Source of the DNA: a virus
Taxonomy: Duplodnaviria > Caudoviricetes
DNA length: 64,000 nucleotides
Virus record (IMG/VR): IMGVR_UViG_3300027805_000006
Direction: 5' to 3' (one strand)
Translations under genes and position numbers: made by a program
In this document: piece by piece, positions 1 through 64,000 of the stretch
How the letters are laid out: the number at the start of each line of letters is the position of its first letter
Position numbering within the stretch: position 1 is the first letter of the stretch
Notes under the pieces: generated by a model
The model's database searches: none
Seen by the model: only the letters and a program-made list of their open reading frames with translations
What the model was told of the DNA's origin: nothing

Positions 1-242
1 GTGCTGTTCCTAGAAGGGTTGAAGATGTTGTAGCCGCCGTAGAACTCATCAACATTGCCAACCTTTTGGTCCTTCAACATCGACACAAAGCGACCACGAG
101 CAGGACGAATATTCACATGCACAAACCCACAGGGATACCACTCGCCTGGATGGTCAGAGAGGTACTTCTGCGTAGCAGCACCTGCAAGTCGAGTTGCTTC
201 ATTGAAGACGTCAAGTTCCTTCTGATACTGGTATGGTTGCAT
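1..242 (-). CDS. Hypothetical phage protein, runs off the window edge (partial)
   Basis: Manual translation from ATG at 242: MQPYQYQKELDVFNEATRLAGAATQKYLSDHPGEWYPCGFVHVNIRPARGRFV..., open to base 1; AAGGA RBS upstream. Confidence 0.7.
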   Translation of the reverse strand, partial: MQPYQYQKELDVFNEATRLAGAATQKYLSDHPGEWYPCGFVHVNIRPARGRFVSMLKDQKVGNVDEFYGGYNIFNPSRNS

Positions 243-255
243 ACTGATATCCTTC

Positions 256-690
256 TTAGAAGTGGGGGTTACGCTCATCGACAGTTCCAGAGACAAGAGA
301 GAATGTACCTCCAATCTCCTTCCATGCCGGTCGGTTCTTGCAGCGGTTAAAGCGTGCACCCGTAGAGGTAGTAATCCTCCACGACTTGGTAATCCTTACA
401 ATCTTTCCACACGGATAGTAGTCACCATTGAAGCCGCGAGAAACATCATCCCCTACTGTAGGCGCTTCAAATACCTCAAACCGTGGAGAAACACTAGATG
501 AATTATCGGCAGAAAGCCATACATTTCCAGTCATCGCAGTAATATAGACTGCTAGTTTTTCGGCTTCTTCCATTGAAGAGACATCTTGCCGTAGCGACAT
601 CCAGCCATTGACCTTGTCCCAAGTAGCATTCTTTGGGAACTCACTTGAAACTTCAACTGGAAGACCATTGACCATACGCACATACTTCAT
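256..690 (-). CDS. Hypothetical protein (start revised to MKYVRM at 690)
   Basis: ORF track 256..747; GGAAGGAG RBS precedes the ATG at 690; ends ERNPHF. Confidence 0.75.
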   Translation of the reverse strand: MKYVRMVNGLPVEVSSEFPKNATWDKVNGWMSLRQDVSSMEEAEKLAVYITAMTGNVWLSADNSSSVSPRFEVFEAPTVGDDVSRGFNGDYYPCGKIVRITKSWRITTSTGARFNRCKNRPAWKEIGGTFSLVSGTVDERNPHF

Positions 691-794
691 ACAATATCTC
701 CTTCCATAGATGCTATTATACACCAGTTTCTGCGGAAAAAGAAACAAAAAAGTGTGTCATTTTAGACACACTTTTTCTTAACCTGCCTTAGAAA

Positions 795-3700
795 TTAAGC
801 AGGAGTAAAGTTGCTGGTGTAAAGGGCTTCAGTTGTTACCTTTAGACCTTGGAGATAACCGTTGAAGTAATCTCCTGCGAGACCTGCATACGTATTCCAA
901 CCAACGCCCATTTCTTGATTGCCTACAGGGAAAAGGTTAGAGGTCGTTGTTCCTACAGATACACCGTCCTGGTACATCGTAATCGTTGAACCAGACTTAA
1001 CGATTGCTATATGGTACCAGGTGTCAATTGACAGTGAAGGTCCTGTTATTCTGTTTGCGCCATTACCAGAGACAGTGGTTGAGTACAGTCTAAATGTGGA
1101 TAGTCCTACATACACGTTCCACCTGTAGTTTGTCCCAGTTCCAAACTGGAAAATGTGTGGGGTGTTTGCAAGAGAGTTAAAGCGTACCCAGCACTCTACT
1201 GTAAAATCACCACTATACAGGTCTAAGAACCTAGACGATGGAACAGTTAGGTAATCTCCATTTCCGTCAAATGCAACCGTTGTATTTCCACCACGGGTTT
1301 GAACGTTGCTTACCCGTGCATCTCCAAAGGCGGCAATGTTGTTCTTTGTCGTGGAGTCAAACAGACCAGCGTGTCTAAAGTCAAGCGCCAAACTTGTTGC
1401 TGGAGTTATATCAAGAGGTGCTGATGCAGGTCTGAAGTTTCCTTCGTATAGACCAGCGCCACGAATAACTCTAACTGAAGATATGCGACCAGAAGAAGGG
1501 CTTGCTACTGCAACCCCAGCACCTAGTGTCACTGATGTAGCCGACGTGCTAAGTGCCGCACTGCTAACAATAGTTGTGGCTAAAACACCATTTAAGAACA
1601 ACCTAATAGAACCACGAACCCGACAGGCTGTTACGTGATGCCAAACATTTGCTCTTGGTGTGGAAGTTATTACTGTGTTATTTGAGATATCCCAGGATGT
1701 ACCGTTTGATGAGGAATAAAATGCAAGTCCGCCCGTACTATTAACATAAAATAGCCATCCAGGATAGTTCGTGCCATTCCACCCGCATCCCATAACTGCG
1801 GTTGAGTTGGTAATTGTTGCAGGTCCAGGTCTCCACCAGAATTCAATGGTGAAGTCCTCACTTGAGGTAGGAACAAATGCTGTAGAGCCAGTGATTGCAA
1901 GGCTATCACCAGTTCCATCAAAATATGCATTTCCAGCAGACATCATATTTGAATAATTTGACGCTGTGGTGCTTGACGAGGTCTTTGTGAATGGCGTATT
2001 AGGGCGAACACGAGCAGAGTTGAAGAGCCTGATGTAGTGGTTGTTGCGGCTCTCATCAATAACATTTGAAGAACGAGCAGTTAGCAGACTGAGGTTCTTT
2101 GAGTATTGGCTAGCCTGTAGCGGTGAGGAACTTGGAGTAAATGCACCGGTATATGCAACCACTCCTTTTAGAATTCTTATATTTGAAACATGGCCCTTAT
2201 AATAAGCAGCACCTGTAGCACCAATTGTTCCACCAGAGTTGTAGTAGTTGCCTACAGTGGTGTTAATTGCAAGATAGGAACCGGTTGTAGCAGATGTCGC
2301 AGTAGCAACTGATACACCATTTAGATACATGGTAAATGATGAACCATTTCGTGTAACTGCAATGTGATTCCATTGACCAATCTTAACTGCAGTTGAACTT
2401 GTTAATAGTGGGGAACCGGTACTAAGTGGGCCGAACTCAAATACTGGTGTATTGGCGCTCAAGCTTATTAGCCAGCCGCCAGTTGATACACTGGCTTGAT
2501 TCCACTGTCCAACAATTGCCTTATAACCTGCGGCAACTTCAGGTTGTATCCAGCACTCAACAGTAAAGTCACCGCTTAGAATGTTCAGAGCGCTGCTGTG
2601 ATTTACAATAGCGTGCGATGAAGCAGCACTATCAAAGTACCAGGAATTTAGTTTGGTTGTTGGAACTGTAACATTTACTTCTGGCGAACCAGTTGTAGTT
2701 AGCGCAAGGTTGCTTGGGCTCACGTCCTCAATCGCTCTTGATACGCAGGTAAGGAAAGATGTTCCAGGAATTACAGTTGGTGCATCAGTTGGAGGTGTAA
2801 AGTTTTCAGTGTACAGCGCGTATCCCTTAATCGCTCCAACACCATATGCATATCCATTCAAGCCTACACCAACTCTAAATGTTCCTGCAGTGATGTTTGT
2901 TGTAGAAGAAATTTCAGCAGTGGGATATGTTGATGGATTTGCACCACTTCCAAATGTCTGCATTTTTCCGTTTACGAAGAACCGTAGAATGCCTCCAGCT
3001 CTAGTTAGCGCGATGTGCGTCCAGGTATTCAGCATATCTGTCTGAAGAAGCGGCGTACTGTAGCACGTTGCAGTAGATGATGAGTCGGTAAAGAACTGAA
3101 GTTTGTAACCAAATCCTACGTTTCCAAATCTAAAACCAACAGTCGTACCACTAAACACTGAATCAAATAGTTGTACATAATCAGCAACGTTTGAAGCAAT
3201 ATAGAACCAGCCACCCATTGTAAAGTCGCCAGTTCCAAATGCTGCCGCCGCCGATGAAGCAGCGGTTACACTCGCTGAACCTGGGAAGTAGGTGCTGTAG
3301 TACTCTCCATTTGGACCAGGAACGAAGCCTGATTCATCTAATGTAATCGCAGCATCGCCATTCCGCGTAACTGTAAAGGCATTGGTGCTGCTATCTAAGA
3401 AGTTTTGCTTTCCAACAAGCAATAAACTCGTTCCACCGATAGCAGTTAGATCCGCCGTTGACGGAATAAATGGTGCGGTGTAAACTGCAGTACCCTTTAC
3501 AATTCTGATGTTGGAAAGATATCCATTGTAGTAGTTTGAACCGCCCTGACGCTGACCAATGTTGATGTTCAGGTTGCTGTTGTTGATTACGTTCGTGCTA
3601 ATTACGCTGCTGGTTGCTTCAGGAACACCATTTAGGTACAGCGTTAGAGAAGTACCACTTCTTACAAGGGCTGCGTGGTACCAAGCGCCGGTCTTGAGCG

Positions 3701-6700
3701 CCGTAGTTGAAACTAGATTGATCTGCGATGTGCTGTTGTTGTACGCAACGGTTGCCTGCAGTTTATTTGCTGCAGCAAACAGGAAGGTAAAGGCAGAGTT
3801 TGTATCTGTGCCAGCTGCGCTTTCAAACTGGTTAAGTATCCATTGTGCAGAGATGCTTCGCGTGTTAAACCAGAACTCAACAGTAAAGTTTCCACTTCCA
3901 AAGTTGAAAGCAGTATCATTATCAGGCACAGTTAGGAAGTCACCAGTACCGTCAAATGTAATACTATTTGACACACTAAATGGTGAGAACTGAGTTGTCC
4001 TTGCATCACCTGCTTGTGTTAATGTAAAGTTATTTGAACTGTTGTCCTTAAATGTACCGTCAATACAGGTAAGCAGTGATGTGTTAGATATTGCTGTAAG
4101 ATCTGATGTTGGTGGGGTGAAGTTGGCAGTATAAACTGCTGTTCCCTTTACAATTCTTAGATTTGAAATGTAACCGGGGAAAGGTTCAACATAACTAGCA
4201 CTGTTACGTCTAGCAGCAATGGTAAAAGTATTTGCCGCTTGAAGAGTAATACTTTGTGTAGTTGAACCAACAGAAATGCCGTCAACATAAAGAGTGAAAA
4301 TATTTCCACTTCTTACTGCAGCAAAATGATGCCATCTTCCTGTGCCAATAGTTCCAGATAAAGATACTTGACTGCTTGAGCCATTTGAACTGCAGGCAAA
4401 AATAATTGATGTTGGAGCAACAAGAATTTCCCAACTTGCTGTGCTGGGTGTTGAAGAAGACCAATTATTGACAATTCTACCGGGATTTACTGACGATGTT
4501 TGATATATCCAAGCCTCAACAGTAAAATCACCTGAACCAAACTGTACTGCCGCAGTACCATCTGGAAGTGATAGATAATCTCCAGTACCATCAAAATATA
4601 CACTTCTGTTTGGCGCAACTGGCTGGCTTACCAACGTTGGTGCAAATGGATTGTTTGAATTTAGTGCAACGTTTCCAGTTCTTGTAATTGCAAAGTTGTT
4701 GGTACTTGCATCAGAGAAAGAAGTGCCTTGGCAGGTCAGCAGTGATGTACCAGAAATTGCAGTTAGGGGAGAAGTTGGTGGCGTAAATGCTGCCGTATAA
4801 ACTGCGGTACCCTTTACAATTCTAAAATTGGAAATGCAACCATTGAAATTAAATCCTACAACTTGGTTGTTGCCAATAAGCAAAGGTTGGTCTGACCCCA
4901 AGTTAGATGATACTGTAGCAGAGCCTGCTAATTTTCCGTTTATATATGCATAAACTGTTCCAGAACTACGAACACATGCAATGTGGTTCCAAGAATTCAG
5001 TGTTACTATTTGAGATGTAAAAATATTATTAATGTTAGCGGGGCCATTATAAAATTGTAACTGCAGTGAGCTATTAACTCTCATACTTGTAGCAGATGCA
5101 GTTGGAGCAGTTCTGAAATCAGCTATAGTGCCTGGTCCATTTGCGGGATTTACCGTGGGATAAATCCAGGCTTCTATTGTAAAATCTCCAGTTCCAAGAC
5201 CAAATGCGGTATTTGAAGCAAGTGATAAACCACTTGATCCATCAAACCACACGCTTCTGCTTGTTGGGTATGCTCTTGATGAAGTTGTTTGCTCTGATAC
5301 AGTCGTTGTTGTTAGAGCAAATGGAGAATTTGCAGTAGGTCTTGCATTTCCTGTAGCCGTAATAGTAAAGTTGTTGGTGCTTGCATCAGAGAAAGAAGTA
5401 CCTTGACAGGTAAGCAGTGATGTACCGGAAATTGCAGTTAGAGGAGAAGTTGATGGGGTAAAGGCTGCGGTGTAGAGCGCCGTACCATTTACAATTCGCG
5501 CATTGGAAATATAGCCGGTAAAATCTCCAAAACCACTTGAACCAACCTGAATATTATTGCTGCTTGCTGAACCTGCACTCCCGCCTGCACTATATTCAAC
5601 CCCATTAACATAACCTTTTAATGTACCAGCAGCCGTTTTTGATACAGCAATATGGTACCAGGTATTAAGTCTTAGCGTAGGACCGAAATTATTAGCAGCA
5701 ACGCCCGGGTTTACCCAAGACATTTGCATTGTGTTTTGCAGTCTTAGTTCCCACCCGTTGCTTCCACCTGATCTAGAAAAAATTGGACCACCGTATACCG
5801 TTGGAGGAACAGCAGTTGGATATATCCAGGCTTCTACCGTAAAATCGCCTGAAAGTGAAAATGCCGTTGTTCCTCCAACCGTTAAGTAATCTCCAGTTCC
5901 ATCAAAATATACGCTGCCAGTAGGTATACTTTGAATCTCAGTAGATGTAAATGGGCTGTACCTGAATGTTATTGGGTTGCCAGTTACTGTCAGCGCATTT
6001 CGAACACCGCTCGAGTCATCAAGAATTGACCTGTTGCAAATCAATAAGGATGTTTCAGGGGTTGATGACAGTGCTGACGTTGATGGCGTAAATGCTGATG
6101 TATAAAGAGCAACGCCCTTTACTATTCTTAGATTGGAAATATAGCCAATGAAAGGTCTAAAGTCGCCAGACACAGCAGCAAATCTACCGGCAATTACTGC
6201 TGAGGTCGCGCTATAATTATTGGTGTCAGCATAATCAACACCTTCTTTTACACCATTGATATAAAGGCGAGTTACGCCTGCTTGACGAACTAGGGCAAAA
6301 TGAACCCAAGTTCCAGTATCAAGAGTGGTTGAACTTATTATACGACTTGAGCCATTTACCCACAACTCCAGCTGAGTGGAACTAGATGCTTTTTCAATTA
6401 AAATTTGTGCGCTTGGCTCTGCAGTTCTAAAATCTAGAACTGTAGAGCCATAAGTACTGTCGACTGCATTTAAACCTGTTCTGTTCAACCAAGCTTCAAT
6501 TGTAAAATCACCAGTTCCTAGAGATAATGACTGGTTTGAAACAGATATGTAAGATATGGGATTTCCACTCCTATTGAAAAACCAACTCCAATCACTTCCA
6601 AATGGATTATCAGTTCCCTGCGTAACATCGCCATTTCGTGTAATCAAACCACGATAGTCTATCGATTCATCCAAGAATGAGGTATTAACATCCTTGTTGC

Positions 6701-6806
6701 TTGTTGATGTTGCTAGTTTTAGTGAAACGGTTTTTGCTACCGCGGCGGCAACTGCCTGTGCCACCTGATAAACCTTCGTTATAGAGATGCTTCTAAATCC
6801 AAACAT
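795..6806 (-). CDS. Giant tail-fibre/adhesin protein with about 9 LamG (concanavalin A-like) domains
   Basis: 2003 aa; repeated S-x-x-FDGxGD...GDFT[IV]E[AC]W...W[YN]H[IV]A...YxNG...GY[IL]SN[LF]RIVKGxA[VL]YT units, nine counted. Confidence 0.85.
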   Translation of the reverse strand: MFGFRSISITKVYQVAQAVAAAVAKTVSLKLATSTSNKDVNTSFLDESIDYRGLITRNGDVTQGTDNPFGSDWSWFFNRSGNPISYISVSNQSLSLGTGDFTIEAWLNRTGLNAVDSTYGSTVLDFRTAEPSAQILIEKASSSTQLELWVNGSSRIISSTTLDTGTWVHFALVRQAGVTRLYINGVKEGVDYADTNNYSATSAVIAGRFAAVSGDFRPFIGYISNLRIVKGVALYTSAFTPSTSALSSTPETSLLICNRSILDDSSGVRNALTVTGNPITFRYSPFTSTEIQSIPTGSVYFDGTGDYLTVGGTTAFSLSGDFTVEAWIYPTAVPPTVYGGPIFSRSGGSNGWELRLQNTMQMSWVNPGVAANNFGPTLRLNTWYHIAVSKTAAGTLKGYVNGVEYSAGGSAGSASSNNIQVGSSGFGDFTGYISNARIVNGTALYTAAFTPSTSPLTAISGTSLLTCQGTSFSDASTNNFTITATGNARPTANSPFALTTTTVSEQTTSSRAYPTSRSVWFDGSSGLSLASNTAFGLGTGDFTIEAWIYPTVNPANGPGTIADFRTAPTASATSMRVNSSLQLQFYNGPANINNIFTSQIVTLNSWNHIACVRSSGTVYAYINGKLAGSATVSSNLGSDQPLLIGNNQVVGFNFNGCISNFRIVKGTAVYTAAFTPPTSPLTAISGTSLLTCQGTSFSDASTNNFAITRTGNVALNSNNPFAPTLVSQPVAPNRSVYFDGTGDYLSLPDGTAAVQFGSGDFTVEAWIYQTSSVNPGRIVNNWSSSTPSTASWEILVAPTSIIFACSSNGSSSQVSLSGTIGTGRWHHFAAVRSGNIFTLYVDGISVGSTTQSITLQAANTFTIAARRNSASYVEPFPGYISNLRIVKGTAVYTANFTPPTSDLTAISNTSLLTCIDGTFKDNSSNNFTLTQAGDARTTQFSPFSVSNSITFDGTGDFLTVPDNDTAFNFGSGNFTVEFWFNTRSISAQWILNQFESAAGTDTNSAFTFLFAAANKLQATVAYNNSTSQINLVSTTALKTGAWYHAALVRSGTSLTLYLNGVPEATSSVISTNVINNSNLNINIGQRQGGSNYYNGYLSNIRIVKGTAVYTAPFIPSTADLTAIGGTSLLLVGKQNFLDSSTNAFTVTRNGDAAITLDESGFVPGPNGEYYSTYFPGSASVTAASSAAAAFGTGDFTMGGWFYIASNVADYVQLFDSVFSGTTVGFRFGNVGFGYKLQFFTDSSSTATCYSTPLLQTDMLNTWTHIALTRAGGILRFFVNGKMQTFGSGANPSTYPTAEISSTTNITAGTFRVGVGLNGYAYGVGAIKGYALYTENFTPPTDAPTVIPGTSFLTCVSRAIEDVSPSNLALTTTGSPEVNVTVPTTKLNSWYFDSAASSHAIVNHSSALNILSGDFTVECWIQPEVAAGYKAIVGQWNQASVSTGGWLISLSANTPVFEFGPLSTGSPLLTSSTAVKIGQWNHIAVTRNGSSFTMYLNGVSVATATSATTGSYLAINTTVGNYYNSGGTIGATGAAYYKGHVSNIRILKGVVAYTGAFTPSSSPLQASQYSKNLSLLTARSSNVIDESRNNHYIRLFNSARVRPNTPFTKTSSSTTASNYSNMMSAGNAYFDGTGDSLAITGSTAFVPTSSEDFTIEFWWRPGPATITNSTAVMGCGWNGTNYPGWLFYVNSTGGLAFYSSSNGTSWDISNNTVITSTPRANVWHHVTACRVRGSIRLFLNGVLATTIVSSAALSTSATSVTLGAGVAVASPSSGRISSVRVIRGAGLYEGNFRPASAPLDITPATSLALDFRHAGLFDSTTKNNIAAFGDARVSNVQTRGGNTTVAFDGNGDYLTVPSSRFLDLYSGDFTVECWVRFNSLANTPHIFQFGTGTNYRWNVYVGLSTFRLYSTTVSGNGANRITGPSLSIDTWYHIAIVKSGSTITMYQDGVSVGTTTSNLFPVGNQEMGVGWNTYAGLAGDYFNGYLQGLKVTTEALYTSNFTPA

Positions 6807-6832
6807 TTTGACCCCGCTTTACTTCAGTTAGA

Positions 6833-8290
6833 TTAATAGTTTTGACCAGCAACAAAGCCAAACCAGTTTGTACCGCCATCGTACGTCATAAGTGTAATGA
6901 TGTCATATTTTCCAGATGTTGAAGTAAGCGCTGGAGCACCACCGCTTGGCCACTTTACGGAACCTGGCCAATTAATTGTAAATGATCCAGCCCCGCTCTG
7001 AAGAATTACCAGCGACATATTATAGACCCTACCTGAAGTAGGAACGTTTGAGAACGTCAGCGTGGTAATGCTGGTACCAAGAGTAATTGCAAAGTTGTTT
7101 CCTGTTGCGCAGTTAAGCGTTGTGGATGCAGTAGCAGTTACGTTGGTGTTTGTTTCGGTGTATGCTGTACCAAAAATGAGTGATGATGATAGAGTTACTG
7201 AACTTGAGAAGGTTGTAGCATTTGCAACTGTACCACCAGTGAATGTCGCTGGAGCATTTTGCCAGGAAGGGGGAGCATCGCCATTAGAAGTAAGTATCTG
7301 TCCAGCGGTGCCGTATGCTGTACCTGATGTACCAAATGACAGAGCACCAGACCCAGTCATTCTCATACGCTCAATCCAGGTGATTGGTACAGCACCAATG
7401 TTGTGTGTTTGAAATACGATAGAACCTGGATATGGAATGTCTCCACCACCAGAACCGCTGCGTAGATAAAGCGTTGGGCCGGCATTGTTTCCGCCCTGAC
7501 CAACGTTTAGGCTGTCTCCACCCTGCACGTACAGGTCGCCGCCAGCAACTGAACCGCCAGATCTACCGCCCTTGATCATTAGGTGACCACCTCCTTCAGC
7601 GCCCGAAACAGTCAGCATGCCGCCGCTACCGATCACGGTAGAAGCACCACCTGCCAGCGTTAGAACACGTGAGGTATTATTCCAGGTTAGGTTGCTAGAT
7701 CCAGTCAGCAAGTTTGACCCACTTCCATAACCAACATATGAAGCAGTTAAACTGGCTGGCGCAGAACCAGTAAATTGCGCAAAGGTAAGTGCAGTTGTTC
7801 CAACTGTAATTGTACCATTTGTGGTAAGTACCCAGCCAGTGTCAGCGTAGGTAGTACCTTCGGTGACGAACACGAAGTCACCAGCCTTTACCTCTGTAGA
7901 TGGAGCACCATCAAAGTCAGTCGCACGGGTCCAGGAACTTGAAGCAACAACATAGATACCGTTCTGAGAACCAGTGTTTTGGTTCTTAACCAGTACTCTG
8001 TCACCAACTGTTAGAGAAACTCCATCAACTGTCTGTGTTCCAGAAAGAGTGATGTTTGCTGTTGTTGCTGCTCTTACCGCTGGCTTTACATTCAGCGCAT
8101 CAAAACTTACATTTCCAGAGCCAACTGCCTGCCACTCAGCGCCAGAATAGACGTACAGCCCTTCATTGGGGCTGTCTGTTCGATAAAATAACTCACCTGT
8201 TGAAGGAGATGTAGGATTTGAGGTACCGCTTGCAATTGTCAAATTTGAAACTGCAGTACCTTCTGCAAGTGAAAGTCCATCGTAAAGCAT
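6833..8290 (-). CDS. Tail fibre stalk protein (paralog 1), conserved N-terminal anchor plus C-terminal VKWP domain
   Basis: N-terminal ~175 aa near-identical to the ORFs at 13278 and 15717; Gly-rich middle; C-terminal WPGSVKWPSGGAPALTST domain. Confidence 0.8.
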   Translation of the reverse strand: MLYDGLSLAEGTAVSNLTIASGTSNPTSPSTGELFYRTDSPNEGLYVYSGAEWQAVGSGNVSFDALNVKPAVRAATTANITLSGTQTVDGVSLTVGDRVLVKNQNTGSQNGIYVVASSSWTRATDFDGAPSTEVKAGDFVFVTEGTTYADTGWVLTTNGTITVGTTALTFAQFTGSAPASLTASYVGYGSGSNLLTGSSNLTWNNTSRVLTLAGGASTVIGSGGMLTVSGAEGGGHLMIKGGRSGGSVAGGDLYVQGGDSLNVGQGGNNAGPTLYLRSGSGGGDIPYPGSIVFQTHNIGAVPITWIERMRMTGSGALSFGTSGTAYGTAGQILTSNGDAPPSWQNAPATFTGGTVANATTFSSSVTLSSSLIFGTAYTETNTNVTATASTTLNCATGNNFAITLGTSITTLTFSNVPTSGRVYNMSLVILQSGAGSFTINWPGSVKWPSGGAPALTSTSGKYDIITLMTYDGGTNWFGFVAGQNY

Positions 8291-8321
8291 AGTGTTCTCC
8301 TAGACAATAGTCGTTGTACAG

Positions 8322-8328
8322 TATTTAT
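8322..8328 (-). promoter_or_regulatory. T4-like late promoter variant ATAAATA
   Basis: ATAAATA on the - strand, 31 nt upstream of the 8290 start. Confidence 0.6.
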
Positions 8329-8343
8329 GAAAAACGTATATGG

Positions 8344-8370
8344 GCAGGGGAAATATTATATTTCCCCTGC
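8344..8370. terminator. Intergenic hairpin, probable terminator
   Basis: GCAGGGGAAATA-tta-TATTTCCCCTGC perfect 12-bp inverted repeat downstream of the 8415 gene. Confidence 0.6.
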
Positions 8371-8414
8371 GTGTTATATGACTATCGTTTTAGATATCAG
8401 GAAGCGCGTTCTGC

Positions 8415-11400
8415 TTATAATTTGTAGCGAATGATGACGATTCCTGAACCACCATTTCCAGCGGCAACTGCATTTCCACCGCCACCACCGCCACCATTTC
8501 CGGTATTTGCCGCTCCTGATGCTCCAACACCAGTATTTGCACCAGCGCCATTACCACCAGTTGAGTATGTAGTTGCGGTACCATTTATTCTAGAAATTCT
8601 TCCATTACCGCCAGAACCGCCAGTCCCCTGGCCTGGTCCAGTTGAACCATTAGCACCAGCACCACCCCCGCCTCCACCACTACAGAAGGTAGTACCATAT
8701 GTTCCTACACCTGTAGCACCAGAATTTCCTTGTCGAGGAGGTCCAGAAATTCCAGTCCCTGCGGTGCCGCTACCTGCCACTCCACCACCCGAGCCGCCGC
8801 CAGTTGCGTAGGTGACGTTACTGTTGCTACCACCAGCACCGCCTACGGCTCGAATTGAAATTTCACTGCTGGATATAAGTGAATCAACACCCTTTGCACC
8901 TGGATTTCCACCAGCACCACCAGTGCCAACATTGATGTTTAGAGCGCCTGTTTGCGTTATAGTTGCAGTTCCTTGAAGAAATCCTCCTGCCCCCCCGCCG
9001 CCACCTCCAACGTTGAGACCACCTCCACCACCCCCACCTCCACCTCCAACCAGTAGGTACTCAAATTCTCCAGGTGATGTGACTATGAGCGTTCCATTAG
9101 AGGTAAAACTGTGTATCTTGTACCCATCAGCAGTTGTTTCAGTGCCTCCTGTTGCCACCATTGCAGAGATTGGAGTTGCAACTCTAGAGACGTAGAAGTT
9201 GCTTGAGTACTTTCCATAACCCCTATGCACCTTAATGTCATCAAGCACACCAGTAAGTTCAGTGCCAGTAGCAAATGAATTTTCGCCAATTAGAGGACGA
9301 AGCGCTGGTGTAGTATAGTTGTTGGTGTCTGCATAAATTCCCTGCAGGTTTCCATTTACGAACAACCTTGTAGTACCACTTATTCTAGAAAGAGCGATGT
9401 GGTACCAAGCACCTGCAGTGCAAGCGGTAGTGCCAGTTATTCCCTGCGTTGTATTCACCACGAATACAATTTGATTGGAAGCATTTCGGTGCAAACTTAC
9501 ATACTGTCCGTTAGTTTCACTTGGTCTCCAATCTATAAAGGTATATAACGAGTTGCTGATTGTTGGGTAGTGCCAGAACTCTACCGTGAAGTCACCAGTA
9601 CCAAAGGCAGTATTTGCGTTCTGTGTGCCAAAGTAGTCACCAGTACCATCAAAGAAAATTGCTGTCTTTCCAGTCTTTGGATAAGCACCAGAAGATGGTA
9701 GATAAGAGGCAGCAGCATTTCCAACTTTTCTCAAAACTGAATTACCAGTAGTATCAAATACACCAGGTGATGAGAAGTTTAGAAGCAGACTGGTGTTTGC
9801 AATCTTTCCAACTGGAGTAGTAGGAGGAGTAAAGGCAGCAGTATAAACTGCCGTTCCTCTTACGAAGCGTAGATTTGATATATGTCCGCTGAAATATTCA
9901 GTTGCATTATTGTCCCAACGCCTTCCAATATACCAATTGTCTCCATTTGCACCAGTTACACCCCAAGTAGTAGCAGGTGTTGGTGAGCCAGCAGTTACAT
10001 CTACGCCGTTTATGAATATCTTTGTTGTTGAGCCAGTAAACACTGCAGCAACGTGATTCCACTGGTTAAGTGATATTGCTGTCGTAGATACTGCTGCTGT
10101 TACCCAAGAAGTACCATTATAGTATCCAAGCGCAGGAATTAAACCAGTCGTATTGTTTGCTCCAGTTCCATTTGAAAGCGATAGAGTTATTGGGACCGTA
10201 TTTGTTCCAGTTGTAAATTGGTCACTGAAAATAGCACCGCCAGAAGCGGTAGGATAAACCCATGCCTCTATTGTAAATGGAGTAGTTGAGGTTGTAATTG
10301 CAAAGGCTGAAGAGCCTGCAACTGAAAGATAATCTGTGTTACTTGCAGCAAAGAGTCCGCTGCCAACTTGAATGTCTGTTTCGCGCAGCGGGAATGGGCT
10401 AACTTTTCTAACTGCTGCGTTTCCATTTGCTGTAACTGTGAAGTTGTTTGGACTTCCATCTGCTATCTCAGTTCCTTGACAGGTTAGCAGTGATACTGTA
10501 GAAGGAACTAAAGTAACATCTAATGGTGCTACAGGAGGAACAAAGTTTGCAGTATATACTGCTACACCCTTTATAACTCTAAAGTTAGAAATGTATGAAC
10601 TGTTGATTGCGGTTGAACCATCTGCCGCCCCCGCCCCGATAGCAAATGCTGCAGTGTTGTTAGGAACAGTGCCGCCAAGAGTTGTAGAAACACCAGATAC
10701 ACCGTTTACGTATAACTGCCACCCGCCTCCGTTTCTCACCGCAGCAATATGATTCCAGCTATTCAACGCCACTGCAACAGTACTTGCTATGTTGATACTC
10801 CATGAAGTACCATTTACGGTTGCTAATAGACTTGGAAATAGTGTATTAGCACCAAAACCTACTTGCACGCCACCAAACGCTGCATTAGATGCTCTCTTTG
10901 AAAAAAGTGTTTGCGAGTTTGGCGTAGTAAGAGGATAGAACCAGCACTCAATCGTGAAGGAAGCCGCCTCCATATCCAAAGCCGTATTATCTGCAACTGT
11001 AAGATAGTCCCCTGTTCCATCAAAGTAAACAGAGTGTGCAGGTAAAGTCGTCTTTTCACCTGTACTAAAGAACGCATTTCCATTAAATGGTAACACCGTT
11101 CCAGTTGTTGAAATAGAATGTGCATTCGTGCTGTTATCAACTATAGTAGAGTTCTGCAGCGCCAGCAGTGAAGTGCCTGCAACTGCCGATAGGTTTGAGG
11201 TCGATGGTGTAAAGGCAGCAGTATAAACGGCTGAGCCCTTTACAACACGTAGATTTGAGATATACCCATTGAACGGCGTAAAGTATGCTTCACCACCATA
11301 TCCAAGGTATGTTGCCTGGTTTGTAAATGTTATAACGGTATCATTTGAACCAGTACCACTTGCAACACCATTTATATACCAAGTCCAGGTAGTTGAGTTT

Positions 11401-13253
11401 CTAACAAACGCAATATGCGTCCATTCATTTGCAGAAACTGCTGAAGATGCAGTGGTGTAAATGTCAGCACCATTTGTAAGACCGTTGTAATGAATGCTTG
11501 GAACACCAGCATTTAGGTGAACAACAAATTTTGGAACGGCACCCGGTCCACCTGAAGTTCCATAAATTCCTTCAATTCCACTTATGTTTGTTGCATAAAT
11601 CCAGCACTCAAATGTGAATGAACCAGAGTTCATATCCAGAGTGCTGCTATAAGGAATGCTTAGGTAGTTGTTATTTCCGCTGAAGTACCAACTCCAATTT
11701 ACACCCTCCGTAGAACCTGAAAATGGGTTTGTGCTGCTTGTAGTAGGAGTTCCATTCTTTGTTACCGTAAGTGAATATGGTCCATTGTCCTGCAGCACCT
11801 TGTCCTGCAGTGAAAGGAAAACTGTACCACCTATCAGCCGCGTCTTTGTAGTTTCTGGCGTAAAGGCAGTAGTATAAACCGCTGAGCCCTTCACAATGCG
11901 CAGATTTGAGATATAACCATTGAAGTAATTCGATCCGCCCGTACGTCTTCCAATGCTTAGACTTAGGTTGCTGTTGTTTACTACATTGGTGCTTATCGCG
12001 GTACTTGTCGCTTCAGCCTTACCATTTAGGTACAGCGTAAGTGACGTTCCATTTCTTACGAGCGCAGCGTGGTACCACAAATTAGAAGTAATAGTGGTTG
12101 TTGAAACCAGATTTACTTGAGAGGTACTGTTGTTATGTGCTACAATTGCCTGTAGTTTGTTTGCTGCGGTAAACAAAAAGGTGAATGCTGAGTTTGTATC
12201 ATCTCCACCACCACTTTCAAATTGACTTACAATCCAAGAAGTATCTACAGCACGAGGGTTGAACCAGAACTCAACCGCAAAGTTATCATTGCGGAAGTTA
12301 AATGCATCATTGTCAGCAACAGTAATGTAGTCTGTTGAGCCATCAAAGTCATATGACCAATTTTCCTGCTTTACTACCTTGAATGGAGAGAAAGAAGTTG
12401 CTGCAACGTCGCCATTGACGGTAAGTGCAAAGTTATTGGTGCTGTTGTCCTTTAGGTAAGGATTTTGAAGTGTCAGTAGCGATGTGTTTGCAACAGCAGT
12501 GAATGGAGAAGTTGATGGAGTAAAGGAAGAGGTATAAACACTGCTTCCATTTACTATTCTTAAATTTGAAACTAATCCTTGTAAAAAATACTCAGTTGGT
12601 GCAGGAACAGTTGGATCAGTTCTACTAATAGTAGTTCTTGGTGCTGCTGCAGGTGGGGCGTATGATGACATACTGGCAGCATTAATATCGATCACTCCAT
12701 TTACATATGTGGTGATAGTTTTTGCACTTCCATTATAAACAAAAGCAATGTGTGACCAAGAGTTTAAAGGAACTGTATTTGTTCCAGTTGTAAATTGTGG
12801 CGTTACTGATCCAGTTGACCATTCTACAACTAGACGTCTAGAAGAATCTATGTAAAATGCGGTATTATGACTTACGTTCCAACCACCACCAGAACCATTA
12901 GAAGAGAAAAGCAAACAGGATGCTGCAGCAGGTGTAACTGCAGGATTCAACCACAGTTCAATCGTCCAGTCAGCGTTGCTGTTAAGAAGTAAATTAGCAG
13001 ATGTAGCAGTTGTTAAGTAGTCACCATTCCCATCAAACTTATATGACCAATAAGGGCTGAAAGGTGAGAACGTGCCTTGGCTAGAGGAGGTATTTGTTAC
13101 TGCAAATAAATTATTCGACTCATCAAAGTACCTATCATTCGTGCTTTTTGCAAAACTATCTCCTGCAACTTTCATTACAAGATTTTCTGGCTTGTCCTCA
13201 ACTGTTGAGAGACTTGTTGGTCCAGTTCCCGCGGTGCTTCTTACTGAAAACAT
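8415..13253 (-). CDS. Giant tail-fibre/adhesin protein with about 6 LamG domains and a C-terminal Gly-rich domain
   Basis: 1612 aa; six LamG-type repeats, then a GYKIHSFTS...GGGGGG...GSGIVIIRY Gly-rich tip. Confidence 0.85.
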   Translation of the reverse strand: MFSVRSTAGTGPTSLSTVEDKPENLVMKVAGDSFAKSTNDRYFDESNNLFAVTNTSSSQGTFSPFSPYWSYKFDGNGDYLTTATSANLLLNSNADWTIELWLNPAVTPAAASCLLFSSNGSGGGWNVSHNTAFYIDSSRRLVVEWSTGSVTPQFTTGTNTVPLNSWSHIAFVYNGSAKTITTYVNGVIDINAASMSSYAPPAAAPRTTISRTDPTVPAPTEYFLQGLVSNLRIVNGSSVYTSSFTPSTSPFTAVANTSLLTLQNPYLKDNSTNNFALTVNGDVAATSFSPFKVVKQENWSYDFDGSTDYITVADNDAFNFRNDNFAVEFWFNPRAVDTSWIVSQFESGGGDDTNSAFTFLFTAANKLQAIVAHNNSTSQVNLVSTTTITSNLWYHAALVRNGTSLTLYLNGKAEATSTAISTNVVNNSNLSLSIGRRTGGSNYFNGYISNLRIVKGSAVYTTAFTPETTKTRLIGGTVFLSLQDKVLQDNGPYSLTVTKNGTPTTSSTNPFSGSTEGVNWSWYFSGNNNYLSIPYSSTLDMNSGSFTFECWIYATNISGIEGIYGTSGGPGAVPKFVVHLNAGVPSIHYNGLTNGADIYTTASSAVSANEWTHIAFVRNSTTWTWYINGVASGTGSNDTVITFTNQATYLGYGGEAYFTPFNGYISNLRVVKGSAVYTAAFTPSTSNLSAVAGTSLLALQNSTIVDNSTNAHSISTTGTVLPFNGNAFFSTGEKTTLPAHSVYFDGTGDYLTVADNTALDMEAASFTIECWFYPLTTPNSQTLFSKRASNAAFGGVQVGFGANTLFPSLLATVNGTSWSINIASTVAVALNSWNHIAAVRNGGGWQLYVNGVSGVSTTLGGTVPNNTAAFAIGAGAADGSTAINSSYISNFRVIKGVAVYTANFVPPVAPLDVTLVPSTVSLLTCQGTEIADGSPNNFTVTANGNAAVRKVSPFPLRETDIQVGSGLFAASNTDYLSVAGSSAFAITTSTTPFTIEAWVYPTASGGAIFSDQFTTGTNTVPITLSLSNGTGANNTTGLIPALGYYNGTSWVTAAVSTTAISLNQWNHVAAVFTGSTTKIFINGVDVTAGSPTPATTWGVTGANGDNWYIGRRWDNNATEYFSGHISNLRFVRGTAVYTAAFTPPTTPVGKIANTSLLLNFSSPGVFDTTGNSVLRKVGNAAASYLPSSGAYPKTGKTAIFFDGTGDYFGTQNANTAFGTGDFTVEFWHYPTISNSLYTFIDWRPSETNGQYVSLHRNASNQIVFVVNTTQGITGTTACTAGAWYHIALSRISGTTRLFVNGNLQGIYADTNNYTTPALRPLIGENSFATGTELTGVLDDIKVHRGYGKYSSNFYVSRVATPISAMVATGGTETTADGYKIHSFTSNGTLIVTSPGEFEYLLVGGGGGGGGGGLNVGGGGGGAGGFLQGTATITQTGALNINVGTGGAGGNPGAKGVDSLISSSEISIRAVGGAGGSNSNVTYATGGGSGGGVAGSGTAGTGISGPPRQGNSGATGVGTYGTTFCSGGGGGGAGANGSTGPGQGTGGSGGNGRISRINGTATTYSTGGNGAGANTGVGASGAANTGNGGGGGGGNAVAAGNGGSGIVIIRYKL

Positions 13254-13277
13254 AGTTGATCCTTATCAGTTAGGCAA

Positions 13278-15578
13278 TTACATATTCTGTGCGGCTACGA
13301 AACCTAGCCAAGAAGTGCCGGCATTATAGGTAACCAGCGTAATAACGTCTATCTTAGTTGCAGTTGCTGTGAGTGAAGGTGCTGTACCATTTGGCCACTT
13401 CACCGCTGCGGGCCACACAATTTCTCTACCACCTGTTGCATCCTGCGTTATATACAGCGTCATAGAATAGTTTCTTCCACTTGCAGGAATGTTTGAGAAG
13501 GTAAGCGTTGTGATGTTAGCAGACATCGTCACCGTAAAGTTGTTTGCTGTGGAGCAATCAATGTTGGTGGTGGCAGAAGCAGTAACTGAACCTTGGAACT
13601 CGTCGTACTTAGTAAATGATGAAGGTACAGATACTGTTTGCCAGGTAGGTGCTGCATTTCCATTGGACGTTAATACCTGTCCAGATGTACCATATGCAGT
13701 GCCAGTACTACCAACTGACCAAGCGCCAGTAGCTAGGATACGGAAGCGTTCTGTTAGTGCCGTAACGCCAGTTTTAAATGATACATAACCATTGGTGATT
13801 GGACCCGTATTTGCATTTGCAATGCCACCCGAAATAATCACTGAGCCAACACTCTGAGTAGCGGCTTGAGCGTTTGCAGATGAAATGTTACCACCAGTAA
13901 TGTTAACATTGCCACCATACACATCCATAAAAGCAGCAGAAGCAACGTTACCACCGTTGACATTAACATCTGGTATAAAAGTTGCACTGTTTGGCCCTGT
14001 TGAATTTCCGGCTCGCAATGTTAACCTGCCAGGCGCGCCGCCAGTAGTGTCACCACCTCGGACAACTACATCACCTGCATAGTTGCTTGTTGTGTCTGAA
14101 CCACGAACTGTTGTAACTTGCCGTGTTGATGAGTTACCTTGCGTTCCACCGGCAATGGTGATATTACCTGCAGGTGCGCTCGAGACAGCATTACCAGATG
14201 TAATATTTACGTCGCCTCCTGGTCCAAAAGTGTTAGCATTTCCGCCCTTCAATGTAAGTGAGCCACCAGCACCTGTAGCTGCAAGTGCACCCGCTTGGAC
14301 AGTTAGTCGTGCACCGACTTCAGAAGCAGATTGATTGCCTTGAAGTGTTACTGCCGCTGTTCCATCACCAAATGTGGTAGTATTACCAAATGAAGATGAT
14401 CCTGCTGCAGTCTGCCAAGTAGGTGCAGAACCAGAGCCATTGGAAGTTAGTACCTGACCTGATGTGCCAGTTGCTATGAAACTAGTTGCGCCAGCACCCG
14501 TTTGATATGGGATTTGATTAGCAGAACCGCCTGCCAGGTTTGTGGCAGTTGTAGTACTTGATACATTCTGCCAAGTAGGTGCTGCATTTCCATTTGATGT
14601 TAACACCTGACCTGATGTGCCATAAGCAGTACCAGTACTACCAACTGACCAAGCACCATTCTGAAGAATACGAAAACGTTCAGTTGAAGTTGTTCCAGTT
14701 GTAAAGGATATCATACCTCCACCAGCACCAGTTCCTGTTGCGCCGGCCGCCAGCATAATAGAACCGGCTAGATTAGTGCCAGTTCCAGCACCAGCATTAA
14801 TCCAAATCATACCACCTTGCCCGCTTGGCGCAGCAGCTGCATCGATTGATATTCCCAAACCATTATTTGCATTTGCACTTGAAGCTATATTCAGTTGTTT
14901 ACCACCACTAGTTTTAACAGTTGCGGTGCTTCCACTGCTTGGTGTCAGCGATAGTGTTCCAGTACTATTGTCCCACGTAAATGAAGCGCTACCCGTCAGC
15001 AAGTTTGACCCACTTCCGTAGCCAATGTACGTAGAGGTCAGAGCAGAAGAACCTGAACTAAACTGAGCAAATGTAAGGGCAGTTGTTCCAATTGTAATAG
15101 TACCATTATTTGTAAGTACCCAGCCGGTATCTGCCTGTGTAGTTCCCTCTGTCACAAAGGTGAAATCACCTGCCTTTACCTCTGTTGTTGGCGCGCCATC
15201 AAAATCAGTTGAGCGTGTCCAAGAACCAGAAGCAACGACATAGATACCGTTTTGGGAACCAGTGTTTTGGTTCTTTACAAGTACTCTGTCTCCTGCTACC
15301 AGCACCACTCCGTCAATCGTTTGCGCTCCAGATAGCGTAATGTTGGCTGTAGTTGCGGCTCTTACTGCCGGCTTAACGTTTAGACTATCAAAACTTACGT
15401 TTCCTGAGCCTACTGCCTGCCATTCAGTGCCAGTATAAACATATAGCCCTTCATTGGGGCTATCTGTGCGGTAAAACAGTTCTCCGGTAGTTGGTGATCC
15501 TGGGTTTGAAGTTCCACTTGCAATTGTCAAATTTGAAACTGCAGTGCCTTCAGCAAGTGAAAGTCCATCGTAAAGCAT
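13278..15578 (-). CDS. Tail fibre stalk protein (paralog 2)
   Basis: Same MLYDGLSLAEG anchor; Gly/Thr-rich stalk; C-terminal WPAAVKWPNGTAPSLT domain. Confidence 0.8.
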   Translation of the reverse strand: MLYDGLSLAEGTAVSNLTIASGTSNPGSPTTGELFYRTDSPNEGLYVYTGTEWQAVGSGNVSFDSLNVKPAVRAATTANITLSGAQTIDGVVLVAGDRVLVKNQNTGSQNGIYVVASGSWTRSTDFDGAPTTEVKAGDFTFVTEGTTQADTGWVLTNNGTITIGTTALTFAQFSSGSSALTSTYIGYGSGSNLLTGSASFTWDNSTGTLSLTPSSGSTATVKTSGGKQLNIASSANANNGLGISIDAAAAPSGQGGMIWINAGAGTGTNLAGSIMLAAGATGTGAGGGMISFTTGTTSTERFRILQNGAWSVGSTGTAYGTSGQVLTSNGNAAPTWQNVSSTTTATNLAGGSANQIPYQTGAGATSFIATGTSGQVLTSNGSGSAPTWQTAAGSSSFGNTTTFGDGTAAVTLQGNQSASEVGARLTVQAGALAATGAGGSLTLKGGNANTFGPGGDVNITSGNAVSSAPAGNITIAGGTQGNSSTRQVTTVRGSDTTSNYAGDVVVRGGDTTGGAPGRLTLRAGNSTGPNSATFIPDVNVNGGNVASAAFMDVYGGNVNITGGNISSANAQAATQSVGSVIISGGIANANTGPITNGYVSFKTGVTALTERFRILATGAWSVGSTGTAYGTSGQVLTSNGNAAPTWQTVSVPSSFTKYDEFQGSVTASATTNIDCSTANNFTVTMSANITTLTFSNIPASGRNYSMTLYITQDATGGREIVWPAAVKWPNGTAPSLTATATKIDVITLVTYNAGTSWLGFVAAQNM

Positions 15579-15647
15579 AGTGTTCTCCTAGAAATGGATA
15601 CTGTATATTTACGACATTTTTGAGGTTTATCTTGATATTTGCATAAT

Positions 15648-15677
15648 GCACATTGGCCGCTTTAGCGGCCAATGTGC
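15648..15677. terminator. Intergenic hairpin
   Basis: GCACATTGGCCGC-ttta-GCGGCCAATGTGC perfect 13-bp stem, no clear U-tract. Confidence 0.5.
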
Positions 15678-15716
15678 TGGAACATAACGTACTATTTTAG
15701 TACGGGTTTTACTAGT

Positions 15717-17903
15717 TTAGAATAGATCATTCCAGATCGTTCCATTGTAGCAACGCAGCTTGTTGGATGTGCTATCATAATAAACATCTCCTGCTTCAGC
15801 AGATGCTGGCTCAGCCATTGGAACGTAACGCACGGCGCCATTTTCCTTAACTCGTACTCGCTCAGTAACTGTTGTTGTAGCAGCAGTGCTTAGCGAGATA
15901 TAACCTCCTGCTGCAGCAGAACGTCCGCCCCTAATGTTAACATTACCACCATTTGATGCAATGCCAGACAGTGATGCATTACCTGCAGTAATAGAAACAG
16001 AACCGCCAAGGCCGTTGGTATTAGTTGCAGAAAGTGAGCCACCGTTGATGAAAACGGCACCACCTCCACCATCAATTGTATTAGCGCCACCAGAGATTGT
16101 GACGCTGCCGCCGTTTGACCCACCTGAAATAGATGATGTACCACCAGTAATATTGATTGGCCCACCACCAGCGCCGGCGGCGGAGGTATTGGTGCCACCA
16201 GTAATGTTAACTGCACCACCAAGGAAGCCGCCGCCCGTTGAATTGCCTGCGGTAAGTGTGACTGCACCGCCATTAGCATTTGAAGAGTTACCGCCAACGG
16301 CTGAGACTGCAGTTCCAGTTGTTCCGCTTGTGCCTGCAAGGCTAGTGACTGAAAAAGTCTGCCAAGTAGGTGCTGCATTTCCATTGGAAGTTAGTACCTG
16401 ACCAGGTGTGCCATATGCAGTACCAGTACTACCAACTGACCAGGCGCCATTTGCTAGAATGCGGAAGCGTTCTGCTGATGCTGTTGTTAATACTATATAA
16501 CCAGCTGTTCCAGTACTCGTACCGCCTGCAATAGTAACGTTTCCACCTGCTAGTGCACCAGAAGAAATATTGCCACCTTGTATTTTAACATGTCCTGCAC
16601 TACCTATGGAGTTAGTAGCACTACCTAGAATTGTTAGCGTTCCTCCACCAACTACTCCACTTAGTGTTGTGCTTGCACCAGTGCCTGATGCACCAAGTTG
16701 AAGTGTATTTGCTGCTGATTCCCACGTAAAGTTGTTTGTTCCAGTTAATTGGTTAAACCCATTGCCATATCCGATATATGTGACAGTTAATGAAGGTGCT
16801 ACTGCAGACACCGCCTGCCAAGTAGGTGCTGCATTTCCATTTGATGTTAACACCTGACCTGATGTACCGTATGCTGTGCCTCCTGTGCCAACTGACCAAG
16901 CACCAGTAGCTAGGATACGGAAGCGTTCAACACCGGCTGCGGCTGCAACTTTACCAGTGGTGAATGAGACATAGCCGCTGTTCGCGAGCGTGTCCGAGCC
17001 ACCAGTCGCAAACAAGATATTTCCAGCAGAACCAGTCGCTGAATGTTGTCCAGTGGTGATGGTAATGTTACCAGCAGGATAAGCGTTCGAGCCCGAGCTA
17101 CCACCAGTAATTGTGACATCACCGCCACCTTGCGAAGCATTTGCACCCTGAATAGCCAACACGCCTGGTTTGGTATTCGCTGGTGAACTTGTGATAATAG
17201 TTAAACCACCGCTTCCAGCAGTAGTGCCAGTTGTGCTGCCAGCAATTACGCCTGCTGTTGCTGTTGTGCCGACACTTAATTTTGCTGCTGTATTGTCCCA
17301 CGTAAATGAAGCGCTACCCGTTAGCAAGTTTGACTCACTTCCGTAGCCAATGTACGTAGAGGTTAGCGCAGATGAGCCAGAACTAAACTGAGCAAATGTA
17401 AGGGCAGTTGTTCCAATTGTAATAGTACCATTATTTGTAAGTACCCAGCCAGTATCTGCAAAAGTAGTACCTTCGGTAACAAACACGAAGTCACCTGCCT
17501 TTACCTCTGTTGTTGGCGCGCCATCAAAATCTGCAGCGCGGGCCCAAGAACCAGAAGCAGCTACATAGATGCCATTTTGTGAGCCTGTAGATTGGTTCTT
17601 TACGAGAACTCTATCACCAGCAATAATAGAAACGCCATCAATTGTCTGTGTTCCAGAAAGAGTGATGTTTGCTGTTGTTGCTGCTCTTACTGCTGGCTTT
17701 ACATTTAGGCTGTCAAAACTTACGTCTCCTGAGCCTACTGCGTCCCACGATGCTCCAGAATAGACGTACAGCCCTTCATTGGGGCTATCTGTTCGATAGA
17801 ATAACTCACCAGTAGTTGGTGATGTAGGATTTGACGTGCCGCTCGCAATTGTCAAATTTGAAACTGAAGTGCCTTCAGCAAGTGATAGACCATCGTACAA
17901 CAT
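15717..17903 (-). CDS. Tail fibre stalk protein (paralog 3), lacks the C-terminal VKWP domain
   Basis: Same anchor; ends in GDVYYDSTSNKLRCYNGTIW motif. Confidence 0.8.
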   Translation of the reverse strand: MLYDGLSLAEGTSVSNLTIASGTSNPTSPTTGELFYRTDSPNEGLYVYSGASWDAVGSGDVSFDSLNVKPAVRAATTANITLSGTQTIDGVSIIAGDRVLVKNQSTGSQNGIYVAASGSWARAADFDGAPTTEVKAGDFVFVTEGTTFADTGWVLTNNGTITIGTTALTFAQFSSGSSALTSTYIGYGSESNLLTGSASFTWDNTAAKLSVGTTATAGVIAGSTTGTTAGSGGLTIITSSPANTKPGVLAIQGANASQGGGDVTITGGSSGSNAYPAGNITITTGQHSATGSAGNILFATGGSDTLANSGYVSFTTGKVAAAAGVERFRILATGAWSVGTGGTAYGTSGQVLTSNGNAAPTWQAVSAVAPSLTVTYIGYGNGFNQLTGTNNFTWESAANTLQLGASGTGASTTLSGVVGGGTLTILGSATNSIGSAGHVKIQGGNISSGALAGGNVTIAGGTSTGTAGYIVLTTASAERFRILANGAWSVGSTGTAYGTPGQVLTSNGNAAPTWQTFSVTSLAGTSGTTGTAVSAVGGNSSNANGGAVTLTAGNSTGGGFLGGAVNITGGTNTSAAGAGGGPINITGGTSSISGGSNGGSVTISGGANTIDGGGGAVFINGGSLSATNTNGLGGSVSITAGNASLSGIASNGGNVNIRGGRSAAAGGYISLSTAATTTVTERVRVKENGAVRYVPMAEPASAEAGDVYYDSTSNKLRCYNGTIWNDLF

Positions 17904-17917
17904 AAGCTACTCCTAGA

Positions 17918-17950
17918 AATGGATAAAGCAATGGATAAAGCAATAGATAA
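17918..17950. repeat. 12-bp tandem repeat in the 5' leader of fibre paralog 3
   Basis: AATGGATAAAGC x2 plus partial AATAGATAA. Confidence 0.8.
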
Positions 17951-18001
17951 TATTCTATTTACTTGTCCGCGTGTAATACCCGTGTAAAATACCCTGTTAT
18001 T

Positions 18002-19534
18002 TTACAATATTGCAAATGGCATAGGCTCATCTTCAGCGCCATCTGCATCTTCACTTGGGTCTACATATTCATTTACTCTCTTGAATGCCTCATCATTCCA
18101 CTCTGACAGGCGCTTAAGTAGCCGTACTATGCCAATAGTTGCCATCACCGCATCATCAGTAGCACCTATTTTTGCTTCATAGGTACCACCTTTTGCAGTA
18201 AAGTTCTTCAGTTCAAATAGCAGGTGCTCAGACTTTACGTTTAATCCACCAGCAGTTTTTTCAATAAGTTGCTTCAATTGAAGACAGGATAATATTTTTG
18301 TCTTACCAGTGGTATAAATTCCAAATTTGCCAGGAGCATCAGAAAAAAGTTCAGCATGCTCTGGCTGATTCTCATCGTTCTGATAAAGCGCTGATACTGC
18401 CTCACCAATTCCATTGCGCTCAAACGTCCATAAAACCTCTGCCCGCCCTTTACCAGAATTCGTGCTCAACTTGTTGATAATCCACTTTAACTTTGCGTAG
18501 AACAACGGGATATTCACGTCATTTGTACGGTACTCAGCAACTTGGTTAAGTGAAGGAAATTCAAATACCTCAATGACGCTAAAGTCATTTCCACTTCCAG
18601 TTGCAGGGTCGCAGGAAACAAGGTATGTTTTTCCAATACCACCAATTTCTTCAGGTTTAACCCAAAACTTGAAGCCCATATCGCTATGACTTGGCTGACA
18701 GTGCGCAATTTGCTGCAGCCGCATTGAGTTGATTAATAGCGCATCTGACGAAAGGAATTCGACGCCGACCTCTTGTCTAGTTTTAAGTATACCCAGTTGA
18801 CCCACCATAAGGTCCCAGTATTCATTACCTCTATCTGGGTGCTCTCTCCAATGAACCTCAAATGGAATATATCCATTTGTTCCGGCTCTTGCGCCTCTCC
18901 ACAGTTGTGCAAATAGTTCAGTATCTCCATTTGGCGTTGAACTGATAATTGCAGAACCACCAGTAGAAAGGGTGGGTGAAAGTGATGCCCACATTTCTTG
19001 CTGTATGCGCGCATTTACATAGGCAAGTTCGTCTAGATACAGCTTTGATACTGATAGACCACGACCAGTCTTTTCAGTTGTTGCTTCAGATATAATTCTT
19101 GAGCCATTGTCCATCTCAAGGTTATGACGGTTGTAGTACTTAACACCAGGCTTCAGCCAATTTGGAAGTTGCTCATATGCAAATCTAATTCTTGCCGCAA
19201 TTTCCAAGGCGTGTGATTGGTTCTTTGAAGCAATGAGCACTGTCACGTCATTGGTGAATGATGCGTACCATAGAAGATACATTGCAGTCGTAATCGTCTT
19301 TCCCATTTGGCGTGGCTGAAGTGTAAGCACGAAGCGATTTTCGTGCAGGTGACGCACGTATCTTTCTTGATATTCGTAGAGATCAAAACTGACGGTGCCA
19401 CGAGTTGGGTGCTGAATTCTAACATACTTTTGCATAAAGTAGACAGGGTCTTTCTTGCACTTCATCAACTCCATCACCATATCTGGTGTGTATTCATCTT
19501 CAGCAAATGCTCTTTTGATCTGAGTGTTTTTCAT
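18002..19534 (-). CDS. terL: Terminase large subunit (T4 gp17-like)
   Basis: PRQMGKT Walker A, LYLDELA Walker B, SSTPNG motif, nuclease domain DPATGSGNDFS...DDAVM. Confidence 0.95.
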   Translation of the reverse strand: MKNTQIKRAFAEDEYTPDMVMELMKCKKDPVYFMQKYVRIQHPTRGTVSFDLYEYQERYVRHLHENRFVLTLQPRQMGKTITTAMYLLWYASFTNDVTVLIASKNQSHALEIAARIRFAYEQLPNWLKPGVKYYNRHNLEMDNGSRIISEATTEKTGRGLSVSKLYLDELAYVNARIQQEMWASLSPTLSTGGSAIISSTPNGDTELFAQLWRGARAGTNGYIPFEVHWREHPDRGNEYWDLMVGQLGILKTRQEVGVEFLSSDALLINSMRLQQIAHCQPSHSDMGFKFWVKPEEIGGIGKTYLVSCDPATGSGNDFSVIEVFEFPSLNQVAEYRTNDVNIPLFYAKLKWIINKLSTNSGKGRAEVLWTFERNGIGEAVSALYQNDENQPEHAELFSDAPGKFGIYTTGKTKILSCLQLKQLIEKTAGGLNVKSEHLLFELKNFTAKGGTYEAKIGATDDAVMATIGIVRLLKRLSEWNDEAFKRVNEYVDPSEDADGAEDEPMPFAIL

Positions 19535-20109
19535 ACTTCTCTCTCAAAAAGAAAGTCTTCTATAAGCGAAATAGTTTTTTCGTGCATTACGACCTCAAAG
19601 TGGTTGGCTTTGACCTCTACCTTTTTTCCATATGGCAGCGCCTTTTGGCTGGCAATAGTTACAACGCTGTCATTTTGTTCAGAAGTGGTTGGCAAATTAC
19701 CGCCAACAGAAATAATTGATAGTAGTGGTGCCTTAATTTTCAGGGTGGTGAGACGGGAAATTGTTGCAGACCCAGGAGTAATGTCTTCAAAAACCTTCGG
19801 GTAACCAGGAACCCAGCGAAGGGCAATTGCTGCTTTTGAACCACCGAATGGTGCTGAAATGGAAACTATAGCCTTTACACGGTTTTGCAACTTCTCAGCA
19901 AGATAAACCGCTGCGAGCCCACCAAGTGAATGTGTCACAAATGAGAAGGGCGTTTTTGGTAACTGTTTCTCGATGTCAACAAGGCTCAGCGCAAATGGCT
20001 GATGACTGTCGAAGTTTATGGGAATAATTTCGTGTGCAGGAAGTTTGTTCTGAATATAATTAAACGACCTATGACTAGAATTAAAACCGTGAAGATAGCA
20101 GACTTGCAT
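19531..20109 (-). CDS. Alpha/beta-fold hydrolase (esterase/lipase-like)
   Basis: LHGFNS, nucleophile elbow THSLGG, NDSVV (Asp) and NHFEV (His) catalytic triad pattern. Confidence 0.8.
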   Translation of the reverse strand: MQVCYLHGFNSSHRSFNYIQNKLPAHEIIPINFDSHQPFALSLVDIEKQLPKTPFSFVTHSLGGLAAVYLAEKLQNRVKAIVSISAPFGGSKAAIALRWVPGYPKVFEDITPGSATISRLTTLKIKAPLLSIISVGGNLPTTSEQNDSVVTIASQKALPYGKKVEVKANHFEVVMHEKTISLIEDFLFEREV

Positions 20110-20143
20110 TGAAAGTAGATAATAGTTTATCTACTATTTACTG

Positions 20144-20884
20144 TCATTTTTCAGCAAGTTTCTTTAGTTGCTCAAATTCAACAAGCGGTTTTTTACCAGT
20201 GCTTTTGCTCTCAGCCTTAATACCACCGGCATCTAGCCACATCTGCTTTATGAAGCGGCGCATTTCTGGAGAAGCATTCTTTCCGGTATCTACCCATTTT
20301 TTCCAAAGTTCAGACATTTTCTGCGTTACTTGAGCAGCATTAATGCCACTTGACACGGGTGGTGCGACTTCCTTTTCCTTGTCACCTTCAGCAGGCTTTT
20401 CGCCTTCCTTCTCAGCAGGCTTTTCGCCTTCCTTCTCAGCAGGCTTTTCGCCTTCCTTCTCAGCAGGCTTTTCAGCAGGCTTTTCAGCAGGCTTTTCAGC
20501 AGGCTTCTTGTCAAATGCGGGGTTATAGAGCATTGACCCCTTTGGTGCAAAAGTCAGACCTGCTTCAATATATGTTACAACTGGAGAGTCTTCTCTGAAT
20601 TTAACGTTTGTTTTGGTGTTTACCCAGCCGTCTGCTTTTTTCTCAAATGGCTTTCCATTAAAAGTTGCTGTATCACCAGTTTTAAATGACTTCTTTTCAC
20701 CGTGCTTTGTGGCATAATCTTCAGCAAATTCTTTTTCCTTTTGATACTCTTCTGGAGTAGCAGGTGCTTCAAACAGTTTTTGAAGAGATGTGCCCTCTGC
20801 AGTTTCCCTCCAGAAATCAAAAAAGGCTTCAATGTCTTCTTGAACTCTGTCTTCTAGTAGTTGAGAAAGGTGGCTAAGTTTCAT
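20144..20884 (-). CDS. Putative internal head protein with PAEK repeats
   Basis: Leader MKLSHLSQLLE; TATAAATA upstream; low-complexity PAEK/EGEK tract. Confidence 0.65.
   Translation of the reverse strand: MKLSHLSQLLEDRVQEDIEAFFDFWRETAEGTSLQKLFEAPATPEEYQKEKEFAEDYATKHGEKKSFKTGDTATFNGKPFEKKADGWVNTKTNVKFREDSPVVTYIEAGLTFAPKGSMLYNPAFDKKPAEKPAEKPAEKPAEKEGEKPAEKEGEKPAEKEGEKPAEGDKEKEVAPPVSSGINAAQVTQKMSELWKKWVDTGKNASPEMRRFIKQMWLDAGGIKAESKSTGKKPLVEFEQLKKLAEK
20387..20506. repeat. In-frame tandem repeat (3x24 bp + 4x12 bp) encoding PAEKEGEK/PAEK
   Basis: TCAGCAGGCTT units visible directly in the sequence. Confidence 0.9.
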
Positions 20885-20905
20885 TGTATCCTCAGAACTT
20901 TTGTT

Positions 20906-20913
20906 TATTTATA
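20906..20913 (-). promoter_or_regulatory. T4 late promoter TATAAATA
   Basis: Exact consensus on the - strand, overlapping the stop codon of the 20909 gene. Confidence 0.75.
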
Positions 20914-21259
20914 ATGCTACACCCTTGCCGTTAATACTGGTTAGTAGCCAGTATCCTTCAGGCATTTTCTTTAAAGTTAAGTTCTCATCATCGTTTTTAA
21001 TGAGTTCAAACCACTGTCCTGGTGAGGTGTTATAAATTCTGAATTCATTATTTCCTAATGACGTATGAATTTCAACCTTTGTGATGTCCCATATCTGGTA
21101 TGGGGGTGATGACTTAATTGATAAGGAAGCATTTCCAACTGCATATCCATCTTTTATTGCAACCTTCAGCGGCTTATGTGCTTGGTACAACTTAAGCAGC
21201 ATTTTTCCGATAAAAACATCCGGAATGCTGTCTTCCTCGAAGAGTTCAAACATCTTCAT
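20909..21259 (-). CDS. Putative internal head protein (paralog family P)
   Basis: Leader MKMFELFEE; ATGA-type coupling to neighbour. Confidence 0.65.
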   Translation of the reverse strand: MKMFELFEEDSIPDVFIGKMLLKLYQAHKPLKVAIKDGYAVGNASLSIKSSPPYQIWDITKVEIHTSLGNNEFRIYNTSPGQWFELIKNDDENLTLKKMPEGYWLLTSINGKGVAL

Positions 21260-21666
21260 CGTGGGCTATGCCCCCATACCTTTAGAGAAAGTAACTTTCT
21301 GGTTGGCTCACCATTTTCGTCATACAGTGGTCCAGCCGCACCCTTCATTCTGCTAATGAAACTTACCTGCTTACCGGCCCATCGCCAGTCATTTGCGTCC
21401 CAGTCTTTTACTGGTCGCTTCTTCATGCTGATTATGTGTTTGGCTGACTGGCGACCAGTGCTAATTCCAAGTTTTGATGCCACTGATTGCTTTAGCCCAG
21501 GATGCTTCTTCGGATCAGACTTGGCTAACTCAAGTTGGCGATCTAACCATTTTTCCAGGCTTTCAGCAGACATATTGACAAGAGTTTTCCAGCGAGAATA
21601 CAAATCCTGTCGGCGCTTCTTTTCGCTGTCAGAAACTTCTTCAGTTAAAATTTCAGAAACTCTCAT
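21256..21666 (-). CDS. Putative internal head protein with a DUF3140-like domain
   Basis: Leader MRVSEILTEE; LVNMSAESLEKWL...GRQSA...LSLKVWGHSP matches the recalled DUF3140 pattern. Confidence 0.6.
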   Translation of the reverse strand: MRVSEILTEEVSDSEKKRRQDLYSRWKTLVNMSAESLEKWLDRQLELAKSDPKKHPGLKQSVASKLGISTGRQSAKHIISMKKRPVKDWDANDWRWAGKQVSFISRMKGAAGPLYDENGEPTRKLLSLKVWGHSPR

Positions 21667-21914
21667 TTTTTATCCTTTGCCTTTTTCCAAAGGTCCTTAT
21701 CAGCTTTTCTAGCTGGCCCGTTTGTTAAAAACGATGAAACTCTTGCATGTGCCCATTGGTGCTGACTTACACCAGGCCTATGACCAGTTCTCCACGCTGC
21801 TGCACCTCTGTTCCAAACCTTCCTAAGGATTGATACCGAAATACCTGTCTTCTCAGCCTTATTCTTCAGAGCGGTATCAACGCTTCCTTCAGTAAGGAGT
21901 TCAGTTAGCTTCAT
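21663..21914 (-). CDS. Putative internal head protein, basic domain (AWRTGHRPG...WAHARVSSF)
   Basis: Start revised to MKLTELLTEG at 21914. Confidence 0.7.
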   Translation of the reverse strand: MKLTELLTEGSVDTALKNKAEKTGISVSILRKVWNRGAAAWRTGHRPGVSQHQWAHARVSSFLTNGPARKADKDLWKKAKDKK

Positions 21915-22230
21915 TTGAATACACCAGTAGGCGCCCATTAGAACCTTTTTGGAAGTGCAGTCGTCCGTCGTCCAGCATATCCTTCGTATAGACGATGTAA
22001 CGGTGTCCAGTTACCTGAGCAATCACCGAGAGCTCGAGCGAACCATCAGGACGAAGTTGGTAGCCGCTGATCTTCATCGGTTCATTCTCAATCTCCTTGT
22101 CCAGCAGCTTTACCGGCTGTCCTTTATTCTTGACGTGATCGGCAATAGTGCGCTTCAGCATTGATACTAGAATTGGTAAGTCTGCGCTTTCAGCCACGCT
22201 TACTTCAGTAAGGAGTTCAATAACCTTCAT
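21901..22230 (-). CDS. Putative internal head protein (family P)
   Basis: Leader MKVIELLTE. Confidence 0.65.
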   Translation of the reverse strand: MKVIELLTEVSVAESADLPILVSMLKRTIADHVKNKGQPVKLLDKEIENEPMKISGYQLRPDGSLELSVIAQVTGHRYIVYTKDMLDDGRLHFQKGSNGRLLVYSNEAN

Positions 22231-22850
22231 TTGCCAAATCTCCGTTCAAACTTCTTGGTGTGTTCTGACTTAGGAAGGTTTTTGCCCTTCTTCTTCAACT
22301 CAGCCTTGTACTTTTGGTCTGCTGTCCAATCATCGGGGTAGGCGGCTGGGTCAGTGTGTTCCATATCTTTAAAGCGCTTTATTTCACGTGTCATCTCAGC
22401 CTTCAGTTCTTTTTTCCTTGATGACCCTTTAAAGTTAAGATAACTCTTCTTTATTTTTTCTTCATTAGTTACCTGTTCTCTATCAATAATTGTCCAAACG
22501 CCATTTATCTTCTTAATGGTATAATTGTCATCAATGGGTCTTTCAAATTCGAAGAGCATAGTGCTCGTAGCACCACGGCCATACAACGCAAACTCCTTAT
22601 AAGGGCTAATGTGCAGTTGATCGTTGTTTATGGCACGTCTAAGTATGTCGACTGGATCAACGAGCATATACTCTGCCTGCACTACCCATCCTTCCTTAGT
22701 GCTGCGCATCGCCTGATATCCACGCTGTGTATTACCAGACAGGAAGGTACGTCCCTTCGCATTGACATAGATGGGCTTTTTAGCCTTTACTAGTTTGAGC
22801 AGCATAGTAGCTAATATGCTTTCATTCTCGAATAACTGAGCGAGCTTCAT
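22227..22850 (-). CDS. Putative two-domain internal head protein (family P domain plus basic C-terminal domain)
   Basis: Leader MKLAQLFENE; internal VTNE; C-terminal KSEHTKKFERRFG. Confidence 0.65.
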   Translation of the reverse strand: MKLAQLFENESILATMLLKLVKAKKPIYVNAKGRTFLSGNTQRGYQAMRSTKEGWVVQAEYMLVDPVDILRRAINNDQLHISPYKEFALYGRGATSTMLFEFERPIDDNYTIKKINGVWTIIDREQVTNEEKIKKSYLNFKGSSRKKELKAEMTREIKRFKDMEHTDPAAYPDDWTADQKYKAELKKKGKNLPKSEHTKKFERRFGK

Positions 22851-23149
22851 TCGTTTGGTGCAATCTGTGCGTCATAGTACTTGTGCTGGGAGTGGTCAAT
22901 CTTTCCAGTCTTCTGGTCAATCTTTCCACCATAGTGTGCTGCCTGGCGCTCAATTCTTTTGAAAAGTTCAGCCATTGCCTTCATAATAACTTCGTGGCTA
23001 TATGGCTTTTCTGGATTGGTTGCATCTAACATCTTAAAGTCAGGATTAATCTCTGCGTGTCTTTCAGCGTCTGGTGCAATAGGAACTTCAGGAGCAGAAT
23101 TTCCTGCAGCAATAATGTGTTTAGCTTTTATTAATTCACTTACCTTCAT
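22847..23149 (-). CDS. Hypothetical protein with a leader-like N-terminus
   Basis: MKVSELIKA; translationally coupled. Confidence 0.6.
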   Translation of the reverse strand: MKVSELIKAKHIIAAGNSAPEVPIAPDAERHAEINPDFKMLDATNPEKPYSHEVIMKAMAELFKRIERQAAHYGGKIDQKTGKIDHSQHKYYDAQIAPNE

Positions 23150-23151
23150 AG

Positions 23152-23607
23152 TTATTCTTCTTTGTTCTTAGGTACAAATTTTTCAGATAGTTCTTTTATC
23201 CACTCTAGCGCTACTGGAAGAGCGTCTTTTGGTGAAGCAAAGCGCTTGGAGTTTTTTGCTTTTAAAACTTGAGTTAGGCTTTGACCATCACTCATTGAAA
23301 CATACCAGCCACTCTCATTCTTAACACCATGCTTTTCTGGTGCAAAGGTGTAAATTACTGCTACCCACCCAACATTTGCTTTACCATTTTTTGCAGGTCT
23401 AATTAGTTTTGCACGCAAAATTCTTTGCTTTGGAATTCCAAACTTCCCACCCGATTTAATTGTACTCTGTTCAATTTTATCAGCGTATGGCTTAAGCGCC
23501 CTTGAAAAAAGGTTAAACATAAAATCTACTTCTTCATCGGTTTGTTGTTCAACCTCCAACTTTTCCTTAGATTTTTTTGCTGCTTCTACCAGGTTATGAA
23601 GTTTCAT
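23152..23607 (-). CDS. Putative internal head protein (paralog of 24160)
   Basis: Leader MKLHNLVEA; TDEEVDF motif. Confidence 0.65.
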   Translation of the reverse strand: MKLHNLVEAAKKSKEKLEVEQQTDEEVDFMFNLFSRALKPYADKIEQSTIKSGGKFGIPKQRILRAKLIRPAKNGKANVGWVAVIYTFAPEKHGVKNESGWYVSMSDGQSLTQVLKAKNSKRFASPKDALPVALEWIKELSEKFVPKNKEE

Positions 23608-23638
23608 TGCTAGTTCCTACCTTACTTTTTTGTGCTGT

Positions 23639-24145
23639 TCAACTGAACTTCACAATTCCCTGCGAAACTGTGGGTAGAATAATGGTAATTGAAACATTAG
23701 GTGTAGGATAAACTACGCTCAATGGAGTAACTTCGGAAAGAACAGTTTGCGTTACATCCCACGTATAGACCTTTATTTCGGGGTCATATCCAAGGTTATG
23801 CGTTACTGCCCAAGTGTTAGAATCTGATGTTTGGTAATGAGTGAAGTTAAGCCCCTGTAGAGCAAGTGCATTCTTCATTCTGTACCTGAAACTCGTAGTG
23901 CCAAGATTAGTTTCTGCTTGAACTGCAGATAGAAGAGAGTTAGCCATAGAATACCAAGCAGCATCAAATGCAGCATCATCTAGATATACAGTTCCTACGA
24001 GGGCAACTCTATCTTGTTCAAGTTGCTCTACCCAGTTTGAAAGTTGATTTACAACGCTCTTTAAAACAGCAACTTCAGTTCTTAACTCATTTCTTCTGTC
24101 ATGAAGAGAATTTACTATTGGTACACCTGATGGAAATGCTGACAT
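23639..24145 (-). CDS. Probable virion structural protein
   Basis: C-terminal TWAVTHNLGYDP beta domain, similar to the C-terminus of 44434..45324. Confidence 0.55.
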   Translation of the reverse strand: MSAFPSGVPIVNSLHDRRNELRTEVAVLKSVVNQLSNWVEQLEQDRVALVGTVYLDDAAFDAAWYSMANSLLSAVQAETNLGTTSFRYRMKNALALQGLNFTHYQTSDSNTWAVTHNLGYDPEIKVYTWDVTQTVLSEVTPLSVVYPTPNVSITIILPTVSQGIVKFS

Positions 24146-24159
24146 GCTTCGCCTTTGTA

Positions 24160-24657
24160 TTATTTCTTCTTACGTGATTTTAGATTCTTTTCAACTTCTC
24201 TTTCTTCTATCTCTTTTAATCCGTGTTCTACAGATATATGCGCCTTGGCAACATATTGTTTTATTGCCTTAAGCAACTCGGTGGGAGTTCCCTTCATTGT
24301 TTTTGGGCGACGCATTCCGATTGTTAGTTGTGCGTACCACTCTCCATCCCTGTAGTATATGAAATATTGAACTTTTCCTCTCGATGCGATGTCTATAACA
24401 TCAAAAGCATAGCCAGGAATTACAAGGTATTTTTCTCTAAACTTCTGTACTTGAGGAATTTTCAACAAACCAAATATTGTGCTGACACCATAAGAAGCAG
24501 GCACTACAAGAAAAGGATGTGAGTCTGGTGGAAGTGACTTCAGAAACATCTTATTAATAAAGTCAATTTCCTCCTGAGTTTCATGATCAACGGTCGGGGC
24601 TGCTTTATAGCCACGATTGCGATGATTAGCAGCCTCAACTAATTGAGAAAGAATCAT
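24160..24657 (-). CDS. Putative internal head protein (paralog of 23152)
   Basis: Leader MILSQLVEA; TQEEIDF motif. Confidence 0.65.
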   Translation of the reverse strand: MILSQLVEAANHRNRGYKAAPTVDHETQEEIDFINKMFLKSLPPDSHPFLVVPASYGVSTIFGLLKIPQVQKFREKYLVIPGYAFDVIDIASRGKVQYFIYYRDGEWYAQLTIGMRRPKTMKGTPTELLKAIKQYVAKAHISVEHGLKEIEEREVEKNLKSRKKK

Positions 24658-25046
24658 GCAAGATTTTCCATCTTATATTTAATTCTAGCAACAATGGCTT
24701 GAAGTTCCTCAAACTTATTCACCAAGAAGCCATCTTGCGGAATTATCTCGTGTTGCATTTCAAGGAAATGATACAACTGCGCAACAAATTCTTGTGGTGT
24801 ATTTTCACTAAAAATATTCGGTTCGCTTATTTCAATCCAAGTTTCAGTACCATATCCACCCATGTAGATTTCCATAAGATCATCTATTAGTTCATTCATG
24901 CCATCGTACAGCTCGCCGAGCGCCATGTGCTGTGAAAAGGATTTAACCTTCCAATGCCACATTCTAGCGGTGTTTTGAGCAGCTAGTAGGTGTGATACTA
25001 ATTCACCAATAGCTTCATCGTTTTTCTTATTGTTGTTATTATCCAT
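24654..25046 (-). CDS. Ferritin-like/Dps-like four-helix protein
   Basis: AxMWHWKVKSFSQHxALGELYDxxxELIDxLxExYMG resembles the Dps ferroxidase helices. Confidence 0.65.
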   Translation of the reverse strand: MDNNNNKKNDEAIGELVSHLLAAQNTARMWHWKVKSFSQHMALGELYDGMNELIDDLMEIYMGGYGTETWIEISEPNIFSENTPQEFVAQLYHFLEMQHEIIPQDGFLVNKFEELQAIVARIKYKMENLA

Positions 25047-25159
25047 TATTTCCTCTTAAAGAAGTTAATTACTGTCCATTGGTACAAAACATAGATGCGT
25101 TTTTGCTTATTTCAACAATGATTTATACCATGTTTTATTTACTTTTCCGGGTAGAATTG

Positions 25160-25417
25160 TTATCTATTTTTCATACTTTTCGTAAAAATATGCTCTAAAA
25201 GCATAAAATCAGAAAAGGTTAGTGCTGTATTTTCACCCATCATCTTCTTGAAGATGCCAGTGGTATAGGCCCAAAATCGTTTTGTCCCATGCTTGAATTT
25301 TTCTTCAGCAGATTTTTTAGCAGATTCCCAACGCTCCTCTGCCTTACTCATTGAGACACCATGTTTTTCAGCGTATTTTTTAACTAAAGTTGCTGGCATA
25401 TTATTCTCACAGTTCAA
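25160..25417 (-). CDS. Hypothetical basic phage protein
   Basis: MPATLVKKYAEKHG...WAYTTGIFKKMMG; start may be the second Met. Confidence 0.65.
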   Translation of the reverse strand: MNCENNMPATLVKKYAEKHGVSMSKAEERWESAKKSAEEKFKHGTKRFWAYTTGIFKKMMGENTALTFSDFMLLEHIFTKSMKNR

Positions 25418-25806
25418 ATTTTAGTAGGTGCAGTTTGTGGTTCCGCACTGCCAGGATATTCTTTGGCTTCGCCTGAAAGCTGTTCTAGAAAAACTGGTTT
25501 TAAAATCTTATCGCGCACAAGTTCCTTGAAGTTTGGCTTAACATCTGCGCGAACCTTTACCACAACCCTGTTGCTGTTGCCCATAAGAGGTCTAGACCCA
25601 AAAATTCCAGCAGTTGCGCTAATTGACCATTTATTTTCGCCAAAAGTACGATCAAAAATGCCCGCAGTAATTGGCCAAACTGGCCAGGCAACAATCGGCC
25701 TGACTACATAGTCCTTGTACTCAATCTGCTGTTCTGGTTCCCATTCGCCCTCCCAGTCATCATCTTGAGATAGCTTTGCAGTTTCAAAAAGTTCTGTCAG
25801 TTTCAT
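25414..25806 (-). CDS. Putative internal head protein
   Basis: Start revised to MKLTELFETA at 25806, 1 nt after the stop of the 25808 gene. Confidence 0.65.
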   Translation of the reverse strand: MKLTELFETAKLSQDDDWEGEWEPEQQIEYKDYVVRPIVAWPVWPITAGIFDRTFGENKWSISATAGIFGSRPLMGNSNRVVVKVRADVKPNFKELVRDKILKPVFLEQLSGEAKEYPGSAEPQTAPTKI

Positions 25807-25807
25807 T

Positions 25808-26353
25808 TTAACCAAACTTTTTCTTGAGGGCGGCTCTAAGAGCATCTGCCTTCGCTGCACTAATAAGTTTTGAAGTATTTTGCTGCTGTGAAATTGCTCC
25901 ATAGGCAGACTTAAGCTTTTCATCCTTTGTTTTTTTATGAACACGTGAATTATACAGCCAAGCTGCCATTGCCAAAACACCAATATCTCCGTCGCGATAC
26001 CTTGCCCAACGTCCTTCTGCATCAGATGCGCCGCTGTCATTCCATTTTTCTAAAATACGCGCTTCATTTGCTGGAGATTTTGATTTAAACATTACTCTGC
26101 TAATAATTTTTTTCCCATCAGAAGTTTCTATACGAACAAATACACCACGAAGTGCATTAAAGACTCTGATTAAAATATTTCCAAGACCCATTTTGATTCG
26201 TTCAGATTTTACTTCTTTTCCAACCTTCAGTACCTTTTCTGCAGTATCATCATCAACGACGACTAATTCATTTGGTTGGGTGTCAAGAAATGATGCAGCT
26301 TTATTCATGGCAAGCTGATTAGCATTTTCATTTAATAGCTCATGGATTTTCAT
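25808..26353 (-). CDS. Putative internal head protein
   Basis: Leader MKIHELLNE; internal PANE/ILE sites. Confidence 0.65.
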   Translation of the reverse strand: MKIHELLNENANQLAMNKAASFLDTQPNELVVVDDDTAEKVLKVGKEVKSERIKMGLGNILIRVFNALRGVFVRIETSDGKKIISRVMFKSKSPANEARILEKWNDSGASDAEGRWARYRDGDIGVLAMAAWLYNSRVHKKTKDEKLKSAYGAISQQQNTSKLISAAKADALRAALKKKFG

Positions 26354-27156
26354 TTTTGCACAGATATTTGCTTAATCAGAGTTGGTAAATGTGTCTCAAG
26401 CCATTGCACATATTGCTGACTTGAGTACTTGTTTGCATTTTTTGTGATTGTGGCAATAAATTGAGTTCCAACATGATCTGCAATAAGTTGCCCAAATGAT
26501 GATTTTGCACCCTGCCCTGAGACCGTCTTATCAACGCCAAATTCATGTGTTCGTTGGCCCGTCTTAATTCCACTATCTGCTAACCACTTCTTTACGACTG
26601 CAACTAGGTCCTTTTCAACACTGGGGTCATAGTAGTAGAACTTCAATGAGTCATTGTGTGACATAAAATAATCCAAATGACGGTGTGTCTTGAAGCTAAT
26701 CGGCGTCTGCTTATCATTTGAAAAATCGCGTATCTTTGAAATGAGCGTGTTGAATGATTTTAGAAACTTTGCGATATTTTCTTTTGTACGCTCAACCGTG
26801 ATATAGTAGTTCAATGTGCGGTCTTGGCCTGTTTTTCTTGGTATGTTAGCATTTATATCAACTTGTGCCCACGGTCCGCCGCCGCCAGTATTGAAGAATT
26901 TTCCGCTAAAGTAAGTCTTCCACGCGTTTACAGCGGTGTCATCAAAGCCAACCTGCTTTGCCTTTCCTATTTTGGCAATATCAACATCATTTACAACGAT
27001 GTCATATATAATTGACTTTATTTCTTTTTGAAGAGTAGAATTACTGGTATCAACTACTAGATCTGAAATAAGTTTTTCTAATTTTGCTTTTACGGGAGCA
27101 AAGTTAAACTGCTGAGCTTCAGCCAAAACCTGTAGATAAATGTCAGCCAGTTTCAT
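26350..27156 (-). CDS. Putative internal head protein
   Basis: Leader MKLADIYLQVLAEA; 268 aa. Confidence 0.65.
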   Translation of the reverse strand: MKLADIYLQVLAEAQQFNFAPVKAKLEKLISDLVVDTSNSTLQKEIKSIIYDIVVNDVDIAKIGKAKQVGFDDTAVNAWKTYFSGKFFNTGGGGPWAQVDINANIPRKTGQDRTLNYYITVERTKENIAKFLKSFNTLISKIRDFSNDKQTPISFKTHRHLDYFMSHNDSLKFYYYDPSVEKDLVAVVKKWLADSGIKTGQRTHEFGVDKTVSGQGAKSSFGQLIADHVGTQFIATITKNANKYSSQQYVQWLETHLPTLIKQISVQK

Positions 27157-27163
27157 TTTACAC

Positions 27164-27367
27164 TCATCTAATATTAAGTTTAGCCTTAAGCTCCTCTAGA
27201 CCTTCTGTTCCGCTGATATTCTCTTTCTCAGCCGCTTTAGGGTCAGTAAGCGTTAGTTTCCAATTACCACCATTACCTGCTTTAGCCTTACGAAGGTATG
27301 CTGGTGTTTTAACACGAGTTGATGCCTTTGGGGCAGCAGCTGTTTCTAGTAGTTGACTAACTTTCAT
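27164..27367 (-). CDS. Putative small basic internal head protein
   Basis: Leader MKVSQLLETA. Confidence 0.65.
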   Translation of the reverse strand: MKVSQLLETAAAPKASTRVKTPAYLRKAKAGNGGNWKLTLTDPKAAEKENISGTEGLEELKAKLNIR

Positions 27368-27606
27368 TTTTGATATTGTCCTTTCAGTACCACTTTAAAT
27401 GTTCCTAAGTCTGTCGATACATAAAGATTGTGCGCTATTTCCTTTGAAGGATTTGCAGTGACCATATGGTTGTGTGCGTCAATTGCTTCCCTCTTGCTTT
27501 GGAAATACTTTACTGCATCGTTCATCTTACTTTCAACGCCATTATTATTTAGGCGGTGCAGCCAAATATTAGTGCGTTTTTTAGACCACATTTCATCAAT
27601 CTTCAC
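27364..27606 (-). CDS. Hypothetical protein with a leader-like N-terminus
   Basis: MKIDEMW; coupled to neighbours. Confidence 0.55.
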   Translation of the reverse strand: MKIDEMWSKKRTNIWLHRLNNNGVESKMNDAVKYFQSKREAIDAHNHMVTANPSKEIAHNLYVSTDLGTFKVVLKGQYQK

Positions 27607-28067
27607 TTTGTTTCCTTCGTTTCAGCGTCAATTGACATCATTTTCAGTATTTCCTCTCGGCTTGCAACAACTAGACCATTTGGATTTTTTGAAGCGTATG
27701 GAACAAATGCTGACGCCTTCTTTCTATCGCCGCGCACCTTAGCCTTTGTTGCTGCTGCATTCAGCGCAATATTGAGGTAGTTAGCAGCAACCTCAGCATT
27801 GCGGGCGGCATATCTTGGCTCAGTTATTTCAGCAAACTGCATCTGCTGCTGGAACGTGTCATATGCAGCATCATAGACTTGGTCAATCTTTTTGTCAATC
27901 TCAACATCCTCTGGCTCAACTTCAGTAGAAGGAGCAGGTGCTTGAAAAGATGCAAGAGTTGCTTCAGTCATTATACTGTACTCAGTGACATCTCTGACAG
28001 GCTCCTCAGTTTGGAATAAATCATCAAGTGGATGAATATACTTGCTGTCAGGTTGAAGCGTTTTCAT
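27603..28067 (-). CDS. Candidate terminase small subunit (gp16-like)
   Basis: Helical EPRYAARNAEVAANYL and C-terminal NGLVVASREEIL resemble gp16 motifs; adjacent to gp4; start revised to MKTLQ. Confidence 0.45.
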   Translation of the reverse strand: MKTLQPDSKYIHPLDDLFQTEEPVRDVTEYSIMTEATLASFQAPAPSTEVEPEDVEIDKKIDQVYDAAYDTFQQQMQFAEITEPRYAARNAEVAANYLNIALNAAATKAKVRGDRKKASAFVPYASKNPNGLVVASREEILKMMSIDAETKETK

Positions 28068-28163
28068 TTTGTTCCCCACTGCTAAAATAATAAAAGAGCA
28101 CCTTTTGCCCCTAGATTATCCGTTACTGGTTGATAAAGAGTTTTTATCTTTCTTGCCAGCACT

Positions 28164-28637
28164 TTAGACAGCATTACCGGGCGCTGGTGGCTTTCTTTTA
28201 TTTATGCCTCCCCACAGCGTTTTCTCTGTTACAACACGGAAATGCGCGCCCATTTGATTGGCATATGCTGATGCCGCTGCCCATTTTGCTTGATTTACCA
28301 CAAGCGCCATCTTGTCTCTGTCAGTCATCTTGGGAGTTGGCACTGTTTGTGAGTAGGGCTTTATCTCAACTATTTCTTTTCGAACACTACCATCTTTGTG
28401 CTTATACAAAACAATAATATCGGGGAAATAGCGATGAACTCGGTTGTCGAGTGGGCTTACATATGGAATAATGAGTTCTTCTGAACCAAATTTTAGAACT
28501 GCAGGATTTTGGTCAAGCCATTTCATAAAAGCAAATTCCCATGAGGATCTAAAAAAAATATTATTCGCATTCCCAAGATACTTCTGTGGATTTTGGCAGA
28601 TAAACCTGCCACGCATCGTAGAATTTGCGCCCTTCAT
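28164..28637 (-). CDS. gp4: Head completion nuclease (T4 gp4-like)
   Basis: KYLG...FRSSWE...FGSEELIIPYVSPLDNRVHRYFPD...EIKP. Confidence 0.9.
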   Translation of the reverse strand: MKGANSTMRGRFICQNPQKYLGNANNIFFRSSWEFAFMKWLDQNPAVLKFGSEELIIPYVSPLDNRVHRYFPDIIVLYKHKDGSVRKEIVEIKPYSQTVPTPKMTDRDKMALVVNQAKWAAASAYANQMGAHFRVVTEKTLWGGINKRKPPAPGNAV

Positions 28638-30067
28638 GGACCACCTGGACCGCTTGCTGGGTCAAGCCCGGGATTTTGTGGGCTATAGAAATTTGATGAA
28701 GATTGTGTAGAAACTGCTGGAGTTGTTTGACCTGTTCTGTCTGATAGAATCCCCGACATTGGACGCGCCGTTGCTTGATTCACCTTGCTGAATAGCCCAG
28801 CAGCCTGATCTGCAACTGCTGACTGCACTAAACCACCAGCCGCACTGCTTAGACCGCTCACTGCAGACCCTGCTGCTTGGCGAAGGATTGAGCCCATGAT
28901 TCCATTTCCACCGATCTGCTGTACTGCCTTGTTCACAAGGCTAGAGGTAAGTTGCTGTGCTGCTTTTCCAGCCACACCACCCAAGATATTTGCAAATGGG
29001 TTTGCCCTGCCTGCACTATTTCCTGCACTTGCTGCTTGTGCCCTGGCGGCTGGTGCAGCAGTGCTATTTCCTTGTAGTATATCTGTGGGTGCTCCAGAGC
29101 CAGTTACTCCTTGCTGACCAACAAGTCCTGCCACCGGGAAGTTTAGTGGTGGACCACCATCTCCAGTTACGAGTAACTTATCATGTTTAGTCATCTCCAT
29201 CCAATCATAGTCAAACTGCATGGTCAGAAGGTTAGGATCAGATGATTCGTGCGATAAGTCGTCAAGGTCAAATGATACAAGCCGAGGATTAACATAATCA
29301 TAGAATACCGCTTTTACTGCATTATCTTTTGATCCTGGTGTAGTAGTTGGGTCAATGAAAATCTGTTTGACGCGAATAATGTCAATTGCATTTCCCGCAT
29401 TTGCGTTGAACACCGCACGGTGGGCGATGTCTCCACCACCAGGAAAATTGTTAAAGTCGGAGAATGCCATTCCGTTGCCTTTTTGCCATCCTTCAGGATC
29501 TGGCTTAGCATTTACATTACCATCCCGCTGCATAGATGCGCGAGTAATTGGTGAATAAACCATCAGTAATATTCTAAAGAAATCAAATACATTGTTTCCT
29601 ACGTCATCAAGAAACGTTATAGTGAGTTCGCGGTGCTTTACTTTCTTTAGCGCCTTCGTTCTGAAGTTATACATGTTAACGTCATCTTCATACTCGAAGT
29701 CTACCTTTGGGCGGTCTACCTGCTTTATCATGAAGGTAAAGTCGCTTCTATCCAGCCAAGGTGCGATATCCCTAAGTTGAGGACTAAAGAAAAACTGTAC
29801 CTTGAAAAGAAACTTTAGTTTTGGTCTTGCAGGTGTTCCACCTGCTAAAGATGCAGCATATGACGTTGCATCCCAACTTGAACTTTTTGGCTGTTGTTCT
29901 GGACGAAGCGCTACGCCCGCCGCAGAAGATGTAGGTATCTTTAGTTTACCGCGTACGAAGTCTTCAACTGCACCGCTGAGTTGCTTTTGTGCTTCATTTT
30001 GAAGAGCACCGCTTGCTTGCTTTGCGAGTGATATCCCAGAAGACTTAAGAATATTATCTATTTTCAT
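28634..30067 (-). CDS. Tail-tube-fold baseplate/tube initiator protein (gp48/gp54-like) with a low-complexity tail
   Basis: KFLFKVQF...VDRPKVDFE...ELTITFLDD...LTMQFDYD tube-like pattern. Confidence 0.6.
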   Translation of the reverse strand: MKIDNILKSSGISLAKQASGALQNEAQKQLSGAVEDFVRGKLKIPTSSAAGVALRPEQQPKSSSWDATSYAASLAGGTPARPKLKFLFKVQFFFSPQLRDIAPWLDRSDFTFMIKQVDRPKVDFEYEDDVNMYNFRTKALKKVKHRELTITFLDDVGNNVFDFFRILLMVYSPITRASMQRDGNVNAKPDPEGWQKGNGMAFSDFNNFPGGGDIAHRAVFNANAGNAIDIIRVKQIFIDPTTTPGSKDNAVKAVFYDYVNPRLVSFDLDDLSHESSDPNLLTMQFDYDWMEMTKHDKLLVTGDGGPPLNFPVAGLVGQQGVTGSGAPTDILQGNSTAAPAARAQAASAGNSAGRANPFANILGGVAGKAAQQLTSSLVNKAVQQIGGNGIMGSILRQAAGSAVSGLSSAAGGLVQSAVADQAAGLFSKVNQATARPMSGILSDRTGQTTPAVSTQSSSNFYSPQNPGLDPASGPGGP

Positions 30068-30125
30068 TTAGCAGAGAAACCCAGCAATATGTCTTATTTA
30101 TGATATTTCTGAGTTCAAGGAGTTG

Positions 30126-30334
30126 TCAAATTAAACACATACCTCCAAGACCCTGCTGTATGGCTCTGATGCTTTCAACTAGTGATGTAGTCTCAAATGG
30201 TGGCTTGTTGTCTTCTAAAAAGCTTGAGCCTCCTTCCACTTTTCATTCGAGGGCTTTGTCAATAGGCGGGCGGCCATTCTGTTGATGTGCCCATCAGGCT
30301 TGATTACCAGTTGCAAGAAGGTGCTTTTGTCCAT
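30126..30334 (-). pseudogene. Decayed N-terminal fragment of a homing-endonuclease-like gene
   Basis: MDKSTFLQ...EAQAF, -1 frameshift in the A5 run at 30217-30221, then LEDNK...SLVESIRAIQQGLGGMCLI-TGA (broken CxxC). Confidence 0.45.
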
Positions 30335-30374
30335 AACCTATTCCATAGTCTATAGTTTTATATATCCCTCTGTG

Positions 30375-30401
30375 AAAAAAAGGGGCTCAATGAGCCCCTT
30401 T
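30375..30401 (-). terminator. Rho-independent terminator of the tail tube gene
   Basis: GGGGCTC-att-GAGCCCC followed by T7 on the - strand. Confidence 0.85.
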
Positions 30402-30420
30402 GCCAGATTAGCTTGGAAAA

Positions 30421-31020
30421 TTAGGCGACGGCACCGCCTAATGCAGTTCCGTAACCAGCGCCACTCTCGATATGACGTGCATGATCATATCTGATGTTCA
30501 TCGTGATTGTTGCTGCTTCAGAGGCTGAGTAGTCACGGTCTCCGAAGTCGGCTGATGTTAGCATGCAGCCCTCAAGAATCCATGTCTGTACAATGCCTTC
30601 ATCACCATCAAGTTGCTCAATCTTTGAGCCGAACTTGTAGTTAGAACCAGTTGCTGCGGTATTCAGCCAACGTCCGTCAAGGTCAACACCAATTAGGCGC
30701 TGCTGTGTCTCAAGTTGCCCCTTGACTACAGTTGCTGCTAGCCCAGTAATATCGTCTTCAACTGTTACGCTGATTGGTTCCCAAGTGTGCTTACCTGCAA
30801 CGTACGCTACTGAGTTGTAGCGGTGCAATGCAACTTCTTCAAATGATAAGTTTGGAAGAGTGATGTTGGTTACCTGCATTGACAGGTTCTTTGCGCTGTT
30901 TGCGATGCCTGGAACAAGTTGTCCCATGTTCAGGAAAGTGATACGGAATTTGTTCTTTAAGCGAGGATGGAGAATACCTGCGCCCACGCCAGGAATTCCA
31001 AAGTTTGATAGCGTTGCCAT
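30421..31020 (-). CDS. gp19: Tail tube protein (gp19-like)
   Basis: HPRLKNKFRI...YVAGKHTWEPISVTVEDD...IRYDHA. Confidence 0.85.
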   Translation of the reverse strand: MATLSNFGIPGVGAGILHPRLKNKFRITFLNMGQLVPGIANSAKNLSMQVTNITLPNLSFEEVALHRYNSVAYVAGKHTWEPISVTVEDDITGLAATVVKGQLETQQRLIGVDLDGRWLNTAATGSNYKFGSKIEQLDGDEGIVQTWILEGCMLTSADFGDRDYSASEAATITMNIRYDHARHIESGAGYGTALGGAVA

Positions 31021-31105
31021 ATTATACTCCTTTTAGAAGGGTGTTCAATCTTTATCCTAGATATTTATGTCTAGACAAGTTTTTATGTAATAAAATAAAT
31101 ACTGG

Positions 31106-31113
31106 TATAAATA
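31106..31113 (+). promoter_or_regulatory. T4 late promoter TATAAATA for the Hef-like endonuclease
   Basis: Exact consensus 19 nt upstream of the ATG at 31133. Confidence 0.7.
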
Positions 31114-31132
31114 TTAAATTCATTATCCTATT

Positions 31133-32719
31133 ATGACAAAAAATAGAACTTTAGATGATCACATCAAACTTGGGCACGTTCGGTACATTTCAAAAGATGC
31201 TGAACAGGAACTTATAGAAAGAACGCCTGGTTGTAGTGGTGACAATGCAGAAAGATTATTTTGGCTTTTGAATGGATTGTCTTCATATCCTAAATGTCAA
31301 TCGTGTTCTAACACTTTAACATCTAAACAGTGGCAGCCTTTCTTAAAGAAACTTCACCGTACTGATGAAAACAAAAAGAGTGGTTATCTTCCATTTTGCG
31401 GAAAAAGTTGCGCTTATCTTAATGGGTCAAAAAAGGAAACCTATAAAAAAACCTGTATTGAGCGCTACGGGGTTGAACACCCAATGCTGACAGACGATGT
31501 TGTTGCCAAGATAAAAGCAACTAACATTGACCGCTATGGAGAACCAGCACCTATGCGCTGGTCTGGTCAAAAATTCAAAGATGCTATTAGGCAAAAATAC
31601 AATGTAGAAAATGTGCGGGCAATACCACGGGTGCATGAAGCAACAATTTACGCGAAAGCAAAAACAACTACTGAACTGCTACCTCTAAAAATTATTGAAT
31701 TAGAAAAATTGTTTAACGTAGAATGTCAAACAGATTTATCACAATTTGTTCTTATTCATCGCATGTATGATATTTCATTTTCTTGGAAACACAAGTGTGG
31801 AAGGGTTTATGAAAGCAATATATCTGAGCGTGGAATTCGCCAGTGCCCAAGTTGCTCATCAGGAACATCTAAAGGTGAGCAGGCAGTCATGGACTTTATT
31901 AAGTCTCTTGGCATAGAGGTTGAGCATCGAAACAAGTCAGTGATTGCACCAAAAGAAATTGACATCTGGATACCTGAGCATAAACTCGGTATTGAGTTTG
32001 ACGGTACCTACTGGCACAGCGCTAAGTTCCAAAATGAAAAGCAGAGTTTAGAAAAACTGACCATGATGGAGCAGATTGGCTGTCGTCTAATTACGCTGCA
32101 GGAGCACCTGTGGGTCAATAAGCCTGAGCACGTCAAGAACCGGTTGGCGTCAATTCTAGGTAGAAATAAACGAGTGCAGGGTAGAAAAACAGAGGTACGC
32201 GAGATTGACAAGGAAGCGGCGCGGGAGTTCCTAACTGAGAACCACCTTCAGGGCTATGCACGTTCAACTGTGCAACTTGGTCTGTTTTACAAGGATGAAC
32301 TCATCTCAGTTGCTACCTTCTCAAAGCCAAGGTGGGCAAAAAAGCATGACTGGGAATTAATTCGCATGGCTTCAAAGGCTGGATTAATGGTGCAGGGTGG
32401 ACCATCAAAACTTATATCTGAGTTTAGGAAAAATTATTCTGGAAGTTTAATAAGTTACGCTGATCGGTGCTGGAGCACAGGCAACGTTTATAATCAAGTT
32501 GGTTTTAAGTTTAGCCACTTTACGACTCCCTCCTATTGGTGGATCCACCATATGTTGGGAACATATGCCAGGTACCAGACACAGAAGAAAAAACTTCCAA
32601 GGCTCCTCACAGATCTTAATAAGACGTTTTCTCCAGAACTTTCTGAGGAAGACAATATGCGAATTGCTGGGTTTTTGCCGCTGTATGACCGAGGAAATAG
32701 CGTTTGGATTTTAGCCTAA
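31133..32719 (+). mobile_element. Free-standing Hef-like (DUF559/Vsr-type PD-(D/E)xK) homing endonuclease
   Basis: Zn ribbons (CQSC, FCGKSC, CPSC), ERYGVEHP repeats, EIDIWIPEHKLGIEFDGTYWHS nuclease core, C-terminal YADRCWSTG domain; antisense to the structural operon. Confidence 0.8.
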
Positions 32720-33028
32720 TTCGTTGCTGACGACAAGCGTCTTGACGCCATCTCGCTCTTCTACCTTTAGACGGAGCGTATCTAGTTGCTCATCCGATAG
32801 GTAACTATTCATGCCCCATCTTTTTCCATGCTTCGTGGAAAATAGCCAGTCATTATACTTGTATTCTACTGACGACAACTCACCGTCTTTTATTTGCGTG
32901 TATTTTCCAATAAGTTCAGCAACGTGCACTGGCTTACCAGCATCGAGCCACTTTTTGATTGTTTCGACGGCAAGCCTACCTCGCATGGATACCTTATCGC
33001 TGAAGTCCAGTATTTCCGTCAGAAGCAT
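32711..33028 (-). CDS. Putative internal head protein (family P)
   Basis: Leader MLLTEILD; IKKWLDAGKPVHV...DGVKTLVVS. Confidence 0.65.
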   Translation of the reverse strand: MLLTEILDFSDKVSMRGRLAVETIKKWLDAGKPVHVAELIGKYTQIKDGELSSVEYKYNDWLFSTKHGKRWGMNSYLSDEQLDTLRLKVEERDGVKTLVVSNELG

Positions 33029-33625
33029 TTAAACCTCTTTTTGATTTACCCAAATAGTTTCAAGAGGTTTCTTTACTATGCTTTTTCCTTCAGAAATAAT
33101 TCCAATTTTCATCTGCTTAATCATTTGGGGAGTTATGTCTCTTGAGCGAAGACCACCTCTTAAGAAGAAATGAACAGGTACAGGTGCATCGCCAAGCATG
33201 CGGCGAATAGTACGCATTCTTCCTCTTCCCTCGTGTCCCCTTATTTTTGGCAGTGAAAACAGATCATCTTCATCTTCTGAAAATTGTATTGATAAGAAAG
33301 GAATTCCAACCGCATATCCCTCTTTTATCAGACGTTCAAGTTCTATAGATGTAGGTTCCTGTGCGCCATCATCAGAAAGAGCCAGGCTTAAAAACACTGA
33401 AGGCTTAACCATTGCCACAAAGCCCTCATACCAAACATTTTGATTACTTGGTACTGAACCTAGCCCATCAGAAGCGCTAAAGGTTATATCACCTATTCTG
33501 TAATTTTTTTCCGCGTGGGCTGGTGACCAGGCAGGAGCATCAACAATTTTCTTGGCATAGACCTTTCGGTCTTCTTTATTTTCTCTTACGGATGTAATTC
33601 CAAGAAACTGCTTAAACGTCTTCAT
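33029..33625 (-). CDS. Putative internal head protein with a ParB/Srx-like fold
   Basis: Leader MKTFKQFLG...SVRE; IRGHEGRGR motif. Confidence 0.6.
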   Translation of the reverse strand: MKTFKQFLGITSVRENKEDRKVYAKKIVDAPAWSPAHAEKNYRIGDITFSASDGLGSVPSNQNVWYEGFVAMVKPSVFLSLALSDDGAQEPTSIELERLIKEGYAVGIPFLSIQFSEDEDDLFSLPKIRGHEGRGRMRTIRRMLGDAPVPVHFFLRGGLRSRDITPQMIKQMKIGIISEGKSIVKKPLETIWVNQKEV

Positions 33626-33628
33626 AAC

Positions 33629-33991
33629 TTATTTTTCCTTATGACCAGTAAAAATAAGTTTATTGTGCCCTTTACCATTAACATTAAACAGTATTTTAAA
33701 CTTGTCCACGTCTTCTTCTTTAATTTCCATCTCTCTTTGGCCCGTAAAGTCACCAAAATCCTCGTTCCAGTGATCGTAATAGATAACAACAGGTGTTTGT
33801 ATTTTTCCAGAAGAGTCCGTATATGGATGCCCAACTTCCGCACCACCGACCACTCCGACATAATAGCCATCATCATAGTTGTCAATAAAGATATTCAAAC
33901 CATTGTGCGTATCACTAACACGGTTTATCATTTTTATAAAAAATGCCGCGTCTATCATCTCAGTAATAAACTGTTTAAAGGTTTTTTGCAT
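33629..33991 (-). CDS. Internal head protein with a T4 CTS-like leader (family P)
   Basis: MQKTFKQFITE. Confidence 0.7.
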   Translation of the reverse strand: MQKTFKQFITEMIDAAFFIKMINRVSDTHNGLNIFIDNYDDGYYVGVVGGAEVGHPYTDSSGKIQTPVVIYYDHWNEDFGDFTGQREMEIKEEDVDKFKILFNVNGKGHNKLIFTGHKEK

Positions 33992-33992
33992 T

Positions 33993-34328
33993 TTAATCTT
34001 TCATCAGCAGCGCATTTCTCTTCTTGCCGGTGGGAGATAGTACAGTGCCAAAATAAAGTTTATCAATATCATCTTTGTGAATGGATAAAACCGCTGGAAC
34101 AAATGTGTGTTCATACTCGCTCCACGCTTTGAACTCAATATCTATACCACCGCCAGAATTAACACTAACACCATCATATTCTGGTGATTCAATTTCACCT
34201 TCTTCATAGTTACCATCATTGTAGTAGCCTTGAAGATAAAGAGGGGAAATAGCCTGCTTTTTCCTAATTAACTTTACAAGAAACTCTGAATCCATAAATT
34301 CAAGAAGGAAGTGCTTAAATGTTTTCAT
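33993..34328 (-). CDS. Internal head protein with a T4 CTS-like leader (family P)
   Basis: MKTFKHFLLE. Confidence 0.7.
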   Translation of the reverse strand: MKTFKHFLLEFMDSEFLVKLIRKKQAISPLYLQGYYNDGNYEEGEIESPEYDGVSVNSGGGIDIEFKAWSEYEHTFVPAVLSIHKDDIDKLYFGTVLSPTGKKRNALLMKD

Positions 34329-34668
34329 CTTTAGTAAGTATTAAGGTTTTGACGCCATCAATTGTTTTTACTTTGAGGTTTGGAATTAGGCTTCTGTGAA
34401 TATGGATAATTGGATTATTTTTATCAAAATCATCATCAAAATTCTTCCTATATTCAACAAACAGACCTTCCAAACTTCCCACCCAGACCTTGTTAATAAA
34501 ACCTTTTGCTTGCATAGAAGAATCGTTTGGCAAGTCATATTGAACAAGTGGAAAGTCTTCTGGTGCTATTTTAATGGCAAATTTGCCGCCGGCATCAACT
34601 GACTTCTTTATCATCTTGACAATGAATTCTTTATCGAACTCTAATAGAAATTGCTTGAATGTCATCAT
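34315..34668 (-). CDS. Internal head protein with a T4 CTS-like leader (family P)
   Basis: MMTFKQFLLE. Confidence 0.7.
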   Translation of the reverse strand: MMTFKQFLLEFDKEFIVKMIKKSVDAGGKFAIKIAPEDFPLVQYDLPNDSSMQAKGFINKVWVGSLEGLFVEYRKNFDDDFDKNNPIIHIHRSLIPNLKVKTIDGVKTLILTKDENI

Positions 34669-34731
34669 TTTTGAAAGTAAAGTACAATATATTTACTGAG
34701 AATAGAGACTATTATAACAATTATTCAAGAC

Positions 34732-34758
34732 AAAACGAAAGGGCCCGAAGGCCCTTTC
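34732..34758 (-). terminator. Terminator of the sheath gene with a C(UUCG)G tetraloop
   Basis: GAAAGGGCC-TTCG-GGCCCTTTC-GTTTT on the - strand. Confidence 0.85.
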
Positions 34759-34778
34759 TTAATTAGGTTAGAAATTTA

Positions 34779-36626
34779 TTAGATTTCTGCGCCAGTGTTT
34801 ACAACACGAATTGGGATGTAGATAAATTCTGCTGCCTTTGTTGGTTTGATTGCAACATCTAGATATAGTTCGTTGCGATCAATACGGTCTGGCGTGTTAT
34901 TGCTCTCATCACAGTATGAAGCATAATCCATAAGACCACGCTTGATAAGGATGTCATTCATGATACCATCGGCTGCTGCCTTCAGGTTGTCACGAGTGAT
35001 TTGGTCATTTGGCTCGAACACGAAAGGTAGAGCACCCTTACGAAGGGCTCTGCGTAGGAACATGACCAGCCGTACAACGTTGATGCGGTCCAGAGCAGAT
35101 GCTGCCGGTGCTGACGTCTTCTGACCCCATACAATTAGACCACGACCTGGGAAGAATACGATTGGATTGATGTTCTTGTCGTACTCATACAGGTTGTCGC
35201 GTTGACCTTCATTCAGATTTGACTCGATGAAAGTGGTTGCTGTGCCTGGGGTGCCAGTAAAGTAACCTACCTGTGAAACACCTGTTACGATACCACGCTG
35301 GATACCGGCTGGAGCAAACCATACATATGAAGCGTTATCGCTATATGCAAGTGTCTTAAGTGCTGTTCCTGATGGTGCGCCTAGAACGTTACGTCCATCT
35401 AGGTTAGACATCAGGCACCATGGGTAGTAGTAAGCAGCATTATTGCTGGAGAAGCGGGCTGATGAAAGCGCCCATTGAGCGGCTTGCTCAGGTGTCTTGT
35501 CGCCTGGAACATCAGCAATTACCATTGCCTCTTCTTTGACTGAAGTGCTAAGAGCAAGAAGTTCATCAACTACTTCTGGATAGCCTGGGCAAAGGATTAG
35601 ATTATACTCATACAGTGGTGAGCGAACTTCGGTATTGCTGTTGATTGCAGCCTGAAGAGCAGTTGTAATTGCAACCCGCTTAGCAGCATCATTTGCGCCT
35701 AGAGGAGCAGAGATTGTTACTGGGTTAACATCAATAGTAAATTCATCACCTGCTACGAATGGTGTAGTTCCAGCGATTGCAGTAAAGTTGATTCTATTGT
35801 TGTCAAATGGAGAACCTACAACACCAGAACCTGCAACACCAGAAACTGTACCAGTTACGGAATAGGCTGTTGGCGTTGTGAATGTTACAGTAAAGGTTTC
35901 ATCAATTGCTAGGGTATCAGGGACTAGAGCAACTAGTGTTCCATTTCCCGTGTTTGCAACACCTGGTACTGCAACATATACTAGCGAGAACATGAACTTA
36001 TCACCAATTGCAAAAGGTGTAGAACCATCGTTAACAGTCAAATCAACTACTGTTGAGGTGAATGGAATTCCAACAGCGCCTGCACCAACATAACCAGACA
36101 GTGAGCCTGTTACGGTGAAGGTAGATGGTGATGTGAATGTTACAGAAATTGTCTGTGGCTCAACCACAGAACTTGCACCAGAGATTGAACTAATTGTTCC
36201 ATTTCCAATTCCATTGAATACGATGGAACTAGACTGTGCCTCTGGAGTTCCTAGGCTCATGAATGAACGTGGCTCATCAGACAAGTCAATATTTGCGCGT
36301 ACGACAAATGCACGATTTCCAATGTCAAGGAACTGATTGAGTGCCAATAGACCATACTCATTACGAGCATCACCGTGGAATTCATTATTTGAGGAATCCT
36401 TCCGGAAATGTGGAATACCATACAGTTCAAGTGCTTGTGCTCTTGAGGTAACTGTGCGTACTACTCCAGATTCCAGAGTGCCGGCTGCAGGGGTGACACC
36501 ATTTGGTTGGGTCTTTCCTGCTCTTGTTGCCACGAAGAACAGTGGCAGCGTTGGAGCAGAAACAGGGATAAAAAAGCTCTCATTAACTACTGAGACTGAG
36601 ACGCCTGGTGATACTAGTGTTGGCAT
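34779..36626 (-). CDS. gp18: Tail sheath protein (gp18-like)
   Basis: MPTLVSPGVSV N-terminus; WFAPAGIQRG, SALDRINVVRL, FVFEPND, IKPTKAAEFIYI. Confidence 0.95.
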   Translation of the reverse strand: MPTLVSPGVSVSVVNESFFIPVSAPTLPLFFVATRAGKTQPNGVTPAAGTLESGVVRTVTSRAQALELYGIPHFRKDSSNNEFHGDARNEYGLLALNQFLDIGNRAFVVRANIDLSDEPRSFMSLGTPEAQSSSIVFNGIGNGTISSISGASSVVEPQTISVTFTSPSTFTVTGSLSGYVGAGAVGIPFTSTVVDLTVNDGSTPFAIGDKFMFSLVYVAVPGVANTGNGTLVALVPDTLAIDETFTVTFTTPTAYSVTGTVSGVAGSGVVGSPFDNNRINFTAIAGTTPFVAGDEFTIDVNPVTISAPLGANDAAKRVAITTALQAAINSNTEVRSPLYEYNLILCPGYPEVVDELLALSTSVKEEAMVIADVPGDKTPEQAAQWALSSARFSSNNAAYYYPWCLMSNLDGRNVLGAPSGTALKTLAYSDNASYVWFAPAGIQRGIVTGVSQVGYFTGTPGTATTFIESNLNEGQRDNLYEYDKNINPIVFFPGRGLIVWGQKTSAPAASALDRINVVRLVMFLRRALRKGALPFVFEPNDQITRDNLKAAADGIMNDILIKRGLMDYASYCDESNNTPDRIDRNELYLDVAIKPTKAAEFIYIPIRVVNTGAEI

Positions 36627-36839
36627 ATTTTTCTCCTATCAACGCGTTGAATGCGTTTTGTTTATTTTCTAACAGAGGTATTTACGGGTTTAACCGGTTT
36701 TTCCTTTGGTTTTTAAGTTACTTTGCAACATTCCACTAGGCTAAGACTTTTAATTTTAGCAACAATTTCATCTACTTATGATTTGTGTAAAGTTGCTCTT
36801 AGACCAAACCAATATGCACCCTTATGAAACCATTTTGCT

Positions 36840-37658
36840 TTATACAACTGGTTCTGGTTCTGGTGGAACTGGTCCAATTGGCGGCTTCTGTTCGTAGTTA
36901 GGGCTGCTTGGGTCTGTTGTGTCAATAATCTCCTCAGCCAGCGGTGTATCAAACCTCACAATAGCACCGTCAGCATCCACTTCATTTACTTCCATACTTC
37001 CTAGGTCACCAATTCTAATGAAGATTTTTCTGACAAGGTCATCCTTTACGCCCATTGGAATGCTTAGATAGATGGGCATTTCAAAGGTTAGCGTCCATTG
37101 TACAATTCTTCTATCAGTTGAAGATGGATAATTTTCCTCATTAGCAATATCAGTAAGTTCAACTCGCGTCAATTTTGTCCAGTCAAATGGTCCATCTGAC
37201 TTTTGAATTTGAATATCAGGGTTGAACAGTACTAATACCTGTTCAAGTATCTGGTGCATCTGGTCCATATTTGATGAATAGATGCTTAGTTCAATTGTCG
37301 TATTGTATGGAATAGGCATTGCTCTTTTTACAACAGTCAAGTCATCAGGAAACACGCCGCCTACCGGCATAGTAACTCGCTGGTCTAATAGGCCTGGTGT
37401 TCTTCTTCTCTCTGGTGCTAGTGTAATGCTCTGCATATGAACTGCCATGACTGGCAGGCTGAACGTTCTATTTTGTGTATTGCCTGCCATAACTGCAGAA
37501 ACTACTCGGTCTCGGTGTCCAATCACAATTGGTACTGATATCAACTGCTGTTCATCACAAGAACCTTTACCTGTTTTAACGCACAGCCCATAGAATATGC
37601 TGCAGAACTGCAGCATATATGCTCGTATTTGACTGTTATAGAAGTAATGGTTTATCAT
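36840..37658 (-). CDS. gp15: Tail completion/sheath stabilizer (gp15-like)
   Basis: YFYNSQIRAY...VPIVIG...PIPYN..ELSIYS...QILEQVLVLFNP. Confidence 0.85.
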   Translation of the reverse strand: MINHYFYNSQIRAYMLQFCSIFYGLCVKTGKGSCDEQQLISVPIVIGHRDRVVSAVMAGNTQNRTFSLPVMAVHMQSITLAPERRRTPGLLDQRVTMPVGGVFPDDLTVVKRAMPIPYNTTIELSIYSSNMDQMHQILEQVLVLFNPDIQIQKSDGPFDWTKLTRVELTDIANEENYPSSTDRRIVQWTLTFEMPIYLSIPMGVKDDLVRKIFIRIGDLGSMEVNEVDADGAIVRFDTPLAEEIIDTTDPSSPNYEQKPPIGPVPPEPEPVV

Positions 37659-37689
37659 ACGTATTATTTAAACTGGGTTAGTTGAAACT

Positions 37690-39537
37690 TTACAACTTGC
37701 TTGTCAATGATTTCTTTTCTTCAAGGTTCAAAATCGCCAACTGTGATGGCTTGTGTGCAGAGCGTTCATTTCGCCTGTCAGTTTCAACGAAAATCCAGCG
37801 GTTCTTGACCGTGCTGAACTTATAAAGACGGGATGCAATCCTCATTTCTGGAGGATAGTTTAGTCTAAAGAACGAACCATCTGTTTGGCCTGCAACATCA
37901 GGTAGTTTAAAGCCCTCAGTGTAAGGCTGTCCATCTGGTGGCAGACCGTCTTCAACATAAAGACCTCTGCCATCATAACTACCAGGTCGATTAAACCTGT
38001 CCATACCAGATGCATTTTCACGAACGTTTGTTCCCTTCTCGGGAACAGCCTGTTCTGCTTCAGCCTGATTATTCTCTGTAACAGTTAGAGGTGCAGTTTG
38101 AATTTGCTCAATGCCATCAAAGAATGTTGCATCGTCAATTGAATATTTTTGCGTATTGATGGTGCCAAGAATGTCTCGGTGTTCCTGTCCTGGAATTAAC
38201 TGCTGTGCAGTGAATCGATAGAGGATAGGCTTCCACCCAGTGCTATAGCCCTCTGCTGACCAGCCCACATCAGTTATCTCCAGAAATTTGCGTACTGGCT
38301 TTAGGTTGTGGTCATACTGAATTTCTGCTGGAAGGTCAAGAACGTCACCTACGACAATTGGGCGCCCAAGTGCTCTTACCATTTCAGCAAATGAAAGAGT
38401 AAAGGTGTAAACATCTGCAATCTGGAAGCCAAACTTAGACATATCATTCATACCATCAAATGGCTGATACGATGCCTTAAGTTGAATACTGGATGTTGCG
38501 TAGTCTCTGTCTCTATTCTCCATCCAAAGTGTGTCTTGTATGTTATCAAGACTTGTAGCAGTATAGTCAAACAGTTCAAGTTTATCTACAGACCATGCTT
38601 CCCCAATACCACCAAGAAAAACAGTTGGCACAATTCTCCAGTACCTTGACGCTGATGACTGTTTGATGCTGATTGTTGCCGCTGTTGGAATATCAGGAAG
38701 GTTAACTACATCTACTCTAAACCAGTCAAGTTCTATAGGCACGGTAAAAAAATCACCTAGTGCAAATGGAATTGTTCCTGCTGTAATAGTGAATGAGCCT
38801 TCTTCACAGTTGAAGCGTTGGTTAACCGTCGCAACACCTACTACAGAAATTCCAGTGCTTTCCATAAACGTCACTGAGAATGTTGTGGCTGAGAGGGCTG
38901 AAAGCATAAACAAACCAGGTCTAGATGAAAGACCAGATCTAAATGCTTCAAATACTCCATTTCCAGTGCCGGTATATTCAACTTTGGTATAGTCGACCTT
39001 ATAGCCACCATTTGAGCGGTCAATTCTAACCTGTCTTGCCCTTACTGGCCCTGGCTGTGTAATCTTAAATGATGTTATGTGTTGTGCTGCAGAAACCCCT
39101 GGCGCATTTTCATCTTGTCCATAACTTGTTTGCCGCACACCAAAATCATAGCCTATCCATGCTGGTGTTAATAGTACGTCTGTGCTAGTTTCATCGCTTA
39201 CCCATGACGGAGCAAGAGAGTCAAATGCATTTGATGCATCTCCACTGGATGAAATTGCGCTTCCATTTCCAGTCAAGTCAATTAATTTTCCCTGTTCGTG
39301 AATTCCCAGCAGTTTGAAAACATTGATTGGCACACCAGAAATATTGAGTGCCTCTGCTGCTAGTTGCTCCTGGAAGTTGTTCTCTGGAACAGCACAGTCG
39401 CCTTGAGTGATAGTGAAGTCACCCTTACACAGATCGGGTGGGATATAAGGGCCTGGGCTAGGCAACGGAGAATTTGCAGGGTTATTGATTGACCCTGCAC
39501 CGTCTGGGCACTCAGTAATTGGAAGTTTGGATGTCAT
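37690..39537 (-). CDS. gp14: Neck protein (gp14-like) with inserted discoidin-like and sheath-like domains
   Basis: EALNISG...; MENRDRDY...SKFGF...RPIVVGDVL core. Confidence 0.75.
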   Translation of the reverse strand: MTSKLPITECPDGAGSINNPANSPLPSPGPYIPPDLCKGDFTITQGDCAVPENNFQEQLAAEALNISGVPINVFKLLGIHEQGKLIDLTGNGSAISSSGDASNAFDSLAPSWVSDETSTDVLLTPAWIGYDFGVRQTSYGQDENAPGVSAAQHITSFKITQPGPVRARQVRIDRSNGGYKVDYTKVEYTGTGNGVFEAFRSGLSSRPGLFMLSALSATTFSVTFMESTGISVVGVATVNQRFNCEEGSFTITAGTIPFALGDFFTVPIELDWFRVDVVNLPDIPTAATISIKQSSASRYWRIVPTVFLGGIGEAWSVDKLELFDYTATSLDNIQDTLWMENRDRDYATSSIQLKASYQPFDGMNDMSKFGFQIADVYTFTLSFAEMVRALGRPIVVGDVLDLPAEIQYDHNLKPVRKFLEITDVGWSAEGYSTGWKPILYRFTAQQLIPGQEHRDILGTINTQKYSIDDATFFDGIEQIQTAPLTVTENNQAEAEQAVPEKGTNVRENASGMDRFNRPGSYDGRGLYVEDGLPPDGQPYTEGFKLPDVAGQTDGSFFRLNYPPEMRIASRLYKFSTVKNRWIFVETDRRNERSAHKPSQLAILNLEEKKSLTSKL

Positions 39538-40310
39538 AGGTTCACTTGAGGTGGCTCACAGGAAATATGATATCTATTTAGGGCAACCAGTGTAGTTTCC
39601 TTGCGACACCGACAACACGAGGCTCTTGGCACAAATTGTCTTCCTTTATTAACTACTGACAGATGTGCACGTTGTGCTTCTGTCATAGGAATTCCCTTTG
39701 GGCGGCCTCCCTTGTTGGTACCAAGTTTCATGCGAGTTACTGCCGCCTTTTGACCGCGCTGTTTGAGAACTTCTTGAGGTGCTGAGGAATAGTAGCGCTC
39801 TTGACCAGCTTTGAGATTTTGCTTTTGGCCGCCGGTGCGCTTCTTGCCGGTATTGGCCTTGGCACGCTTGGCCACAATCTCAGGAGTAGCGATCTTCTTG
39901 ATGTGTTCAGCCATGGCGACAGCGTCAGCCTTGCGCTTTGCCCACATCAAATCTGCTGCCTCCTTGCACTTCCGCCGTGCTTCTTCACGCAAGGTCTTGA
40001 TTTCTTCCTGATTTGCATTTCCACCCTTGATGATGTTCATGCACATAGGATTTGATAGCATTTCATCAGTTACAATTTCACCTTCCCGTCTAATGAGCGT
40101 TGCACGATCTTCACAATGCTCCAGAATTTGAACAATGTGGGCATTTTTGCCATGCTTTTTAATACTCTTCCAAAGGCGTGATCCACTTCCTTGATACCCG
40201 TCGTTTAGATCATCGGTGCTGTGTAGTCCTATGTACCACTTGCCGGTGAGCGTGCAGGTAGTCTTGTAGATGATGTGATACTTGCGGTGTTTCGGTCTAG
40301 TGACTTCCAT
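39534..40310 (-). mobile_element. Free-standing GIY-YIG (Seg-like) homing endonuclease
   Basis: HIIYKTTCTLTGKWYIGLHSTDDLNDGYQGSG; basic NUMOD-like tail; own TATAAATA promoter. Confidence 0.85.
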
Positions 40311-40332
40311 AGGTGCTCCTTGCTGAAGTACC

Positions 40333-40340
40333 TATTTATA
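40333..40340 (-). promoter_or_regulatory. T4 late promoter TATAAATA
   Basis: Exact consensus 22 nt upstream of the 40310 start. Confidence 0.7.
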
Positions 40341-40365
40341 TCATTAGGCCCAAACATTCCACAGT

Positions 40366-42246
40366 TCATCCACAGAGGAACGACGCGTTACCCTTGCCCA
40401 CTAGACCACCAAATTCATAGTTTAGAAGTTGCTCGCGAAGTTCGGTAAGGTCCTGCCGTGCTTCAGATACTAGCAGTTCTCCATTGAGGTTGATCGGCCC
40501 TTGGGCGCCAGGAGTTCCAGAACTAAATTTAGTTCTTATCATTCCTAACTGCATCTTGCATTCAGCAATCGCAAAGTTCTGGATAAACTGCTTGCAATAG
40601 CGGTCAAGGATAAGTTCCTGTTCAGTTCTTTCCATTGTGCATTCTAGCACTACCTTCTCGGCGCGTGAGATGCGTCTTGCAATCACCATTTGGCGACTTG
40701 CTTCATCCCACACAAATGGAACATCACCAGCAAAAATTCTTTGGAAATCTTCAGATAGCGAATGAACAAGGTGGATTGACAGGGTATCAGTATAGCCTGC
40801 ACTGTAGTATTGGTTTAGGAAAGTTTGAAAGTAAATGTTGCTGTCCCAGTTCAATGAATTTGAGCCAAGGATATTGAGGCGGTGTATTTTGCTTACATTC
40901 ACAACCTTATCAAGTCCTGCAACTGGGTCGTTCATATAGTAAATCTGTTGGTCAGGCAGCAGAGTAAAAAGAACATACTGCATCTTATATGCATGGTCAC
41001 ATAGTTGACGATATGTTTCAAGCGCATTATCAATAGCAATGTTGAAATGTTCTTCCTTTAACTCTACACATACTGTTGGCCAGCCCAGTTCACCCTTTAT
41101 AATTTGAATAAGGCGTACTCTTTCATCATATGAGCCATCGGTTCCGATTGCAATTTTGTCAGTTGATGGTGTGCCTGGTTGATCAGTGTTGGCTTTCACC
41201 CAAGTTGAGCCATTCCAAACATTCAGCACTCGCTGAGTTGTGTTGTAGAAGAGTTGACCCAGATATGGTGGAAGAATTTCTACTGGCTCTGCAACAATTG
41301 TGTTGATACAAGCAGGTGATGTTGGTCCACCCACATACAACGTATTCGTAGAATTTGGATAAATCCAAGAAGCACTATCCCAATACTGTGCTCTTCCGAG
41401 AGTAAAATCAAAGAAAAAATCGCCAGCGGCTGGGCTTTCTGGAAGTTTAATTCCGCTGCTTACATTACCAAGTGGTAGCCAAGTTGCCCCATTTCTTACC
41501 TGGAAATTTGCAGCAGATGCAGTAACCCATTTAGTACCGTCAAAAACCTTTAAGATAGAACCTGCTGTTAGAAAGTAAGTTTGTCCTAGCGTGCCTGGGT
41601 TGTATGTCCCAGACATAATTGCGTCTGAGCGTGTTGGTATCCAAGTTGTTCCAGTCCAAAATTGAACTACGCCAAGCCCAGTGTCATAGTACACCATACT
41701 GGGTGTTGGGGCAGTGGGCACAGTTGAGAAACTGGGAATATTTCCAGTATATGTACTGCTGTCCTTCTCAATCCGAGACCCTTCAAGTGGGTAAGATTGA
41801 ACGCCAAATAGATAATACTGCAGGATATTAGAAGAAGGATAAACTCCTGCATAGTAGAGTTGATTTGATACTGTGTTTGTGACAGTAATCTGAAATGAAC
41901 TTCTACCTGTAATTGGATCTGCAACTCCAGTGAGAGGAGCATTTAATGCAGCCGAGTAGAAGGCAATGACCTGCGCGCTGCCAGGTTCCTGGATGTAATC
42001 TACTGGAGTTGAAAAATCAGTGCTTCCTGAATATTGCCTTCCATCTTCTGGATGGTCTTCATACGATAGCGGAATGGTCTTTAGTATTATAACTGCGCCA
42101 TCAACTACAGAAATATCAGATGGGTAGGATATGTCAAGTTGAATAGTAGTTGGGGTGGGTCTCGAAATGCCCACCTGAAATTTTCTTGATTCAACCCATA
42201 GATCATGGGTATTTTTTGCTGACAGTGATGATATTCCGTTTGCCAT
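40366..42246 (-). CDS. gp13: Neck protein (gp13-like) with a ~370-aa N-terminal fibre-like extension
   Basis: C-terminal LGWPTVCVEL...AIDNALE...KFSSGTPGAQGPINLNG core. Confidence 0.8.
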   Translation of the reverse strand: MANGISSLSAKNTHDLWVESRKFQVGISRPTPTTIQLDISYPSDISVVDGAVIILKTIPLSYEDHPEDGRQYSGSTDFSTPVDYIQEPGSAQVIAFYSAALNAPLTGVADPITGRSSFQITVTNTVSNQLYYAGVYPSSNILQYYLFGVQSYPLEGSRIEKDSSTYTGNIPSFSTVPTAPTPSMVYYDTGLGVVQFWTGTTWIPTRSDAIMSGTYNPGTLGQTYFLTAGSILKVFDGTKWVTASAANFQVRNGATWLPLGNVSSGIKLPESPAAGDFFFDFTLGRAQYWDSASWIYPNSTNTLYVGGPTSPACINTIVAEPVEILPPYLGQLFYNTTQRVLNVWNGSTWVKANTDQPGTPSTDKIAIGTDGSYDERVRLIQIIKGELGWPTVCVELKEEHFNIAIDNALETYRQLCDHAYKMQYVLFTLLPDQQIYYMNDPVAGLDKVVNVSKIHRLNILGSNSLNWDSNIYFQTFLNQYYSAGYTDTLSIHLVHSLSEDFQRIFAGDVPFVWDEASRQMVIARRISRAEKVVLECTMERTEQELILDRYCKQFIQNFAIAECKMQLGMIRTKFSSGTPGAQGPINLNGELLVSEARQDLTELREQLLNYEFGGLVGKGNASFLCG

Positions 42247-42318
42247 AGATTTTCCAGGCTAAAAGTGATTACTACTATTTATGGAATACCTGTGACTTTT
42301 TTAATGATAAATAGAAGC

Positions 42319-42606
42319 ATGAAATATAGACATGTACTTCACGCTTTTAGACCAACCGAGACGATTGAGGCAGTAATGCGCCTCATGGGAAGGCACAACC
42401 TCACAAAAGAGCAGTTGCGCCACCTAATGGTAGCATTTGATGAACTGAATGGAAAAATTGTCCCACGAGTGGGGATGACCTACAAGATCCCTCTACCGTT
42501 TGAAACTGTAGATGACTTTGGAAATATTGTCTATCTACCAGAGCCTGCACTTCCTGAAGAAGCTAATCTTCAGGAAGAAAATAATGGGAGAATTGAAGAG
42601 GTTTGA
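42319..42606 (+). CDS. LysM-like small protein
   Basis: Start revised to MKYRH; ETIEAV...FDELNGKIVPRVGMTYKIP; ATAAATA 5 nt upstream. Confidence 0.5.
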   Translation: MKYRHVLHAFRPTETIEAVMRLMGRHNLTKEQLRHLMVAFDELNGKIVPRVGMTYKIPLPFETVDDFGNIVYLPEPALPEEANLQEENNGRIEEV

Positions 42607-42992
42607 GAGGCTCTCTTGATTGCCTCGATAATAATTCTTGAAGGCAGTTCGCGATTTATCTGCTTGCCCTGAAGAATGTCTAATGCTACCTTGTCTATAA
42701 GCGTAGTATCTTCGGATTTTACTGGTGGAACTACTTCCATCTTTATTCCTAGCAATGAAAACTGCTGTGAAATTTCATCAAAGTTTAGTGATGACTGGAC
42801 TGTAGTGAACTTTACACCTACAGTTTTCAAGTCCTTTAAAATTCTAATTGCTGCAACTTTATTACAGTTTTGTTGCATTAGTAAAGACACAAATGCCTTC
42901 TCGTCTTTTGGAACTCCAGACAATTTTAGCCCAACTCCCTTATCATCTTCCCAAGGCCACTCTCCTTGCCAGTGCTTCTTTATGTTCTTCAT
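42570..42992 (-). CDS. Hypothetical protein
   Basis: 140-aa ORF coupled to the exonuclease gene. Confidence 0.65.
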   Translation of the reverse strand: MKNIKKHWQGEWPWEDDKGVGLKLSGVPKDEKAFVSLLMQQNCNKVAAIRILKDLKTVGVKFTTVQSSLNFDEISQQFSLLGIKMEVVPPVKSEDTTLIDKVALDILQGKQINRELPSRIIIEAIKRASQTSSILPLFSS

Positions 42993-43588
42993 GTGAGCAC
43001 CGCGCTCACAATTCTGGCAACATTTATGGCATCATCCTTCCCACGATGATGTGTTCCTTCAAATTTCAACTGAAGATGGTCAAGCATTGACATGAGGTCC
43101 TTCTCTTTGAACAACTTGTGTTTAAGAGCAAACAACGTCTTTACATTGAAGTGACTTCTCATCATAGCAAATGGGTTATCCCACTTCTGTATGCCATATA
43201 ACTGTTGAACACCACCTTTACCATCACTAGCAAGTTTTGTTCTATCAAACTCGCCGCATGAAAACCAAACGTGTTCCTTCAATATTCCATAGTCTTGCTT
43301 AATTGATTTAAGGACAACCTCAATGTCATGTCCCTTATCTACCTCTTCCTGCGTCCAACTTGTCAATTGAGTGCAGAATGGAGAAACAGAAGAAAATCGA
43401 GGCTTAACGACGTAACTCTCTGGGTAGATAATTTCGCCAGTATGAGGTAAAAGCCCGCATATGCCTATTTCAATAATTTCGCTGGGTCTATCTGCTTGTT
43501 CCTGTCTAGTTTCCCAGCAGGTGCATTCAACATCAACTACCCAAACTAAGTCAGTTACTGCTACCATTTTCTTTGAAATAGTCTTCAA
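42989..43588 (-). CDS. DEDDh 3'-5' exonuclease (ERI1/KapD-like)
   Basis: VVDVECTCW...EIIEIG, CGEFD, HHRGKDDA motifs. Confidence 0.85.
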   Translation of the reverse strand: MKTISKKMVAVTDLVWVVDVECTCWETRQEQADRPSEIIEIGICGLLPHTGEIIYPESYVVKPRFSSVSPFCTQLTSWTQEEVDKGHDIEVVLKSIKQDYGILKEHVWFSCGEFDRTKLASDGKGGVQQLYGIQKWDNPFAMMRSHFNVKTLFALKHKLFKEKDLMSMLDHLQLKFEGTHHRGKDDAINVARIVSAVLT

Positions 43589-43790
43589 TTACCTTGCGCT
43601 CAGCAATAAGAGAAATGCGCTCAACATTTATCTGATGAAGGGCGTGATGGATAGATGTGTATGGATCTGAAACGTGATTTAGGCGCGCAGCGAATGAATT
43701 ACCTCTTGCCACAAGTTCGCCCGCCATTCTTGATAGTACGTAAAGCCGTGCTTCAATCCACTCAGCGCGTTCTTTGGAAATCGGCTGCAT
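43551..43790 (-). CDS. Hypothetical protein (start revised to MQPISK)
   Basis: GGAAGG RBS before the ATG at 43790. Confidence 0.55.
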   Translation of the reverse strand: MQPISKERAEWIEARLYVLSRMAGELVARGNSFAARLNHVSDPYTSIHHALHQINVERISLIAERKVIEDYFKENGSSN

Positions 43791-44385
43791 TTTTCCCTTC
43801 CATAGCGTTGACGAACCACTTTGGTACTTCTGTATTTGTCCACTTAGCAAACCTTGACTTAGACTTAATATAGAACGTACGATACGCTTGAATAGCATCT
43901 TCATGTTTAAAATCTTCTGGCATCGCCTGTGCAAACGGTGTTTGCTGCCCCCTTGGTAGATTACTAGGTGCAATTGAAAGAAATGGTTTAAGCCGCTCAG
44001 CAGAATGTTGCTTTTGGTAGCGCGCTGAATATTCCCTCAAACACCCATCAAATAGTTGAAATAGCCAGTGGTAATTGGCATCCGTCTCTCTTGCCCAAAC
44101 AGAGCAGGGGTGGTTAGCATGAGCCACCATGTAGCACTTTGAATTTTCAACTATGATTTTTTCTGGTAAAAACCCATCTGAATCAATTTGAGTTTTTTCT
44201 CCATGGAGAAGATGCACCCGCTTTGTCTTCCCAGACTTCAACTGCACTGCCCGCATTTCACCATCTAGAAGTCGATGAGTTGTTGATAGCATTTGTGCAT
44301 ATTCCAAAATCATTTTTACCACATGCTTGTCGCAGTGGAAACGTGCTGCCTCATACGGCAATGGTGAGAGTGCAAAAATATTCAT
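43762..44385 (-). CDS. Pyrimidine-dimer DNA glycosylase family protein (endonuclease V-like)
   Basis: MNIF...HCDKHVVKMILEYAQMLST, HANHPCSVWAR, TPFAQAMP...AYRTFY. Confidence 0.8.
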   Translation of the reverse strand: MNIFALSPLPYEAARFHCDKHVVKMILEYAQMLSTTHRLLDGEMRAVQLKSGKTKRVHLLHGEKTQIDSDGFLPEKIIVENSKCYMVAHANHPCSVWARETDANYHWLFQLFDGCLREYSARYQKQHSAERLKPFLSIAPSNLPRGQQTPFAQAMPEDFKHEDAIQAYRTFYIKSKSRFAKWTNTEVPKWFVNAMEGKNAADFQRTR

Positions 44386-44433
44386 ATCTACAATTATATG
44401 TAGAAGTTGAAAAGGATAGTAAAAAATTACAGG

Positions 44434-45324
44434 TTAAAGGCTAATTAGCGCGTAACCAGCATATGCTGTTGAGAACGAGACAGACAGTTCATTTGGAGAA
44501 AGATAAGTAACATCTTGCGGTAGAATTGGCTTATAAACACCACTACCAGTATCTACAATAAAAGTAGAATGGACAAATCCGTTGGAAGCATTTAAACCAT
44601 GATTAAAAGTCCATGTATTAGATGCACTTGCTTGCGTGTGGGTATACTTTCCTAAACTTGAAATGTAGGAAGCATTTATAATCTCCCATAATGTTCCATT
44701 ATGAATTTTTACAACACCAGCGCTTGTATCGTACCAAAGTTGCCCTAGATATGGTAGTGCCGGAGCAGTTGTTCCAGCATATTGCTGAGTTGACTTCAGC
44801 ATGTTTTGCTGAAGTACTTCACCCCATCCAGAAAAATTACGGCCAATTAGTTCAAGTGGTCTGCCCTCAATGGTGACCCCAGGAGGTACTACAATTGGAC
44901 TTTCGCCGCTTACTATTAGATAGTATGTTGATACATTGTAAATTTTACCAGTGCCAGCCATGTGGCTAGGTGTTGATGCTGTTAGTACTGGCTCTACTAC
45001 ATTGATTGTTGTTTGAGAAGAAGCAAATGAAGATGGTGAATGATCGCCGGAATTCAACTGCGTATAAACTGTGTATTTCCCATTATAAGTTGGATTGTCC
45101 TTTACAAAAAACGTAGTAGCAACAACCAACTCATAACCAGCAGGTGCGGCAAGCGGAGATGTGTAGAACTGTACGACGGAACCCATCGTATCACGATAGT
45201 ACTTACCATGAAAAACACTCGTCCAATTTCCAGACATATTATCAGGTGTAATCCCAATAACAAACTTTCCAGGAGAAGAGGGTGTTCCAGCAATTACGCT
45301 TTCAATTTGAATTTCACGAGCCAT
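44434..45324 (-). CDS. Virion structural protein (fibre/baseplate-associated)
   Basis: LELIGRNFSGWGE...GQLWYDT...NGTLW motif; late promoter variant at 45347. Confidence 0.6.
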   Translation of the reverse strand: MAREIQIESVIAGTPSSPGKFVIGITPDNMSGNWTSVFHGKYYRDTMGSVVQFYTSPLAAPAGYELVVATTFFVKDNPTYNGKYTVYTQLNSGDHSPSSFASSQTTINVVEPVLTASTPSHMAGTGKIYNVSTYYLIVSGESPIVVPPGVTIEGRPLELIGRNFSGWGEVLQQNMLKSTQQYAGTTAPALPYLGQLWYDTSAGVVKIHNGTLWEIINASYISSLGKYTHTQASASNTWTFNHGLNASNGFVHSTFIVDTGSGVYKPILPQDVTYLSPNELSVSFSTAYAGYALISL

Positions 45325-45383
45325 ATCGCATCCAGAATATTTTTACTATTTATGCAATGGTCAAACCTTTTACCATGCTATTT

Positions 45384-45827
45384 TCAAAATGCCTTCTCAA
45401 GAAGACCTACATTGTCTGCGTGAGTTGGCGCAGTCCACCCAGCCGGCTTAATTAAATCTGGTAGTCCCAGTGGGTTGGGCCGCTCGGGTTTGATACCTGG
45501 ATTTTTTTCCATATTCTTCTCATGCACACGCGCCCAAGCCTCGTAAGCATCAACTTGAAACGCATCAAGAGTTCCAATTGCAACAACGCAAAGGTCAATC
45601 ATAGCATCCACGACATCTTCTGCATCCTCAGGCTTTCCACTAGAAAAGGCTTTCTTTGCCTCATCGAGTTCTTCCTGCAGGAAGTTCAACCTGAACTCTA
45701 GAAACTTTCGGAGTTTCTCTCGATCAAATGCACTAACTACTTCTCGAACACCAAACTTAGTGTGCATATCATTAATGTCTGCTACCCAATCGCCCTCAAG
45801 CGTAAAACCTAGATCTTCAGTATTCAT
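45384..45827 (-). CDS. MazG-like NTP pyrophosphohydrolase
   Basis: FLQEELDE...DVVDAMIDL...VHEKNMEK all-alpha NTP-PPase pattern. Confidence 0.8.
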   Translation of the reverse strand: MNTEDLGFTLEGDWVADINDMHTKFGVREVVSAFDREKLRKFLEFRLNFLQEELDEAKKAFSSGKPEDAEDVVDAMIDLCVVAIGTLDAFQVDAYEAWARVHEKNMEKNPGIKPERPNPLGLPDLIKPAGWTAPTHADNVGLLEKAF

Positions 45828-45836
45828 TTTATTTTC

Positions 45837-46337
45837 CTATAAAAAATTTGCCTTAGCATCCTCAAGTGTCCAGTACCAGCCTTGCTCATTCTCCCAAGAT
45901 CCATCCTCTTGCTTCTGCGGGTTTGCATATTTGGACCTTCTAACAAGCTTTCGTTCTAGCATATGTGCAAAACTGTTATAGCCTAGAAACTCGTACTCAT
46001 GATAACCATGTTGTTGGAATATATCATAGATAATATCGCGCCCTGCATCAATTTCCTGAATGGCAAAGCGATATTCATTGTTAGAAAGCGAGATATATTT
46101 TCCGTCGCTACTCTTTATTTCATGAAATAGACCGTTTAGACGATAGTCATTTGGTGCAAAATCACTTGAAATTTCAGCGCCAATCTGCTTAACCTTCTCC
46201 TTCTCTGCCGTATCAATCGCAAGACCAATTGTTTGGATGTGCGTCTTGCCTTGATGGACAAAGTACCTTTCCTCAAGGAGACACCAACCGGCTTTTCTTT
46301 CGGCAGAAAAAAGTAAGGTCATATTACCTGCTTCCAT
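45837..46337 (-). CDS. Hypothetical protein
   Basis: 166-aa ORF co-oriented with the MazG-like gene. Confidence 0.65.
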   Translation of the reverse strand: MEAGNMTLLFSAERKAGWCLLEERYFVHQGKTHIQTIGLAIDTAEKEKVKQIGAEISSDFAPNDYRLNGLFHEIKSSDGKYISLSNNEYRFAIQEIDAGRDIIYDIFQQHGYHEYEFLGYNSFAHMLERKLVRRSKYANPQKQEDGSWENEQGWYWTLEDAKANFL

Positions 46338-46407
46338 ATTACACTGTATATTAAATTATACCACAGAATGCAACCTGGGTGTAAATTTAAAAAGGTTGAC
46401 TGCTTGA

Positions 46408-46596
46408 CTTGCTGCAGAGAAGGGCTATCAACTTATTCATATTTGGGACTTTGAGGTTCGAGAAAGCTGGGAAAAATTACAAAGCATTTTACGCTCTAAG
46501 TTGGGCGCAACACAAAAAGTTTATGCACGAAATTATTCTTTATACACACAAAAACAGGTCGTAAAAAAGCCGCCCGAAGGCGGCTTTTTGCATTGA
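46408..46596 (+). pseudogene. Remnant of a Hef-like homing endonuclease
   Basis: No start codon, preceded by an in-frame TGA: LAAEKGYQLIHIWDFEVRESWEKLQSILRSKLGATQKVYAR, aligns by eye with IGCRLITLQEHLW...RLASILGRNKRVQGR of 31133. Confidence 0.65.
46563..46589 (-). terminator. Major capsid protein terminator with a C(UUCG)G tetraloop
   Basis: AAAAAGCCGCC-TTCG-GGCGGCTTTTTT on the - strand; bidirectional form. Confidence 0.9.
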
Positions 46597-46611
46597 AATT
46601 AGCTAAACGGA

Positions 46612-47892
46612 TTAGCTAAATGCCACATTTTGTACTAGAACGCGAGCGTAGTAATCTGCGCTGTTGCCCAGTGATGTGCCTGTGCTTGTGAAAGTTGCCT
46701 TACCATAACGTGTCATCAGGCTGACTGCTGGCATGAAGGTGTTGGCATCAACAACTACGCCAGAAGACATTAGAGGAACGTATGGGCAGTAGAAGTAACC
46801 GCTGTCGAGTTCAGAGGCACCGCCCTTGAAGCCGATCAGGATGTCTTCGCCTGTTGCGCCGGCAGCATTTACTGCACCGCCGCTGATTGACCATGCGTCA
46901 TTTACACCCCAATTGTATGAGTAAACCTTCATCTGACCATTCATTGTGCCAACCATACGGTTGCCAACTGGTGCATCGAAGGAACCTGATACTGCTGGTG
47001 CAAATACTGACTTAGCGGCTGACTGGAGCATAGAAGTGATCAGGTGACCACCGACTAGCCAGTTGCCAGGACCACGACGGGTCTTAGCACCGATTTCGTT
47101 AGCCATCTTGTTGATCAGTACGCCGAGGTGGGCATAGCGATCGCCTAGATAGTTAGGTGCAAAACCTGGTGTGGCTGATGCAAAGTCGAACGTTGCCGTT
47201 GTGTTTGCCAGAGCCAGTAGGTCTGTCAGGATTTCATTGTCGATTTCGTGAGCGATTTGTGCTGATAGAGCAGCAGTTAGTTCGCTCTCGAGGTCCAGAC
47301 CGTGCTGTGCATTCAGGTCTTGAGCAGCTTCCATTGACCAGCGAGCTTGCAGCTTACGTGAGCCAGCTGTGATGGTCTGCTTCAGAACTGATAGACGCAT
47401 TGCCTTACCACCAAAGCCTTCGAAGTTGCCAGTCGTGGCGGCGAAGCCGTCAGATGTAGCAGCTGTTACAGCTGGTGGGTAGCCGGCGGTACCGACGTTT
47501 GCAGAAGAGTAGAAACGCTTCATCTTGCTGTTATTGCCGAAGGCTTCGTCGCCAGCAGCAATATCGTTTCCAGCAACTACTGAGGCGCCAGTGGCGTCAG
47601 CAGCTTCGCTGAAAGCAAAACGCAGTGAGTATACTAGTCCTACTGGACCAGACATTGGCTGAACGCCAACTAGGTCAGAGGAAATCGTACCTGGAAGGAT
47701 ACGACGGATCATTGGAATTACAATCTTCTGGAAGTTTGCAATATCACCAGCGCCTTGAGCGCCAGCTGGTGCTGTTTCCATTAGATGCTTTTTTTGGTTT
47801 TCTAGAAGAGTCTCGACGACCTGCTTCTTTGAACCCTGGAGGCCTTCAAGAAGAGCCTCTTTGGTCTCTTGCCAGTTTTCAAACAGTTGCAT
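46612..47892 (-). CDS. gp23: Major capsid protein (gp23-like)
   Basis: IPMIRR...VGVQPMSGPVGL, SRKLQARWSMEAAQDL, EIDNEI, YFYCPYVPL, MTRYG. Confidence 0.95.
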   Translation of the reverse strand: MQLFENWQETKEALLEGLQGSKKQVVETLLENQKKHLMETAPAGAQGAGDIANFQKIVIPMIRRILPGTISSDLVGVQPMSGPVGLVYSLRFAFSEAADATGASVVAGNDIAAGDEAFGNNSKMKRFYSSANVGTAGYPPAVTAATSDGFAATTGNFEGFGGKAMRLSVLKQTITAGSRKLQARWSMEAAQDLNAQHGLDLESELTAALSAQIAHEIDNEILTDLLALANTTATFDFASATPGFAPNYLGDRYAHLGVLINKMANEIGAKTRRGPGNWLVGGHLITSMLQSAAKSVFAPAVSGSFDAPVGNRMVGTMNGQMKVYSYNWGVNDAWSISGGAVNAAGATGEDILIGFKGGASELDSGYFYCPYVPLMSSGVVVDANTFMPAVSLMTRYGKATFTSTGTSLGNSADYYARVLVQNVAFS

Positions 47893-47921
47893 AGTGATCT
47901 CCTTTTGGGATGTTGGCAGAT

Positions 47922-48815
47922 TTACTTGATACCTGCGAGGCGCTTCAGGTGTGCAAGTCCTTCATTGACTGGCACAGCCTTTTGCTGGGTAGTTGCTACT
48001 GACTCTTCGCCAGTTACAACCTTCGTTTGTGTTTCAACAGCTTTTTCTTCAGTCAGTGCCTGTGCAACTTCTGCTGCCTGCTCACCTTCCTTTAGAATTC
48101 TGCCAATGAAAAATTTGTATGATTCTTCAAGACGAGCAGTGTCAACGTTCTTTAGGACCATTGCCATTTGCTCACGCTTCTTGCCAGTCAGAGAAGATAG
48201 AACCTGCTCCATCTTGGCTTCGCGAATCATCTTGTTGATTTCTTCTTCGCTATCAGCAAGACGCTTTTCAGCATCTGATAGCTTTTGTTCTGCTACGTTC
48301 AGTTTAGACTGAATTGCCTCTTCATCAACATAGCTTTGTGAGTACTCGTTGACGAAGGCTTCAAAAATGCGACGACCGAATTCATTCTGCTTGACGACTT
48401 CAAGATCTTCTTTGAGTTCGTCCATTTCAGAAGTCAGGCGCATTTCGAAGAAAGCGTCGATTTTGTCGACTAGAGAGTCTAGCTCTGTTGCAACTTCAGT
48501 TGCGAGCTTATGCTTCTCTTCAACTAGCTTTTCAGCGTATTCTGCCTCTAGATCACGGAAGCGCTCGATGTCTCCCTTGAGCTCAGAAATTTCCTTTGTT
48601 AGGGCTTCTGCAACGAAACCATCTACTTTAGAGATGAGTTCGTCTCTTTCAGAAATCCACTGTTCAGCTAGTTCATTACGAACTTCCATTGAAACGTCTT
48701 CACGGACTTTCGTCTTGAAGGCTTCAACAGATGCTGTCCATTGCTCAGAAATCTCTGTTTTGGTTTCTTCGCTGAGAAGCTCGGACTGTAGAAGCTTGTT
48801 CAGAATCTCATCCAT
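47922..48815 (-). CDS. gp22: Prohead core scaffold protein (gp22-like)
   Basis: Acidic coiled-coil, FGRRIFEAF motif, position upstream of the capsid gene. Confidence 0.85.
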   Translation of the reverse strand: MDEILNKLLQSELLSEETKTEISEQWTASVEAFKTKVREDVSMEVRNELAEQWISERDELISKVDGFVAEALTKEISELKGDIERFRDLEAEYAEKLVEEKHKLATEVATELDSLVDKIDAFFEMRLTSEMDELKEDLEVVKQNEFGRRIFEAFVNEYSQSYVDEEAIQSKLNVAEQKLSDAEKRLADSEEEINKMIREAKMEQVLSSLTGKKREQMAMVLKNVDTARLEESYKFFIGRILKEGEQAAEVAQALTEEKAVETQTKVVTGEESVATTQQKAVPVNEGLAHLKRLAGIK

Positions 48816-48896
48816 TGCGTTCTCCTTTTACGTTCACAGCTCGCGCTGTATCTTTTTAAAAAGGTTTCATATAATGAAAACCTTGGCGCGTGTTCC

Positions 48897-48904
48897 TATT
48901 TATA
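48897..48904 (-). promoter_or_regulatory. T4 late promoter TATAAATA for scaffold-capsid operon
   Basis: Exact consensus 81 nt upstream of the scaffold ATG. Confidence 0.8.
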
Positions 48905-48914
48905 CAGAAACGTT

Positions 48915-48946
48915 AAAAAATGCCGTAAAAACGGTGTTTTTACGGC
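48915..48946 (-). terminator. Terminator downstream of the 48962 gene
   Basis: GCCGTAAAAAC-acc-GTTTTTACGGC followed by ATTTTTT on the - strand. Confidence 0.7.
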
Positions 48947-48961
48947 TTTAAACTTAAAAAT

Positions 48962-49171
48962 TTATTCGTCTGAAGTTTCTTCTTCAGAGTCAAACTCAGG
49001 CATTTCTGCGCTATTCAAACGTTCTTCATTTTCTAAACTTGCTGCTTGTGCTAGACCAGCAACTTCTCGTGTCTTAGATACGAAATAATCGTGCATTGAA
49101 ACGGCAGCTTGTTCTTCCTTGCCGTTAATGATGTCCTGAAGCATTCCTTTTAGAAGTTCTCTGTTATCCAT
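48962..49171 (-). CDS. Small acidic prohead core protein (gp67/68-like), paralog A
   Basis: MLQDIINGKEEQAAVSMHDYFVSKTREVAG; located in the head module. Confidence 0.6.
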   Translation of the reverse strand: MDNRELLKGMLQDIINGKEEQAAVSMHDYFVSKTREVAGLAQAASLENEERLNSAEMPEFDSEEETSDE

Positions 49172-49220
49172 AATATTCCTTTATGCAGTTTGAGACAATT
49201 TATTTACAGAGCTGCGGAGG

Positions 49221-49652
49221 TCATTTTGCAATCTCCTCTAAGGATTTTGCTAGACTTGACATCGCATCCATATAGTCTTGTGAGGATGAAGAGAATTTTC
49301 CTTCTAACTCCTTCTTTAGTAGATCACAAACTTCGCCAGCAAATTGCTTCCATTCCTTGATTTTTCTGAACTCCTTATGCTTTTCATTTATTACCATTGC
49401 AACATTCAACGTGCCGTGAGTATTGTATGCATTGCCTTTATCACGAAGACCTTCACGCAGGGCGCTGATTGCCACCTTACAAAGTTCACGATCTATCACT
49501 ACCTTTGGAGCAATCGACCCGTACTTATCATCCAACCTACTCTTGGCAATCAAGAGAGCGTCTTTAACATCAAGAGAAAGGTCAAATGCTGAATCGGATT
49601 TACTAACAGTGAATCCGGCAAACCCTTCAACAATAATTTCAGAAAGCTTCAC
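49221..49652 (-). CDS. Putative internal head protein
   Basis: Leader MKLSEIIVEG; located in the head module. Confidence 0.65.
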   Translation of the reverse strand: MKLSEIIVEGFAGFTVSKSDSAFDLSLDVKDALLIAKSRLDDKYGSIAPKVVIDRELCKVAISALREGLRDKGNAYNTHGTLNVAMVINEKHKEFRKIKEWKQFAGEVCDLLKKELEGKFSSSSQDYMDAMSSLAKSLEEIAK

Positions 49653-49703
49653 GTAATTCTCTCTATTTTATAATTGCGCGTCTGTCAGACCTGCAGAAAT
49701 TAA

Positions 49704-50108
49704 TTACTTATCTCCAAGTTGATATGGCTTGTCACCAGCAGAAACTCCGCCAACTTTGCCTTTGATTACTTGCTTCTTCTTCCAACCTGCCTTTTCAAGG
49801 GCACGATGAGTAGCAGCCAAAGATGTACGATTTCCAACGGTAACTGTGTTATCGTCAGGATCTACTTCTGCACCATTAAGGTCTTCATAATCCATCGCAT
49901 CTTTTCCACCTGGGTGATGGTAAACGATCTTGTCATGGACAGTTGCTTCTGCTTCCGAAAGATCAAGTTCTTCGAATGCGGTCTGTGAAAGACCAGCAAC
50001 TTCACGGGTTTTTGAAACGAAGTAGTCGTGCATAGATACTGCAGCCTCTTCTTCCTTGCCATTGATAATGCTCTGTAGCATTTCCTTGAGTTTTTCTTGA
50101 TTGCTCAT
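49704..50108 (-). CDS. Prohead core protein paralog B with a C-terminal extension
   Basis: Start revised to MSNQEK; shares ~40 aa with 48962. Confidence 0.6.
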   Translation of the reverse strand: MSNQEKLKEMLQSIINGKEEEAAVSMHDYFVSKTREVAGLSQTAFEELDLSEAEATVHDKIVYHHPGGKDAMDYEDLNGAEVDPDDNTVTVGNRTSLAATHRALEKAGWKKKQVIKGKVGGVSAGDKPYQLGDK

Positions 50109-50178
50109 AATTGCCCTTTTTAATATGGTTGTATGCATTTAAATAAATTTAAACTGCACAGTGGTAATTTATCGTAGA

Positions 50179-50790
50179 TTATTTTGAGCCCTTGCGAATT
50201 GCTTCAAGAAGACATAAAATTTCCTTTTTCAAATAAGCTTGTGCATTCTTATCATGTACTACTGTTTCAGCAAGAGACATAATCTTCTTGCTTCCAAGTG
50301 CTTCCATAACTGCAGATGGGTAGGCATCAGGAGCAGATGGCTGTGACACGATGTCTACGGTAACGAATGAGAAGTCAGAAACTTCTCCACTCTCATTTAC
50401 GTTTCCAGTTCCGCGTGATGATACTCCTAGTCTTACTCCACCCTCAATTAGACCGCGTGCAATATTTCCGCAGGGGGTGTTAAGAAGTTTCATCTTGCCA
50501 ACAACGTTATTTCCATCCATTGTCATTTCAGAAATGACGTGTGATACTCTTCCAAGGTCAATTGACAGGGTGTCAGGGTGATTTAGTTCGCCGCAAATGC
50601 TAAAGCCTTCGCTGATTTTCTTCTGTGCAGACTCAACTACCTTTGACATTTCTGCGGAGCGGTACTTTCTTCCATTTCCATTTACACACTCTGCCTGCAT
50701 CAGAATACCCTTTAGGTATAGGTCTTGGCCCTTGCGCATTTCGCAGAGGCTAGCAGTAGATGGTGAAAGCTGTTCTGTTAAGATTTTCAT
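50179..50790 (-). CDS. gp21: Prohead protease (gp21-like)
   Basis: NGNGRKY, GELNHP, RVSHVI, GVSSRGTG, TVDIVSQPSAPDA. Confidence 0.92.
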   Translation of the reverse strand: MKILTEQLSPSTASLCEMRKGQDLYLKGILMQAECVNGNGRKYRSAEMSKVVESAQKKISEGFSICGELNHPDTLSIDLGRVSHVISEMTMDGNNVVGKMKLLNTPCGNIARGLIEGGVRLGVSSRGTGNVNESGEVSDFSFVTVDIVSQPSAPDAYPSAVMEALGSKKIMSLAETVVHDKNAQAYLKKEILCLLEAIRKGSK

Positions 50791-50864
50791 TTTTTCCCCT
50801 TAAGCATGGGTAAAAGTGTAATTACGTTTATTTATCTGATATAAGCACATTTGCTTATATATTT

Positions 50865-51695
50865 TCATGCGCAGCATGTGCTTATAACCTTTGATATCCA
50901 AGCATTCACTGTACTTTCAGGAATGCCCGTTTGCTTCGAAATATCTACTCTGAGTATTCCAACTTTTGCAAGCGATATAACGTGAAGTTGAGTCTCTCTA
51001 GAGTGTCTTTTCATAAAGATGAATCCCGGTATCTTTGCAGCATCAATTGACTGCAGTAACGAAGAATGTTCAATGTTTTTTCTGTACGATGGATTTTTTA
51101 TACCAGATATGGATGAAGACTGTTTTTTACGATACTCAGAGTTGTTTTTGTTTTTTCCACGGTGAAGAATGCTTATTTTTTTAGCCATTCTGGCAAGAGC
51201 ATCTGAAGTTTGCTTTGTGCGCCCTCTCAGTTTATCTGATATTTGCGCGATATAGGCATGTGTATGTTTTGTTCTACCACTCAGTGCCGCAGACATTCTC
51301 TTCAACCCCAAATCAGTATCTTTAGTTTTGCCTCTACGTTTTTCTGCAGTTTTTGCTACAGCAGTCTTTAGTTTTTCTTTATCTCTTTGCCAGCGCTTGC
51401 ACAACGGAACAGTATCCAAATATCCTCCTCGGCCACCAAGCACTAAATTGAGACACTTTGGGTCAAGAAGCGTTTCGTAATTTACAAGTTTGCTTTCAAG
51501 AAGATATGCCTCATGCTTAGTTAGATGCTGCGCAAGAACTTGTTTTTTAGGCACGGCCGTCCTAAGCGCGCGCTTTAACGCCTTTCCTGATCCCCAATAA
51601 ACATCGGTGCGTATAGTTTTGTTTCCCGGCAACTTTCTAACACCGATGTAGTACTCACCGGTGTCAAAAGTTGTTTTATACGCATAATGCGTCAT
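50865..51695 (-). mobile_element. Free-standing GIY-YIG-like homing endonuclease between portal and protease
   Basis: Start revised to MTHYAYK; YAY...YYIGVR...YWGSG; NUMOD3-like repeats; C-terminal HTH-like segment. Confidence 0.75.
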
Positions 51696-51696
51696 T

Positions 51697-53361
51697 TTAT
51701 GCTGCTGGAGGTGTAGTTTCTGCTGCTGGCGCTTCAGCCGGCGCTTCTGCCGGCGCTTCAGCAGGCGCCTCTCCGCCAAAGAAGCCACCACCTAATTCGC
51801 CACCTGCTCCAAGTTCGGCGCCTGGCATACCAGCACCTGCTTCAGGGGTTACTGCTTCTCTATTCTCATAAACGGCGGGGTCATAAATTTGCTGCATAGA
51901 TGGGATATTAGTATTCTCAGTAATCCCACGCTCTTCCTTAACCATCACCTCGTTCATCTGGATCTCATCATCGGTCAGACCTAGGTATCTCTTCAGAACG
52001 AAGCGCTTTGAGAGTGTCTTTTCAGCAGAGATATTGTTGAACGAACTAATGAGATCTGCATCAAGAGCCGCTTGGCGATAAAGGGCAAAGTTTGCTGGTT
52101 CTGGGAGTTTAAGGCTGAACAGTTCGTCATCAATCTTTAGACCACACACCTTTAAGTAAATCTTAAACTCATTGTCAAGAATATCTTCAAGACGATCTTG
52201 AAGGCGCTTGACGAAGTTAGCAAAACGCAGTTCCTCAATATAAGCGATACCCACTTTTCCATCATTGTATTGAGACCCACCAGCATCAGAGCCAGAAAGG
52301 TACGATGATGGTACTCTGAGCCCTCGGAACAATTTATCTCTAAAGTACTTTAGTAGATTTGTACCGAAGTCCTCAGTTCCACCTGCTAGAGTTTCTACCT
52401 TCGATCCTCGACCAGTTGCAGTGACTGGGAAGAAGTAGTCTTCTTGAAGGCTTGTTGGGTCATATTGTCCGTCAATGATGTCCTTCTGACCGCTGCTTGT
52501 TTGACCAGGAACTCTCTTTTGGCGAATTTCATTCTTTACCTGCTCGAGGTACTGCTTTACCCGCTGTGCTGGCATATTGCCGACGTCGACGTAGAACACA
52601 CGCCGCTCTGGAGCACGTACGATTCTATAAATGACAACTGCATCTTCAATCATTGACAGTTGTCTGAATATTCTAAAGATTGGGCGAAGAACTGACTGAC
52701 CAAATGGTGCGCTGTCTCCCATCTCATCTGACATTGAGAAGTGAATCATCGCCGCTGCAGGAATAACATCCATCTCCTCATTTCTCACGCCATAGTTAGA
52801 TGTGCTGCCTGATGGCTTTCCTGGTTGCTTAAGATGGTAGTTGATTTTATTTCCCTGTTGGTCAATTTCAATACCATGCACTAAAGATGGATCAACCCAC
52901 ACCCAGCGCTTCGTATCAGATGTCTTTCTGAAGAAGCAGTCACCATATTTGATGAGATCACGGCAAATCTTGAACATTCGACGGTTGAGTTCCTGCATCT
53001 GCGACCATTGTCTAACAGCCTGACGAAGGGTAACTGCTGTTGTATCTGAAACGTCTTGATTTTCTTCTTTGTTATATTCAATAATAAATGGAAGCTTTGT
53101 CTTGCTATCTTTATTGCTCATCTCTTCTGCAATAACGTCAAGTGCTCTGGAAATATCAATGTCTGCGTCCATTGAGTCATATTGTTTGTAATTTGCCATT
53201 CTTGACCCTGGGCCTCTCAGAATTTGAGAGTACCACGTGATTGCCGCCATTGACGTTAGGTCAGTTGTCCTTGGGTCATAGGCATCTGTAGAAATGGTAG
53301 TATAAAGTTGCTTTCTTGACGCTGGAGTTATAATTTTCCAATATGATGAAAATTGTGCCAT
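51697..53361 (-). CDS. gp20: Portal protein (gp20-like)
   Basis: IEDAVVIYRIVRAPERRVFYVDVGNMP, EDYFFP, KLFRGLRVPSSYL, EELRFANF. Confidence 0.95.
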   Translation of the reverse strand: MAQFSSYWKIITPASRKQLYTTISTDAYDPRTTDLTSMAAITWYSQILRGPGSRMANYKQYDSMDADIDISRALDVIAEEMSNKDSKTKLPFIIEYNKEENQDVSDTTAVTLRQAVRQWSQMQELNRRMFKICRDLIKYGDCFFRKTSDTKRWVWVDPSLVHGIEIDQQGNKINYHLKQPGKPSGSTSNYGVRNEEMDVIPAAAMIHFSMSDEMGDSAPFGQSVLRPIFRIFRQLSMIEDAVVIYRIVRAPERRVFYVDVGNMPAQRVKQYLEQVKNEIRQKRVPGQTSSGQKDIIDGQYDPTSLQEDYFFPVTATGRGSKVETLAGGTEDFGTNLLKYFRDKLFRGLRVPSSYLSGSDAGGSQYNDGKVGIAYIEELRFANFVKRLQDRLEDILDNEFKIYLKVCGLKIDDELFSLKLPEPANFALYRQAALDADLISSFNNISAEKTLSKRFVLKRYLGLTDDEIQMNEVMVKEERGITENTNIPSMQQIYDPAVYENREAVTPEAGAGMPGAELGAGGELGGGFFGGEAPAEAPAEAPAEAPAAETTPPAA

Positions 53362-53373
53362 TTATTTTTCCTA

Positions 53374-56300
53374 TTACGCTGTGCCTGTTGTAATAAAGCC
53401 CCAAAGTTTTTCAGCAGAAGTCATCTCTGGTCGATTTAGCGATTTGAGCATGTTCTCTGTTGGGTCACCTTGAGAAGTTAAGAATGCAAGTGTCTGCTTC
53501 AAAACTTCAAGTTGCTGCTGCGCTACAGTCAAAAGTTCTGCTTGACTTAGCCCCTCTTTAGTTGCTGCTACCGCTGTTCCTTCTGCTGGAGTTGTTTCTG
53601 TTGTTGCTGGAGTTTCATTTTTATTTAGACCTGGCTCAACCACAGTTGGCTGTTTAGCAGGTTGAGGTGTTGCTACTTGTGGTGGTTGCTGCTGTGCTGG
53701 GGCTGCCTGAACTGCTTCTTTCTTTACTGGCTCTGCCTGCACGGTCTGTTTTGCAGGTTCTGCTTGAATATTCTCCTTCTTTGCAGGTTCTGCCTTTACA
53801 GGTTCTTCCTTCTTCTTTTCTTCCTTCTTTTTCTTTTCTTCTTCCTTTCTAGCCGCTTCAGCATTAACGTTTCTAACTGATTGAACGGTGCGAGAAGCAG
53901 ATGCAGCGAGGTCATCGAGAGTTGTCACTCTATCGTTAACTAGAACTTCTGTCTTCTTCTTTGATTTCTCTAACGCCTTTTGGTTTTCCTCACCGATGGA
54001 GCGCAGGGTTGCTCCTTCTTTTTTCCATAAGTCTTCACGCAGTTTTGCACCTTCTGCGATGCCTTGGTCAAGTTCATCTGCCTGTGCTCGCAGACCCTTT
54101 ACCCACTTGTTATCCTTGCCCACGAATGGAAGAGACTCAATAATTAACGCGAGGCCCTTCAGAATCCCGGCGCCTAGCATCTTCCAAAAGTCCACGAATG
54201 CAGAGGTACCGTAATCAATAATTTTTGTGGTGTTGACCTTGAAACTAATACCAAGTGCTTCAAATACTGAGTTTACGCCCCAGTCAAAAATCCTTGTAAA
54301 TCCAGTAAACAAACCATTTAACCCCGCAATTAACATTCCCCCTAATTTTCCAAACAATCCTTCGCCAAAGCCAAGTGCAGCGCCCATTTCACCAGTGAAT
54401 AATTCCTCAATAGCACTTATGATTCCACCAAGAAGAGCACTTCCTTTAAAGAAACCACTAATTGATGAAAATATTCCCTTGACTGCAGCAACTGCACCGT
54501 TAAACATACCAGATACTGAACCTACCGCCTTTGCCGCCAAACCAGAAATTGATGAAAATATTCCCTTGACTGCAGCAATTGCACCGTTAAACATACCAGA
54601 TACTGAACCTACCGCCTTTGCCGCCAAACCAGAAATTGATGAAAATGCGCTGGAAAACATACCAGTGACTGATGAAAAAATTCCCTTAAAAATTCCTGTT
54701 ATAGGGGTAAGTACTTTTCCAGCAGTTGTTGCAATTGTTGAAAATACACCTGAAACTTTTGAACCAAAATCTTTTAAGAATTTCATTGCACCAGTAGCAG
54801 CGCCAATTCCTTTGCCCTGTATGGCTGCAAGTATTTTGGCATACCACATTGACTGTATTGCAGTTTGTGCCACAAGGCCTGTCACCTCAATTGCAGCCTC
54901 TCCTAAAGGGTTCTTTGCAAAGCCGGAAAATACTGTCATTCCCTTTCCAATTGTCTGCAGAATTCCACCAGTCTCCTTTCCAATCTCTTCATTTTGTACT
55001 GGCCCTGCATCTGTCTGAAGTTTTGCTTTAGCTGCTGCCTTTTGTGCTTCTCCATACGGAGTTCCAGCAAGTTTTTCACTTAACTGTTCACCGATAAATT
55101 CTGCCTGAATATTTCCAGTATTTTGCATTGCCTGCAGACGAGATTCCATCTGACCAGATAATTCAACGAATCTCTTTTCTTCTTCTGGGGTTTTCCTTTT
55201 CTTTTGTGATAGCCTTGCTAGTTCTTCGGTTTCGCCAGCAGACATGCCAGTAATTGCGCCAGCCTGACGTATTAGTCCTGCTGCCTGCATTCGTTGCTGG
55301 GCAGTTGCCTTGCGCTGGGCAAGCAGCGCATTAGTAAGCCCTGCCGATGCCTCTTTGGTCAAGCCCATCTGCTGACCTAAAGTAGCAGTATCCATCAATT
55401 GCGCCATCCGGGCCTGGCGTTCAGCAGGTGCAAGTCCTATTAAATCCTCCTGTACGTTTTCATTACTAGCAATGTCCTTCATCAATTCTTGGAAGGCAGT
55501 TGAAGTCATCATCGTAGTTTTACGAAGCTTCTCAAACTGCTTTACCTGCGCATTAGTAGCATCTGCCTGCTTTTCCATTGGAATGCCAAGCATTACAGAA
55601 TTAGTCTGCATTGATGCTGCTAACCTTTCTGCTGCTGGGCCAAATGTGCCTAGTCGTGCAAGGTCATGTGTTGTCTTATCAACTCTATCGCCGAAGTCAT
55701 CAAAACTTCTTGCTCTTACAACCGCTGCCTGGTTGTCCTCCATCATCTCTGTGTATTCCTGCAGACTCATACCTGCAGTAATTGCATCACCATAAAGACC
55801 GGCTAGACTACTTGCTGCGCTAACACCGCGGGCCTGAAGATAAAAAATATCTTTGCCTAAACCAACAAATGCATCACCTAATATTCTAAGCGCATTTCTT
55901 AGCTCTATTTTGAATTTTTCAGTCTCTTCTCCCGCTTCTTCAACTTTGCCAGAAAAGTCATCTACATCTCTGCCTGCCGACTCAAGTTCTCCAGCAAAGT
56001 CATCGACATCACGTGCAGAACTGCGAATAGTTGCTGTAGATTCGGCAACGGCTTCTCCGAGGTCACCAGCAAAGTCATCTATATCCCTAACAGTTGCCTT
56101 TACGGTTTCTACAGACCCAGCAAAGTCGTCTACTGAGCGTACAAGGGCATCACTACCTTCAGCCGGCCCCTTAACCTCTGCAACACTGTCAATCTTTGAA
56201 ACTGCGCCCGTAAAGGAAGAGCCAAGGGCTCTAATTCCCTTTCTCATTCCAAGAAGGTCGCCTCTTACACCCCTAAAAGATTTGCCTAATTTTTCTGCTT

Positions 56301-56499
56301 CAAATGTCAGATCTTTTAACCCACGGGTGGCAACAATAATCGTCTTATCAAGAGATTCTGAATCTTGACTTTGCTTACCTCCCTTGCCACCAGGCAGCCT
56401 TCTTTGCTCAGACGGAGCAGCGCCCTTGTTAGCAAGTAGCGACTGCTCAAGCAGTTTCTCTATTCGTTGCAGGGTTTTTAATGCTTGGGTTTCATCCAT
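53374..56499 (-). CDS. Tape measure protein (putative)
   Basis: 1041 aa, helical Ala/Gly-rich, 29-aa internal repeat, divergent from baseplate hub genes. Confidence 0.65.
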   Translation of the reverse strand: MDETQALKTLQRIEKLLEQSLLANKGAAPSEQRRLPGGKGGKQSQDSESLDKTIIVATRGLKDLTFEAEKLGKSFRGVRGDLLGMRKGIRALGSSFTGAVSKIDSVAEVKGPAEGSDALVRSVDDFAGSVETVKATVRDIDDFAGDLGEAVAESTATIRSSARDVDDFAGELESAGRDVDDFSGKVEEAGEETEKFKIELRNALRILGDAFVGLGKDIFYLQARGVSAASSLAGLYGDAITAGMSLQEYTEMMEDNQAAVVRARSFDDFGDRVDKTTHDLARLGTFGPAAERLAASMQTNSVMLGIPMEKQADATNAQVKQFEKLRKTTMMTSTAFQELMKDIASNENVQEDLIGLAPAERQARMAQLMDTATLGQQMGLTKEASAGLTNALLAQRKATAQQRMQAAGLIRQAGAITGMSAGETEELARLSQKKRKTPEEEKRFVELSGQMESRLQAMQNTGNIQAEFIGEQLSEKLAGTPYGEAQKAAAKAKLQTDAGPVQNEEIGKETGGILQTIGKGMTVFSGFAKNPLGEAAIEVTGLVAQTAIQSMWYAKILAAIQGKGIGAATGAMKFLKDFGSKVSGVFSTIATTAGKVLTPITGIFKGIFSSVTGMFSSAFSSISGLAAKAVGSVSGMFNGAIAAVKGIFSSISGLAAKAVGSVSGMFNGAVAAVKGIFSSISGFFKGSALLGGIISAIEELFTGEMGAALGFGEGLFGKLGGMLIAGLNGLFTGFTRIFDWGVNSVFEALGISFKVNTTKIIDYGTSAFVDFWKMLGAGILKGLALIIESLPFVGKDNKWVKGLRAQADELDQGIAEGAKLREDLWKKEGATLRSIGEENQKALEKSKKKTEVLVNDRVTTLDDLAASASRTVQSVRNVNAEAARKEEEKKKKEEKKKEEPVKAEPAKKENIQAEPAKQTVQAEPVKKEAVQAAPAQQQPPQVATPQPAKQPTVVEPGLNKNETPATTETTPAEGTAVAATKEGLSQAELLTVAQQQLEVLKQTLAFLTSQGDPTENMLKSLNRPEMTSAEKLWGFITTGTA
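54461..54646. repeat. 87-bp tandem duplication within the tape measure gene
   Basis: Units 54461-54547 and 54548-54634 differ at one base; partial third unit. Confidence 0.9.
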
Positions 56500-56530
56500 T
56501 GTTTAGCCTGGAAGTGACGCTCTTTCGAGC

Positions 56531-56554
56531 GTAAATATATCATAGCATATTTAT
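56531..56554. promoter_or_regulatory. Pair of late promoter variants for divergent genes
   Basis: GTAAATA (+, 56531-56537) and ATAAATA (-, 56548-56554) between divergent genes. Confidence 0.55.
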
Positions 56555-56563
56555 CATACGGGG

Positions 56564-57343
56564 ATGTATATGGAAAATGCGCAAAATCCACTTTTGCAGA
56601 AACTAAAACTTCCGGGCCGAGTATTTCAACTACCATCGCGCGGCGCACTTTACAGAAATGGTGAAGTTAATTGCATGGAAGGTGAAATTCATGTGCACGC
56701 GATGTCAGCATTAACCGAAATTAACCTAAAAAACCCAGACCTGTTGTTCAATGGAAAGGCTCTCGAAGAGGTATGCAGGGAATGCATTCCAGAAATTAAG
56801 AAGCCCACTGAACTTTTTGGCAGAGATGTAGATGCACTAATGTTTTTCCTTCGTGTAGTAACATACGGGCCTCAGTTTGAAATCAATGTAAAGCACACCT
56901 GCGACGAAGCAAAGAATCATTCCTATGTGGTTGATTTGGAGAAGATGATTCAGGAAATGCGCCCACTTGACCCAACAACAAAGTTTGAGGTAGTTCTCCA
57001 GAATGGGCAAAAAGTAACCCTTCACCCAGTCAAGTTTGAGCATATGATTAAACTTTTCCAGATGAATACTGGAAAACAAGAGTTGAATTCAGATGACGTC
57101 AAAGCCAATATCATCTTTAACCTAGTCAATTTGGTTGAGAGCGTAGATGGTATTACAGACCGTGCAATGATTGAAGAATGGGCTAAGTTGCTTACCACTC
57201 CAATGCAGAATAAAATAACTGAAGTCATCGAGAAGATGAATCAGTGGGGCCCAAACCAAACTATTCAACTGAAGTGCAAGGACTGCAGCGAGATGATGAA
57301 TGTTGAACTGCCTCTGAACCCAATAAGTTTTTTCACCGAATGA
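56564..57343 (+). CDS. gp26: Baseplate hub subunit (gp26-like)
   Basis: LPSRGALY...AMSALTEINLKNPDLLFNG...LRVVTYG...C...H; C-terminal CKDC...LPLNPISFF. Confidence 0.75.
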   Translation: MYMENAQNPLLQKLKLPGRVFQLPSRGALYRNGEVNCMEGEIHVHAMSALTEINLKNPDLLFNGKALEEVCRECIPEIKKPTELFGRDVDALMFFLRVVTYGPQFEINVKHTCDEAKNHSYVVDLEKMIQEMRPLDPTTKFEVVLQNGQKVTLHPVKFEHMIKLFQMNTGKQELNSDDVKANIIFNLVNLVESVDGITDRAMIEEWAKLLTTPMQNKITEVIEKMNQWGPNQTIQLKCKDCSEMMNVELPLNPISFFTE

Positions 57344-57564
57344 TCATTTCTGGTGAGGCGAGCAGGATCGCCGAGATGATCAATTCAATGGGTATAGAAG
57401 TAAGAAACCTGCTCAAGTCAGCAATTGAGATTGCTTACTTTTCAAGAGGCTCCATTCAATATGAATCAGTACTGCATATGACCCCGCTTGAGCGGGATAT
57501 TGCAGTTGAATTTATCAATAGGAGACTTGAGTTAGCCTCCAAGATGTCATTCCCTGTATTCTGA
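57340..57564 (+). CDS. Baseplate hub assembly protein (gp51-like)
   Basis: Small gene coupled to the gp26-like gene; RGSIQYESVLHMTPLER. Confidence 0.55.
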   Translation: MIISGEASRIAEMINSMGIEVRNLLKSAIEIAYFSRGSIQYESVLHMTPLERDIAVEFINRRLELASKMSFPVF

Positions 57565-57567
57565 TAA

Positions 57568-58803
57568 CTACGTAGTCAGTTTGATGCCAATGGTGTTGAT
57601 GATGCGTGGCAGTTCATCAATATACTGCCGCGGCACCCCATCAATTCCATCGTGCATCATAATGCCGTGACGGTCAATCTCATTCCAAATTAGGTAGCGC
57701 GCCCCTCTCTCCCACTCAAAGTAGTTTGAGAATACGCGTTTTTGGTTCTTGAGCGATGGGTTAAGTTTCAAGTTTGCTGCACACACCGCCTTCTTTGCAC
57801 GTGAGTACTGCCTCGAAATAGTTTGAAGCCGAGCGCCAATCTTCTCAAGACGACTTTGACTTACATCTCCTGACGCTTGAATGATAAGTTGAGCGGTAAC
57901 TGAAAAAGAATTGCCTCCTGACATAATTGCTGGTGAAATTCTTGACCCATTTGCAAGGCTCATACATACCTTCTTTACAACAGAAATTCCTTCTTCATTC
58001 CACTCAAGCCCGAGAGTGTTTTCACAGAGGTCCTTTCGCCACTTCTGCTTATCGTCGATTAGTTGTTTAAGGTCTGGGTAAAGCATCTTCACGAGACGTT
58101 GCTTAGTACTATAAATTTCACTAATGTGTGACATTAAATATTGCGTATATGCACTATCAATATCAATTGATGCACCAAACAATTTTTCACGCAACCAAGA
58201 TGGCCACGTCTCAATTGCAGCAATTGGCCAAATTGAGGTATCACGCTGCTTCAATTTACCAGCAGGTTGAAAAACAAAATTTACTTCGTCTTGCTGAAGA
58301 AGCCACTTGACAGGCGCAATTAAATCAACACGACCCTCACTATAAAGTTGGTCAAGTATATTTGACGAGTTGCTTCTGATGATATAGACCTTTGATATAA
58401 CTCCATCTGGGCGTTCAGCAGGCACAAACTGAAGATCAAGTTCTGTTGTCTGAGCCTCAATATTATTTTCTAACTTTTTTGGAATAAGCAGTGATATCTG
58501 CTTGTCATCATTTGCAATATTGTAGCCTAGTTGCTGTACGTCAAAAAAATAATCTAGGGCACGCCTATAGTCATATACCCAATCCCTAAGAGCAACGAGC
58601 CGCAGTTTAATTGGATAGAATGCTCTGCACGCAGCGTTGCGCATTGAATGCGAGTGCAGATTTGCAAGAAAAAGAATTAAGTCTTGCCTATCTTGCTGCC
58701 TCTGTCGATGAATTCTACTCTTGTCGTTGTAGAAGCGACTGACGTGAAGAGGATCTGCAGGGCTGATCACCCGGCTTGCCTTCACCCTGTAGATTGCGCT
58801 CAC
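57568..58803 (-). CDS. PolA/T7-RNAP-superfamily palm-domain protein (TV-Pol-like), putative
   Basis: SIDIDSAY (motif A), VKKVCMSLANG (motif B-like), FEWE, MMHDGIDG (motif C) in the correct order. Confidence 0.45.
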   Translation of the reverse strand: MSAIYRVKASRVISPADPLHVSRFYNDKSRIHRQRQQDRQDLILFLANLHSHSMRNAACRAFYPIKLRLVALRDWVYDYRRALDYFFDVQQLGYNIANDDKQISLLIPKKLENNIEAQTTELDLQFVPAERPDGVISKVYIIRSNSSNILDQLYSEGRVDLIAPVKWLLQQDEVNFVFQPAGKLKQRDTSIWPIAAIETWPSWLREKLFGASIDIDSAYTQYLMSHISEIYSTKQRLVKMLYPDLKQLIDDKQKWRKDLCENTLGLEWNEEGISVVKKVCMSLANGSRISPAIMSGGNSFSVTAQLIIQASGDVSQSRLEKIGARLQTISRQYSRAKKAVCAANLKLNPSLKNQKRVFSNYFEWERGARYLIWNEIDRHGIMMHDGIDGVPRQYIDELPRIINTIGIKLTT

Positions 58804-59027
58804 ACGCGCCCGGTCTTCAACTTCTTATAAATTGACTTTACGCTATCTGGTCGAACAAGCAGTTGATAGCGTGGTGCTGAAGGCTGACTATTTTCCGATT
58901 TTGCAAATCTATTTTCGTACGTCTTAACGACGTATCCATCTTTCTTAATATCCTTACCTGCCTCTGATAAGGTAGTAGCGAGACCCAGCGCCGCCCGCCG
59001 CATCCTCTTTGCTTGTTTTCCGTTCAT
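58800..59027 (-). CDS. Small basic hypothetical protein
   Basis: MNGKQAKRMRR; coupled to 57568. Confidence 0.65.
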   Translation of the reverse strand: MNGKQAKRMRRAALGLATTLSEAGKDIKKDGYVVKTYENRFAKSENSQPSAPRYQLLVRPDSVKSIYKKLKTGRV

Positions 59028-59048
59028 ATATATTCTCCTATAAAAAGG

Positions 59049-59651
59049 TCACCAGATCCCAGCGTACTTGGGATTTAAAACAGTATCTGCCCAGTCAGGG
59101 ATATATCCAAAATTTTGCTTAAAAAATAACACTTCCCAGTTTTTGGATGATGCTGTGCCAAGCTTAGAGAGCCTAGGTCTTACGATTATAAATCGTATAT
59201 CCTGCGGCTGCCTTAATCCCTTCACAAGGAGAGGTTCTTTAACACCCATCATTTGAATGATTGTATCACTTGGGCTGATCTGTTCCAAATGAAACGCAGG
59301 TATTGGGAGTTGAATTGAGTGAATGACTGAAGGATGTGGAGTTGGCAGTGCCCTAAGACCCTTGCTTGATTCACAAAATCTAACGATTGAATTTAAAAAT
59401 GACTGATACGTAAAGTCATTCACACCGCCTCGCTTAACGTGCGCTTTCACCATATCACGGTCGGGTGGGAAATAAGTTGTTTTTACATCGCCTCTCTGCT
59501 TGGCATTGTACGGCCCAAGGAACTCTGCGGCCTGCACATGCAGGTTGTAGTGGTTTGAAAGAACTGGAATAAGGTCTGAAAAGTCTTGAATTTTTCCTTG
59601 ACGTGAAGCATCAAGCCGGGCATTCCACCTAGGCAGTGTAGTAGTTTCCAT
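59049..59651 (-). CDS. Hypothetical protein
   Basis: 200-aa co-oriented ORF. Confidence 0.65.
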   Translation of the reverse strand: METTTLPRWNARLDASRQGKIQDFSDLIPVLSNHYNLHVQAAEFLGPYNAKQRGDVKTTYFPPDRDMVKAHVKRGGVNDFTYQSFLNSIVRFCESSKGLRALPTPHPSVIHSIQLPIPAFHLEQISPSDTIIQMMGVKEPLLVKGLRQPQDIRFIIVRPRLSKLGTASSKNWEVLFFKQNFGYIPDWADTVLNPKYAGIW

Positions 59652-59657
59652 AATAGT

Positions 59658-60236
59658 TTAAACTTTAGAATACCAAAATTCAATAATTGGTAATAGGTCA
59701 TCAAGATAATAGACGTCAATGCTCTTGCTTATTCCAGCAGCTAAAAGAGTTAGGCGCGGCTTAACACCATTCTCTGTAAGTACACGATAATCAGCTCGGA
59801 CGTCTAAAGTATCCACTGCAACAAAAATAGCAGTTCTATTCCACTTAAAGATAAGCATAGGAGACTTATCAATTTTGCAAGCGTCAACTGCTGCTTCATC
59901 GAACCATTTAAACACATTCGCAGTATTTGAAACAAGCGATGTGAAATTATCTGGAGTAGAGTATGATTTACATTCTATAGAATGTTTAAAATTAAAGCCC
60001 TCTTTTCTCTCATTTACTGGAACAACGTCGCCAACAAAGATCTTAAGTGCTTCCTCGCCGAACATTTGACCTATAGTTTCAAAGTTCTTTCCGCCCACAC
60101 GAGCGCCCGACCCGGGTGTACGGATAAAATTAAGTGGTGCAAGTGCAGCGGTAAGCTTTTTTGCAACGGTGCCTTCGAAGCCGTTGCCTTTTCCCTTGGA
60201 ATTAAATCGCTTTTTCTTGTCTTTTGGCTGTTCCAT
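59658..60236 (-). CDS. Holliday junction resolvase-like PD-(D/E)xK nuclease
   Basis: SKGKGNGFE..VAKKL, RTPGSGA, GDV...IECK pattern. Confidence 0.75.
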   Translation of the reverse strand: MEQPKDKKKRFNSKGKGNGFEGTVAKKLTAALAPLNFIRTPGSGARVGGKNFETIGQMFGEEALKIFVGDVVPVNERKEGFNFKHSIECKSYSTPDNFTSLVSNTANVFKWFDEAAVDACKIDKSPMLIFKWNRTAIFVAVDTLDVRADYRVLTENGVKPRLTLLAAGISKSIDVYYLDDLLPIIEFWYSKV

Positions 60237-60930
60237 TTTTTACCATCTTTGCTAATTGTTTGGATGTTATTCCAAGTTGACGAAGTGCTGCACACCCAGA
60301 TTTATATGTGATACCATTCACGGTATACTGCACTGCATTTACTGGGGTTCTACCTACATTCATTTTCCCGACCTCAGCCATTGCAGTGCGCCGCTTGGGA
60401 TCTTCAAGCATAATTTTTTGTGCTGCCGCCATCTTTGCACGAGTTTCTGCAGAGCGTGTTATTCCTTTAAGCCCATCAGAGGTCTTCCTCTTCTCTTCGG
60501 CGGTTCGCGGAATACCCAGCTTGGCATTCCTCATCTTCTTCTTTACTTCTGGGTTTGCTAATGCAACCTTGACCCCGGCACTGATCTTTTCTATGATCTC
60601 GCTCCTACGCAGCATAGTATCTTCGCCCCATCCTCCCTCCGCACGCGCTATGTTAAAGAGTATTATCCCCTCAGATCTAAGGCGATCTATGTGCTCGTTT
60701 TCAATTGCAAAGTAGAATGCCTTGTCATAAGGACCAAGCAATTCGGTGATCTCATAGCTAAACGCTTCAGCCCCATACTTCTGCCAAGCATGCTGCAGAT
60801 GCCTGTTGAAATGTTTATTGTTTAGTAACAATCCAACGTGCACGCCCCACCGCTTGTCTATGTTCTTGGCTGAGCCCAAGTAGACCTTTTGATTAGCTGA
60901 ACATGTAATAGTGTAGATGCCTCCGCGCAT
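60202..60930 (-). mobile_element. Free-standing GIY-YIG homing endonuclease with NUMOD3-like repeats
   Basis: GGIYTITC..NQKVYLGSA...RW..H...L...H.N.HLQ.AW.KYG; RTAEEKRKTSDGLKG repeats. Confidence 0.88.
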
Positions 60931-60963
60931 ACCCTATTTATGCGTAGTGGGAAAGCAAAAGGG

Positions 60964-60977
60964 TCAGGTCGACCTGA
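60964..60977. terminator. 14-bp palindrome, possible terminator
   Basis: TCAGGTCGACCTGA, followed by CCCTTTTG on the - strand. Confidence 0.45.
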
Positions 60978-60980
60978 TGT

Positions 60981-61058
60981 TTACTCGATGTCCTTAAGCT
61001 TTCGCTTCTGTGGCGGCTCGGGAGATACGTCTATAGCGGCGATATTTTGTTTTTGCAT
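60981..61058 (-). CDS. Possible 25-aa mini-ORF
   Basis: MQKQNIAAIDVSPEPPQKRKLKDIE, with ATAAATA at 61087-61093 upstream. Confidence 0.3.
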   Translation of the reverse strand: MQKQNIAAIDVSPEPPQKRKLKDIE

Positions 61059-61128
61059 AATAGTTAAAATAGGTATGGGATAAAAATATTTATCGCCCCC
61101 GTTTCAACCTTTTTTATGCAATCAACAT

Positions 61129-61596
61129 TTATTTCTTTTCAGTGAAGTTGTCTTCGAAGTACTTTGCCTTTTGCACCGTGTAGGTGAACTCATCTTCATC
61201 AGTCTGGCGGATTAGATAGTCGCCCTTCTTAATGGTTTCAGTGTTACCCTCAAGGTCAATTTTTGAAGTATCACCTTCATACTTAAACGCTTCTACTTCT
61301 TCAGCATCTCGATAGACAATAAATCCCTCAGCATCTTCTTTTTGGTTTGCTCTTACAGGAACATAGTTATCCTCTAGTTCCTCTGAATCCATAGTGGAAA
61401 CAAGTTTGCGCTTGCCTGAAGTATCAGAGAACACCTCATATTCTGTTGGGACGCTATCTGGTACTTTTTTGACCATATAGACAGCATTAGGCACATAGTT
61501 AAGTGCGCTGTCTTTATTTTCCTTCCAGATATCAGCAGCCTTGATTGTTTCAAGGGCTTCTTCACTGATAGACAAAAGTTCCTGGAGAAGTTTCAT
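61129..61596 (-). CDS. Putative internal head protein
   Basis: Leader MKLLQELLSISEE; KKGDYLIR motif. Confidence 0.6.
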   Translation of the reverse strand: MKLLQELLSISEEALETIKAADIWKENKDSALNYVPNAVYMVKKVPDSVPTEYEVFSDTSGKRKLVSTMDSEELEDNYVPVRANQKEDAEGFIVYRDAEEVEAFKYEGDTSKIDLEGNTETIKKGDYLIRQTDEDEFTYTVQKAKYFEDNFTEKK

Positions 61597-61975
61597 ATTC
61601 GGTCCTGAATTGCAAGTTAGTTATAGAGAGCAGCGCGGCATCTGCGCTTTTTATAATGTTATTTAGTTGATTTTCGTACTCAATAATTTTTTTTTCTGGA
61701 ATAGACATAAAATTCAGCATTACTGCAATGTGTTCTACAATCTTACAGTTACCCATTAATTCAAAGTCCTTAAGTAAAGGTTCTTCTTCTACCTCTTCTA
61801 CGCTCAAGATGTAGTGCTCGTATGGGAATTCCAGTCTTCGCCGTAAAAACAGTTGACCAAATAATTTTGATTTTGCCGTTCCAACGTCACATATCTTATT
61901 TAATGCAGCAGTAACAACCTGTTGCATCTTATCACGTGAGGCGAGTGCGGCTTCTAGTCTGTCAATATTAGTCAT
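61562..61975 (-). CDS. Hypothetical protein (start probably MTNIDR)
   Basis: ORF track 61562..61996; GGGG RBS before 61975. Confidence 0.6.
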   Translation of the reverse strand: MTNIDRLEAALASRDKMQQVVTAALNKICDVGTAKSKLFGQLFLRRRLEFPYEHYILSVEEVEEEPLLKDFELMGNCKIVEHIAVMLNFMSIPEKKIIEYENQLNNIIKSADAALLSITNLQFRTEYETSPGTFVYQ

Positions 61976-62026
61976 ACTGACCCCAATAATAAACAATATT
62001 TACAGAGCACTCGTGAAAATATATTC

Positions 62027-63766
62027 TTATTGAACTACAACTTCGGAAAATCCATTTATTTTTCTAACAAGAAGGCTGTTGTCAAGTCTTCCGGCAATTG
62101 CTGGGTGATGACTAATTACAAAGATGCTCATTTCTTCATCTCGTGCCTTCTCTTTCAGAAGCCGGACAATTGAATCGATTCCGTTTTGGTCCAGGGCGCC
62201 ATCTAACTCATCAATTAACAGAACATTAGTACGAGCGTGTAGGTGGTGCAGTACGTCTCTAAATGCAAGCATTAGCGCAGTATTCACCCGCTTCTTTTCA
62301 CCAGCGCTCAGATTTCCAAAGTCTAGTTCTCTCCCAAACTCAGAAACAGTACAACTCATATCTGCATCAAACTTTACTAGGTGCGGCAGACCAAGAGTAC
62401 GAGTGTAGAGATTTACTCTGGAGTTTAGGAATGGAATTGTTTGATTGATAATTTTCCTGCGCAGGAAAGAATTTTTATCTGTAAGCAGTTTTACAAGAAA
62501 GTTTTGGTGGTCAAGCCTTTTACGAAGGACATCAACTTTAGAAAAGTCAATCGTATCTACCGCCTCATTTAAAAGAGTATCTCGAGCCTCGACGTGCGGG
62601 TTTTCAGCCAACTTTAACTCTTCAATTTTGTTTCGAAGAGATGCAGCATTTTCTCGTGCTGTCAGCAGGTCAGCAAGGTCAGGGTGTTTGATTTCACTTT
62701 CGAGAGTGGCAAGTCGGTCCTTCTTTTGCTTTAACTCTACATCGAGAGTTGTTTCCTTCTCTTCAGTTTCAAGAAGTTTTGCACCTTTTTCTTCTAGCAA
62801 TTGACGAAGGGCGCTGAGACGCTCTGGCGCACTTGCATATGTCTGCGAGCAGTATGGACACCTTTGGTCTACCAAGTGGCTCTCTTCACCTATTAACTTT
62901 TCTACTTCTTTTGAAAGGAACTGCTTGTCCTTCTTCAATGGCACTAGACGCGCAGAAAGGTATGCGCTCTCTTCCTTCAGTTTATCCTTCTCATCATGTA
63001 GAGACTTCTCAGAGACAAAATCGATTGTTGCAAGCGCCTCAAGCGTTGCCTCGATATTCGTAATATTTTCTGCTCTAGACGTTTCCCACCGACTAACGCG
63101 GTCTTCTGCTTCCTTCAGGTGCTTCTTGTGAAGGTCAACTGCAACCTGTTGCTGAGCACAAACGGCTTCTGCAATCTTAATATCACTTTCTGTTTGCCTG
63201 ATTTTCTCCTTTAGCATCTGCGCCTTCTCAGAAAGCATTGTGATGTTGAATAACTCCTCAATCTGGTTGCGCTGCTGGGCAATTGGTAACTGCAAGAAGG
63301 CAGGAGAATTTCCAGAGAAAATTACTGTCTTTGTAAAAAGGTCGTATGAAATTCCGATGATGCTCTCAATTAACTCGTCGCACTCTGTCACACCCTTGCC
63401 TGGAGTAATGTCCTCACCATCGCGCTTGATTTCAATCTTGTACTCTTCACCTCGCGCTCGATAAATCTCATATTCAATGCCACCTTTTTCAAAAATAAGA
63501 CGAACTTCCATCAGCGTATTCTTAGTGGCATTGGTACTATTGATTAGACGCTGTAGGCTAATGCTATCAAATGGCTTATTGAAGATTGCGTAGCAAAGAG
63601 CATTAATGATTGATGACTTGCCGCTGCCATTGCTTCCACCATTGTCTAGGTTTTGTCCTTCAATCGATACCGTCTTCTGCTCAAAGAGGTCAAATACCTG
63701 TGTTTGGTTACCGTATGACAGAAAGTTTCTGACTTCGAGCGTCTTGAAGATAAGAGGGATTGACAT
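62027..63766 (-). CDS. gp46: Recombination endonuclease ATPase subunit (gp46/SbcC-like)
   Basis: NFLSYGN, GSNGSGKSS Walker A, coiled coil with a CPYC hook, LSAGEKKR signature, LLIDELD, ISHH. Confidence 0.93.
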   Translation of the reverse strand: MSIPLIFKTLEVRNFLSYGNQTQVFDLFEQKTVSIEGQNLDNGGSNGSGKSSIINALCYAIFNKPFDSISLQRLINSTNATKNTLMEVRLIFEKGGIEYEIYRARGEEYKIEIKRDGEDITPGKGVTECDELIESIIGISYDLFTKTVIFSGNSPAFLQLPIAQQRNQIEELFNITMLSEKAQMLKEKIRQTESDIKIAEAVCAQQQVAVDLHKKHLKEAEDRVSRWETSRAENITNIEATLEALATIDFVSEKSLHDEKDKLKEESAYLSARLVPLKKDKQFLSKEVEKLIGEESHLVDQRCPYCSQTYASAPERLSALRQLLEEKGAKLLETEEKETTLDVELKQKKDRLATLESEIKHPDLADLLTARENAASLRNKIEELKLAENPHVEARDTLLNEAVDTIDFSKVDVLRKRLDHQNFLVKLLTDKNSFLRRKIINQTIPFLNSRVNLYTRTLGLPHLVKFDADMSCTVSEFGRELDFGNLSAGEKKRVNTALMLAFRDVLHHLHARTNVLLIDELDGALDQNGIDSIVRLLKEKARDEEMSIFVISHHPAIAGRLDNSLLVRKINGFSEVVVQ

Positions 63767-64000
63767 TACTTCAACTCCTCATATAGGTCAACTAGCATCG
63801 AGGGGTCAATTGTCTGCGATGGCTGGACGCCCTCTGTTATCAACTTGCGCACCGTATTGTCAAGTGATGTTAGGTCAATTTCACCTTCCATTTCTAATCC
63901 TTCTTCTAGTTGCTCTTTCCTTGCCATAAGGTCCTCTTCAACTGAAAATTCTCTTAGCCCCAGTGTCTTTATCATTTCTTCCTTAAGCGCCTGCACGTCG
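63766..64000 (-). CDS. gp47: C-terminal part of the recombination endonuclease nuclease subunit (gp47/SbcD-like), partial
   Basis: Frame open beyond the window edge; coupled to gp46; LGLREFSVEE...LVDLYEEL. Confidence 0.6.
   Translation of the reverse strand, partial: DVQALKEEMIKTLGLREFSVEEDLMARKEQLEEGLEMEGEIDLTSLDNTVRKLITEGVQPSQTIDPSMLVDLYEELK

Follow-up and report, generated by a model that had tools for sequence, protein, structure and literature searches.

The locus at 20144-27606 of the window, the 64,000-nucleotide stretch of an uncultured giant Caudoviricetes phage (IMG/VR record IMGVR_UViG_3300027805_000006) analysed here, raises the question of why 14 of 17 consecutive genes, all on the minus strand, should open with one short peptide motif, M-[KRI]-[LVIM]-x-[EQNHD]-[LIM]. 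The most likely answer, by analogy with T4, is that the peptide is a tag by which about twenty mostly unrelated proteins would be loaded into the phage head; that it serves for both capsid targeting and cleavage, as in T4, on a large and fast-changing cargo set is considered probable, if some way from certain.

The shared start had been described in the first-pass annotation, and a scan of gene N termini bears it out, since the motif opens 14/17 genes of the array vs 2/48 in the rest of the window (Fisher p = 1.2e-9). At protein-internal positions its rate is 0.0015, and on the plus strand it is found on only one ORF of at least 40 aa. Across the array the leader has the consensus MK[VL]xEL[FL]E, is 8-10 residues long and acidic, and has no Ser run. 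The leaders do reach a Glu early, as first noticed, each of the 14 containing an [LIMV]-x-E site, which ends at residues 8-13 in 12 of them. The starts at 21914 and 25806 sit within longer ORFs, the former being supported by homologues that open MKV.EL; the GTG start at 27606 is the least certain of the 14.

Recurrence of the leader beyond the array had also been claimed, and this holds for MLLTEIL at 33028 and MKLSEIIVEG at 49652, the start at 61596 (MKLLQELL) being similar but outside the motif. Four starts of the MKTFKQF type do occur at 33-34.7 kb, and in the metabolic regions (42.6-46.3 and 57.6-60.9 kb) the nuclease and MazG-like genes are free of the leader, both as reported. The proposed total of about 21 tagged proteins is best taken as a maximum, since in a few members the start is uncertain or a clear cleavage site is lacking. 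The genes of the window that were scanned gave no rSAM match.

Table 1. Genes and predicted promoter elements of the array, the head module and the outlying tagged loci, in window coordinates.
Feature	Coordinates	Strand	Motif start	Remarks
Leader gene, 246 aa	20144..20884	-	20884 MKLSHL	MKLSHLSQLLE; PAEK/EGEKPAEK repeats in body; TATAAATA 28 nt upstream
Leader gene, 116 aa	20909..21259	-	21259 MKMFEL	MKMFELFEE; paralogue family A
Leader gene, 136 aa	21256..21666	-	21666 MRVSEI	MRVSEILTEE; basic DUF3140/DUF6321-like body
Leader gene, 83 aa	21663..21914	-	21914 MKLTEL	MKLTELLTEG; DUF5824 domain
Leader gene, 109 aa	21901..22230	-	22230 MKVIEL	MKVIELLTE
Leader gene, 207 aa	22227..22850	-	22850 MKLAQL	MKLAQLFENE; paralogue family A, basic
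Leader gene, 100 aa	22847..23149	-	23149 MKVSEL	MKVSELIKAK; sole Glu site VSE-5
Leader gene, 151 aa	23152..23607	-	23607 MKLHNL	MKLHNLVEA; paralogue of 24160-24657
Array gene without leader, 168 aa	23639..24145	-
Leader gene, 165 aa	24160..24657	-	24657 MILSQL	MILSQLVEA; paralogue of 23152-23607
Array gene without leader, DUF5856/Dps-like	24654..25046	-		kept in 13 relatives
Array gene without leader, 79 aa	25160..25399	-		homologue within RsoM2USA head module
Leader gene, 130 aa	25414..25806	-	25806 MKLTEL	MKLTELFET
Leader gene, 181 aa	25808..26353	-	26353 MKIHEL	MKIHELLNE; basic
Leader gene, 268 aa	26350..27156	-	27156 MKLADI	MKLADIYLQVLAE; HopA1 / phospho-Ser/Thr-lyase-like fold
Leader gene, 67 aa	27164..27367	-	27367 MKVSQL	MKVSQLLET; basic
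Leader gene, 80 aa	27364..27606	-	27606 MKIDEM	GTG start, MKIDEMW; start uncertain
Predicted late-promoter cores (TAAATA) serving the array	20136..30101	-		NTAAATA at 30101, 28205, 25142, 24682, 20912, 20141
Second cluster, five genes	32711..34668	-		one GTAAATA core upstream; MMTFKQFLLE, MKTFKHFLLE, MQKTFKQFITE, MKTFKQFLG, MLLTEIL
Major capsid protein, gp23-family	46612..47892	-		Gp23 2.3e-88; N-terminal LFE-5, LLE-16, LLE-31, LME-39
Scaffold-like acidic protein	47922..48815	-		homologous to genes directly upstream of the capsid gene in RsoM2USA, XacN1, PA5oct
Leader gene within head module, 143 aa	49221..49652	-		MKLSEIIVEG
Prohead protease, gp21-family	50179..50790	-		Peptidase_S77 8.9e-28; starts MKILTE
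Portal, gp20-family	51697..53361	-		Portal_T4 4.1e-88
Leader-like gene, 155 aa	61129..61596	-		MKLLQELLSISEE; outside the motif

The array lies on the same strand as, and in operon context with, genes for the tail tube, head closure and terminase (TerL), in a slot bounded by a head-completion gene and a terminase gene. Intergenic DNA has 20 copies of TAAATA where 3.5 are expected, and coding DNA has 9 where 36 are expected; these sequence features suggest that the array belongs to the late-expressed genes. The head module is of T4 type: its protease matches the T4 gp21 structure 5jbl at 4.8e-13, the similar starts remarked on for the protease (MKILTE) and the capsid protein (MQLFE) are confirmed, and one tagged gene (49221-49652) stands between the protease and scaffold genes. 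A complex prediction for the protease with the 83-aa tagged protein scored 0.00, which is evidence neither way.

Evidence from virions comes from a cultured relative, the jumbo phage PA5oct, which has a related T4-type head and comparable starts (MKINDIITEG, MKIKDILVES and others). ESI-MS/MS detected six of its nine annotated proteins with such a start, as compared with 93/461 overall (Fisher p = 0.003), a small test in which the MS-positive list includes probable contaminants (RNR, ClpP). The six virion proteins are gp150, gp175, gp230, gp238, gp314 and gp380 (MK797984.1; PMC7318152). PA5oct differs in that its approximately nine such genes are dispersed, and its authors do not discuss the start; no homologue of the tagged proteins of the window was found among PA5oct proteins. 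Among cultured phages the nearest is RsoM2USA, at only 47-55% identity in TerL and MCP, and it has few such starts; matches to the strict DNA pattern number 4 in RsoM2USA, 1 in PA5oct and 0 in XacN1, and for cultured phages a megablast search with the array and a tblastn search with the 207-aa protein found no match.

The tag could instead dock its proteins to some other common partner, e.g. a chaperone, a modifying enzyme, a degradation machine or an anchor at a particular cell site, in a manner unrelated to the head. A detachable, peptide-level tag, as the data show, would fit such a partner, and PA5oct encodes its own ClpX, ClpA, ClpS and ClpP; however, the hydrophobic-x-Glu end, the late operon context, the tagged gene in the head module and the virion enrichment in PA5oct together point to the head, making another partner rather unlikely. 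Counting against a head tag, T4-like pelagiphages carry similar starts on large replication-region enzymes.

The bodies behind the leader fall by BLAST into at least 10 families, and, when the first 12 residues are omitted, BLAST links few pairs (21259 with 22850, 23607 with 24657, and 33028 with 34668), so that the earlier description of the downstream sequences as diverse is mostly right. A start inherited by fast-diverging paralogues, or by cassettes that arose through recombination behind a conserved 5' end, and kept for folding or coupled translation, would not be an address at all. Seven proteins indeed constitute one paralogue family with a helix after the start common to all, in which the start may simply belong to the domain, and there is another paralogous pair; many array genes, moreover, touch or overlap the preceding stop and have no Shine-Dalgarno sequence. 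By contrast, the unrelated bodies include the independent Pfam families DUF5824 and DUF3140, homologues of which elsewhere do not have this start, no nucleotide-level conservation is present to drive recombination, and in both AlphaFold models the leader is predicted as an unpacked, detachable N-terminal extension. Thus, in the DUF5824 protein (83 aa) a confident domain spans residues 12-82, with pLDDT of ~50 or less for residues 1-10, and in the 268-aa protein residues 1-13 have pLDDT of ~50 or less, with a confident domain after them. Inheritance without an addressing role is therefore considered very unlikely.

DUF5824 homologues elsewhere have other tags of like form, with a hydrophobic-x-Glu end and variable linkers, and a podovirus homologue has no tag; among homologues of 26350-27156, the [LI]-x-E at 11-13 is invariant in all. 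The predicted mature forms are basic in 9 of 14 cases and neutral or acidic in 5. A PARP/Arr-like identity for 22227-22850 was dropped, the structure-atlas matches (score < 0.9) being too weak.

The tag is found in 19 uncultured IMG/VR relatives, with 0-1 match on the opposite strand; a 251-kb relative has 13 matches vs 0 for a control pattern. Across 19 syntenic loci, 8 of the 14 leader genes have no homologue and the flanks are present in 10-13, i.e. the array slot is hypervariable between conserved syntenic flanks. This turnover bears on a further possibility, that the tag does target the prohead, on proteins that are core or scaffold components degraded and expelled by the protease, like T4 gp67, gp68 and gp22. 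The tagged gene between protease and scaffold genes would fit such a role, as would the additional [LI]-x-E sites that many bodies hold. Scaffold parts are, however, usually conserved, unlike the eight genes without a homologue in the relatives' syntenic slot; folded domains and an enzyme-like fold are better suited to cargo, and the PA5oct counterparts are present in mature virions. Expelled scaffold thus seems a decidedly improbable identity for the array proteins.

Nucleotide-level causes (a translation signal, a recombination box or AT-rich codons) are ruled out by the codon table of 66 distinct tag instances, in which GAA and GAG are about equally frequent and Leu codons are spread, and by their flat upstream profile, which contains no nucleotide motif, as is a generic feature of late-gene starts, the fibre, sheath, portal and baseplate genes having no such start. 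The tag is conserved as a peptide, with synonymous codons varying freely.

A head-loading tag would operate in several steps. The tagged proteins would be produced late in infection, and the tag may dock them onto the prohead's scaffolding core, where the gp21-family protease would cleave after the hydrophobic-x-Glu that terminates the tag; the mature proteins would be retained in the filled head and, by analogy with T4, would probably exit together with the DNA when a cell is infected. The cargo locus would be the hypervariable slot that separates the head-completion gene from the terminase gene, with tagged genes gained and lost there. Injection, and roles in anti-defence or host takeover, are suggested by the analogy with T4 IPI* and by one effector-like fold (26350-27156). 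It is possible, but tentative, that the clade uses a simple tag to load about 20 quickly exchanged proteins and that these, once injected, form a first-wave anti-host arsenal, one of them HopA1 / phospho-Ser/Thr-lyase-like.

Should the tag act as its T4 counterpart does, sequence alone would suffice for listing the proteins that uncultured giant phages package and possibly inject, and were lineage-specific versions of the tag to exist across T4-type phages, the injected set would be readable in the same way. Candidates for host takeover and counter-defence would follow directly from such a list, new functions of this kind could be sought in the hypervariable slot, and the tag itself would be a natural short means of putting foreign proteins into large phage heads.

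A head-targeting tag is a known principle, of which the scale here is unusually large. The claim of a T4-like leader read by a gp21-type protease is partly supported, every indirect test run agreeing with it. As with the T4 internal proteins, a short N-terminal tag with a hydrophobic-x-Glu end is common to unrelated, often basic proteins, the phage has both a gp21-family protease and a head of gp22/gp23 type, and the loci differ among related phages; by contrast with the three T4 IPs, tagged genes number about 20, with 14 of them in one array, known here from sequence alone. The statement that this is far more than in T4 is nevertheless overstated. T4 gp21 also processes Alt, gp67, gp68, gp24 and itself (PMC5694885, PMC9026906), likewise by removal of a propeptide after Glu, and the tagged gene in the head module and the MKILTE of the protease, which is comparable to LIE-9 in T4 gp21, are points of likeness; these T4 proteins are conserved head parts, whereas most of the array genes are not conserved. 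The phiKZ-like phages package dozens of processed proteins. In phiKZ, 201phi2-1 and SPN3US, inner-body/ejection proteins are processed by gp175/gp245 (PMC5694885, PMC7411985), and these giant phages offer a parallel in that a gp21-related protease cuts many of their head-internal proteins after x-E and in that paralogue families have common N termini. Their propeptides, however, are mostly 80-130 residues long with an S/A/G-x-E motif, unlike the short tag here, and they are nucleus-forming phages with a virion RNA polymerase and head genes of another lineage.

T4 gp21 cuts C-terminal to Glu and has LIE-9 in its own N terminus, and in the T4 tag residues 4 and 7 serve targeting and residues 8 and 10 processing (PMC9026906). 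The main tag of the array is shorter than that of T4 and has no aromatic residues at positions 4 and 7, carrying V/L3, L6, F/L7 and E8, which do not coincide with the mapped T4 positions. By contrast, MKTFKQF[IL]xE agrees with the T4 tag MKTYQEFIAE at positions 1-4, 7, 8 and 10, and three genes of this type (33991, 34328 and 34668) keep the functionally mapped T4 positions, which in T4 itself are the aromatic residues 4 and 7 for targeting and I8 and E10 for processing; a homologue of the second cluster in RsoM2USA opens MQTFKQFLSE.

The first-pass annotation had proposed that 14 of 17 consecutive genes at 20144-27606 (the array) encode proteins with the start M-[KRI]-[LVIM]-x-[EQNHD]-[LIM] (the tag), and this holds on enrichment analysis: the array is entirely on the minus strand, and the motif begins 14 of the 17 array genes but 2 of the 48 other window genes (Fisher p = 1.2e-9), and its frequency within proteins is 0.0015. 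An [LIMV]-x-E site lies inside the tag in all 14 and ends at residues 8-13 in 12 of them. The related starts listed in that annotation, i.e. MKTFKQF-type at 33-34.7 kb, MKILTE (protease) and MQLFE (capsid protein), were all found, as was recurrence outside the array, with an MKLSEIIVEG start within the head module; the nuclease and MazG-like genes begin without the tag, as claimed for the metabolic genes.

The tag, whose consensus over 66 distinct instances in the window and in relatives is MK[VL]xEL[FL]E, is, as judged from sequence, a peptide signal. In these instances Glu is encoded about equally by GAA and GAG, Leu codons are distributed among CTG, CTT, CTC and CTA, and no conserved motif is present within the 30 bases upstream. 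In relatives the tag is on the terminase strand, the opposite strand giving 0-1 match, and in a 251-kb relative a degenerate DNA pattern gave 13 matches compared with 0 for the reversed control.

The tag is a modular element on diverse bodies, i.e. the remainders of the tagged proteins. BLAST of the bodies, with the first 12 residues cut off, linked few pairs; one family of ~7 members is represented both in the array and in the second cluster, and DUF5824 and DUF3140, two Pfam families independent of each other, account for one body each. In other phages the 120 DUF5824 homologues bear other tags that are alike in form (MKFKEYIEE, MKTFKQYINE, MKIFTFLEYLVES, MFGE), ending in hydrophobic-x-Glu and followed by a variable-length linker, then the conserved domain; in two of these lineages the lineage's own tag is common to adjacent unrelated genes, and a podovirus homologue has no tag. 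AlphaFold models place a confident domain after a poorly predicted start, both for the DUF5824 protein (residues 1-10, pLDDT ~50) and for a 268-residue tagged protein (residues 1-13, pLDDT <50, with the boundary exactly at LAE-13). Other phage lineages, including T4-like Melnitz and HTVC008M, have their own variants (MINFNEFITE, MKKFSEIIE, MKNFKNHIAE, MILNFNEYLILE) on adjacent unrelated proteins, including nucleotidyltransferase-like and DUF6267 proteins; in Melnitz and HTVC008M the tagged genes are located between the helicase and primase genes. A 246-residue tagged protein of the array has PAEK/EGEKPAEK low-complexity repeat units.

Capsid targeting is the best supported reading of the tag and is probably, though by no means securely, correct. 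In T4 the capsid-targeting sequence reads MKTYQEFIAE (PMC8442874); mutagenesis assigned its residues 4 and 7 to targeting and 8 and 10 to processing, and T4 gp21 itself has LIE-9 (PMC9026906). All four mapped positions are matched by the window's MKTFKQF[IL]xE genes, a RsoM2USA homologue of which starts MQTFKQFLSE, whereas the window's main tag is a shorter relative ending L-[FL]-E. The N-terminal region of the capsid protein has LLE-31 and LME-39, near the alignment position of mature T4 gp23. The GenBank record of PA5oct, a cultured relative, flags virion proteins detected by ESI-MS/MS (PMC7318152); six of its nine annotated proteins with the motif start are flagged (gp150 MKINDIITEG, adjoining the portal gene, gp175, gp230, gp238 MKIKDILVES, gp314 and gp380) against a background of 93/461 (Fisher p = 0.003), the sample being small and the flagged list including likely contaminants. 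In phAPEC6 and 121Q, which are related jumbo phages, bubblegrams gave signs of internal protein embedded in DNA (PMC7247149).

The reading of the tagged proteins as an injected arsenal, with injection and counter-defence roles that are putative and drawn by analogy with T4, is only partly supported. Nine of the 14 tagged proteins would be basic after the putative cut. The confident model of the 268-residue protein has as its best PDB matches LxmY lyase, HopA1, the lanthipeptide lyase domain of ThurKC and SpvC, with a concordant Atlas search; a phospho-Ser/Thr-lyase or HopA1-like fold is predicted, which is a lead to a putative activity. The motifs NYYITV, PISFKTH, HNDSLK and RTHxHGVD are common to this protein and 13 homologues, three of which have a ~200-residue N-terminal extension ahead of an invariant [LI]xE-x-Q-x-F. 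The principle of such a tag has its precedent in T4, and the novelty lies in this variant of it and in the scale.

The array's flanks (head-closure, 158-aa, DUF5856 and TerL genes) are syntenic in 10-13 loci of relatives, and homologues of 8 of the 14 tagged genes are absent from the relatives' loci, a turnover similar to that at the variable internal protein loci of T-even phages (PMC9026906).

On the coding strand, intergenic DNA has 20 copies of TAAATA where 3.5 are expected and 200 shuffles gave at most 9; coding DNA has 9 copies versus 36 expected over the window's minus strand, a pattern that fits selection against stray late promoters. The hexamer precedes the fibre, tube, sheath, scaffold and protease genes by 25-60 nt, as expected for a T4-type late promoter core. 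A terminator-like hairpin and T-run separate the head-closure gene from the 158-aa gene preceding the array, which may therefore depend partly on its own internal TAAATA cores.

Coordinates of features in the window
Feature	Position	Strand
TAAATA cores	30101, 28205, 25142, 24682, 20912, 20141	
TAAATA core, head of second cluster	34696	
Hairpin and T-run	28094-28112	-
246-aa tagged protein	20144-20884	-
268-aa tagged protein	26350-27156	-
Second cluster (five genes)	32711..34668	-
Gp23 major capsid protein	46612-47892	
Peptidase_S77/gp21 protease	50179-50790	
gp20 portal	51697-53361	-
Small acidic proteins	48962-49171, 49704-50138	-
~308-aa ORF	50865-51791	-
Fibre-like genes	6833-8290, 13278-15578, 15717-17903	-
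528-aa gene	31133-32719	+

The window is part of the genome of an uncultured jumbo myovirus, and a 329,993-base contig is recorded as carrying one of the window's proteins. The head module is of T4 type; further genes encode a T4-type large terminase, tail sheath, gp15-like sheath stabiliser, tail tube and head-closure protein. Among cultured phages RsoM2USA (MCP 55%, TerL 47%), XacN1 and PA5oct are the closest, and TerL is found at 61-78% identity on 19 IMG/VR contigs. Between the protease and portal genes, partially overlapping the portal gene end, is a ~308-aa ORF with a weak HTH_23 as its sole match, which looks like a homing-endonuclease-type insertion splitting the head module. Two small acidic head-module proteins, 69% identical over 48 residues (..LQxIINGKEExAAVSMHDYFVSKTREVAGL) and homologous to XacN1 ORF298, appear to be a local duplication. 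The portal C terminus has low-complexity (EAPA)n repeats. Three fibre-like genes have a near-identical N terminus, MLYDGLSLAEGT[AS]VSNLTIASGTSN, and different bodies, suggesting that they share an attachment module and that their distal parts can be exchanged. Plus-strand genes are few in the window; one of them, the 528-aa gene, gives matches of REase_MTES_1575, DUF7487 and Mom-like type, with TATAAATA 20 nt upstream, and may be a mobile endonuclease or DNA-modification gene.

Follow-up and report, generated by a model that had tools for sequence, protein, structure and literature searches.

A variable gene cassette with putative T4-type capsid-targeting leaders between the tail sheath and tube genes of an uncultured jumbo phage

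Why would a run of small genes that begin alike lie between the tail sheath and tail tube genes of a jumbo phage, and where in the virion would their products go? We addressed this question in a 64,000-nucleotide stretch of DNA (the window) from an uncultured ~330-kb jumbo phage, IMG/VR record IMGVR_UViG_3300027805_000006. Sequence comparison places this phage as a distant relative of T4 whose nearest relative among the listed cultured phages is the Ralstonia jumbo phage RsoM2USA (55% identity between the two sheath proteins), and megablast of 7 kb of the window against 50,697 phage records returned no match. Environmental contigs identical or related to the window come from freshwater, wastewater and sediment libraries; metatranscriptome contigs at 100% identity attest to its presence and are no proof of transcription or strand.

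The locus consists of five tightly packed minus-strand genes, A to E, lying 3' of the sheath gene (34779..36626, minus strand, 615 aa; Pfam Phage_sheath_1C, E 7.6e-12; phrog_10581, E 3.6e-156) and upstream of the tube gene (30421..31020, minus strand, 199 aa; phrog_4542, E 1.7e-40). The original prediction had set the cassette between sheath and tube; its flanks are as described, with a homing endonuclease gene on the plus strand (31133..32719, 528 aa; phrog_3339, E 2.9e-100) also lying between cassette and tube. This gene converges on the cassette, with a 9-nt overlap at the end of E, and matches Pfam DUF7487 (E 1.5e-8; 35.2 bits, exceeding the 27-bit cut-off), with REase_MTES_1575 and Mom matches slightly under their cut-offs. 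Between the sheath gene and gene A, a terminator scan and direct reading identified the predicted minus-strand signals: a strong intrinsic terminator (34737..34758; GAAAGGGCC-TTCG-GGCCCTTTC, then GTTTTGT; 9 pairs, 6 of them GC) followed by GTAAATA (34690..34696), 21 nt upstream of gene A. This element resembles the T4 late promoter TATAAATA. Of the TAAATA cores in the window, 29 are on the minus strand and 6 on the plus strand; most structural genes (those for protease, scaffold, sheath, tube and fibre) have one at 20-60 nt upstream, the tube gene having an ATAAATA element of its own.

All five genes read on the minus strand, and the first four have the consecutive TFK-type starts that had been claimed for them. 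Gene A (34315..34668, 117 aa) begins MMTFKQFLLE; gene B (33993..34328, 111 aa), which sets in 14 nt before A is complete, begins MKTFKHFLLE; gene C (33629..33991, 120 aa) begins MQKTFKQFITE, with one extra residue ahead of the motif; and gene D (33029..33625, 198 aa) begins MKTFKQFLG..VRE (N terminus MKTFKQFLGITSVRE). The fifth, gene E (32711..33028, 105 aa), whose start abuts the D stop, begins MLLTEILD, so that the description of a cassette of leader genes holds for A to D and fails for E.

In T4, a capsid targeting sequence (CTS) has been described for the internal proteins IPI, IPII and IPIII (Mullaney and Black 1996; see the reviews PMC9026906 and PMC3012670). The T4 leaders quoted for comparison were correct when checked on NC_000866, where ipII and ipIII begin MKTYQEFIAE and ipI begins MKTFKEF. 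A six-frame scan of the 64 kb for M..T[FY][KQR]x[FY] matched solely the four ORF starts of A to D. T4 genetics assigns targeting to residues 4 and 7 and processing to residues 8 and 10, and T4 gp21 cuts after L/I-x-E (PMC9026906). With a consensus of M-x-T-F-K-Q-F-(L/I)-x-E, the leaders studied here are most conserved at precisely those positions, 4, 7, 8 and 10. F4 and F7 are present in A, B and D and shifted by one residue in C; together with E10 they are nearly invariant in the alignment of the A-C family, in which no other 10-column stretch is as conserved as the leader (rank 1 of 92), and they are nearly invariant in the D family as well. Across a set of at least 58 distinct leader ORFs in relatives, with otherwise unrelated bodies, position 8 is L or I in 58/58, position 10 is Glu in 48 and position 9 takes twelve different residues.

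The processing site reads LLE in A and B and ITE in C, so a leader ending in Glu10 (shifted by one in C) is found in three of the four proteins. D of the window instead has L-G-I at positions 8-10 (Gly9-Ile10), its first glutamates being E15 and E18 in the next sites, VRE15 and NKE18. An (L/I)-x-E site is present in almost every D orthologue; given the missing Glu10, processing of the window protein, if any, would proceed via V13-R14-E15, or be absent. In T4, Asp10 stops cutting and leaves targeting intact.

The leader behaves as a module: in the window, in RsoM2USA and in IMG/VR relatives it precedes bodies of 65-674 aa that are unrelated to one another. A second leader type, MKIxELFEE or MKLVELLES, takes its place on the D body in three orthologues. 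In ten proteins in which B and D are fused, the internal TFKQF has been lost and an [LIV]-x-E motif is kept 2-4 residues before a conserved IYAK at the domain junction, as expected for a polyprotein released by a protease.

Comparing cassette content across relatives confirmed that this is a hypervariable locus, with a sheath-tube gap that ranges from empty to variably filled. In about ten relatives the two tail genes are directly adjacent, separated by 23-350 nt. Elsewhere the gap holds D alone or with one small non-leader ORF (L014, L016, L040 and L041), D with further ORFs (L017 and L034), a B-like domain fused to D (L009 and L037), or four TFKQF/TFRQF-leader ORFs, one ORF with the second leader type and an endonuclease (L038/L039). 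A homing endonuclease homologue is its only occupant in L015, L024 and L026, immediately precedes the tube gene in L029, and has a Hef-like counterpart at the same place in PA5oct. A relative with 83-85% identity (L162) lacks gene A and has an unrelated 518-aa ORF instead, and leader ORFs also turn up between gp15 and the sheath gene in some relatives. Judged from these sequences, the sheath-tube gap is a hot spot at which leader genes and a homing endonuclease are gained, lost, fused and swapped, and D is the ancestral occupant of the site beside the tube gene.

Searches of Pfam and PHROGs assigned A-E to no family and gave no link to internal proteins already described. By sequence comparison, A, B and C have diverged within a single small family that is restricted to this lineage: A and B have only their first 23 residues in common, C and B share 27% identity over 115 aa, and an A-C profile searched against 1.84 billion representatives drew 16 matches, every one from the phage's own lineage (a word-indexed search gave 3). 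A further ORF at 20909 matched this profile weakly, over its first 35 residues only (E 0.013). The AF2 model of B (pLDDT 86) has a leader helix at residues 4-11 and a helix at 14-27, followed by a beta domain, for which searches of the wide PDB set, AFDB clusters and viral structures found nothing closer than weak resemblances to small beta-barrels or Sm-like folds (best Z 4.8), too weak for a fold assignment. E shows a 17-residue C-terminal similarity to A; because it has no significant match to the A-C profile, we do not call it a paralogue. Its N terminus is, on sequence, of a different, shorter L-x-E type. It is met again in L162, as MLLEEI, and in L023/L025/L036, where a 237-aa protein encoded upstream of D begins MLLTEI(T/I)K.

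D is unrelated to A-C. Its family (49 homologues, a Pfam domain in none) retains an invariant GHEGRGR motif at residues 130-136, and one homologue is ORF385 of RsoM2USA. The AF2 model (pLDDT 91.6) is consistent, though weakly, with a conserved ParB/sulfiredoxin-fold (ParB/Srx) protein: all 8 PDB matches with Z>=2 belong to the ParB/Srx superfamily, led by Osa, the pSa fertility-inhibition factor (4ovb; Z 6.4, 14% identity), with sulfiredoxin (Z 4.8), SerK, SbnI, PadC and ParB-N among the others. Foldseek matches were weak (E>=0.065), with AFDB ParB/Srx-domain clusters at E 0.009-0.1; a D profile found no match among PDB sequences, and a Pfam search of 34 family members at E<=5 found none either, ParBc included. 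Going by its model, D would share with Osa and ParB/Srx proteins a core in which a strand leads into a helix with a Gly/Arg-rich motif at its start, GHEGRGR in D; it differs from them in carrying a capsid-type leader. The ParB counterpart of this motif is GERRxRA.

We consider these observations best explained, with a probability of roughly three in four, by a late operon of cargo bearing T4-type CTSs, which would be docked in the prohead, cut by an S77 protease, retained in the head and possibly released with the DNA. The cassette genes would be transcribed late as an operon whose products carry the targeting sequence. The amphipathic leader helix, through Phe4 and Phe7, would dock each new protein onto the scaffolding core of the prohead; the Peptidase_S77 prohead protease, encoded 16 kb away, would then cut after Glu10 of (L/I)-x-E; and the mature proteins would remain in the head with the DNA and may exit with it at infection. 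Candidates for both partners are encoded in the window, as are the portal and capsid genes. The presumed processing enzyme is a T4 gp21-type prohead protease (50179..50790, minus strand; Pfam Peptidase_S77, E 8.9e-28, above cut-off; phrog_207, E 1.5e-57) that itself begins MKILTE. The presumed docking partner is a scaffold-like core protein (47922..48815, minus strand, 297 aa; phrog_10922; 1668 homologue clusters at 90% identity) encoded between the protease and capsid genes, a position that we take to be that of T4 gp22. Complex prediction for this protein with B scored 0.00, a value that counts neither for nor against binding. Because the leader is almost the same as the ten-residue T4 tag, proteins A-D are very probably head-packaged cargo. 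They may possibly be injected, and an anti-restriction activity of the cassette proteins would be pure conjecture. At the level of sequence, then, the predicted T4-type CTS is supported by its functional positions, the S77 protease, the modularity of the leader and selection at the peptide level, as well as by the late-promoter-like element, the close spacing of the genes and the variability of the locus.

Virion data from RsoM2USA bear on this reading. TFKQF occurs at four sites in that genome, 4/4 of them ORF N termini, heading proteins of 165-674 aa (ORF89, ORF132, ORF255 and ORF385). For ORF89 and ORF132 there are published virion data: on the strength of LC-MS/MS and a comparison of masses, 10 proteins, these two included, were said to 'most likely correspond' to the major virion bands, in material in which heads and tails were not separated (PMC8504454). 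Our recomputed masses confirm both identities, and by our own arithmetic the chance of finding at least two of four leader ORFs among 10 of 486 ORFs is about 0.002. The pattern TFK(Q/E)F occurs at one internal site in XacN1 and at none in PA5oct, so giant T4 relatives do not all have this exact leader.

The position of the cassette could suggest a different destination, with the leader acting as a tag for the tail, baseplate, neck or another non-capsid compartment and the proteins being tail-associated accessories. The genes do lie in the tail module, between sheath and tube, rather than in the head module; leader ORFs of relatives lie between gp15 and sheath; and the RsoM2USA mass spectrometry pooled heads and tails. 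We nevertheless regard this as unlikely, since the leader equals the T4 capsid tag at exactly the four functional positions and ends in a head-protease motif, and since the D homologue of RsoM2USA sits in the head module, adjoining the capsid gene. We know of no tail-targeting peptide of this kind.

Improbable to a similar degree is that the leader-bearing proteins enter the head as structural or core parts, destroyed or expelled at maturation, rather than as injected effectors. T4 gp67 and gp68 are core proteins that are degraded or expelled in this way. The protease logic of T4 also serves core proteins that are later destroyed (PMC9026906), and A-C have neither a recognisable activity nor a confident fold match. 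Accessory cargo fits better, however, because the genes are dispensable, as the empty gap in about ten relatives and the loss of A in L162 indicate; D has a predicted enzyme-like fold and an invariant motif, and RsoM2USA leader proteins were found in mature virions.

That the shared N terminus is a nucleotide element, either a recombination mini-homology or a translation-initiation enhancer, is very improbable: T-even IP loci are thought to shuffle via conserved leader DNA (Repoila et al. 1994, cited by PMC12373910) and a metagenome contig, a weak point in favour, fuses the A leader to the B start and skips A, but at each conserved residue of the 58 leaders the third codon position varies freely (ACA/ACG/ACC, TTT/TTC, AAA/AAG, CAA/CAG and GAA/GAG), on which ground we reject a DNA-level repeat in favour of selection on the peptide, the four window copies differ at many synonymous sites, and conservation tracks amino-acid properties.

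Head-packaged cargo, the preferred reading, aligns the cassette with the T4 internal proteins in several respects: a ten-residue N-terminal leader, MKT-aromatic-x-x-F-(I/L)-x-E, with aromatics as residues 4 and 7 and, for cutting by a gp21-type protease, an (I/L)-x-E site; one leader common to otherwise unrelated small proteins; and non-essential, variable genes with late-type expression signals. Unlike the T4 proteins, those of the cassette are putative cargo, are encoded between sheath and tube in a ~330-kb jumbo phage and belong to families with no relationship to IPI-III; in D orthologues the first leader class can give way to a second without a change of cargo, and relatives have two-domain fusions with an internal cleavage motif. 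The hyperplastic IP loci of T-even phages likewise vary in gene content between conserved flanks, with leader-coding 5' ends that stay conserved (Repoila et al. 1994, cited by PMC12373910), whereas the cassette is flanked by essential tail genes, shares its gap with a homing-endonuclease site and has leader DNA too little conserved to be an obvious recombination substrate. Giant phages of the phiKZ-like and SPN3US-like kinds use a gp21 homologue to cut many of the proteins inside their heads after a Glu (PMC9026906, PMC5694885), with a cleavage motif of S/A-x-E and no short transferable targeting peptide defined; in the cassette the T4-type leader itself is conserved.

A broader proposal, which we hold only tentatively and think doubtful, is that M-x-TFKQF(L/I)xE and the interchangeable MK(L/I/V)xEL(L/F)xE tags form an address code for a large, fast-evolving injected proteome. 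D might then be an injected ParB/sulfiredoxin-fold enzyme, or a decoy, directed against host DNA or against defence nucleases of the ParB-N/DUF262 type, GmrSD for example, and the B-D fusions might be polyproteins split by the prohead protease inside the capsid. That nuclease family is the target of all three T4 internal proteins.

Leader-tagged head cargo is a known principle, very probably at work here in a distant and environmentally common phage lineage, and a large one judging by the 1668 clusters of scaffold homologues. With the cassette, the range of the T4 capsid-targeting peptide would come to include jumbo phages that are distant from T4 and closest to RsoM2USA, and this suggests that the triad of peptide, scaffold and protease is ancient. 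Natural leader swapping and polyprotein cargo could be useful for engineered protein delivery by phages, and the cassette proteins, above all the candidate ParB/Srx-fold protein D, are candidates for new counter-defence proteins. Were the leader to function as it does in T4, sequence alone would reveal which proteins a whole uncultured jumbo-phage lineage packages and probably injects.

Five minus-strand genes, A-E, lie between the tail sheath gene (34779-36626, minus strand) and the tail tube gene (30421-31020, minus strand). The sheath gene is followed by a strong hairpin terminator (34758-34737; 9-bp stem, TTCG loop, GTTTTGT tail) and, forty nucleotides beyond it, by a GTAAATA element (34696-34690), the arrangement that had been proposed from the sequence. 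The cassette then comprises A (34315-34668; 117 aa, MMTFKQFLLE), B (33993-34328; 111 aa, MKTFKHFLLE), C (33629-33991; 120 aa, MQKTFKQFITE), D (33029-33625; 198 aa, MKTFKQFLGITSVRE) and E (32711-33028; 105 aa, MLLTEILD). The end of A and the start of B share 14 nt, C, D and E each start 0-3 nt from the stop codon of the gene before, and a convergent plus-strand homing-endonuclease gene (31133-32719; phrog_3339, E = 2.9e-100), beyond which lies the tube gene, shares 9 nt with the end of E. A six-frame scan of the window placed the motif M..T[FY][KQR]x[FY] at the starts of A-D and nowhere else; the four consecutive TFKQF-type starts of the original prediction are real, and only E, the fifth gene, lacks the leader. 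TAAATA is strand-biased in the window (29 minus versus 6 plus) and sits 20-60 nt upstream of most structural genes, A included; we read it as a predicted late promoter, modelled on that of T4 (TATAAATA).

The leader resembles the capsid targeting sequence (CTS) of T4 internal proteins, which in the T4 record start MKTYQEFIAE (ipII, ipIII) and MKTFKEF (ipI), as the original prediction stated. In IPIII the first ten residues suffice for packaging, with residues 4 and 7 of the T4 leader governing targeting and residues 8 and 10 processing; gp21 cleaves after L/I-x-E, and Asp at position 10 blocks cutting while targeting is kept (PMC9026906). Among 58 distinct leader ORFs taken from the window, 35 related loci and RsoM2USA, a cultured Ralstonia jumbo phage, position 8 is L or I without exception, and twelve different residues occur at position 9. 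F4, K5 and F7 are nearly invariant in the D family (34 proteins aligned); in the A/B/C family (15 aligned) F7 is invariant, F4 and E10 are nearly so, and the leader is the most conserved ten-column stretch (rank 1 of 92). Conservation as a recent DNA repeat or nucleotide-level element was ruled out, because no conserved residue is tied to a single synonymous codon across the 58 leaders (Thr: ACA 30, ACG 17, ACC 10; Phe: TTT 23, TTC 35; Lys: AAA 23, AAG 32; Gln: CAA 31, CAG 25; Glu: GAA 29, GAG 19). D of the window and its 88% relative P0003 have lost Glu10 (L-G-I instead); by analogy with T4 Asp10, such a protein may still be targeted and, if so, would be cut elsewhere (VRE15) or left uncut. 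T4 itself encodes a further such start: gp61.1 (L167:667-831; NC_000866 18966-19130), a hypothetical protein of 54 aa encoded beside the primase gene, has the N-terminus MKTFKEFIKE, which is CTS-like in canonical form (I-K-E at positions 8-10); we found no report naming it a head protein.

Published virion proteomics of RsoM2USA ties the leader to particles. The TFKQF pattern occurs at four sites in this phage and at none with a reversed-pattern control, and all four are ORF N-termini: ORF89 (MKTFKQFLSE), ORF132 (MKTFKQFLNTLME), ORF255 (MNQTFKQFLTE) and ORF385 (MQTFKQFLSE), a D homologue adjoining the capsid gene. ORF89 (28.57 kDa) and ORF132 (76.64 kDa) are within the ten virion proteins identified from the most abundant gel bands, heads and tails together, by LC-MS/MS and mass comparison (PMC8504454). 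Masses recomputed from the record are 28.56 and 76.62 kDa, and by our own arithmetic the chance of at least two of four leader proteins falling among ten of 486 ORFs is about 0.002. Next to ORF255, ORF254 (L005:333-1076) starts MTTFKEYLLE and ORF256 (L005:1795-2217) starts MKFSDYILES, the latter containing VVDGFHHLAYE, reminiscent of the ParB/Srx DGxHR motif.

Behind the leader, the proteins diverge. A and B are alike in their first 23 residues only, B and C share 27% identity across a 115-residue stretch, and D is unrelated to A-C; in relatives the leader is found on proteins ranging from 65 to 522 residues, many of which are encoded between gp15 and the sheath gene. The leader itself can be exchanged: in D orthologues P0023, P0028 and P0029, MKLVELLES, MKIRDLFEE or MKIKELFEE replaces it on an otherwise conserved body. 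This second class of leader, MK(L/I/V)x(E/D)(L/I)(L/F)xE, is found on 38 ORFs in the window and relatives combined. In the window it starts a run of some dozen small genes at 20144-27156 (minus strand; for example MKVIELLTE, MRVSEILTE, MKMFELFEE and MKLLQELLSISEE) and the ORF at 61129-61596 (minus strand). In ten D homologues a B/C-type domain is fused to D, with one leader at the N-terminus. All ten junctions lack TFKQF and keep [LIV]-x-E, 2-4 residues ahead of a conserved IYAK, as expected if targeting were given once and the protease then split the domains. E shows no significant relationship to the A-C family; its MLLTEI N-terminus recurs on other D-adjacent proteins in relatives and resembles that of the prohead protease (MKILTE).

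Comparison of 34 IMG/VR loci with sheaths 51-84% identical bore out the predicted hypervariable locus, its contents ranging from empty through D only, fused and multi-leader to endonuclease. In about ten loci the sheath-tube gap measures 23-350 nt. L014, L016, L040 and L041 have a D orthologue beside the tube gene, accompanied at most by one small ORF that lacks a leader; L017 and L034 have it together with further ORFs; L009 and L037 hold a B-like domain fused to D; L038/L039 combine an endonuclease with four TFKQF/TFRQF-leader ORFs and a class-2 leader ORF. An endonuclease is the only occupant in L015, L024 and L026, phage PA5oct has a Hef-like homing endonuclease at this position, and L035 and L036 have gaps of several kilobases with other genes, which L023 and L025 resemble, their contigs ending short of the tube gene. 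An ENA contig (L162, 83-85% identical) keeps B, C, D, E, endonuclease and tube gene in window order, with an unrelated 518-aa ORF (L162:5759-7315; no leader, no Pfam family) in place of A and the promoter region (window 34333-34720). Given these gap contents, D is the ancestral occupant and the best conserved one. A-C joined it recently and are restricted to this lineage; a profile search of 1.84 billion representative proteins returned only 16 matches to their family. In a single contig from a freshwater metagenome the opening 20 nt of A, which hold leader codons, run straight into the position immediately before B, and the rest of A is missing (34332/34649); such a junction would fit leader-to-leader recombination, weakly so at a 25-nt flank and an 85% likeness threshold. 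Homing-endonuclease-like genes stand at three sites in the structural module, cassette/tube (31133-32719, plus strand), portal/protease (50865-51791, minus strand) and upstream of the neck genes (39534-40310, minus strand), the first type recurring in the sheath-tube gap of relatives.

We modelled the cargo protein D (pLDDT 91.6; low confidence at residues 1-20, where DSSP assigns a short helix to residues 4-12). Foldseek matches in the PDB were weak, led by Osa, sulfiredoxin, PadC and ParB; with an exhaustive structural aligner all eight chains at Z ≥ 2 belonged to the ParB/sulfiredoxin superfamily, the best being Osa (4ovb; Z 6.4, 119 residues aligned, rmsd 4.5). Among AFDB clusters a cellular homologue ranked first, aligned from residue 24 and thus without the leader, followed by ParB/Srx-domain proteins. 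An invariant GHEGRGR (130-136) lies at a strand-helix junction of the model, the position that the GERRxRA box has in ParB. We call D a predicted ParB/Srx-fold protein, a name given by fold alone because no sequence profile supports membership. In the B model (pLDDT 86) the leader helix and one further helix precede a beta domain of seven strands; fold searches found no convincing structural relative.

Sheath identity is 55% with RsoM2USA and 44-51% with XacN1, PA5oct and Rak2-like giants; no near-identical phage record was found for the window, and its D protein is also recorded on a 329,993-bp contig. The lineage is common, since homologues of its scaffold-like protein alone make up 1668 clusters in a metagenome protein collection. 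Contigs from a freshwater metatranscriptomic library, 100% identical to the window, span the tube (30402-31043) and sheath (34797-36638) genes, with shorter fragments matching A, B, C/D and the endonuclease; they show the same strain in nature and are compatible with transcription of the locus.

The exact MKTFKQF DNA pattern occurs in at least 120 IMG/VR contigs, versus a handful expected by chance (our estimate), and among the matches listed (80 loci, 85 matches) nearly all are at ORF starts, usually followed by x-E or x-x-E; on this sequence evidence the leader is widespread among uncultured phages. Within the collection of papers searched, neither MKTFKQF nor MITFKQF appears. About 20 contigs of L042-L121 share a 51-aa MKTFKQF protein continuing QEEWSNKYKKSIDCSNPKGFSQR, and L090 has four leader ORFs in succession. 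Upstream of the sheath gene, L010, L011, L012 and L027 carry four to seven consecutive 200-310-aa genes starting MITFKQFLxE, many with a (K/R)(D/N)C motif about 20 residues in, like RsoM2USA ORF255; these genes have no homologue in the window.

The T4-type head module comprises portal (51697-53361), Peptidase_S77 prohead protease (50179-50790; Pfam E = 8.9e-28), scaffold-like protein (47922-48815) and major capsid protein (46612-47892). In both the window phage and RsoM2USA (L001:7210-8445) the capsid protein carries L-M-E or I-A-E, then T-A, at about residues 39-41, a plausible candidate gp21-type maturation site that would remove a propeptide of about 40 residues. For the cassette products the T4 mechanism is the best-supported account, its steps after synthesis drawn by analogy: the proteins would be made late, dock on the scaffolding core through the leader, be cleaved by the S77 protease behind the Glu of the leader and stay in the head. 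The CTS, gp21 cleavage and hyperplastic internal-protein loci are known from T-even phages; new here are the clade itself, a location between sheath and tube genes, the families of cargo, natural leader swapping, fusion proteins that keep the cleavage motif and the link to RsoM2USA virion proteomics. Purely by analogy, the cassette proteins may also be injected and act against host defences. GmrSD type IV restriction enzymes have a ParB-like N-domain and are inhibited by each of the three T4 internal proteins (PMC12373910), so the predicted fold of D is suggestive, and no more than that.

Follow-up and report, generated by a model that had tools for sequence, protein, structure and literature searches.

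Proteins of the TV-Pol family (Iyer, Abhiman and Aravind 2008, PMC2579912), such as the N-terminal domain of the Sputnik V13 and Zamilon replication proteins, consist of a minimal PolA-type core without exonuclease in which an RRM-type palm with two aspartates and helical fingers with a conserved lysine are joined by a two-helix thumb and a beta-hairpin with an invariant arginine. They are defined by an RxxxK motif, carry an all-helical N-terminal domain, and are fused to or neighbored by a D5-like helicase, or occur with a resolvase, integrase, or transposase in a mobile element. The divPolA2 proteins of barbaviruses and other phages (PMC11348598; representative AUR84708 of Vibrio phage 1.063.O) show classic PolA motifs by eye (D..FE and FDE) and are found in variable neighborhoods. 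The CcPol-MP or PolA-SSB primases of SCCmec and other Bacillota elements (Bebel et al. 2020, PMC7581432; Rice 2023, PMC10061031) are truncated A-family polymerases that remain recognizably Pol I-derived and retain part of the 3'-5' exonuclease fold; an OB-fold partner encoded between polymerase and helicase on the integrative element confers ssDNA binding and primase activity.

Here, we describe Pol411, a protein encoded in a stretch of viral DNA of 64 kb (the window). An earlier note on this DNA had pointed to it as a stand-alone palm protein of the PolA/T7 RNA polymerase (RNAP) kind, and our analysis shows it to be a novel variant of the TV-Pol/PolA type that stands isolated in sequence. Its open reading frame comprises 411 open codons from a GTG start to a TAG stop, and homologues whose alignments begin at residue 1 (M[ST]xIYRV) back this start. 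The features of the protein and its neighborhood are collected in Table 1.

Table 1. Pol411, its parts, and other genes of the window (positions count from the first nucleotide of the window).
Feature	Position	Strand	Basis or remark
Pol411 gene, minimal PolA-superfamily polymerase, 411 aa	57568..58803	(-)	ORF and translation, homologues, AF2 model, fold matches
N-terminal alpha/beta domain of Pol411, residues 1-130, family-specific	58414..58803	(-)	Conserved; outside the polymerase-aligned range 130-411
Strand, mini-thumb (two short helices, residues 146-169), and beta-hairpin (173-192)	58228..58407	(-)	AF2 secondary structure
Motif A: strand ASIDI with predicted catalytic D214, then D/E216, Y219 (+5, sugar-gate position), Q221	58141..58173	(-)	Conservation and model
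Motif B (O-helix): I273-SVV-K277-KVC-M281-SLA-N285-G286-S287	57943..57987	(-)	Conservation and T7 RNAP comparison
Helix ahead of motif C: Y361-F-E-W364-E365-R366-x-x-R369-Y370	57694..57723	(-)	Conservation
Motif C: beta-turn-beta, H384-D385-G386 at the turn, then I-D388-G389	57637..57669	(-)	Conservation and model
sm75, basic protein of 75 aa	58800..59027	(-)	phrog_15472, function unknown in PHROGs
WED+REC-lobe protein of 200 aa	59049..59651	(-)	AF2 model pLDDT 92; fold like TnpB/Cas12f N-terminal lobe
PDDEXK-type nuclease	59658..60236	(-)	PF24608 PDDEXK_15 3.6e-23; phrog_244 4.4e-16, PHROGs label "RusA-like Holliday junction resolvase"
GIY-YIG homing endonuclease	60202..60930	(-)	PF01541 6.2e-9; phrog_314 2.7e-30
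gp46-like (Rad50/SbcC-type) ATPase, heads the same-strand string ending in Pol411	62027..63766	(-)	SMC_N 3.3e-20 and AAA_23
Mom-like/REase-like protein	31133..32719

Judged by its sequence, Pol411 is a family of its own, found in one lineage of T4-related jumbo phages that are uncultured and have genomes of ca. 230 to 375 kb. Pol411 itself has no domain in Pfam (E <= 1), PHROGs, or NCBIfam, none of 26 family and remote members has a family in any of these databases, and neither PF00476 nor PF00940 appears even among the weak chance Pfam matches (E <= 5) of these 26. Searching 50,697 phage records (INPHARED, barbaviruses included) with tblastn gave no match for Pol411, so that no cultured phage is seen to have the gene, nor for its remote relatives P0166 and P0162, and the family profile (A2) did not match the record of Microcystis phage Ma-LMM01. 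HMMER/hmmsearch over 1.84 billion representatives retrieved 51 clusters, none of them recognizable as TV-Pol or PolA. A TraH match at E 0.19, the only one in a profile search of PDB sequences, is spurious, and DUF4765 was discarded as the Pol411 family at a score of 0.77 in a protein-atlas feature search, under the usable threshold. Alignments of the family profile with T7 RNAP, T7 DNA polymerase (DNAP), and N4 gp16 using hhalign were insignificant, yet such single-sequence targets are weak and the result is hence not evidence against homology. Altogether, 272 homologues were found. Pol411 is phage-specific, since the only occurrences outside phages among 185,579 species genomes are two MAG contigs that look mis-binned.

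The AF2 model of Pol411 (pLDDT 89, pTM 0.81) predicts a right-hand, RRM-like palm with inserted helical fingers of the PolA/T7 RNAP type, as the earlier note had proposed from the letters of the sequence. In this model, D214 ends a strand (211-215) that is followed by a helix (218-230), and D385 sits at the turn of a hairpin formed by strands 379-382 and 386-390, while the mini-thumb consists of helices 146-155 and 159-169. The best 50 PDB matches listed by Foldseek are all family A DNAPs (probability ~1.0). An exhaustive search with VIA gave Z scores of 10.4 for Pol theta, 9.4 for Klenow, 8.9 for yeast mitochondrial RNAP, and 8.1 each for T7 DNAP and T7 RNAP, with alignments that span ca. 240 residues at an rmsd of 4 to 5 Å, and also 5.1 for N4 RNAP II gp16; a further VIA search yielded 133 chains with Z of at least 8 (top 11.5), Taq and Bst among the targets. 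In the targets, these matches are confined to the polymerase domain, and in Pol411 to residues 130 to 411, which together with the empty Pfam, PHROGs, and NCBIfam searches agrees with the previous statement that no exonuclease or helicase domain is present. Pol411 hence has the palm/fingers architecture of family A DNAPs (Klenow/Taq/Bst, T7 gp5, Pol theta) and T7-like RNAPs as well as their order and spacing of a T/DxxGR-like hairpin and motifs A, B, and C, but it shares less than 13% identity with them, lacks a profile match, and is under half their size. The N-terminal domain shows conserved features of its own (PLH, RQxLI, LRxW, FF, and an invariant G93) and only weak structural matches (VIA, Z about 4.3, AFV1 ORF140/132).

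Among viral and metagenomic models, ranks 4 to 13 and 30 in BFVD include the replication proteins of Zamilon and Qinghai Lake virophage (E 2e-4 to 2e-2, TMq ~0.4), and the first row in the ESM Atlas is a D5_N-bearing Preplasmiviricota cluster (TM 0.46, 233 residues aligned, rmsd 3.9); phage DNA_pol_A proteins are also found among the nearest models. The likeness to TV-Pol that had been suggested for Pol411 is therefore real in structure, where V13-type virophage proteins resemble Pol411 in their polymerase domain, and extends to the minimal core without exonuclease, the two-helix thumb, the hairpin with its invariant arginine, the two aspartates of the palm, the conserved lysine of the fingers, and a regular polymerase that is encoded by the host genome in both cases. 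It does not amount to demonstrated family membership: no sequence or profile link emerged from the 1.84 billion representatives and 51 clusters, the arginine of the defining RxxxK motif is missing (with K277 invariant), the N-terminal domain is alpha/beta instead of all-helical, and there is neither a fused or neighboring D5-like helicase nor an element with resolvase, integrase, or transposase. Unlike TV-Pol, Pol411 is a core gene that keeps one position throughout its lineage of jumbo phages, and this syntenic position speaks against a mobile-element TV-Pol. With divPolA2, Pol411 has in common the length of about 430 aa, an N-terminal globular domain of unknown fold followed by palm and fingers, the lack of an exonuclease or canonical thumb, its presence in addition to a replicative PolB, and structural matches to DNAPs and to mitochondrial and N4 RNAPs. 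However, hhalign of the Pol411 family against AUR84708 gave a probability of 0.3% (a weak, single-sequence target), the Barba31A protein appears only at BFVD rank 24 (E 1.2e-2, TM 0.25), the motifs read DIDSAY, K..M..ANG, and HDG instead of the classic PolA ones, and the neighborhood is fixed instead of variable.

Four motifs had previously been read in polymerase order, and all of them lie where they were placed: SIDIDSAY at residues 212-219 (58170-58147), WRKDL...VKKVCMSLANG at 255-286 (58041-57946), FEWE at 362-365, and MMHDGIDG at 382-389 (57660-57637). Their conservation is beyond chance as judged from 141 homologues of at least 340 aa, in which D214, K277, G286, R187, R256, and Q221 are invariant (141/141 each), as are H384, D385, E365, and R369 (140/140 each), with R366 close behind (137/140). 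Active-site residues, both aspartates included, stay invariant across an alignment of 26 sequences down to 17% identity. Neither a fold without a right-hand palm nor variable aspartates, which the earlier note would have taken as a refutation, was observed. The beta-hairpin bears G182-[KR]183-L184 and R187-D188 (D188 being D in 136 and E in 5 homologues), and we infer that this segment parallels the T/DxxGR of T7 DNAP (TGRATHAFPNL) and T7 RNAP (DWRGRVY). The E-R in the helix ahead of motif C presumably has its counterpart in the corresponding helix of Pol I enzymes. In motif C itself, the HDG of Pol411 stands where T7 RNAP has IHDS, T7 DNAP has VHDE, and N4 gp16 has VHDC.

Motif B follows the pattern R-x3-K-x3-[FYM]-x3-Y-G only in part: K277, M281 (139/141), and G286 are present, while the position of the arginine four residues before the lysine (273) is I, V, or L in 129 of the 141 homologues and the position of the tyrosine (285) is Asn in 139 of them. 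In remote relatives P0163 and P0166, Y-G is kept at the motif B end; the remote HDG relatives sit on contigs of 1.7 to 3.7 kb, which give no useful gene context. Compared to family A DNAPs and T7-like RNAPs, Pol411 thus has Tyr replaced by Asn and Arg by Ile in motif B, and it lacks the Glu after the motif C Asp. Because the O-helix Arg is absent and the template-stacking Tyr is Asn, nucleotide binding would be non-canonical, and R256 in the helix before the O-helix may replace the missing arginine. The same losses (the canonical motif B Arg and Tyr and the Glu after the motif C Asp of Pol I-type enzymes) could be taken to mean that Pol411 is a catalytically dead polymerase fold reused for DNA binding or structure. 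This seems extremely improbable, given that 141 sequences, and an alignment reaching 17% identity, keep without exception the metal-binding Asp pair, the O-helix Lys, the hairpin Arg, and the His ahead of the second Asp, a pattern that is expected only if catalysis is selected.

Which product such an enzyme would make is the point at which the evidence divides. At the sugar-gate position of motif A (+5), where T7 DNAP has its steric-gate Glu and T7 RNAP has Gly, Pol411 homologues have Tyr (134) or Phe (5 of 141), and the position of the ribose-recognition Tyr639 of T7 RNAP is Asn; both registers are assumed from motif spacing and not from superposition, with D214..Y219 spaced like D475..E480 of T7 DNAP and D537..G542 of T7 RNAP. 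The bulky tyrosine suggests that the product is probably DNA. Two features count against this reading, as the sequence of motif B is nearer to T7 RNAP than to DNAPs and HDG lacks the post-Asp Glu of Pol I-type DNAPs. Pol411 could instead be a minimal single-subunit RNAP like N4 RNAP II that transcribes a subset of phage genes or produces R-loops or RNA primers; template recruitment would then fall to sm75, the WED/REC protein, or both. Its motif B, ISVVKKVCMSLANGSR, agrees with RSVTKRSVMTLAYGSK of T7 RNAP (R627-SVT-K631-RSV-M635-TLA-Y639-G640-S) at about 10 of 16 positions, and hhalign also placed the two against each other, although this pairing is not significant. Motif C is of the HD-small kind, like in T7 RNAP (HDS) and N4 gp16 (HDC) and not HDE, mitochondrial, T7, and N4 RNAPs are among the structural matches, and the published analogue divPolA2 has likewise been considered a possible RNAP (PMC11348598). 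PF00940 was unmatched in five large relatives, but the same search was unmatched in every control genome and shows little. We consider an RNAP unlikely, though worth serious consideration: besides the Tyr/Phe in place of Gly and the Asn in place of Tyr639, the 411 residues showed neither an N-terminal domain for promoter recognition nor a specificity loop (no PF00940 match), and the structural scores of DNAPs are slightly higher than those of RNAPs. Furthermore, relatives encode a gp55-like sigma candidate beside gp47 (a faint Sigma70_r2 match), which suggests late transcription that depends on the host RNAP.

Replication genes were checked in five large relatives (IMG/VR records), and all five encode PolB and a DnaB-like helicase, while a frame of ca. 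340 aa adjoining the helicase gene has a weak Toprim_2 match below the Pfam cut-off. The expectation that T4-like phages use a PolB and a DnaG-type primase is thus borne out for the polymerase, and the primase remains a candidate at this level of similarity. Because its relatives already encode PolB, a helicase of the DnaB kind, and a Toprim-like candidate for the primase, Pol411 is an accessory and not a replicative enzyme, and the same genes speak against a role as replicative polymerase or sole primase. A packaged virion enzyme was discarded as well, as the N-terminus has no capsid-targeting leader by inspection.

The gene neighborhood of Pol411 is largely conserved, with the order gp47 - gp46 - o155 - PDDEXK - WED/REC - sm75 - Pol411 kept in most of 43 related loci. 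Pol411 has its fixed place at the end of this gp47/gp46 - PDDEXK nuclease string, baseplate genes come after it, and no helicase or recombinase adjoins. The gp46-like gene is syntenic in nearly all loci and preceded in relatives by a gp47-like Metallophos gene, and the PDDEXK nuclease is syntenic in most. The GIY-YIG gene, with a homologue at the matching place in two loci only (L012 and L042), is a variable insertion outside the conserved module. No T4 late-promoter box (TATAAATA) was found near the Pol411 operon, and scans for consensus promoters and terminators around it stayed at chance level.

An operon with a resolvase and two unknown ORFs had been described at this site, and it proved real and conserved, with one of the two ORFs now assigned a TnpB/Cas12f WED+REC fold. 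For this protein, the top 32 VIA rows are all Cas12, TnpB, or Fanzor (next unrelated row Z 3.5), with Z scores of 10.6 (AsCas12f residues 1-208), 10.5, and 9.7 for Cas12f, 9.3 for Fanzor2, and 9.2 for TnpB, and Foldseek concurs in the PDB (probability ~1.0) and in AFDB. It ends at 200 aa and aligns to target residues 1 to ~210, so that the RuvC and the zinc-finger/TNB half are missing; the gene 22 nt downstream is the unrelated sm75. The family alignment of sm75 (A3) shows a conserved basic N-terminal helix and RPDSxKGIYKxLK at the C-terminus. Its stop overlaps the Pol411 start by 4 nt (GTGA) in the window and lies -3 to +20 nt from the polymerase start in 11 of 16 loci listed. The WED/REC gene is present in 34 and an sm75 HMM match in 33 of the 43 loci; the former is missing from six untruncated loci and the latter from about six, and therefore neither protein is an obligate subunit.

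Would Pol411 and its partners form one machine? In such an arrangement, the WED/REC lobe would recognize a specific nucleic acid, either an RNA scaffold or a motif in DNA, and bring Pol411 to particular sites for targeted or guided priming or synthesis, with or without sm75 and the PDDEXK nuclease. We regard this as distinctly improbable. No Rfam families or tRNAs were found in the window, which leaves no candidate guide RNA for the WED/REC protein. We also consider it rather unlikely that Pol411 is a dedicated primase, functionally like CcPol-MP and composed of a PolA protein and a small partner, whose de novo DNA starts on ssDNA would serve replication that depends on recombination or proceeds independently of an origin. 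For CcPol, which belongs to TV-Pol and has a shortened thumb, DNA priming requires the small MP protein that binds ssDNA (PMC10061031). Both systems are truncated A-family polymerases with a shortened thumb and an adjoining small partner gene, and many loci show sm75 in translational coupling with Pol411. Among viral and metagenomic structures, TV-Pol-type proteins come closest, and the syntenic WED/REC protein is predicted to be of a nucleic acid-binding type. On the other hand, relatives already encode a T4-type primase candidate and helicase, no helicase gene adjoins Pol411, unlike in every TV-Pol and CcPol context, the sm75 gene lies upstream and not between polymerase and helicase, an OB fold of sm75 would be hypothetical, and the partner genes are absent from some loci.

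A third kind of activity would be that of a non-replicative nucleotidyltransferase, for instance in untemplated tailing of DNA ends, in making a signaling or decoy polynucleotide against host defense, or in the handling of modified DNA. The replacement of both the Tyr and the Arg of the O-helix, which are related to fidelity, fits relaxed templating, the top structural match Pol theta has terminal-transferase activity, and the Mom-like/REase-like protein of the window hints at DNA modification. Nevertheless, the Arg hairpin that contacts primer-template and the complete fingers are conserved as for a templated enzyme, and Pol411 is a fixed core gene near recombination genes and not part of a variable defense or counter-defense island. 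We therefore hold this function to be improbable.

The reading that we favor, and to which we give about an even chance, is that Pol411 belongs to the PolA/T7 RNAP superfamily as a catalytically active enzyme with a short thumb and no exonuclease, and that it makes short stretches of DNA in association with recombination or repair. Of the roles in priming, repair, or anti-defense that the earlier note had considered, we infer that DNA synthesis linked to recombination and repair fits best. In this proposal, D214 of motif A and D385 of motif C would hold the metals of a two-metal mechanism, the triphosphate that enters would be bound by K277 of the O-helix, probably together with R256, and the beta-hairpin would touch the primer-template through R187. 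The short products could serve to extend recombination intermediates, to fill gaps, or to prime, with Pol411 acting beside the gp46/gp47 complex that processes DNA ends and beside the PDDEXK nuclease, whose gene lies just upstream. In loci that have them, sm75 and the TnpB-derived WED+REC protein may supply nucleic acid binding. The synteny with gp46/gp47 may, however, mean conserved gene order and no more.

Pol411 represents the third sequence-isolated lineage of minimal PolA-type phage enzymes after TV-Pol and divPolA2, and it is a fixed core gene of a widespread uncultured clade of T4-related phages with genomes of ca. 230 to 375 kb. About 270 clusters of "hypothetical proteins" can now receive labels. 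With its altered residues (Asn where the O-helix otherwise has a universal Tyr, no Arg in that helix, and a sugar-gate Tyr), this family offers a natural experiment on the requirements of the PolA core for templated synthesis and sugar selection. The pairing of Pol411 with a TnpB/Cas12f WED+REC lobe stripped of its nuclease half is unusual and, if both proteins cooperate, would be a new route by which phages reuse parts of RNA-guided nucleases.

Pol411, the polymerase-like protein under study, is encoded by a gene whose GTG start is supported by homologues whose alignment with it begins at residue 1 (M[ST]xIYRV). This start and the stop codon of the ORF upstream, which encodes the small basic protein sm75, overlap within the sequence GTGA. 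At the opposite end, the gene and a convergent gp51-like gene terminate 3 nt from each other (57564-57570), too close for a terminator hairpin to fit between them. The phage had been described as T4-like in an earlier note, in agreement with the Gp23 capsid protein, T4-type portal, sheath and T4 baseplate hub protein encoded in the window, and an entry identical to Pol411 comes from a 329,993-bp contig, so that the source is a jumbo phage.

Searches with Pol411 against Pfam, PHROGs and NCBIfam gave no match, and its family profile had no genuine match among PDB sequences. With 40 homologues as input, AlphaFold2 gave a confident model (pLDDT 89, pTM 0.81), and comparison of this model with known structures bears out the earlier proposal of a stand-alone PolA/T7 RNAP-like palm protein. 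All 50 PDB matches listed by Foldseek are family A DNA polymerases (probability about 1.0), and an exhaustive VIA structural search, with residues ~130-411 as the aligned part, recovered Pol theta (Z 10.4, 240 residues, rmsd 4.2), Klenow (9.4), yeast mitochondrial RNAP (8.9), T7 DNAP (8.1), T7 RNAP (8.1) and N4 RNAP II gp16 (5.1), with family B enzymes ranking lower (Z under 5). A second structural look gave Z of at least 8 for 133 chains (best 11.5). The best named matches in BFVD are the replication proteins of Zamilon and Qinghai Lake virophage, whose N-terminal domain is the founding TV-Pol, and barbavirus divPolA2 appears no higher than rank 24. In the ESM Atlas, a D5_N-bearing Preplasmiviricota cluster comes first (TM 0.46, rmsd 3.9, 233 residues), followed by a phage DNA_pol_A cluster; AFDB gave the same mix, and two uncharacterised proteins of 424-487 aa found there align over nearly the whole of Pol411. 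The N-terminal ~130 residues are modelled as a conserved alpha/beta domain for which the VIA search offered no convincing counterpart. Beyond it, the model has two short helices at the thumb position (146-169), a beta-hairpin (173-192) bearing G-[KR]-L and R187, a strand that ends in D214 and is followed by a helix, helical fingers, and H384-D385 at the turn of a beta-turn-beta, a predicted secondary structure that fits polymerase topology.

The motifs lie where they had been claimed (SIDIDSAY, 212-219; WRKDL...VKKVCMSLANG, 255-286; FEWE, 362-365; MMHDGIDG, 382-389), and the two aspartates proved fully conserved across 141 family members: D214 is present in 141/141, like K277, G286, R187 and R256, and D385 in 140/140, like H384 and E365. 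Even in an alignment with identities as low as 17%, R187, D214, K277, G286, E365, H384 and D385 do not vary. N285 is found in 139/141 members, position 273 is I, V or L in 129/141, and position 219 is Y in 134 and F in 5. Because the catalytic set is invariant, Pol411 is predicted to be an active two-metal polymerase. Set beside the T7 enzymes, as read from the T7 record, its motif spacing is equal: motif A is D214-IDSA-Y219 (T7 DNAP, D475-ASGL-E480; T7 RNAP, D537-GSCS-G542), motif B is ISVVKKVCMSLANGSR (T7 RNAP, RSVTKRSVMTLAYGSK) and motif C is MHDG (T7 DNAP, VHDE; T7 RNAP, IHDS). Pol411 therefore does without three canonical residues, the O-helix Arg, the O-helix Tyr and the Glu after the second Asp. 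Its motifs B and C are nearer to those of T7 RNAP, and an RNA polymerase is a serious rival reading; the motif register nonetheless favours the use of dNTPs, since a bulky Tyr/Phe would occupy the steric-gate position of DNAPs (Gly in T7 RNAP) and the ribose-sensing Tyr is lost.

The likeness to TV-Pol (PMC2579912) proposed earlier extends to predicted shape, with virophage proteins as best named BFVD matches, and to the proposed mode of working. That likeness does not amount to demonstrated family membership, since no profile-level sequence link to TV-Pol was found, the RxxxK arginine is missing from Pol411, and its gene has neither a helicase nor a mobile element as context. In architecture and genomic situation Pol411 comes closest to the published divPolA2 (PMC11348598), yet the two differ in their motifs and have no detectable sequence relationship.

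A tblastn search of 50,697 phage records found no match. The protein is common in metagenomes, with 272 homologue clusters at 90% identity, almost all of 395-425 aa and all unnamed, on contigs of up to 375 kb; IMG/VR holds 40 loci with the gene. The family is narrow, since an exhaustive profile search, run over 1.84 billion representatives, recovered no more than 51 clusters at the 50% identity level. It is also effectively phage-specific, given that two short MAG contigs are the gene's only occurrences in 185,579 species genomes. A few remote relatives (P0162, P0163, P0166, P0167, P0169, P0170; loci L007-L009), 366-752 aa long, have the hairpin Arg, motif A Asp, motif B K...[YNV]G and motif C HDG in common with Pol411 and no Pfam domain. 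They sit on contigs of 1.7-3.7 kb with little else aboard and may point to a larger "HDG" polymerase group, unannotated so far, that resides on small elements.

Features of the window around and beyond the Pol411 gene
Feature	Coordinates	Strand	Remark
528-aa ORF	31133-32719	+	strand opposite its neighbours
Pol411 gene	57568-58803	-	411 residues, GTG start
sm75, 75-aa basic protein	58800-59027	-	phrog_15472
200-aa WED/REC protein	59049-59651	-	predicted fold
GIY-YIG homing endonuclease	60202-60930	-	insertion between conserved o155 (155-aa ORF) and PDDEXK genes
Two small ORFs, 155 and 144 aa	61129-61996	-	between gp46 and nuclease

The gene neighbourhood noted earlier, a resolvase (here a PDDEXK_15 nuclease) and two unknown ORFs with Pol411, recurs in the same order in most of 43 related loci. 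One strand carries a gp55-like sigma candidate, the gp47-like Mre11 phosphoesterase, the gp46-like Rad50 ATPase, 1-2 small unknown genes, the nuclease, a ~197-aa protein, a 60-115-aa basic protein and Pol411; past these lie the baseplate hub genes (gp51-like and gp26-like, convergent) and the tape measure. This neighbourhood is interrupted sporadically, by homing endonucleases among others; the GIY-YIG gene overlaps the PDDEXK start by 35 nt and has a homologue at the same place in two related loci only (L012, L042). The 155-aa and 144-aa ORFs match no Pfam family, and the former is kept in nearly all loci. The sm75 family has a conserved N-terminal basic helix (MNGKQAKRLRRAAxGLA), a variable middle and a C-terminal RPDSxKGIYKxLK, and in 11 of the 16 listed loci its stop falls between -3 and +20 nt relative to the start of Pol411. 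A two-component primase like CcPol-MP (PMC10061031) is a second rival reading of Pol411, beside that of an RNA polymerase. HMM searches place the small basic protein in 33/43 loci; the ~197-aa protein is present in 34/43, standing immediately before Pol411 in the most divergent of them, and is missing from six untruncated loci, so neither is an obligate subunit.

The 200-aa protein, which is the ~197-aa protein as encoded in the window, has a confident model (pLDDT 92). Its resemblance is confined to the N-terminal WED+REC lobe of TnpB, Cas12f, Cas12k, Fanzor and other Cas12 proteins, with neither a RuvC half nor a zinc-finger half. Its top 32 VIA rows all belong to the TnpB/Cas12f superfamily (AsCas12f residues 1-208, Z 10.6; TnpB, 9.2; next unrelated row, 3.5), and Foldseek against PDB and AFDB agrees. 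Near its gene we found no Rfam family and no obvious non-coding stretch. By its predicted fold it is a stand-alone, nuclease-less remnant, and its gene is nearly core in this jumbo phage lineage. Elsewhere in the window, the 528-aa ORF matches REase_MTES_1575, DUF7487 and the Mom protein family in Pfam at a borderline or sub-threshold level and is possibly a DNA-modification or restriction-related gene.

A search for replication genes covered the entire sequences of five large IMG/VR relatives (234-350 kb, two at least 97% complete). Each encodes a DnaB-like helicase and, far from the Pol411 gene, a family B polymerase of 914-993 aa; a ~340-aa frame adjoining the helicase matches Toprim_2 weakly (E ~1e-4, short of the Pfam cut-off) and is a candidate gp61-like primase. 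Of the T4-like replication set expected earlier, the polymerase is confirmed in these relatives and the primase present as this candidate. Pol411 is therefore not the replicative polymerase and probably not the sole primase. Its reduced thumb and absent exonuclease argue that synthesis would be short and of low processivity. Its fixed place behind gp47/gp46 and the PDDEXK nuclease speaks for recombination-dependent replication or repair as the setting in which Pol411 may extend invading ends, fill gaps or prime synthesis.
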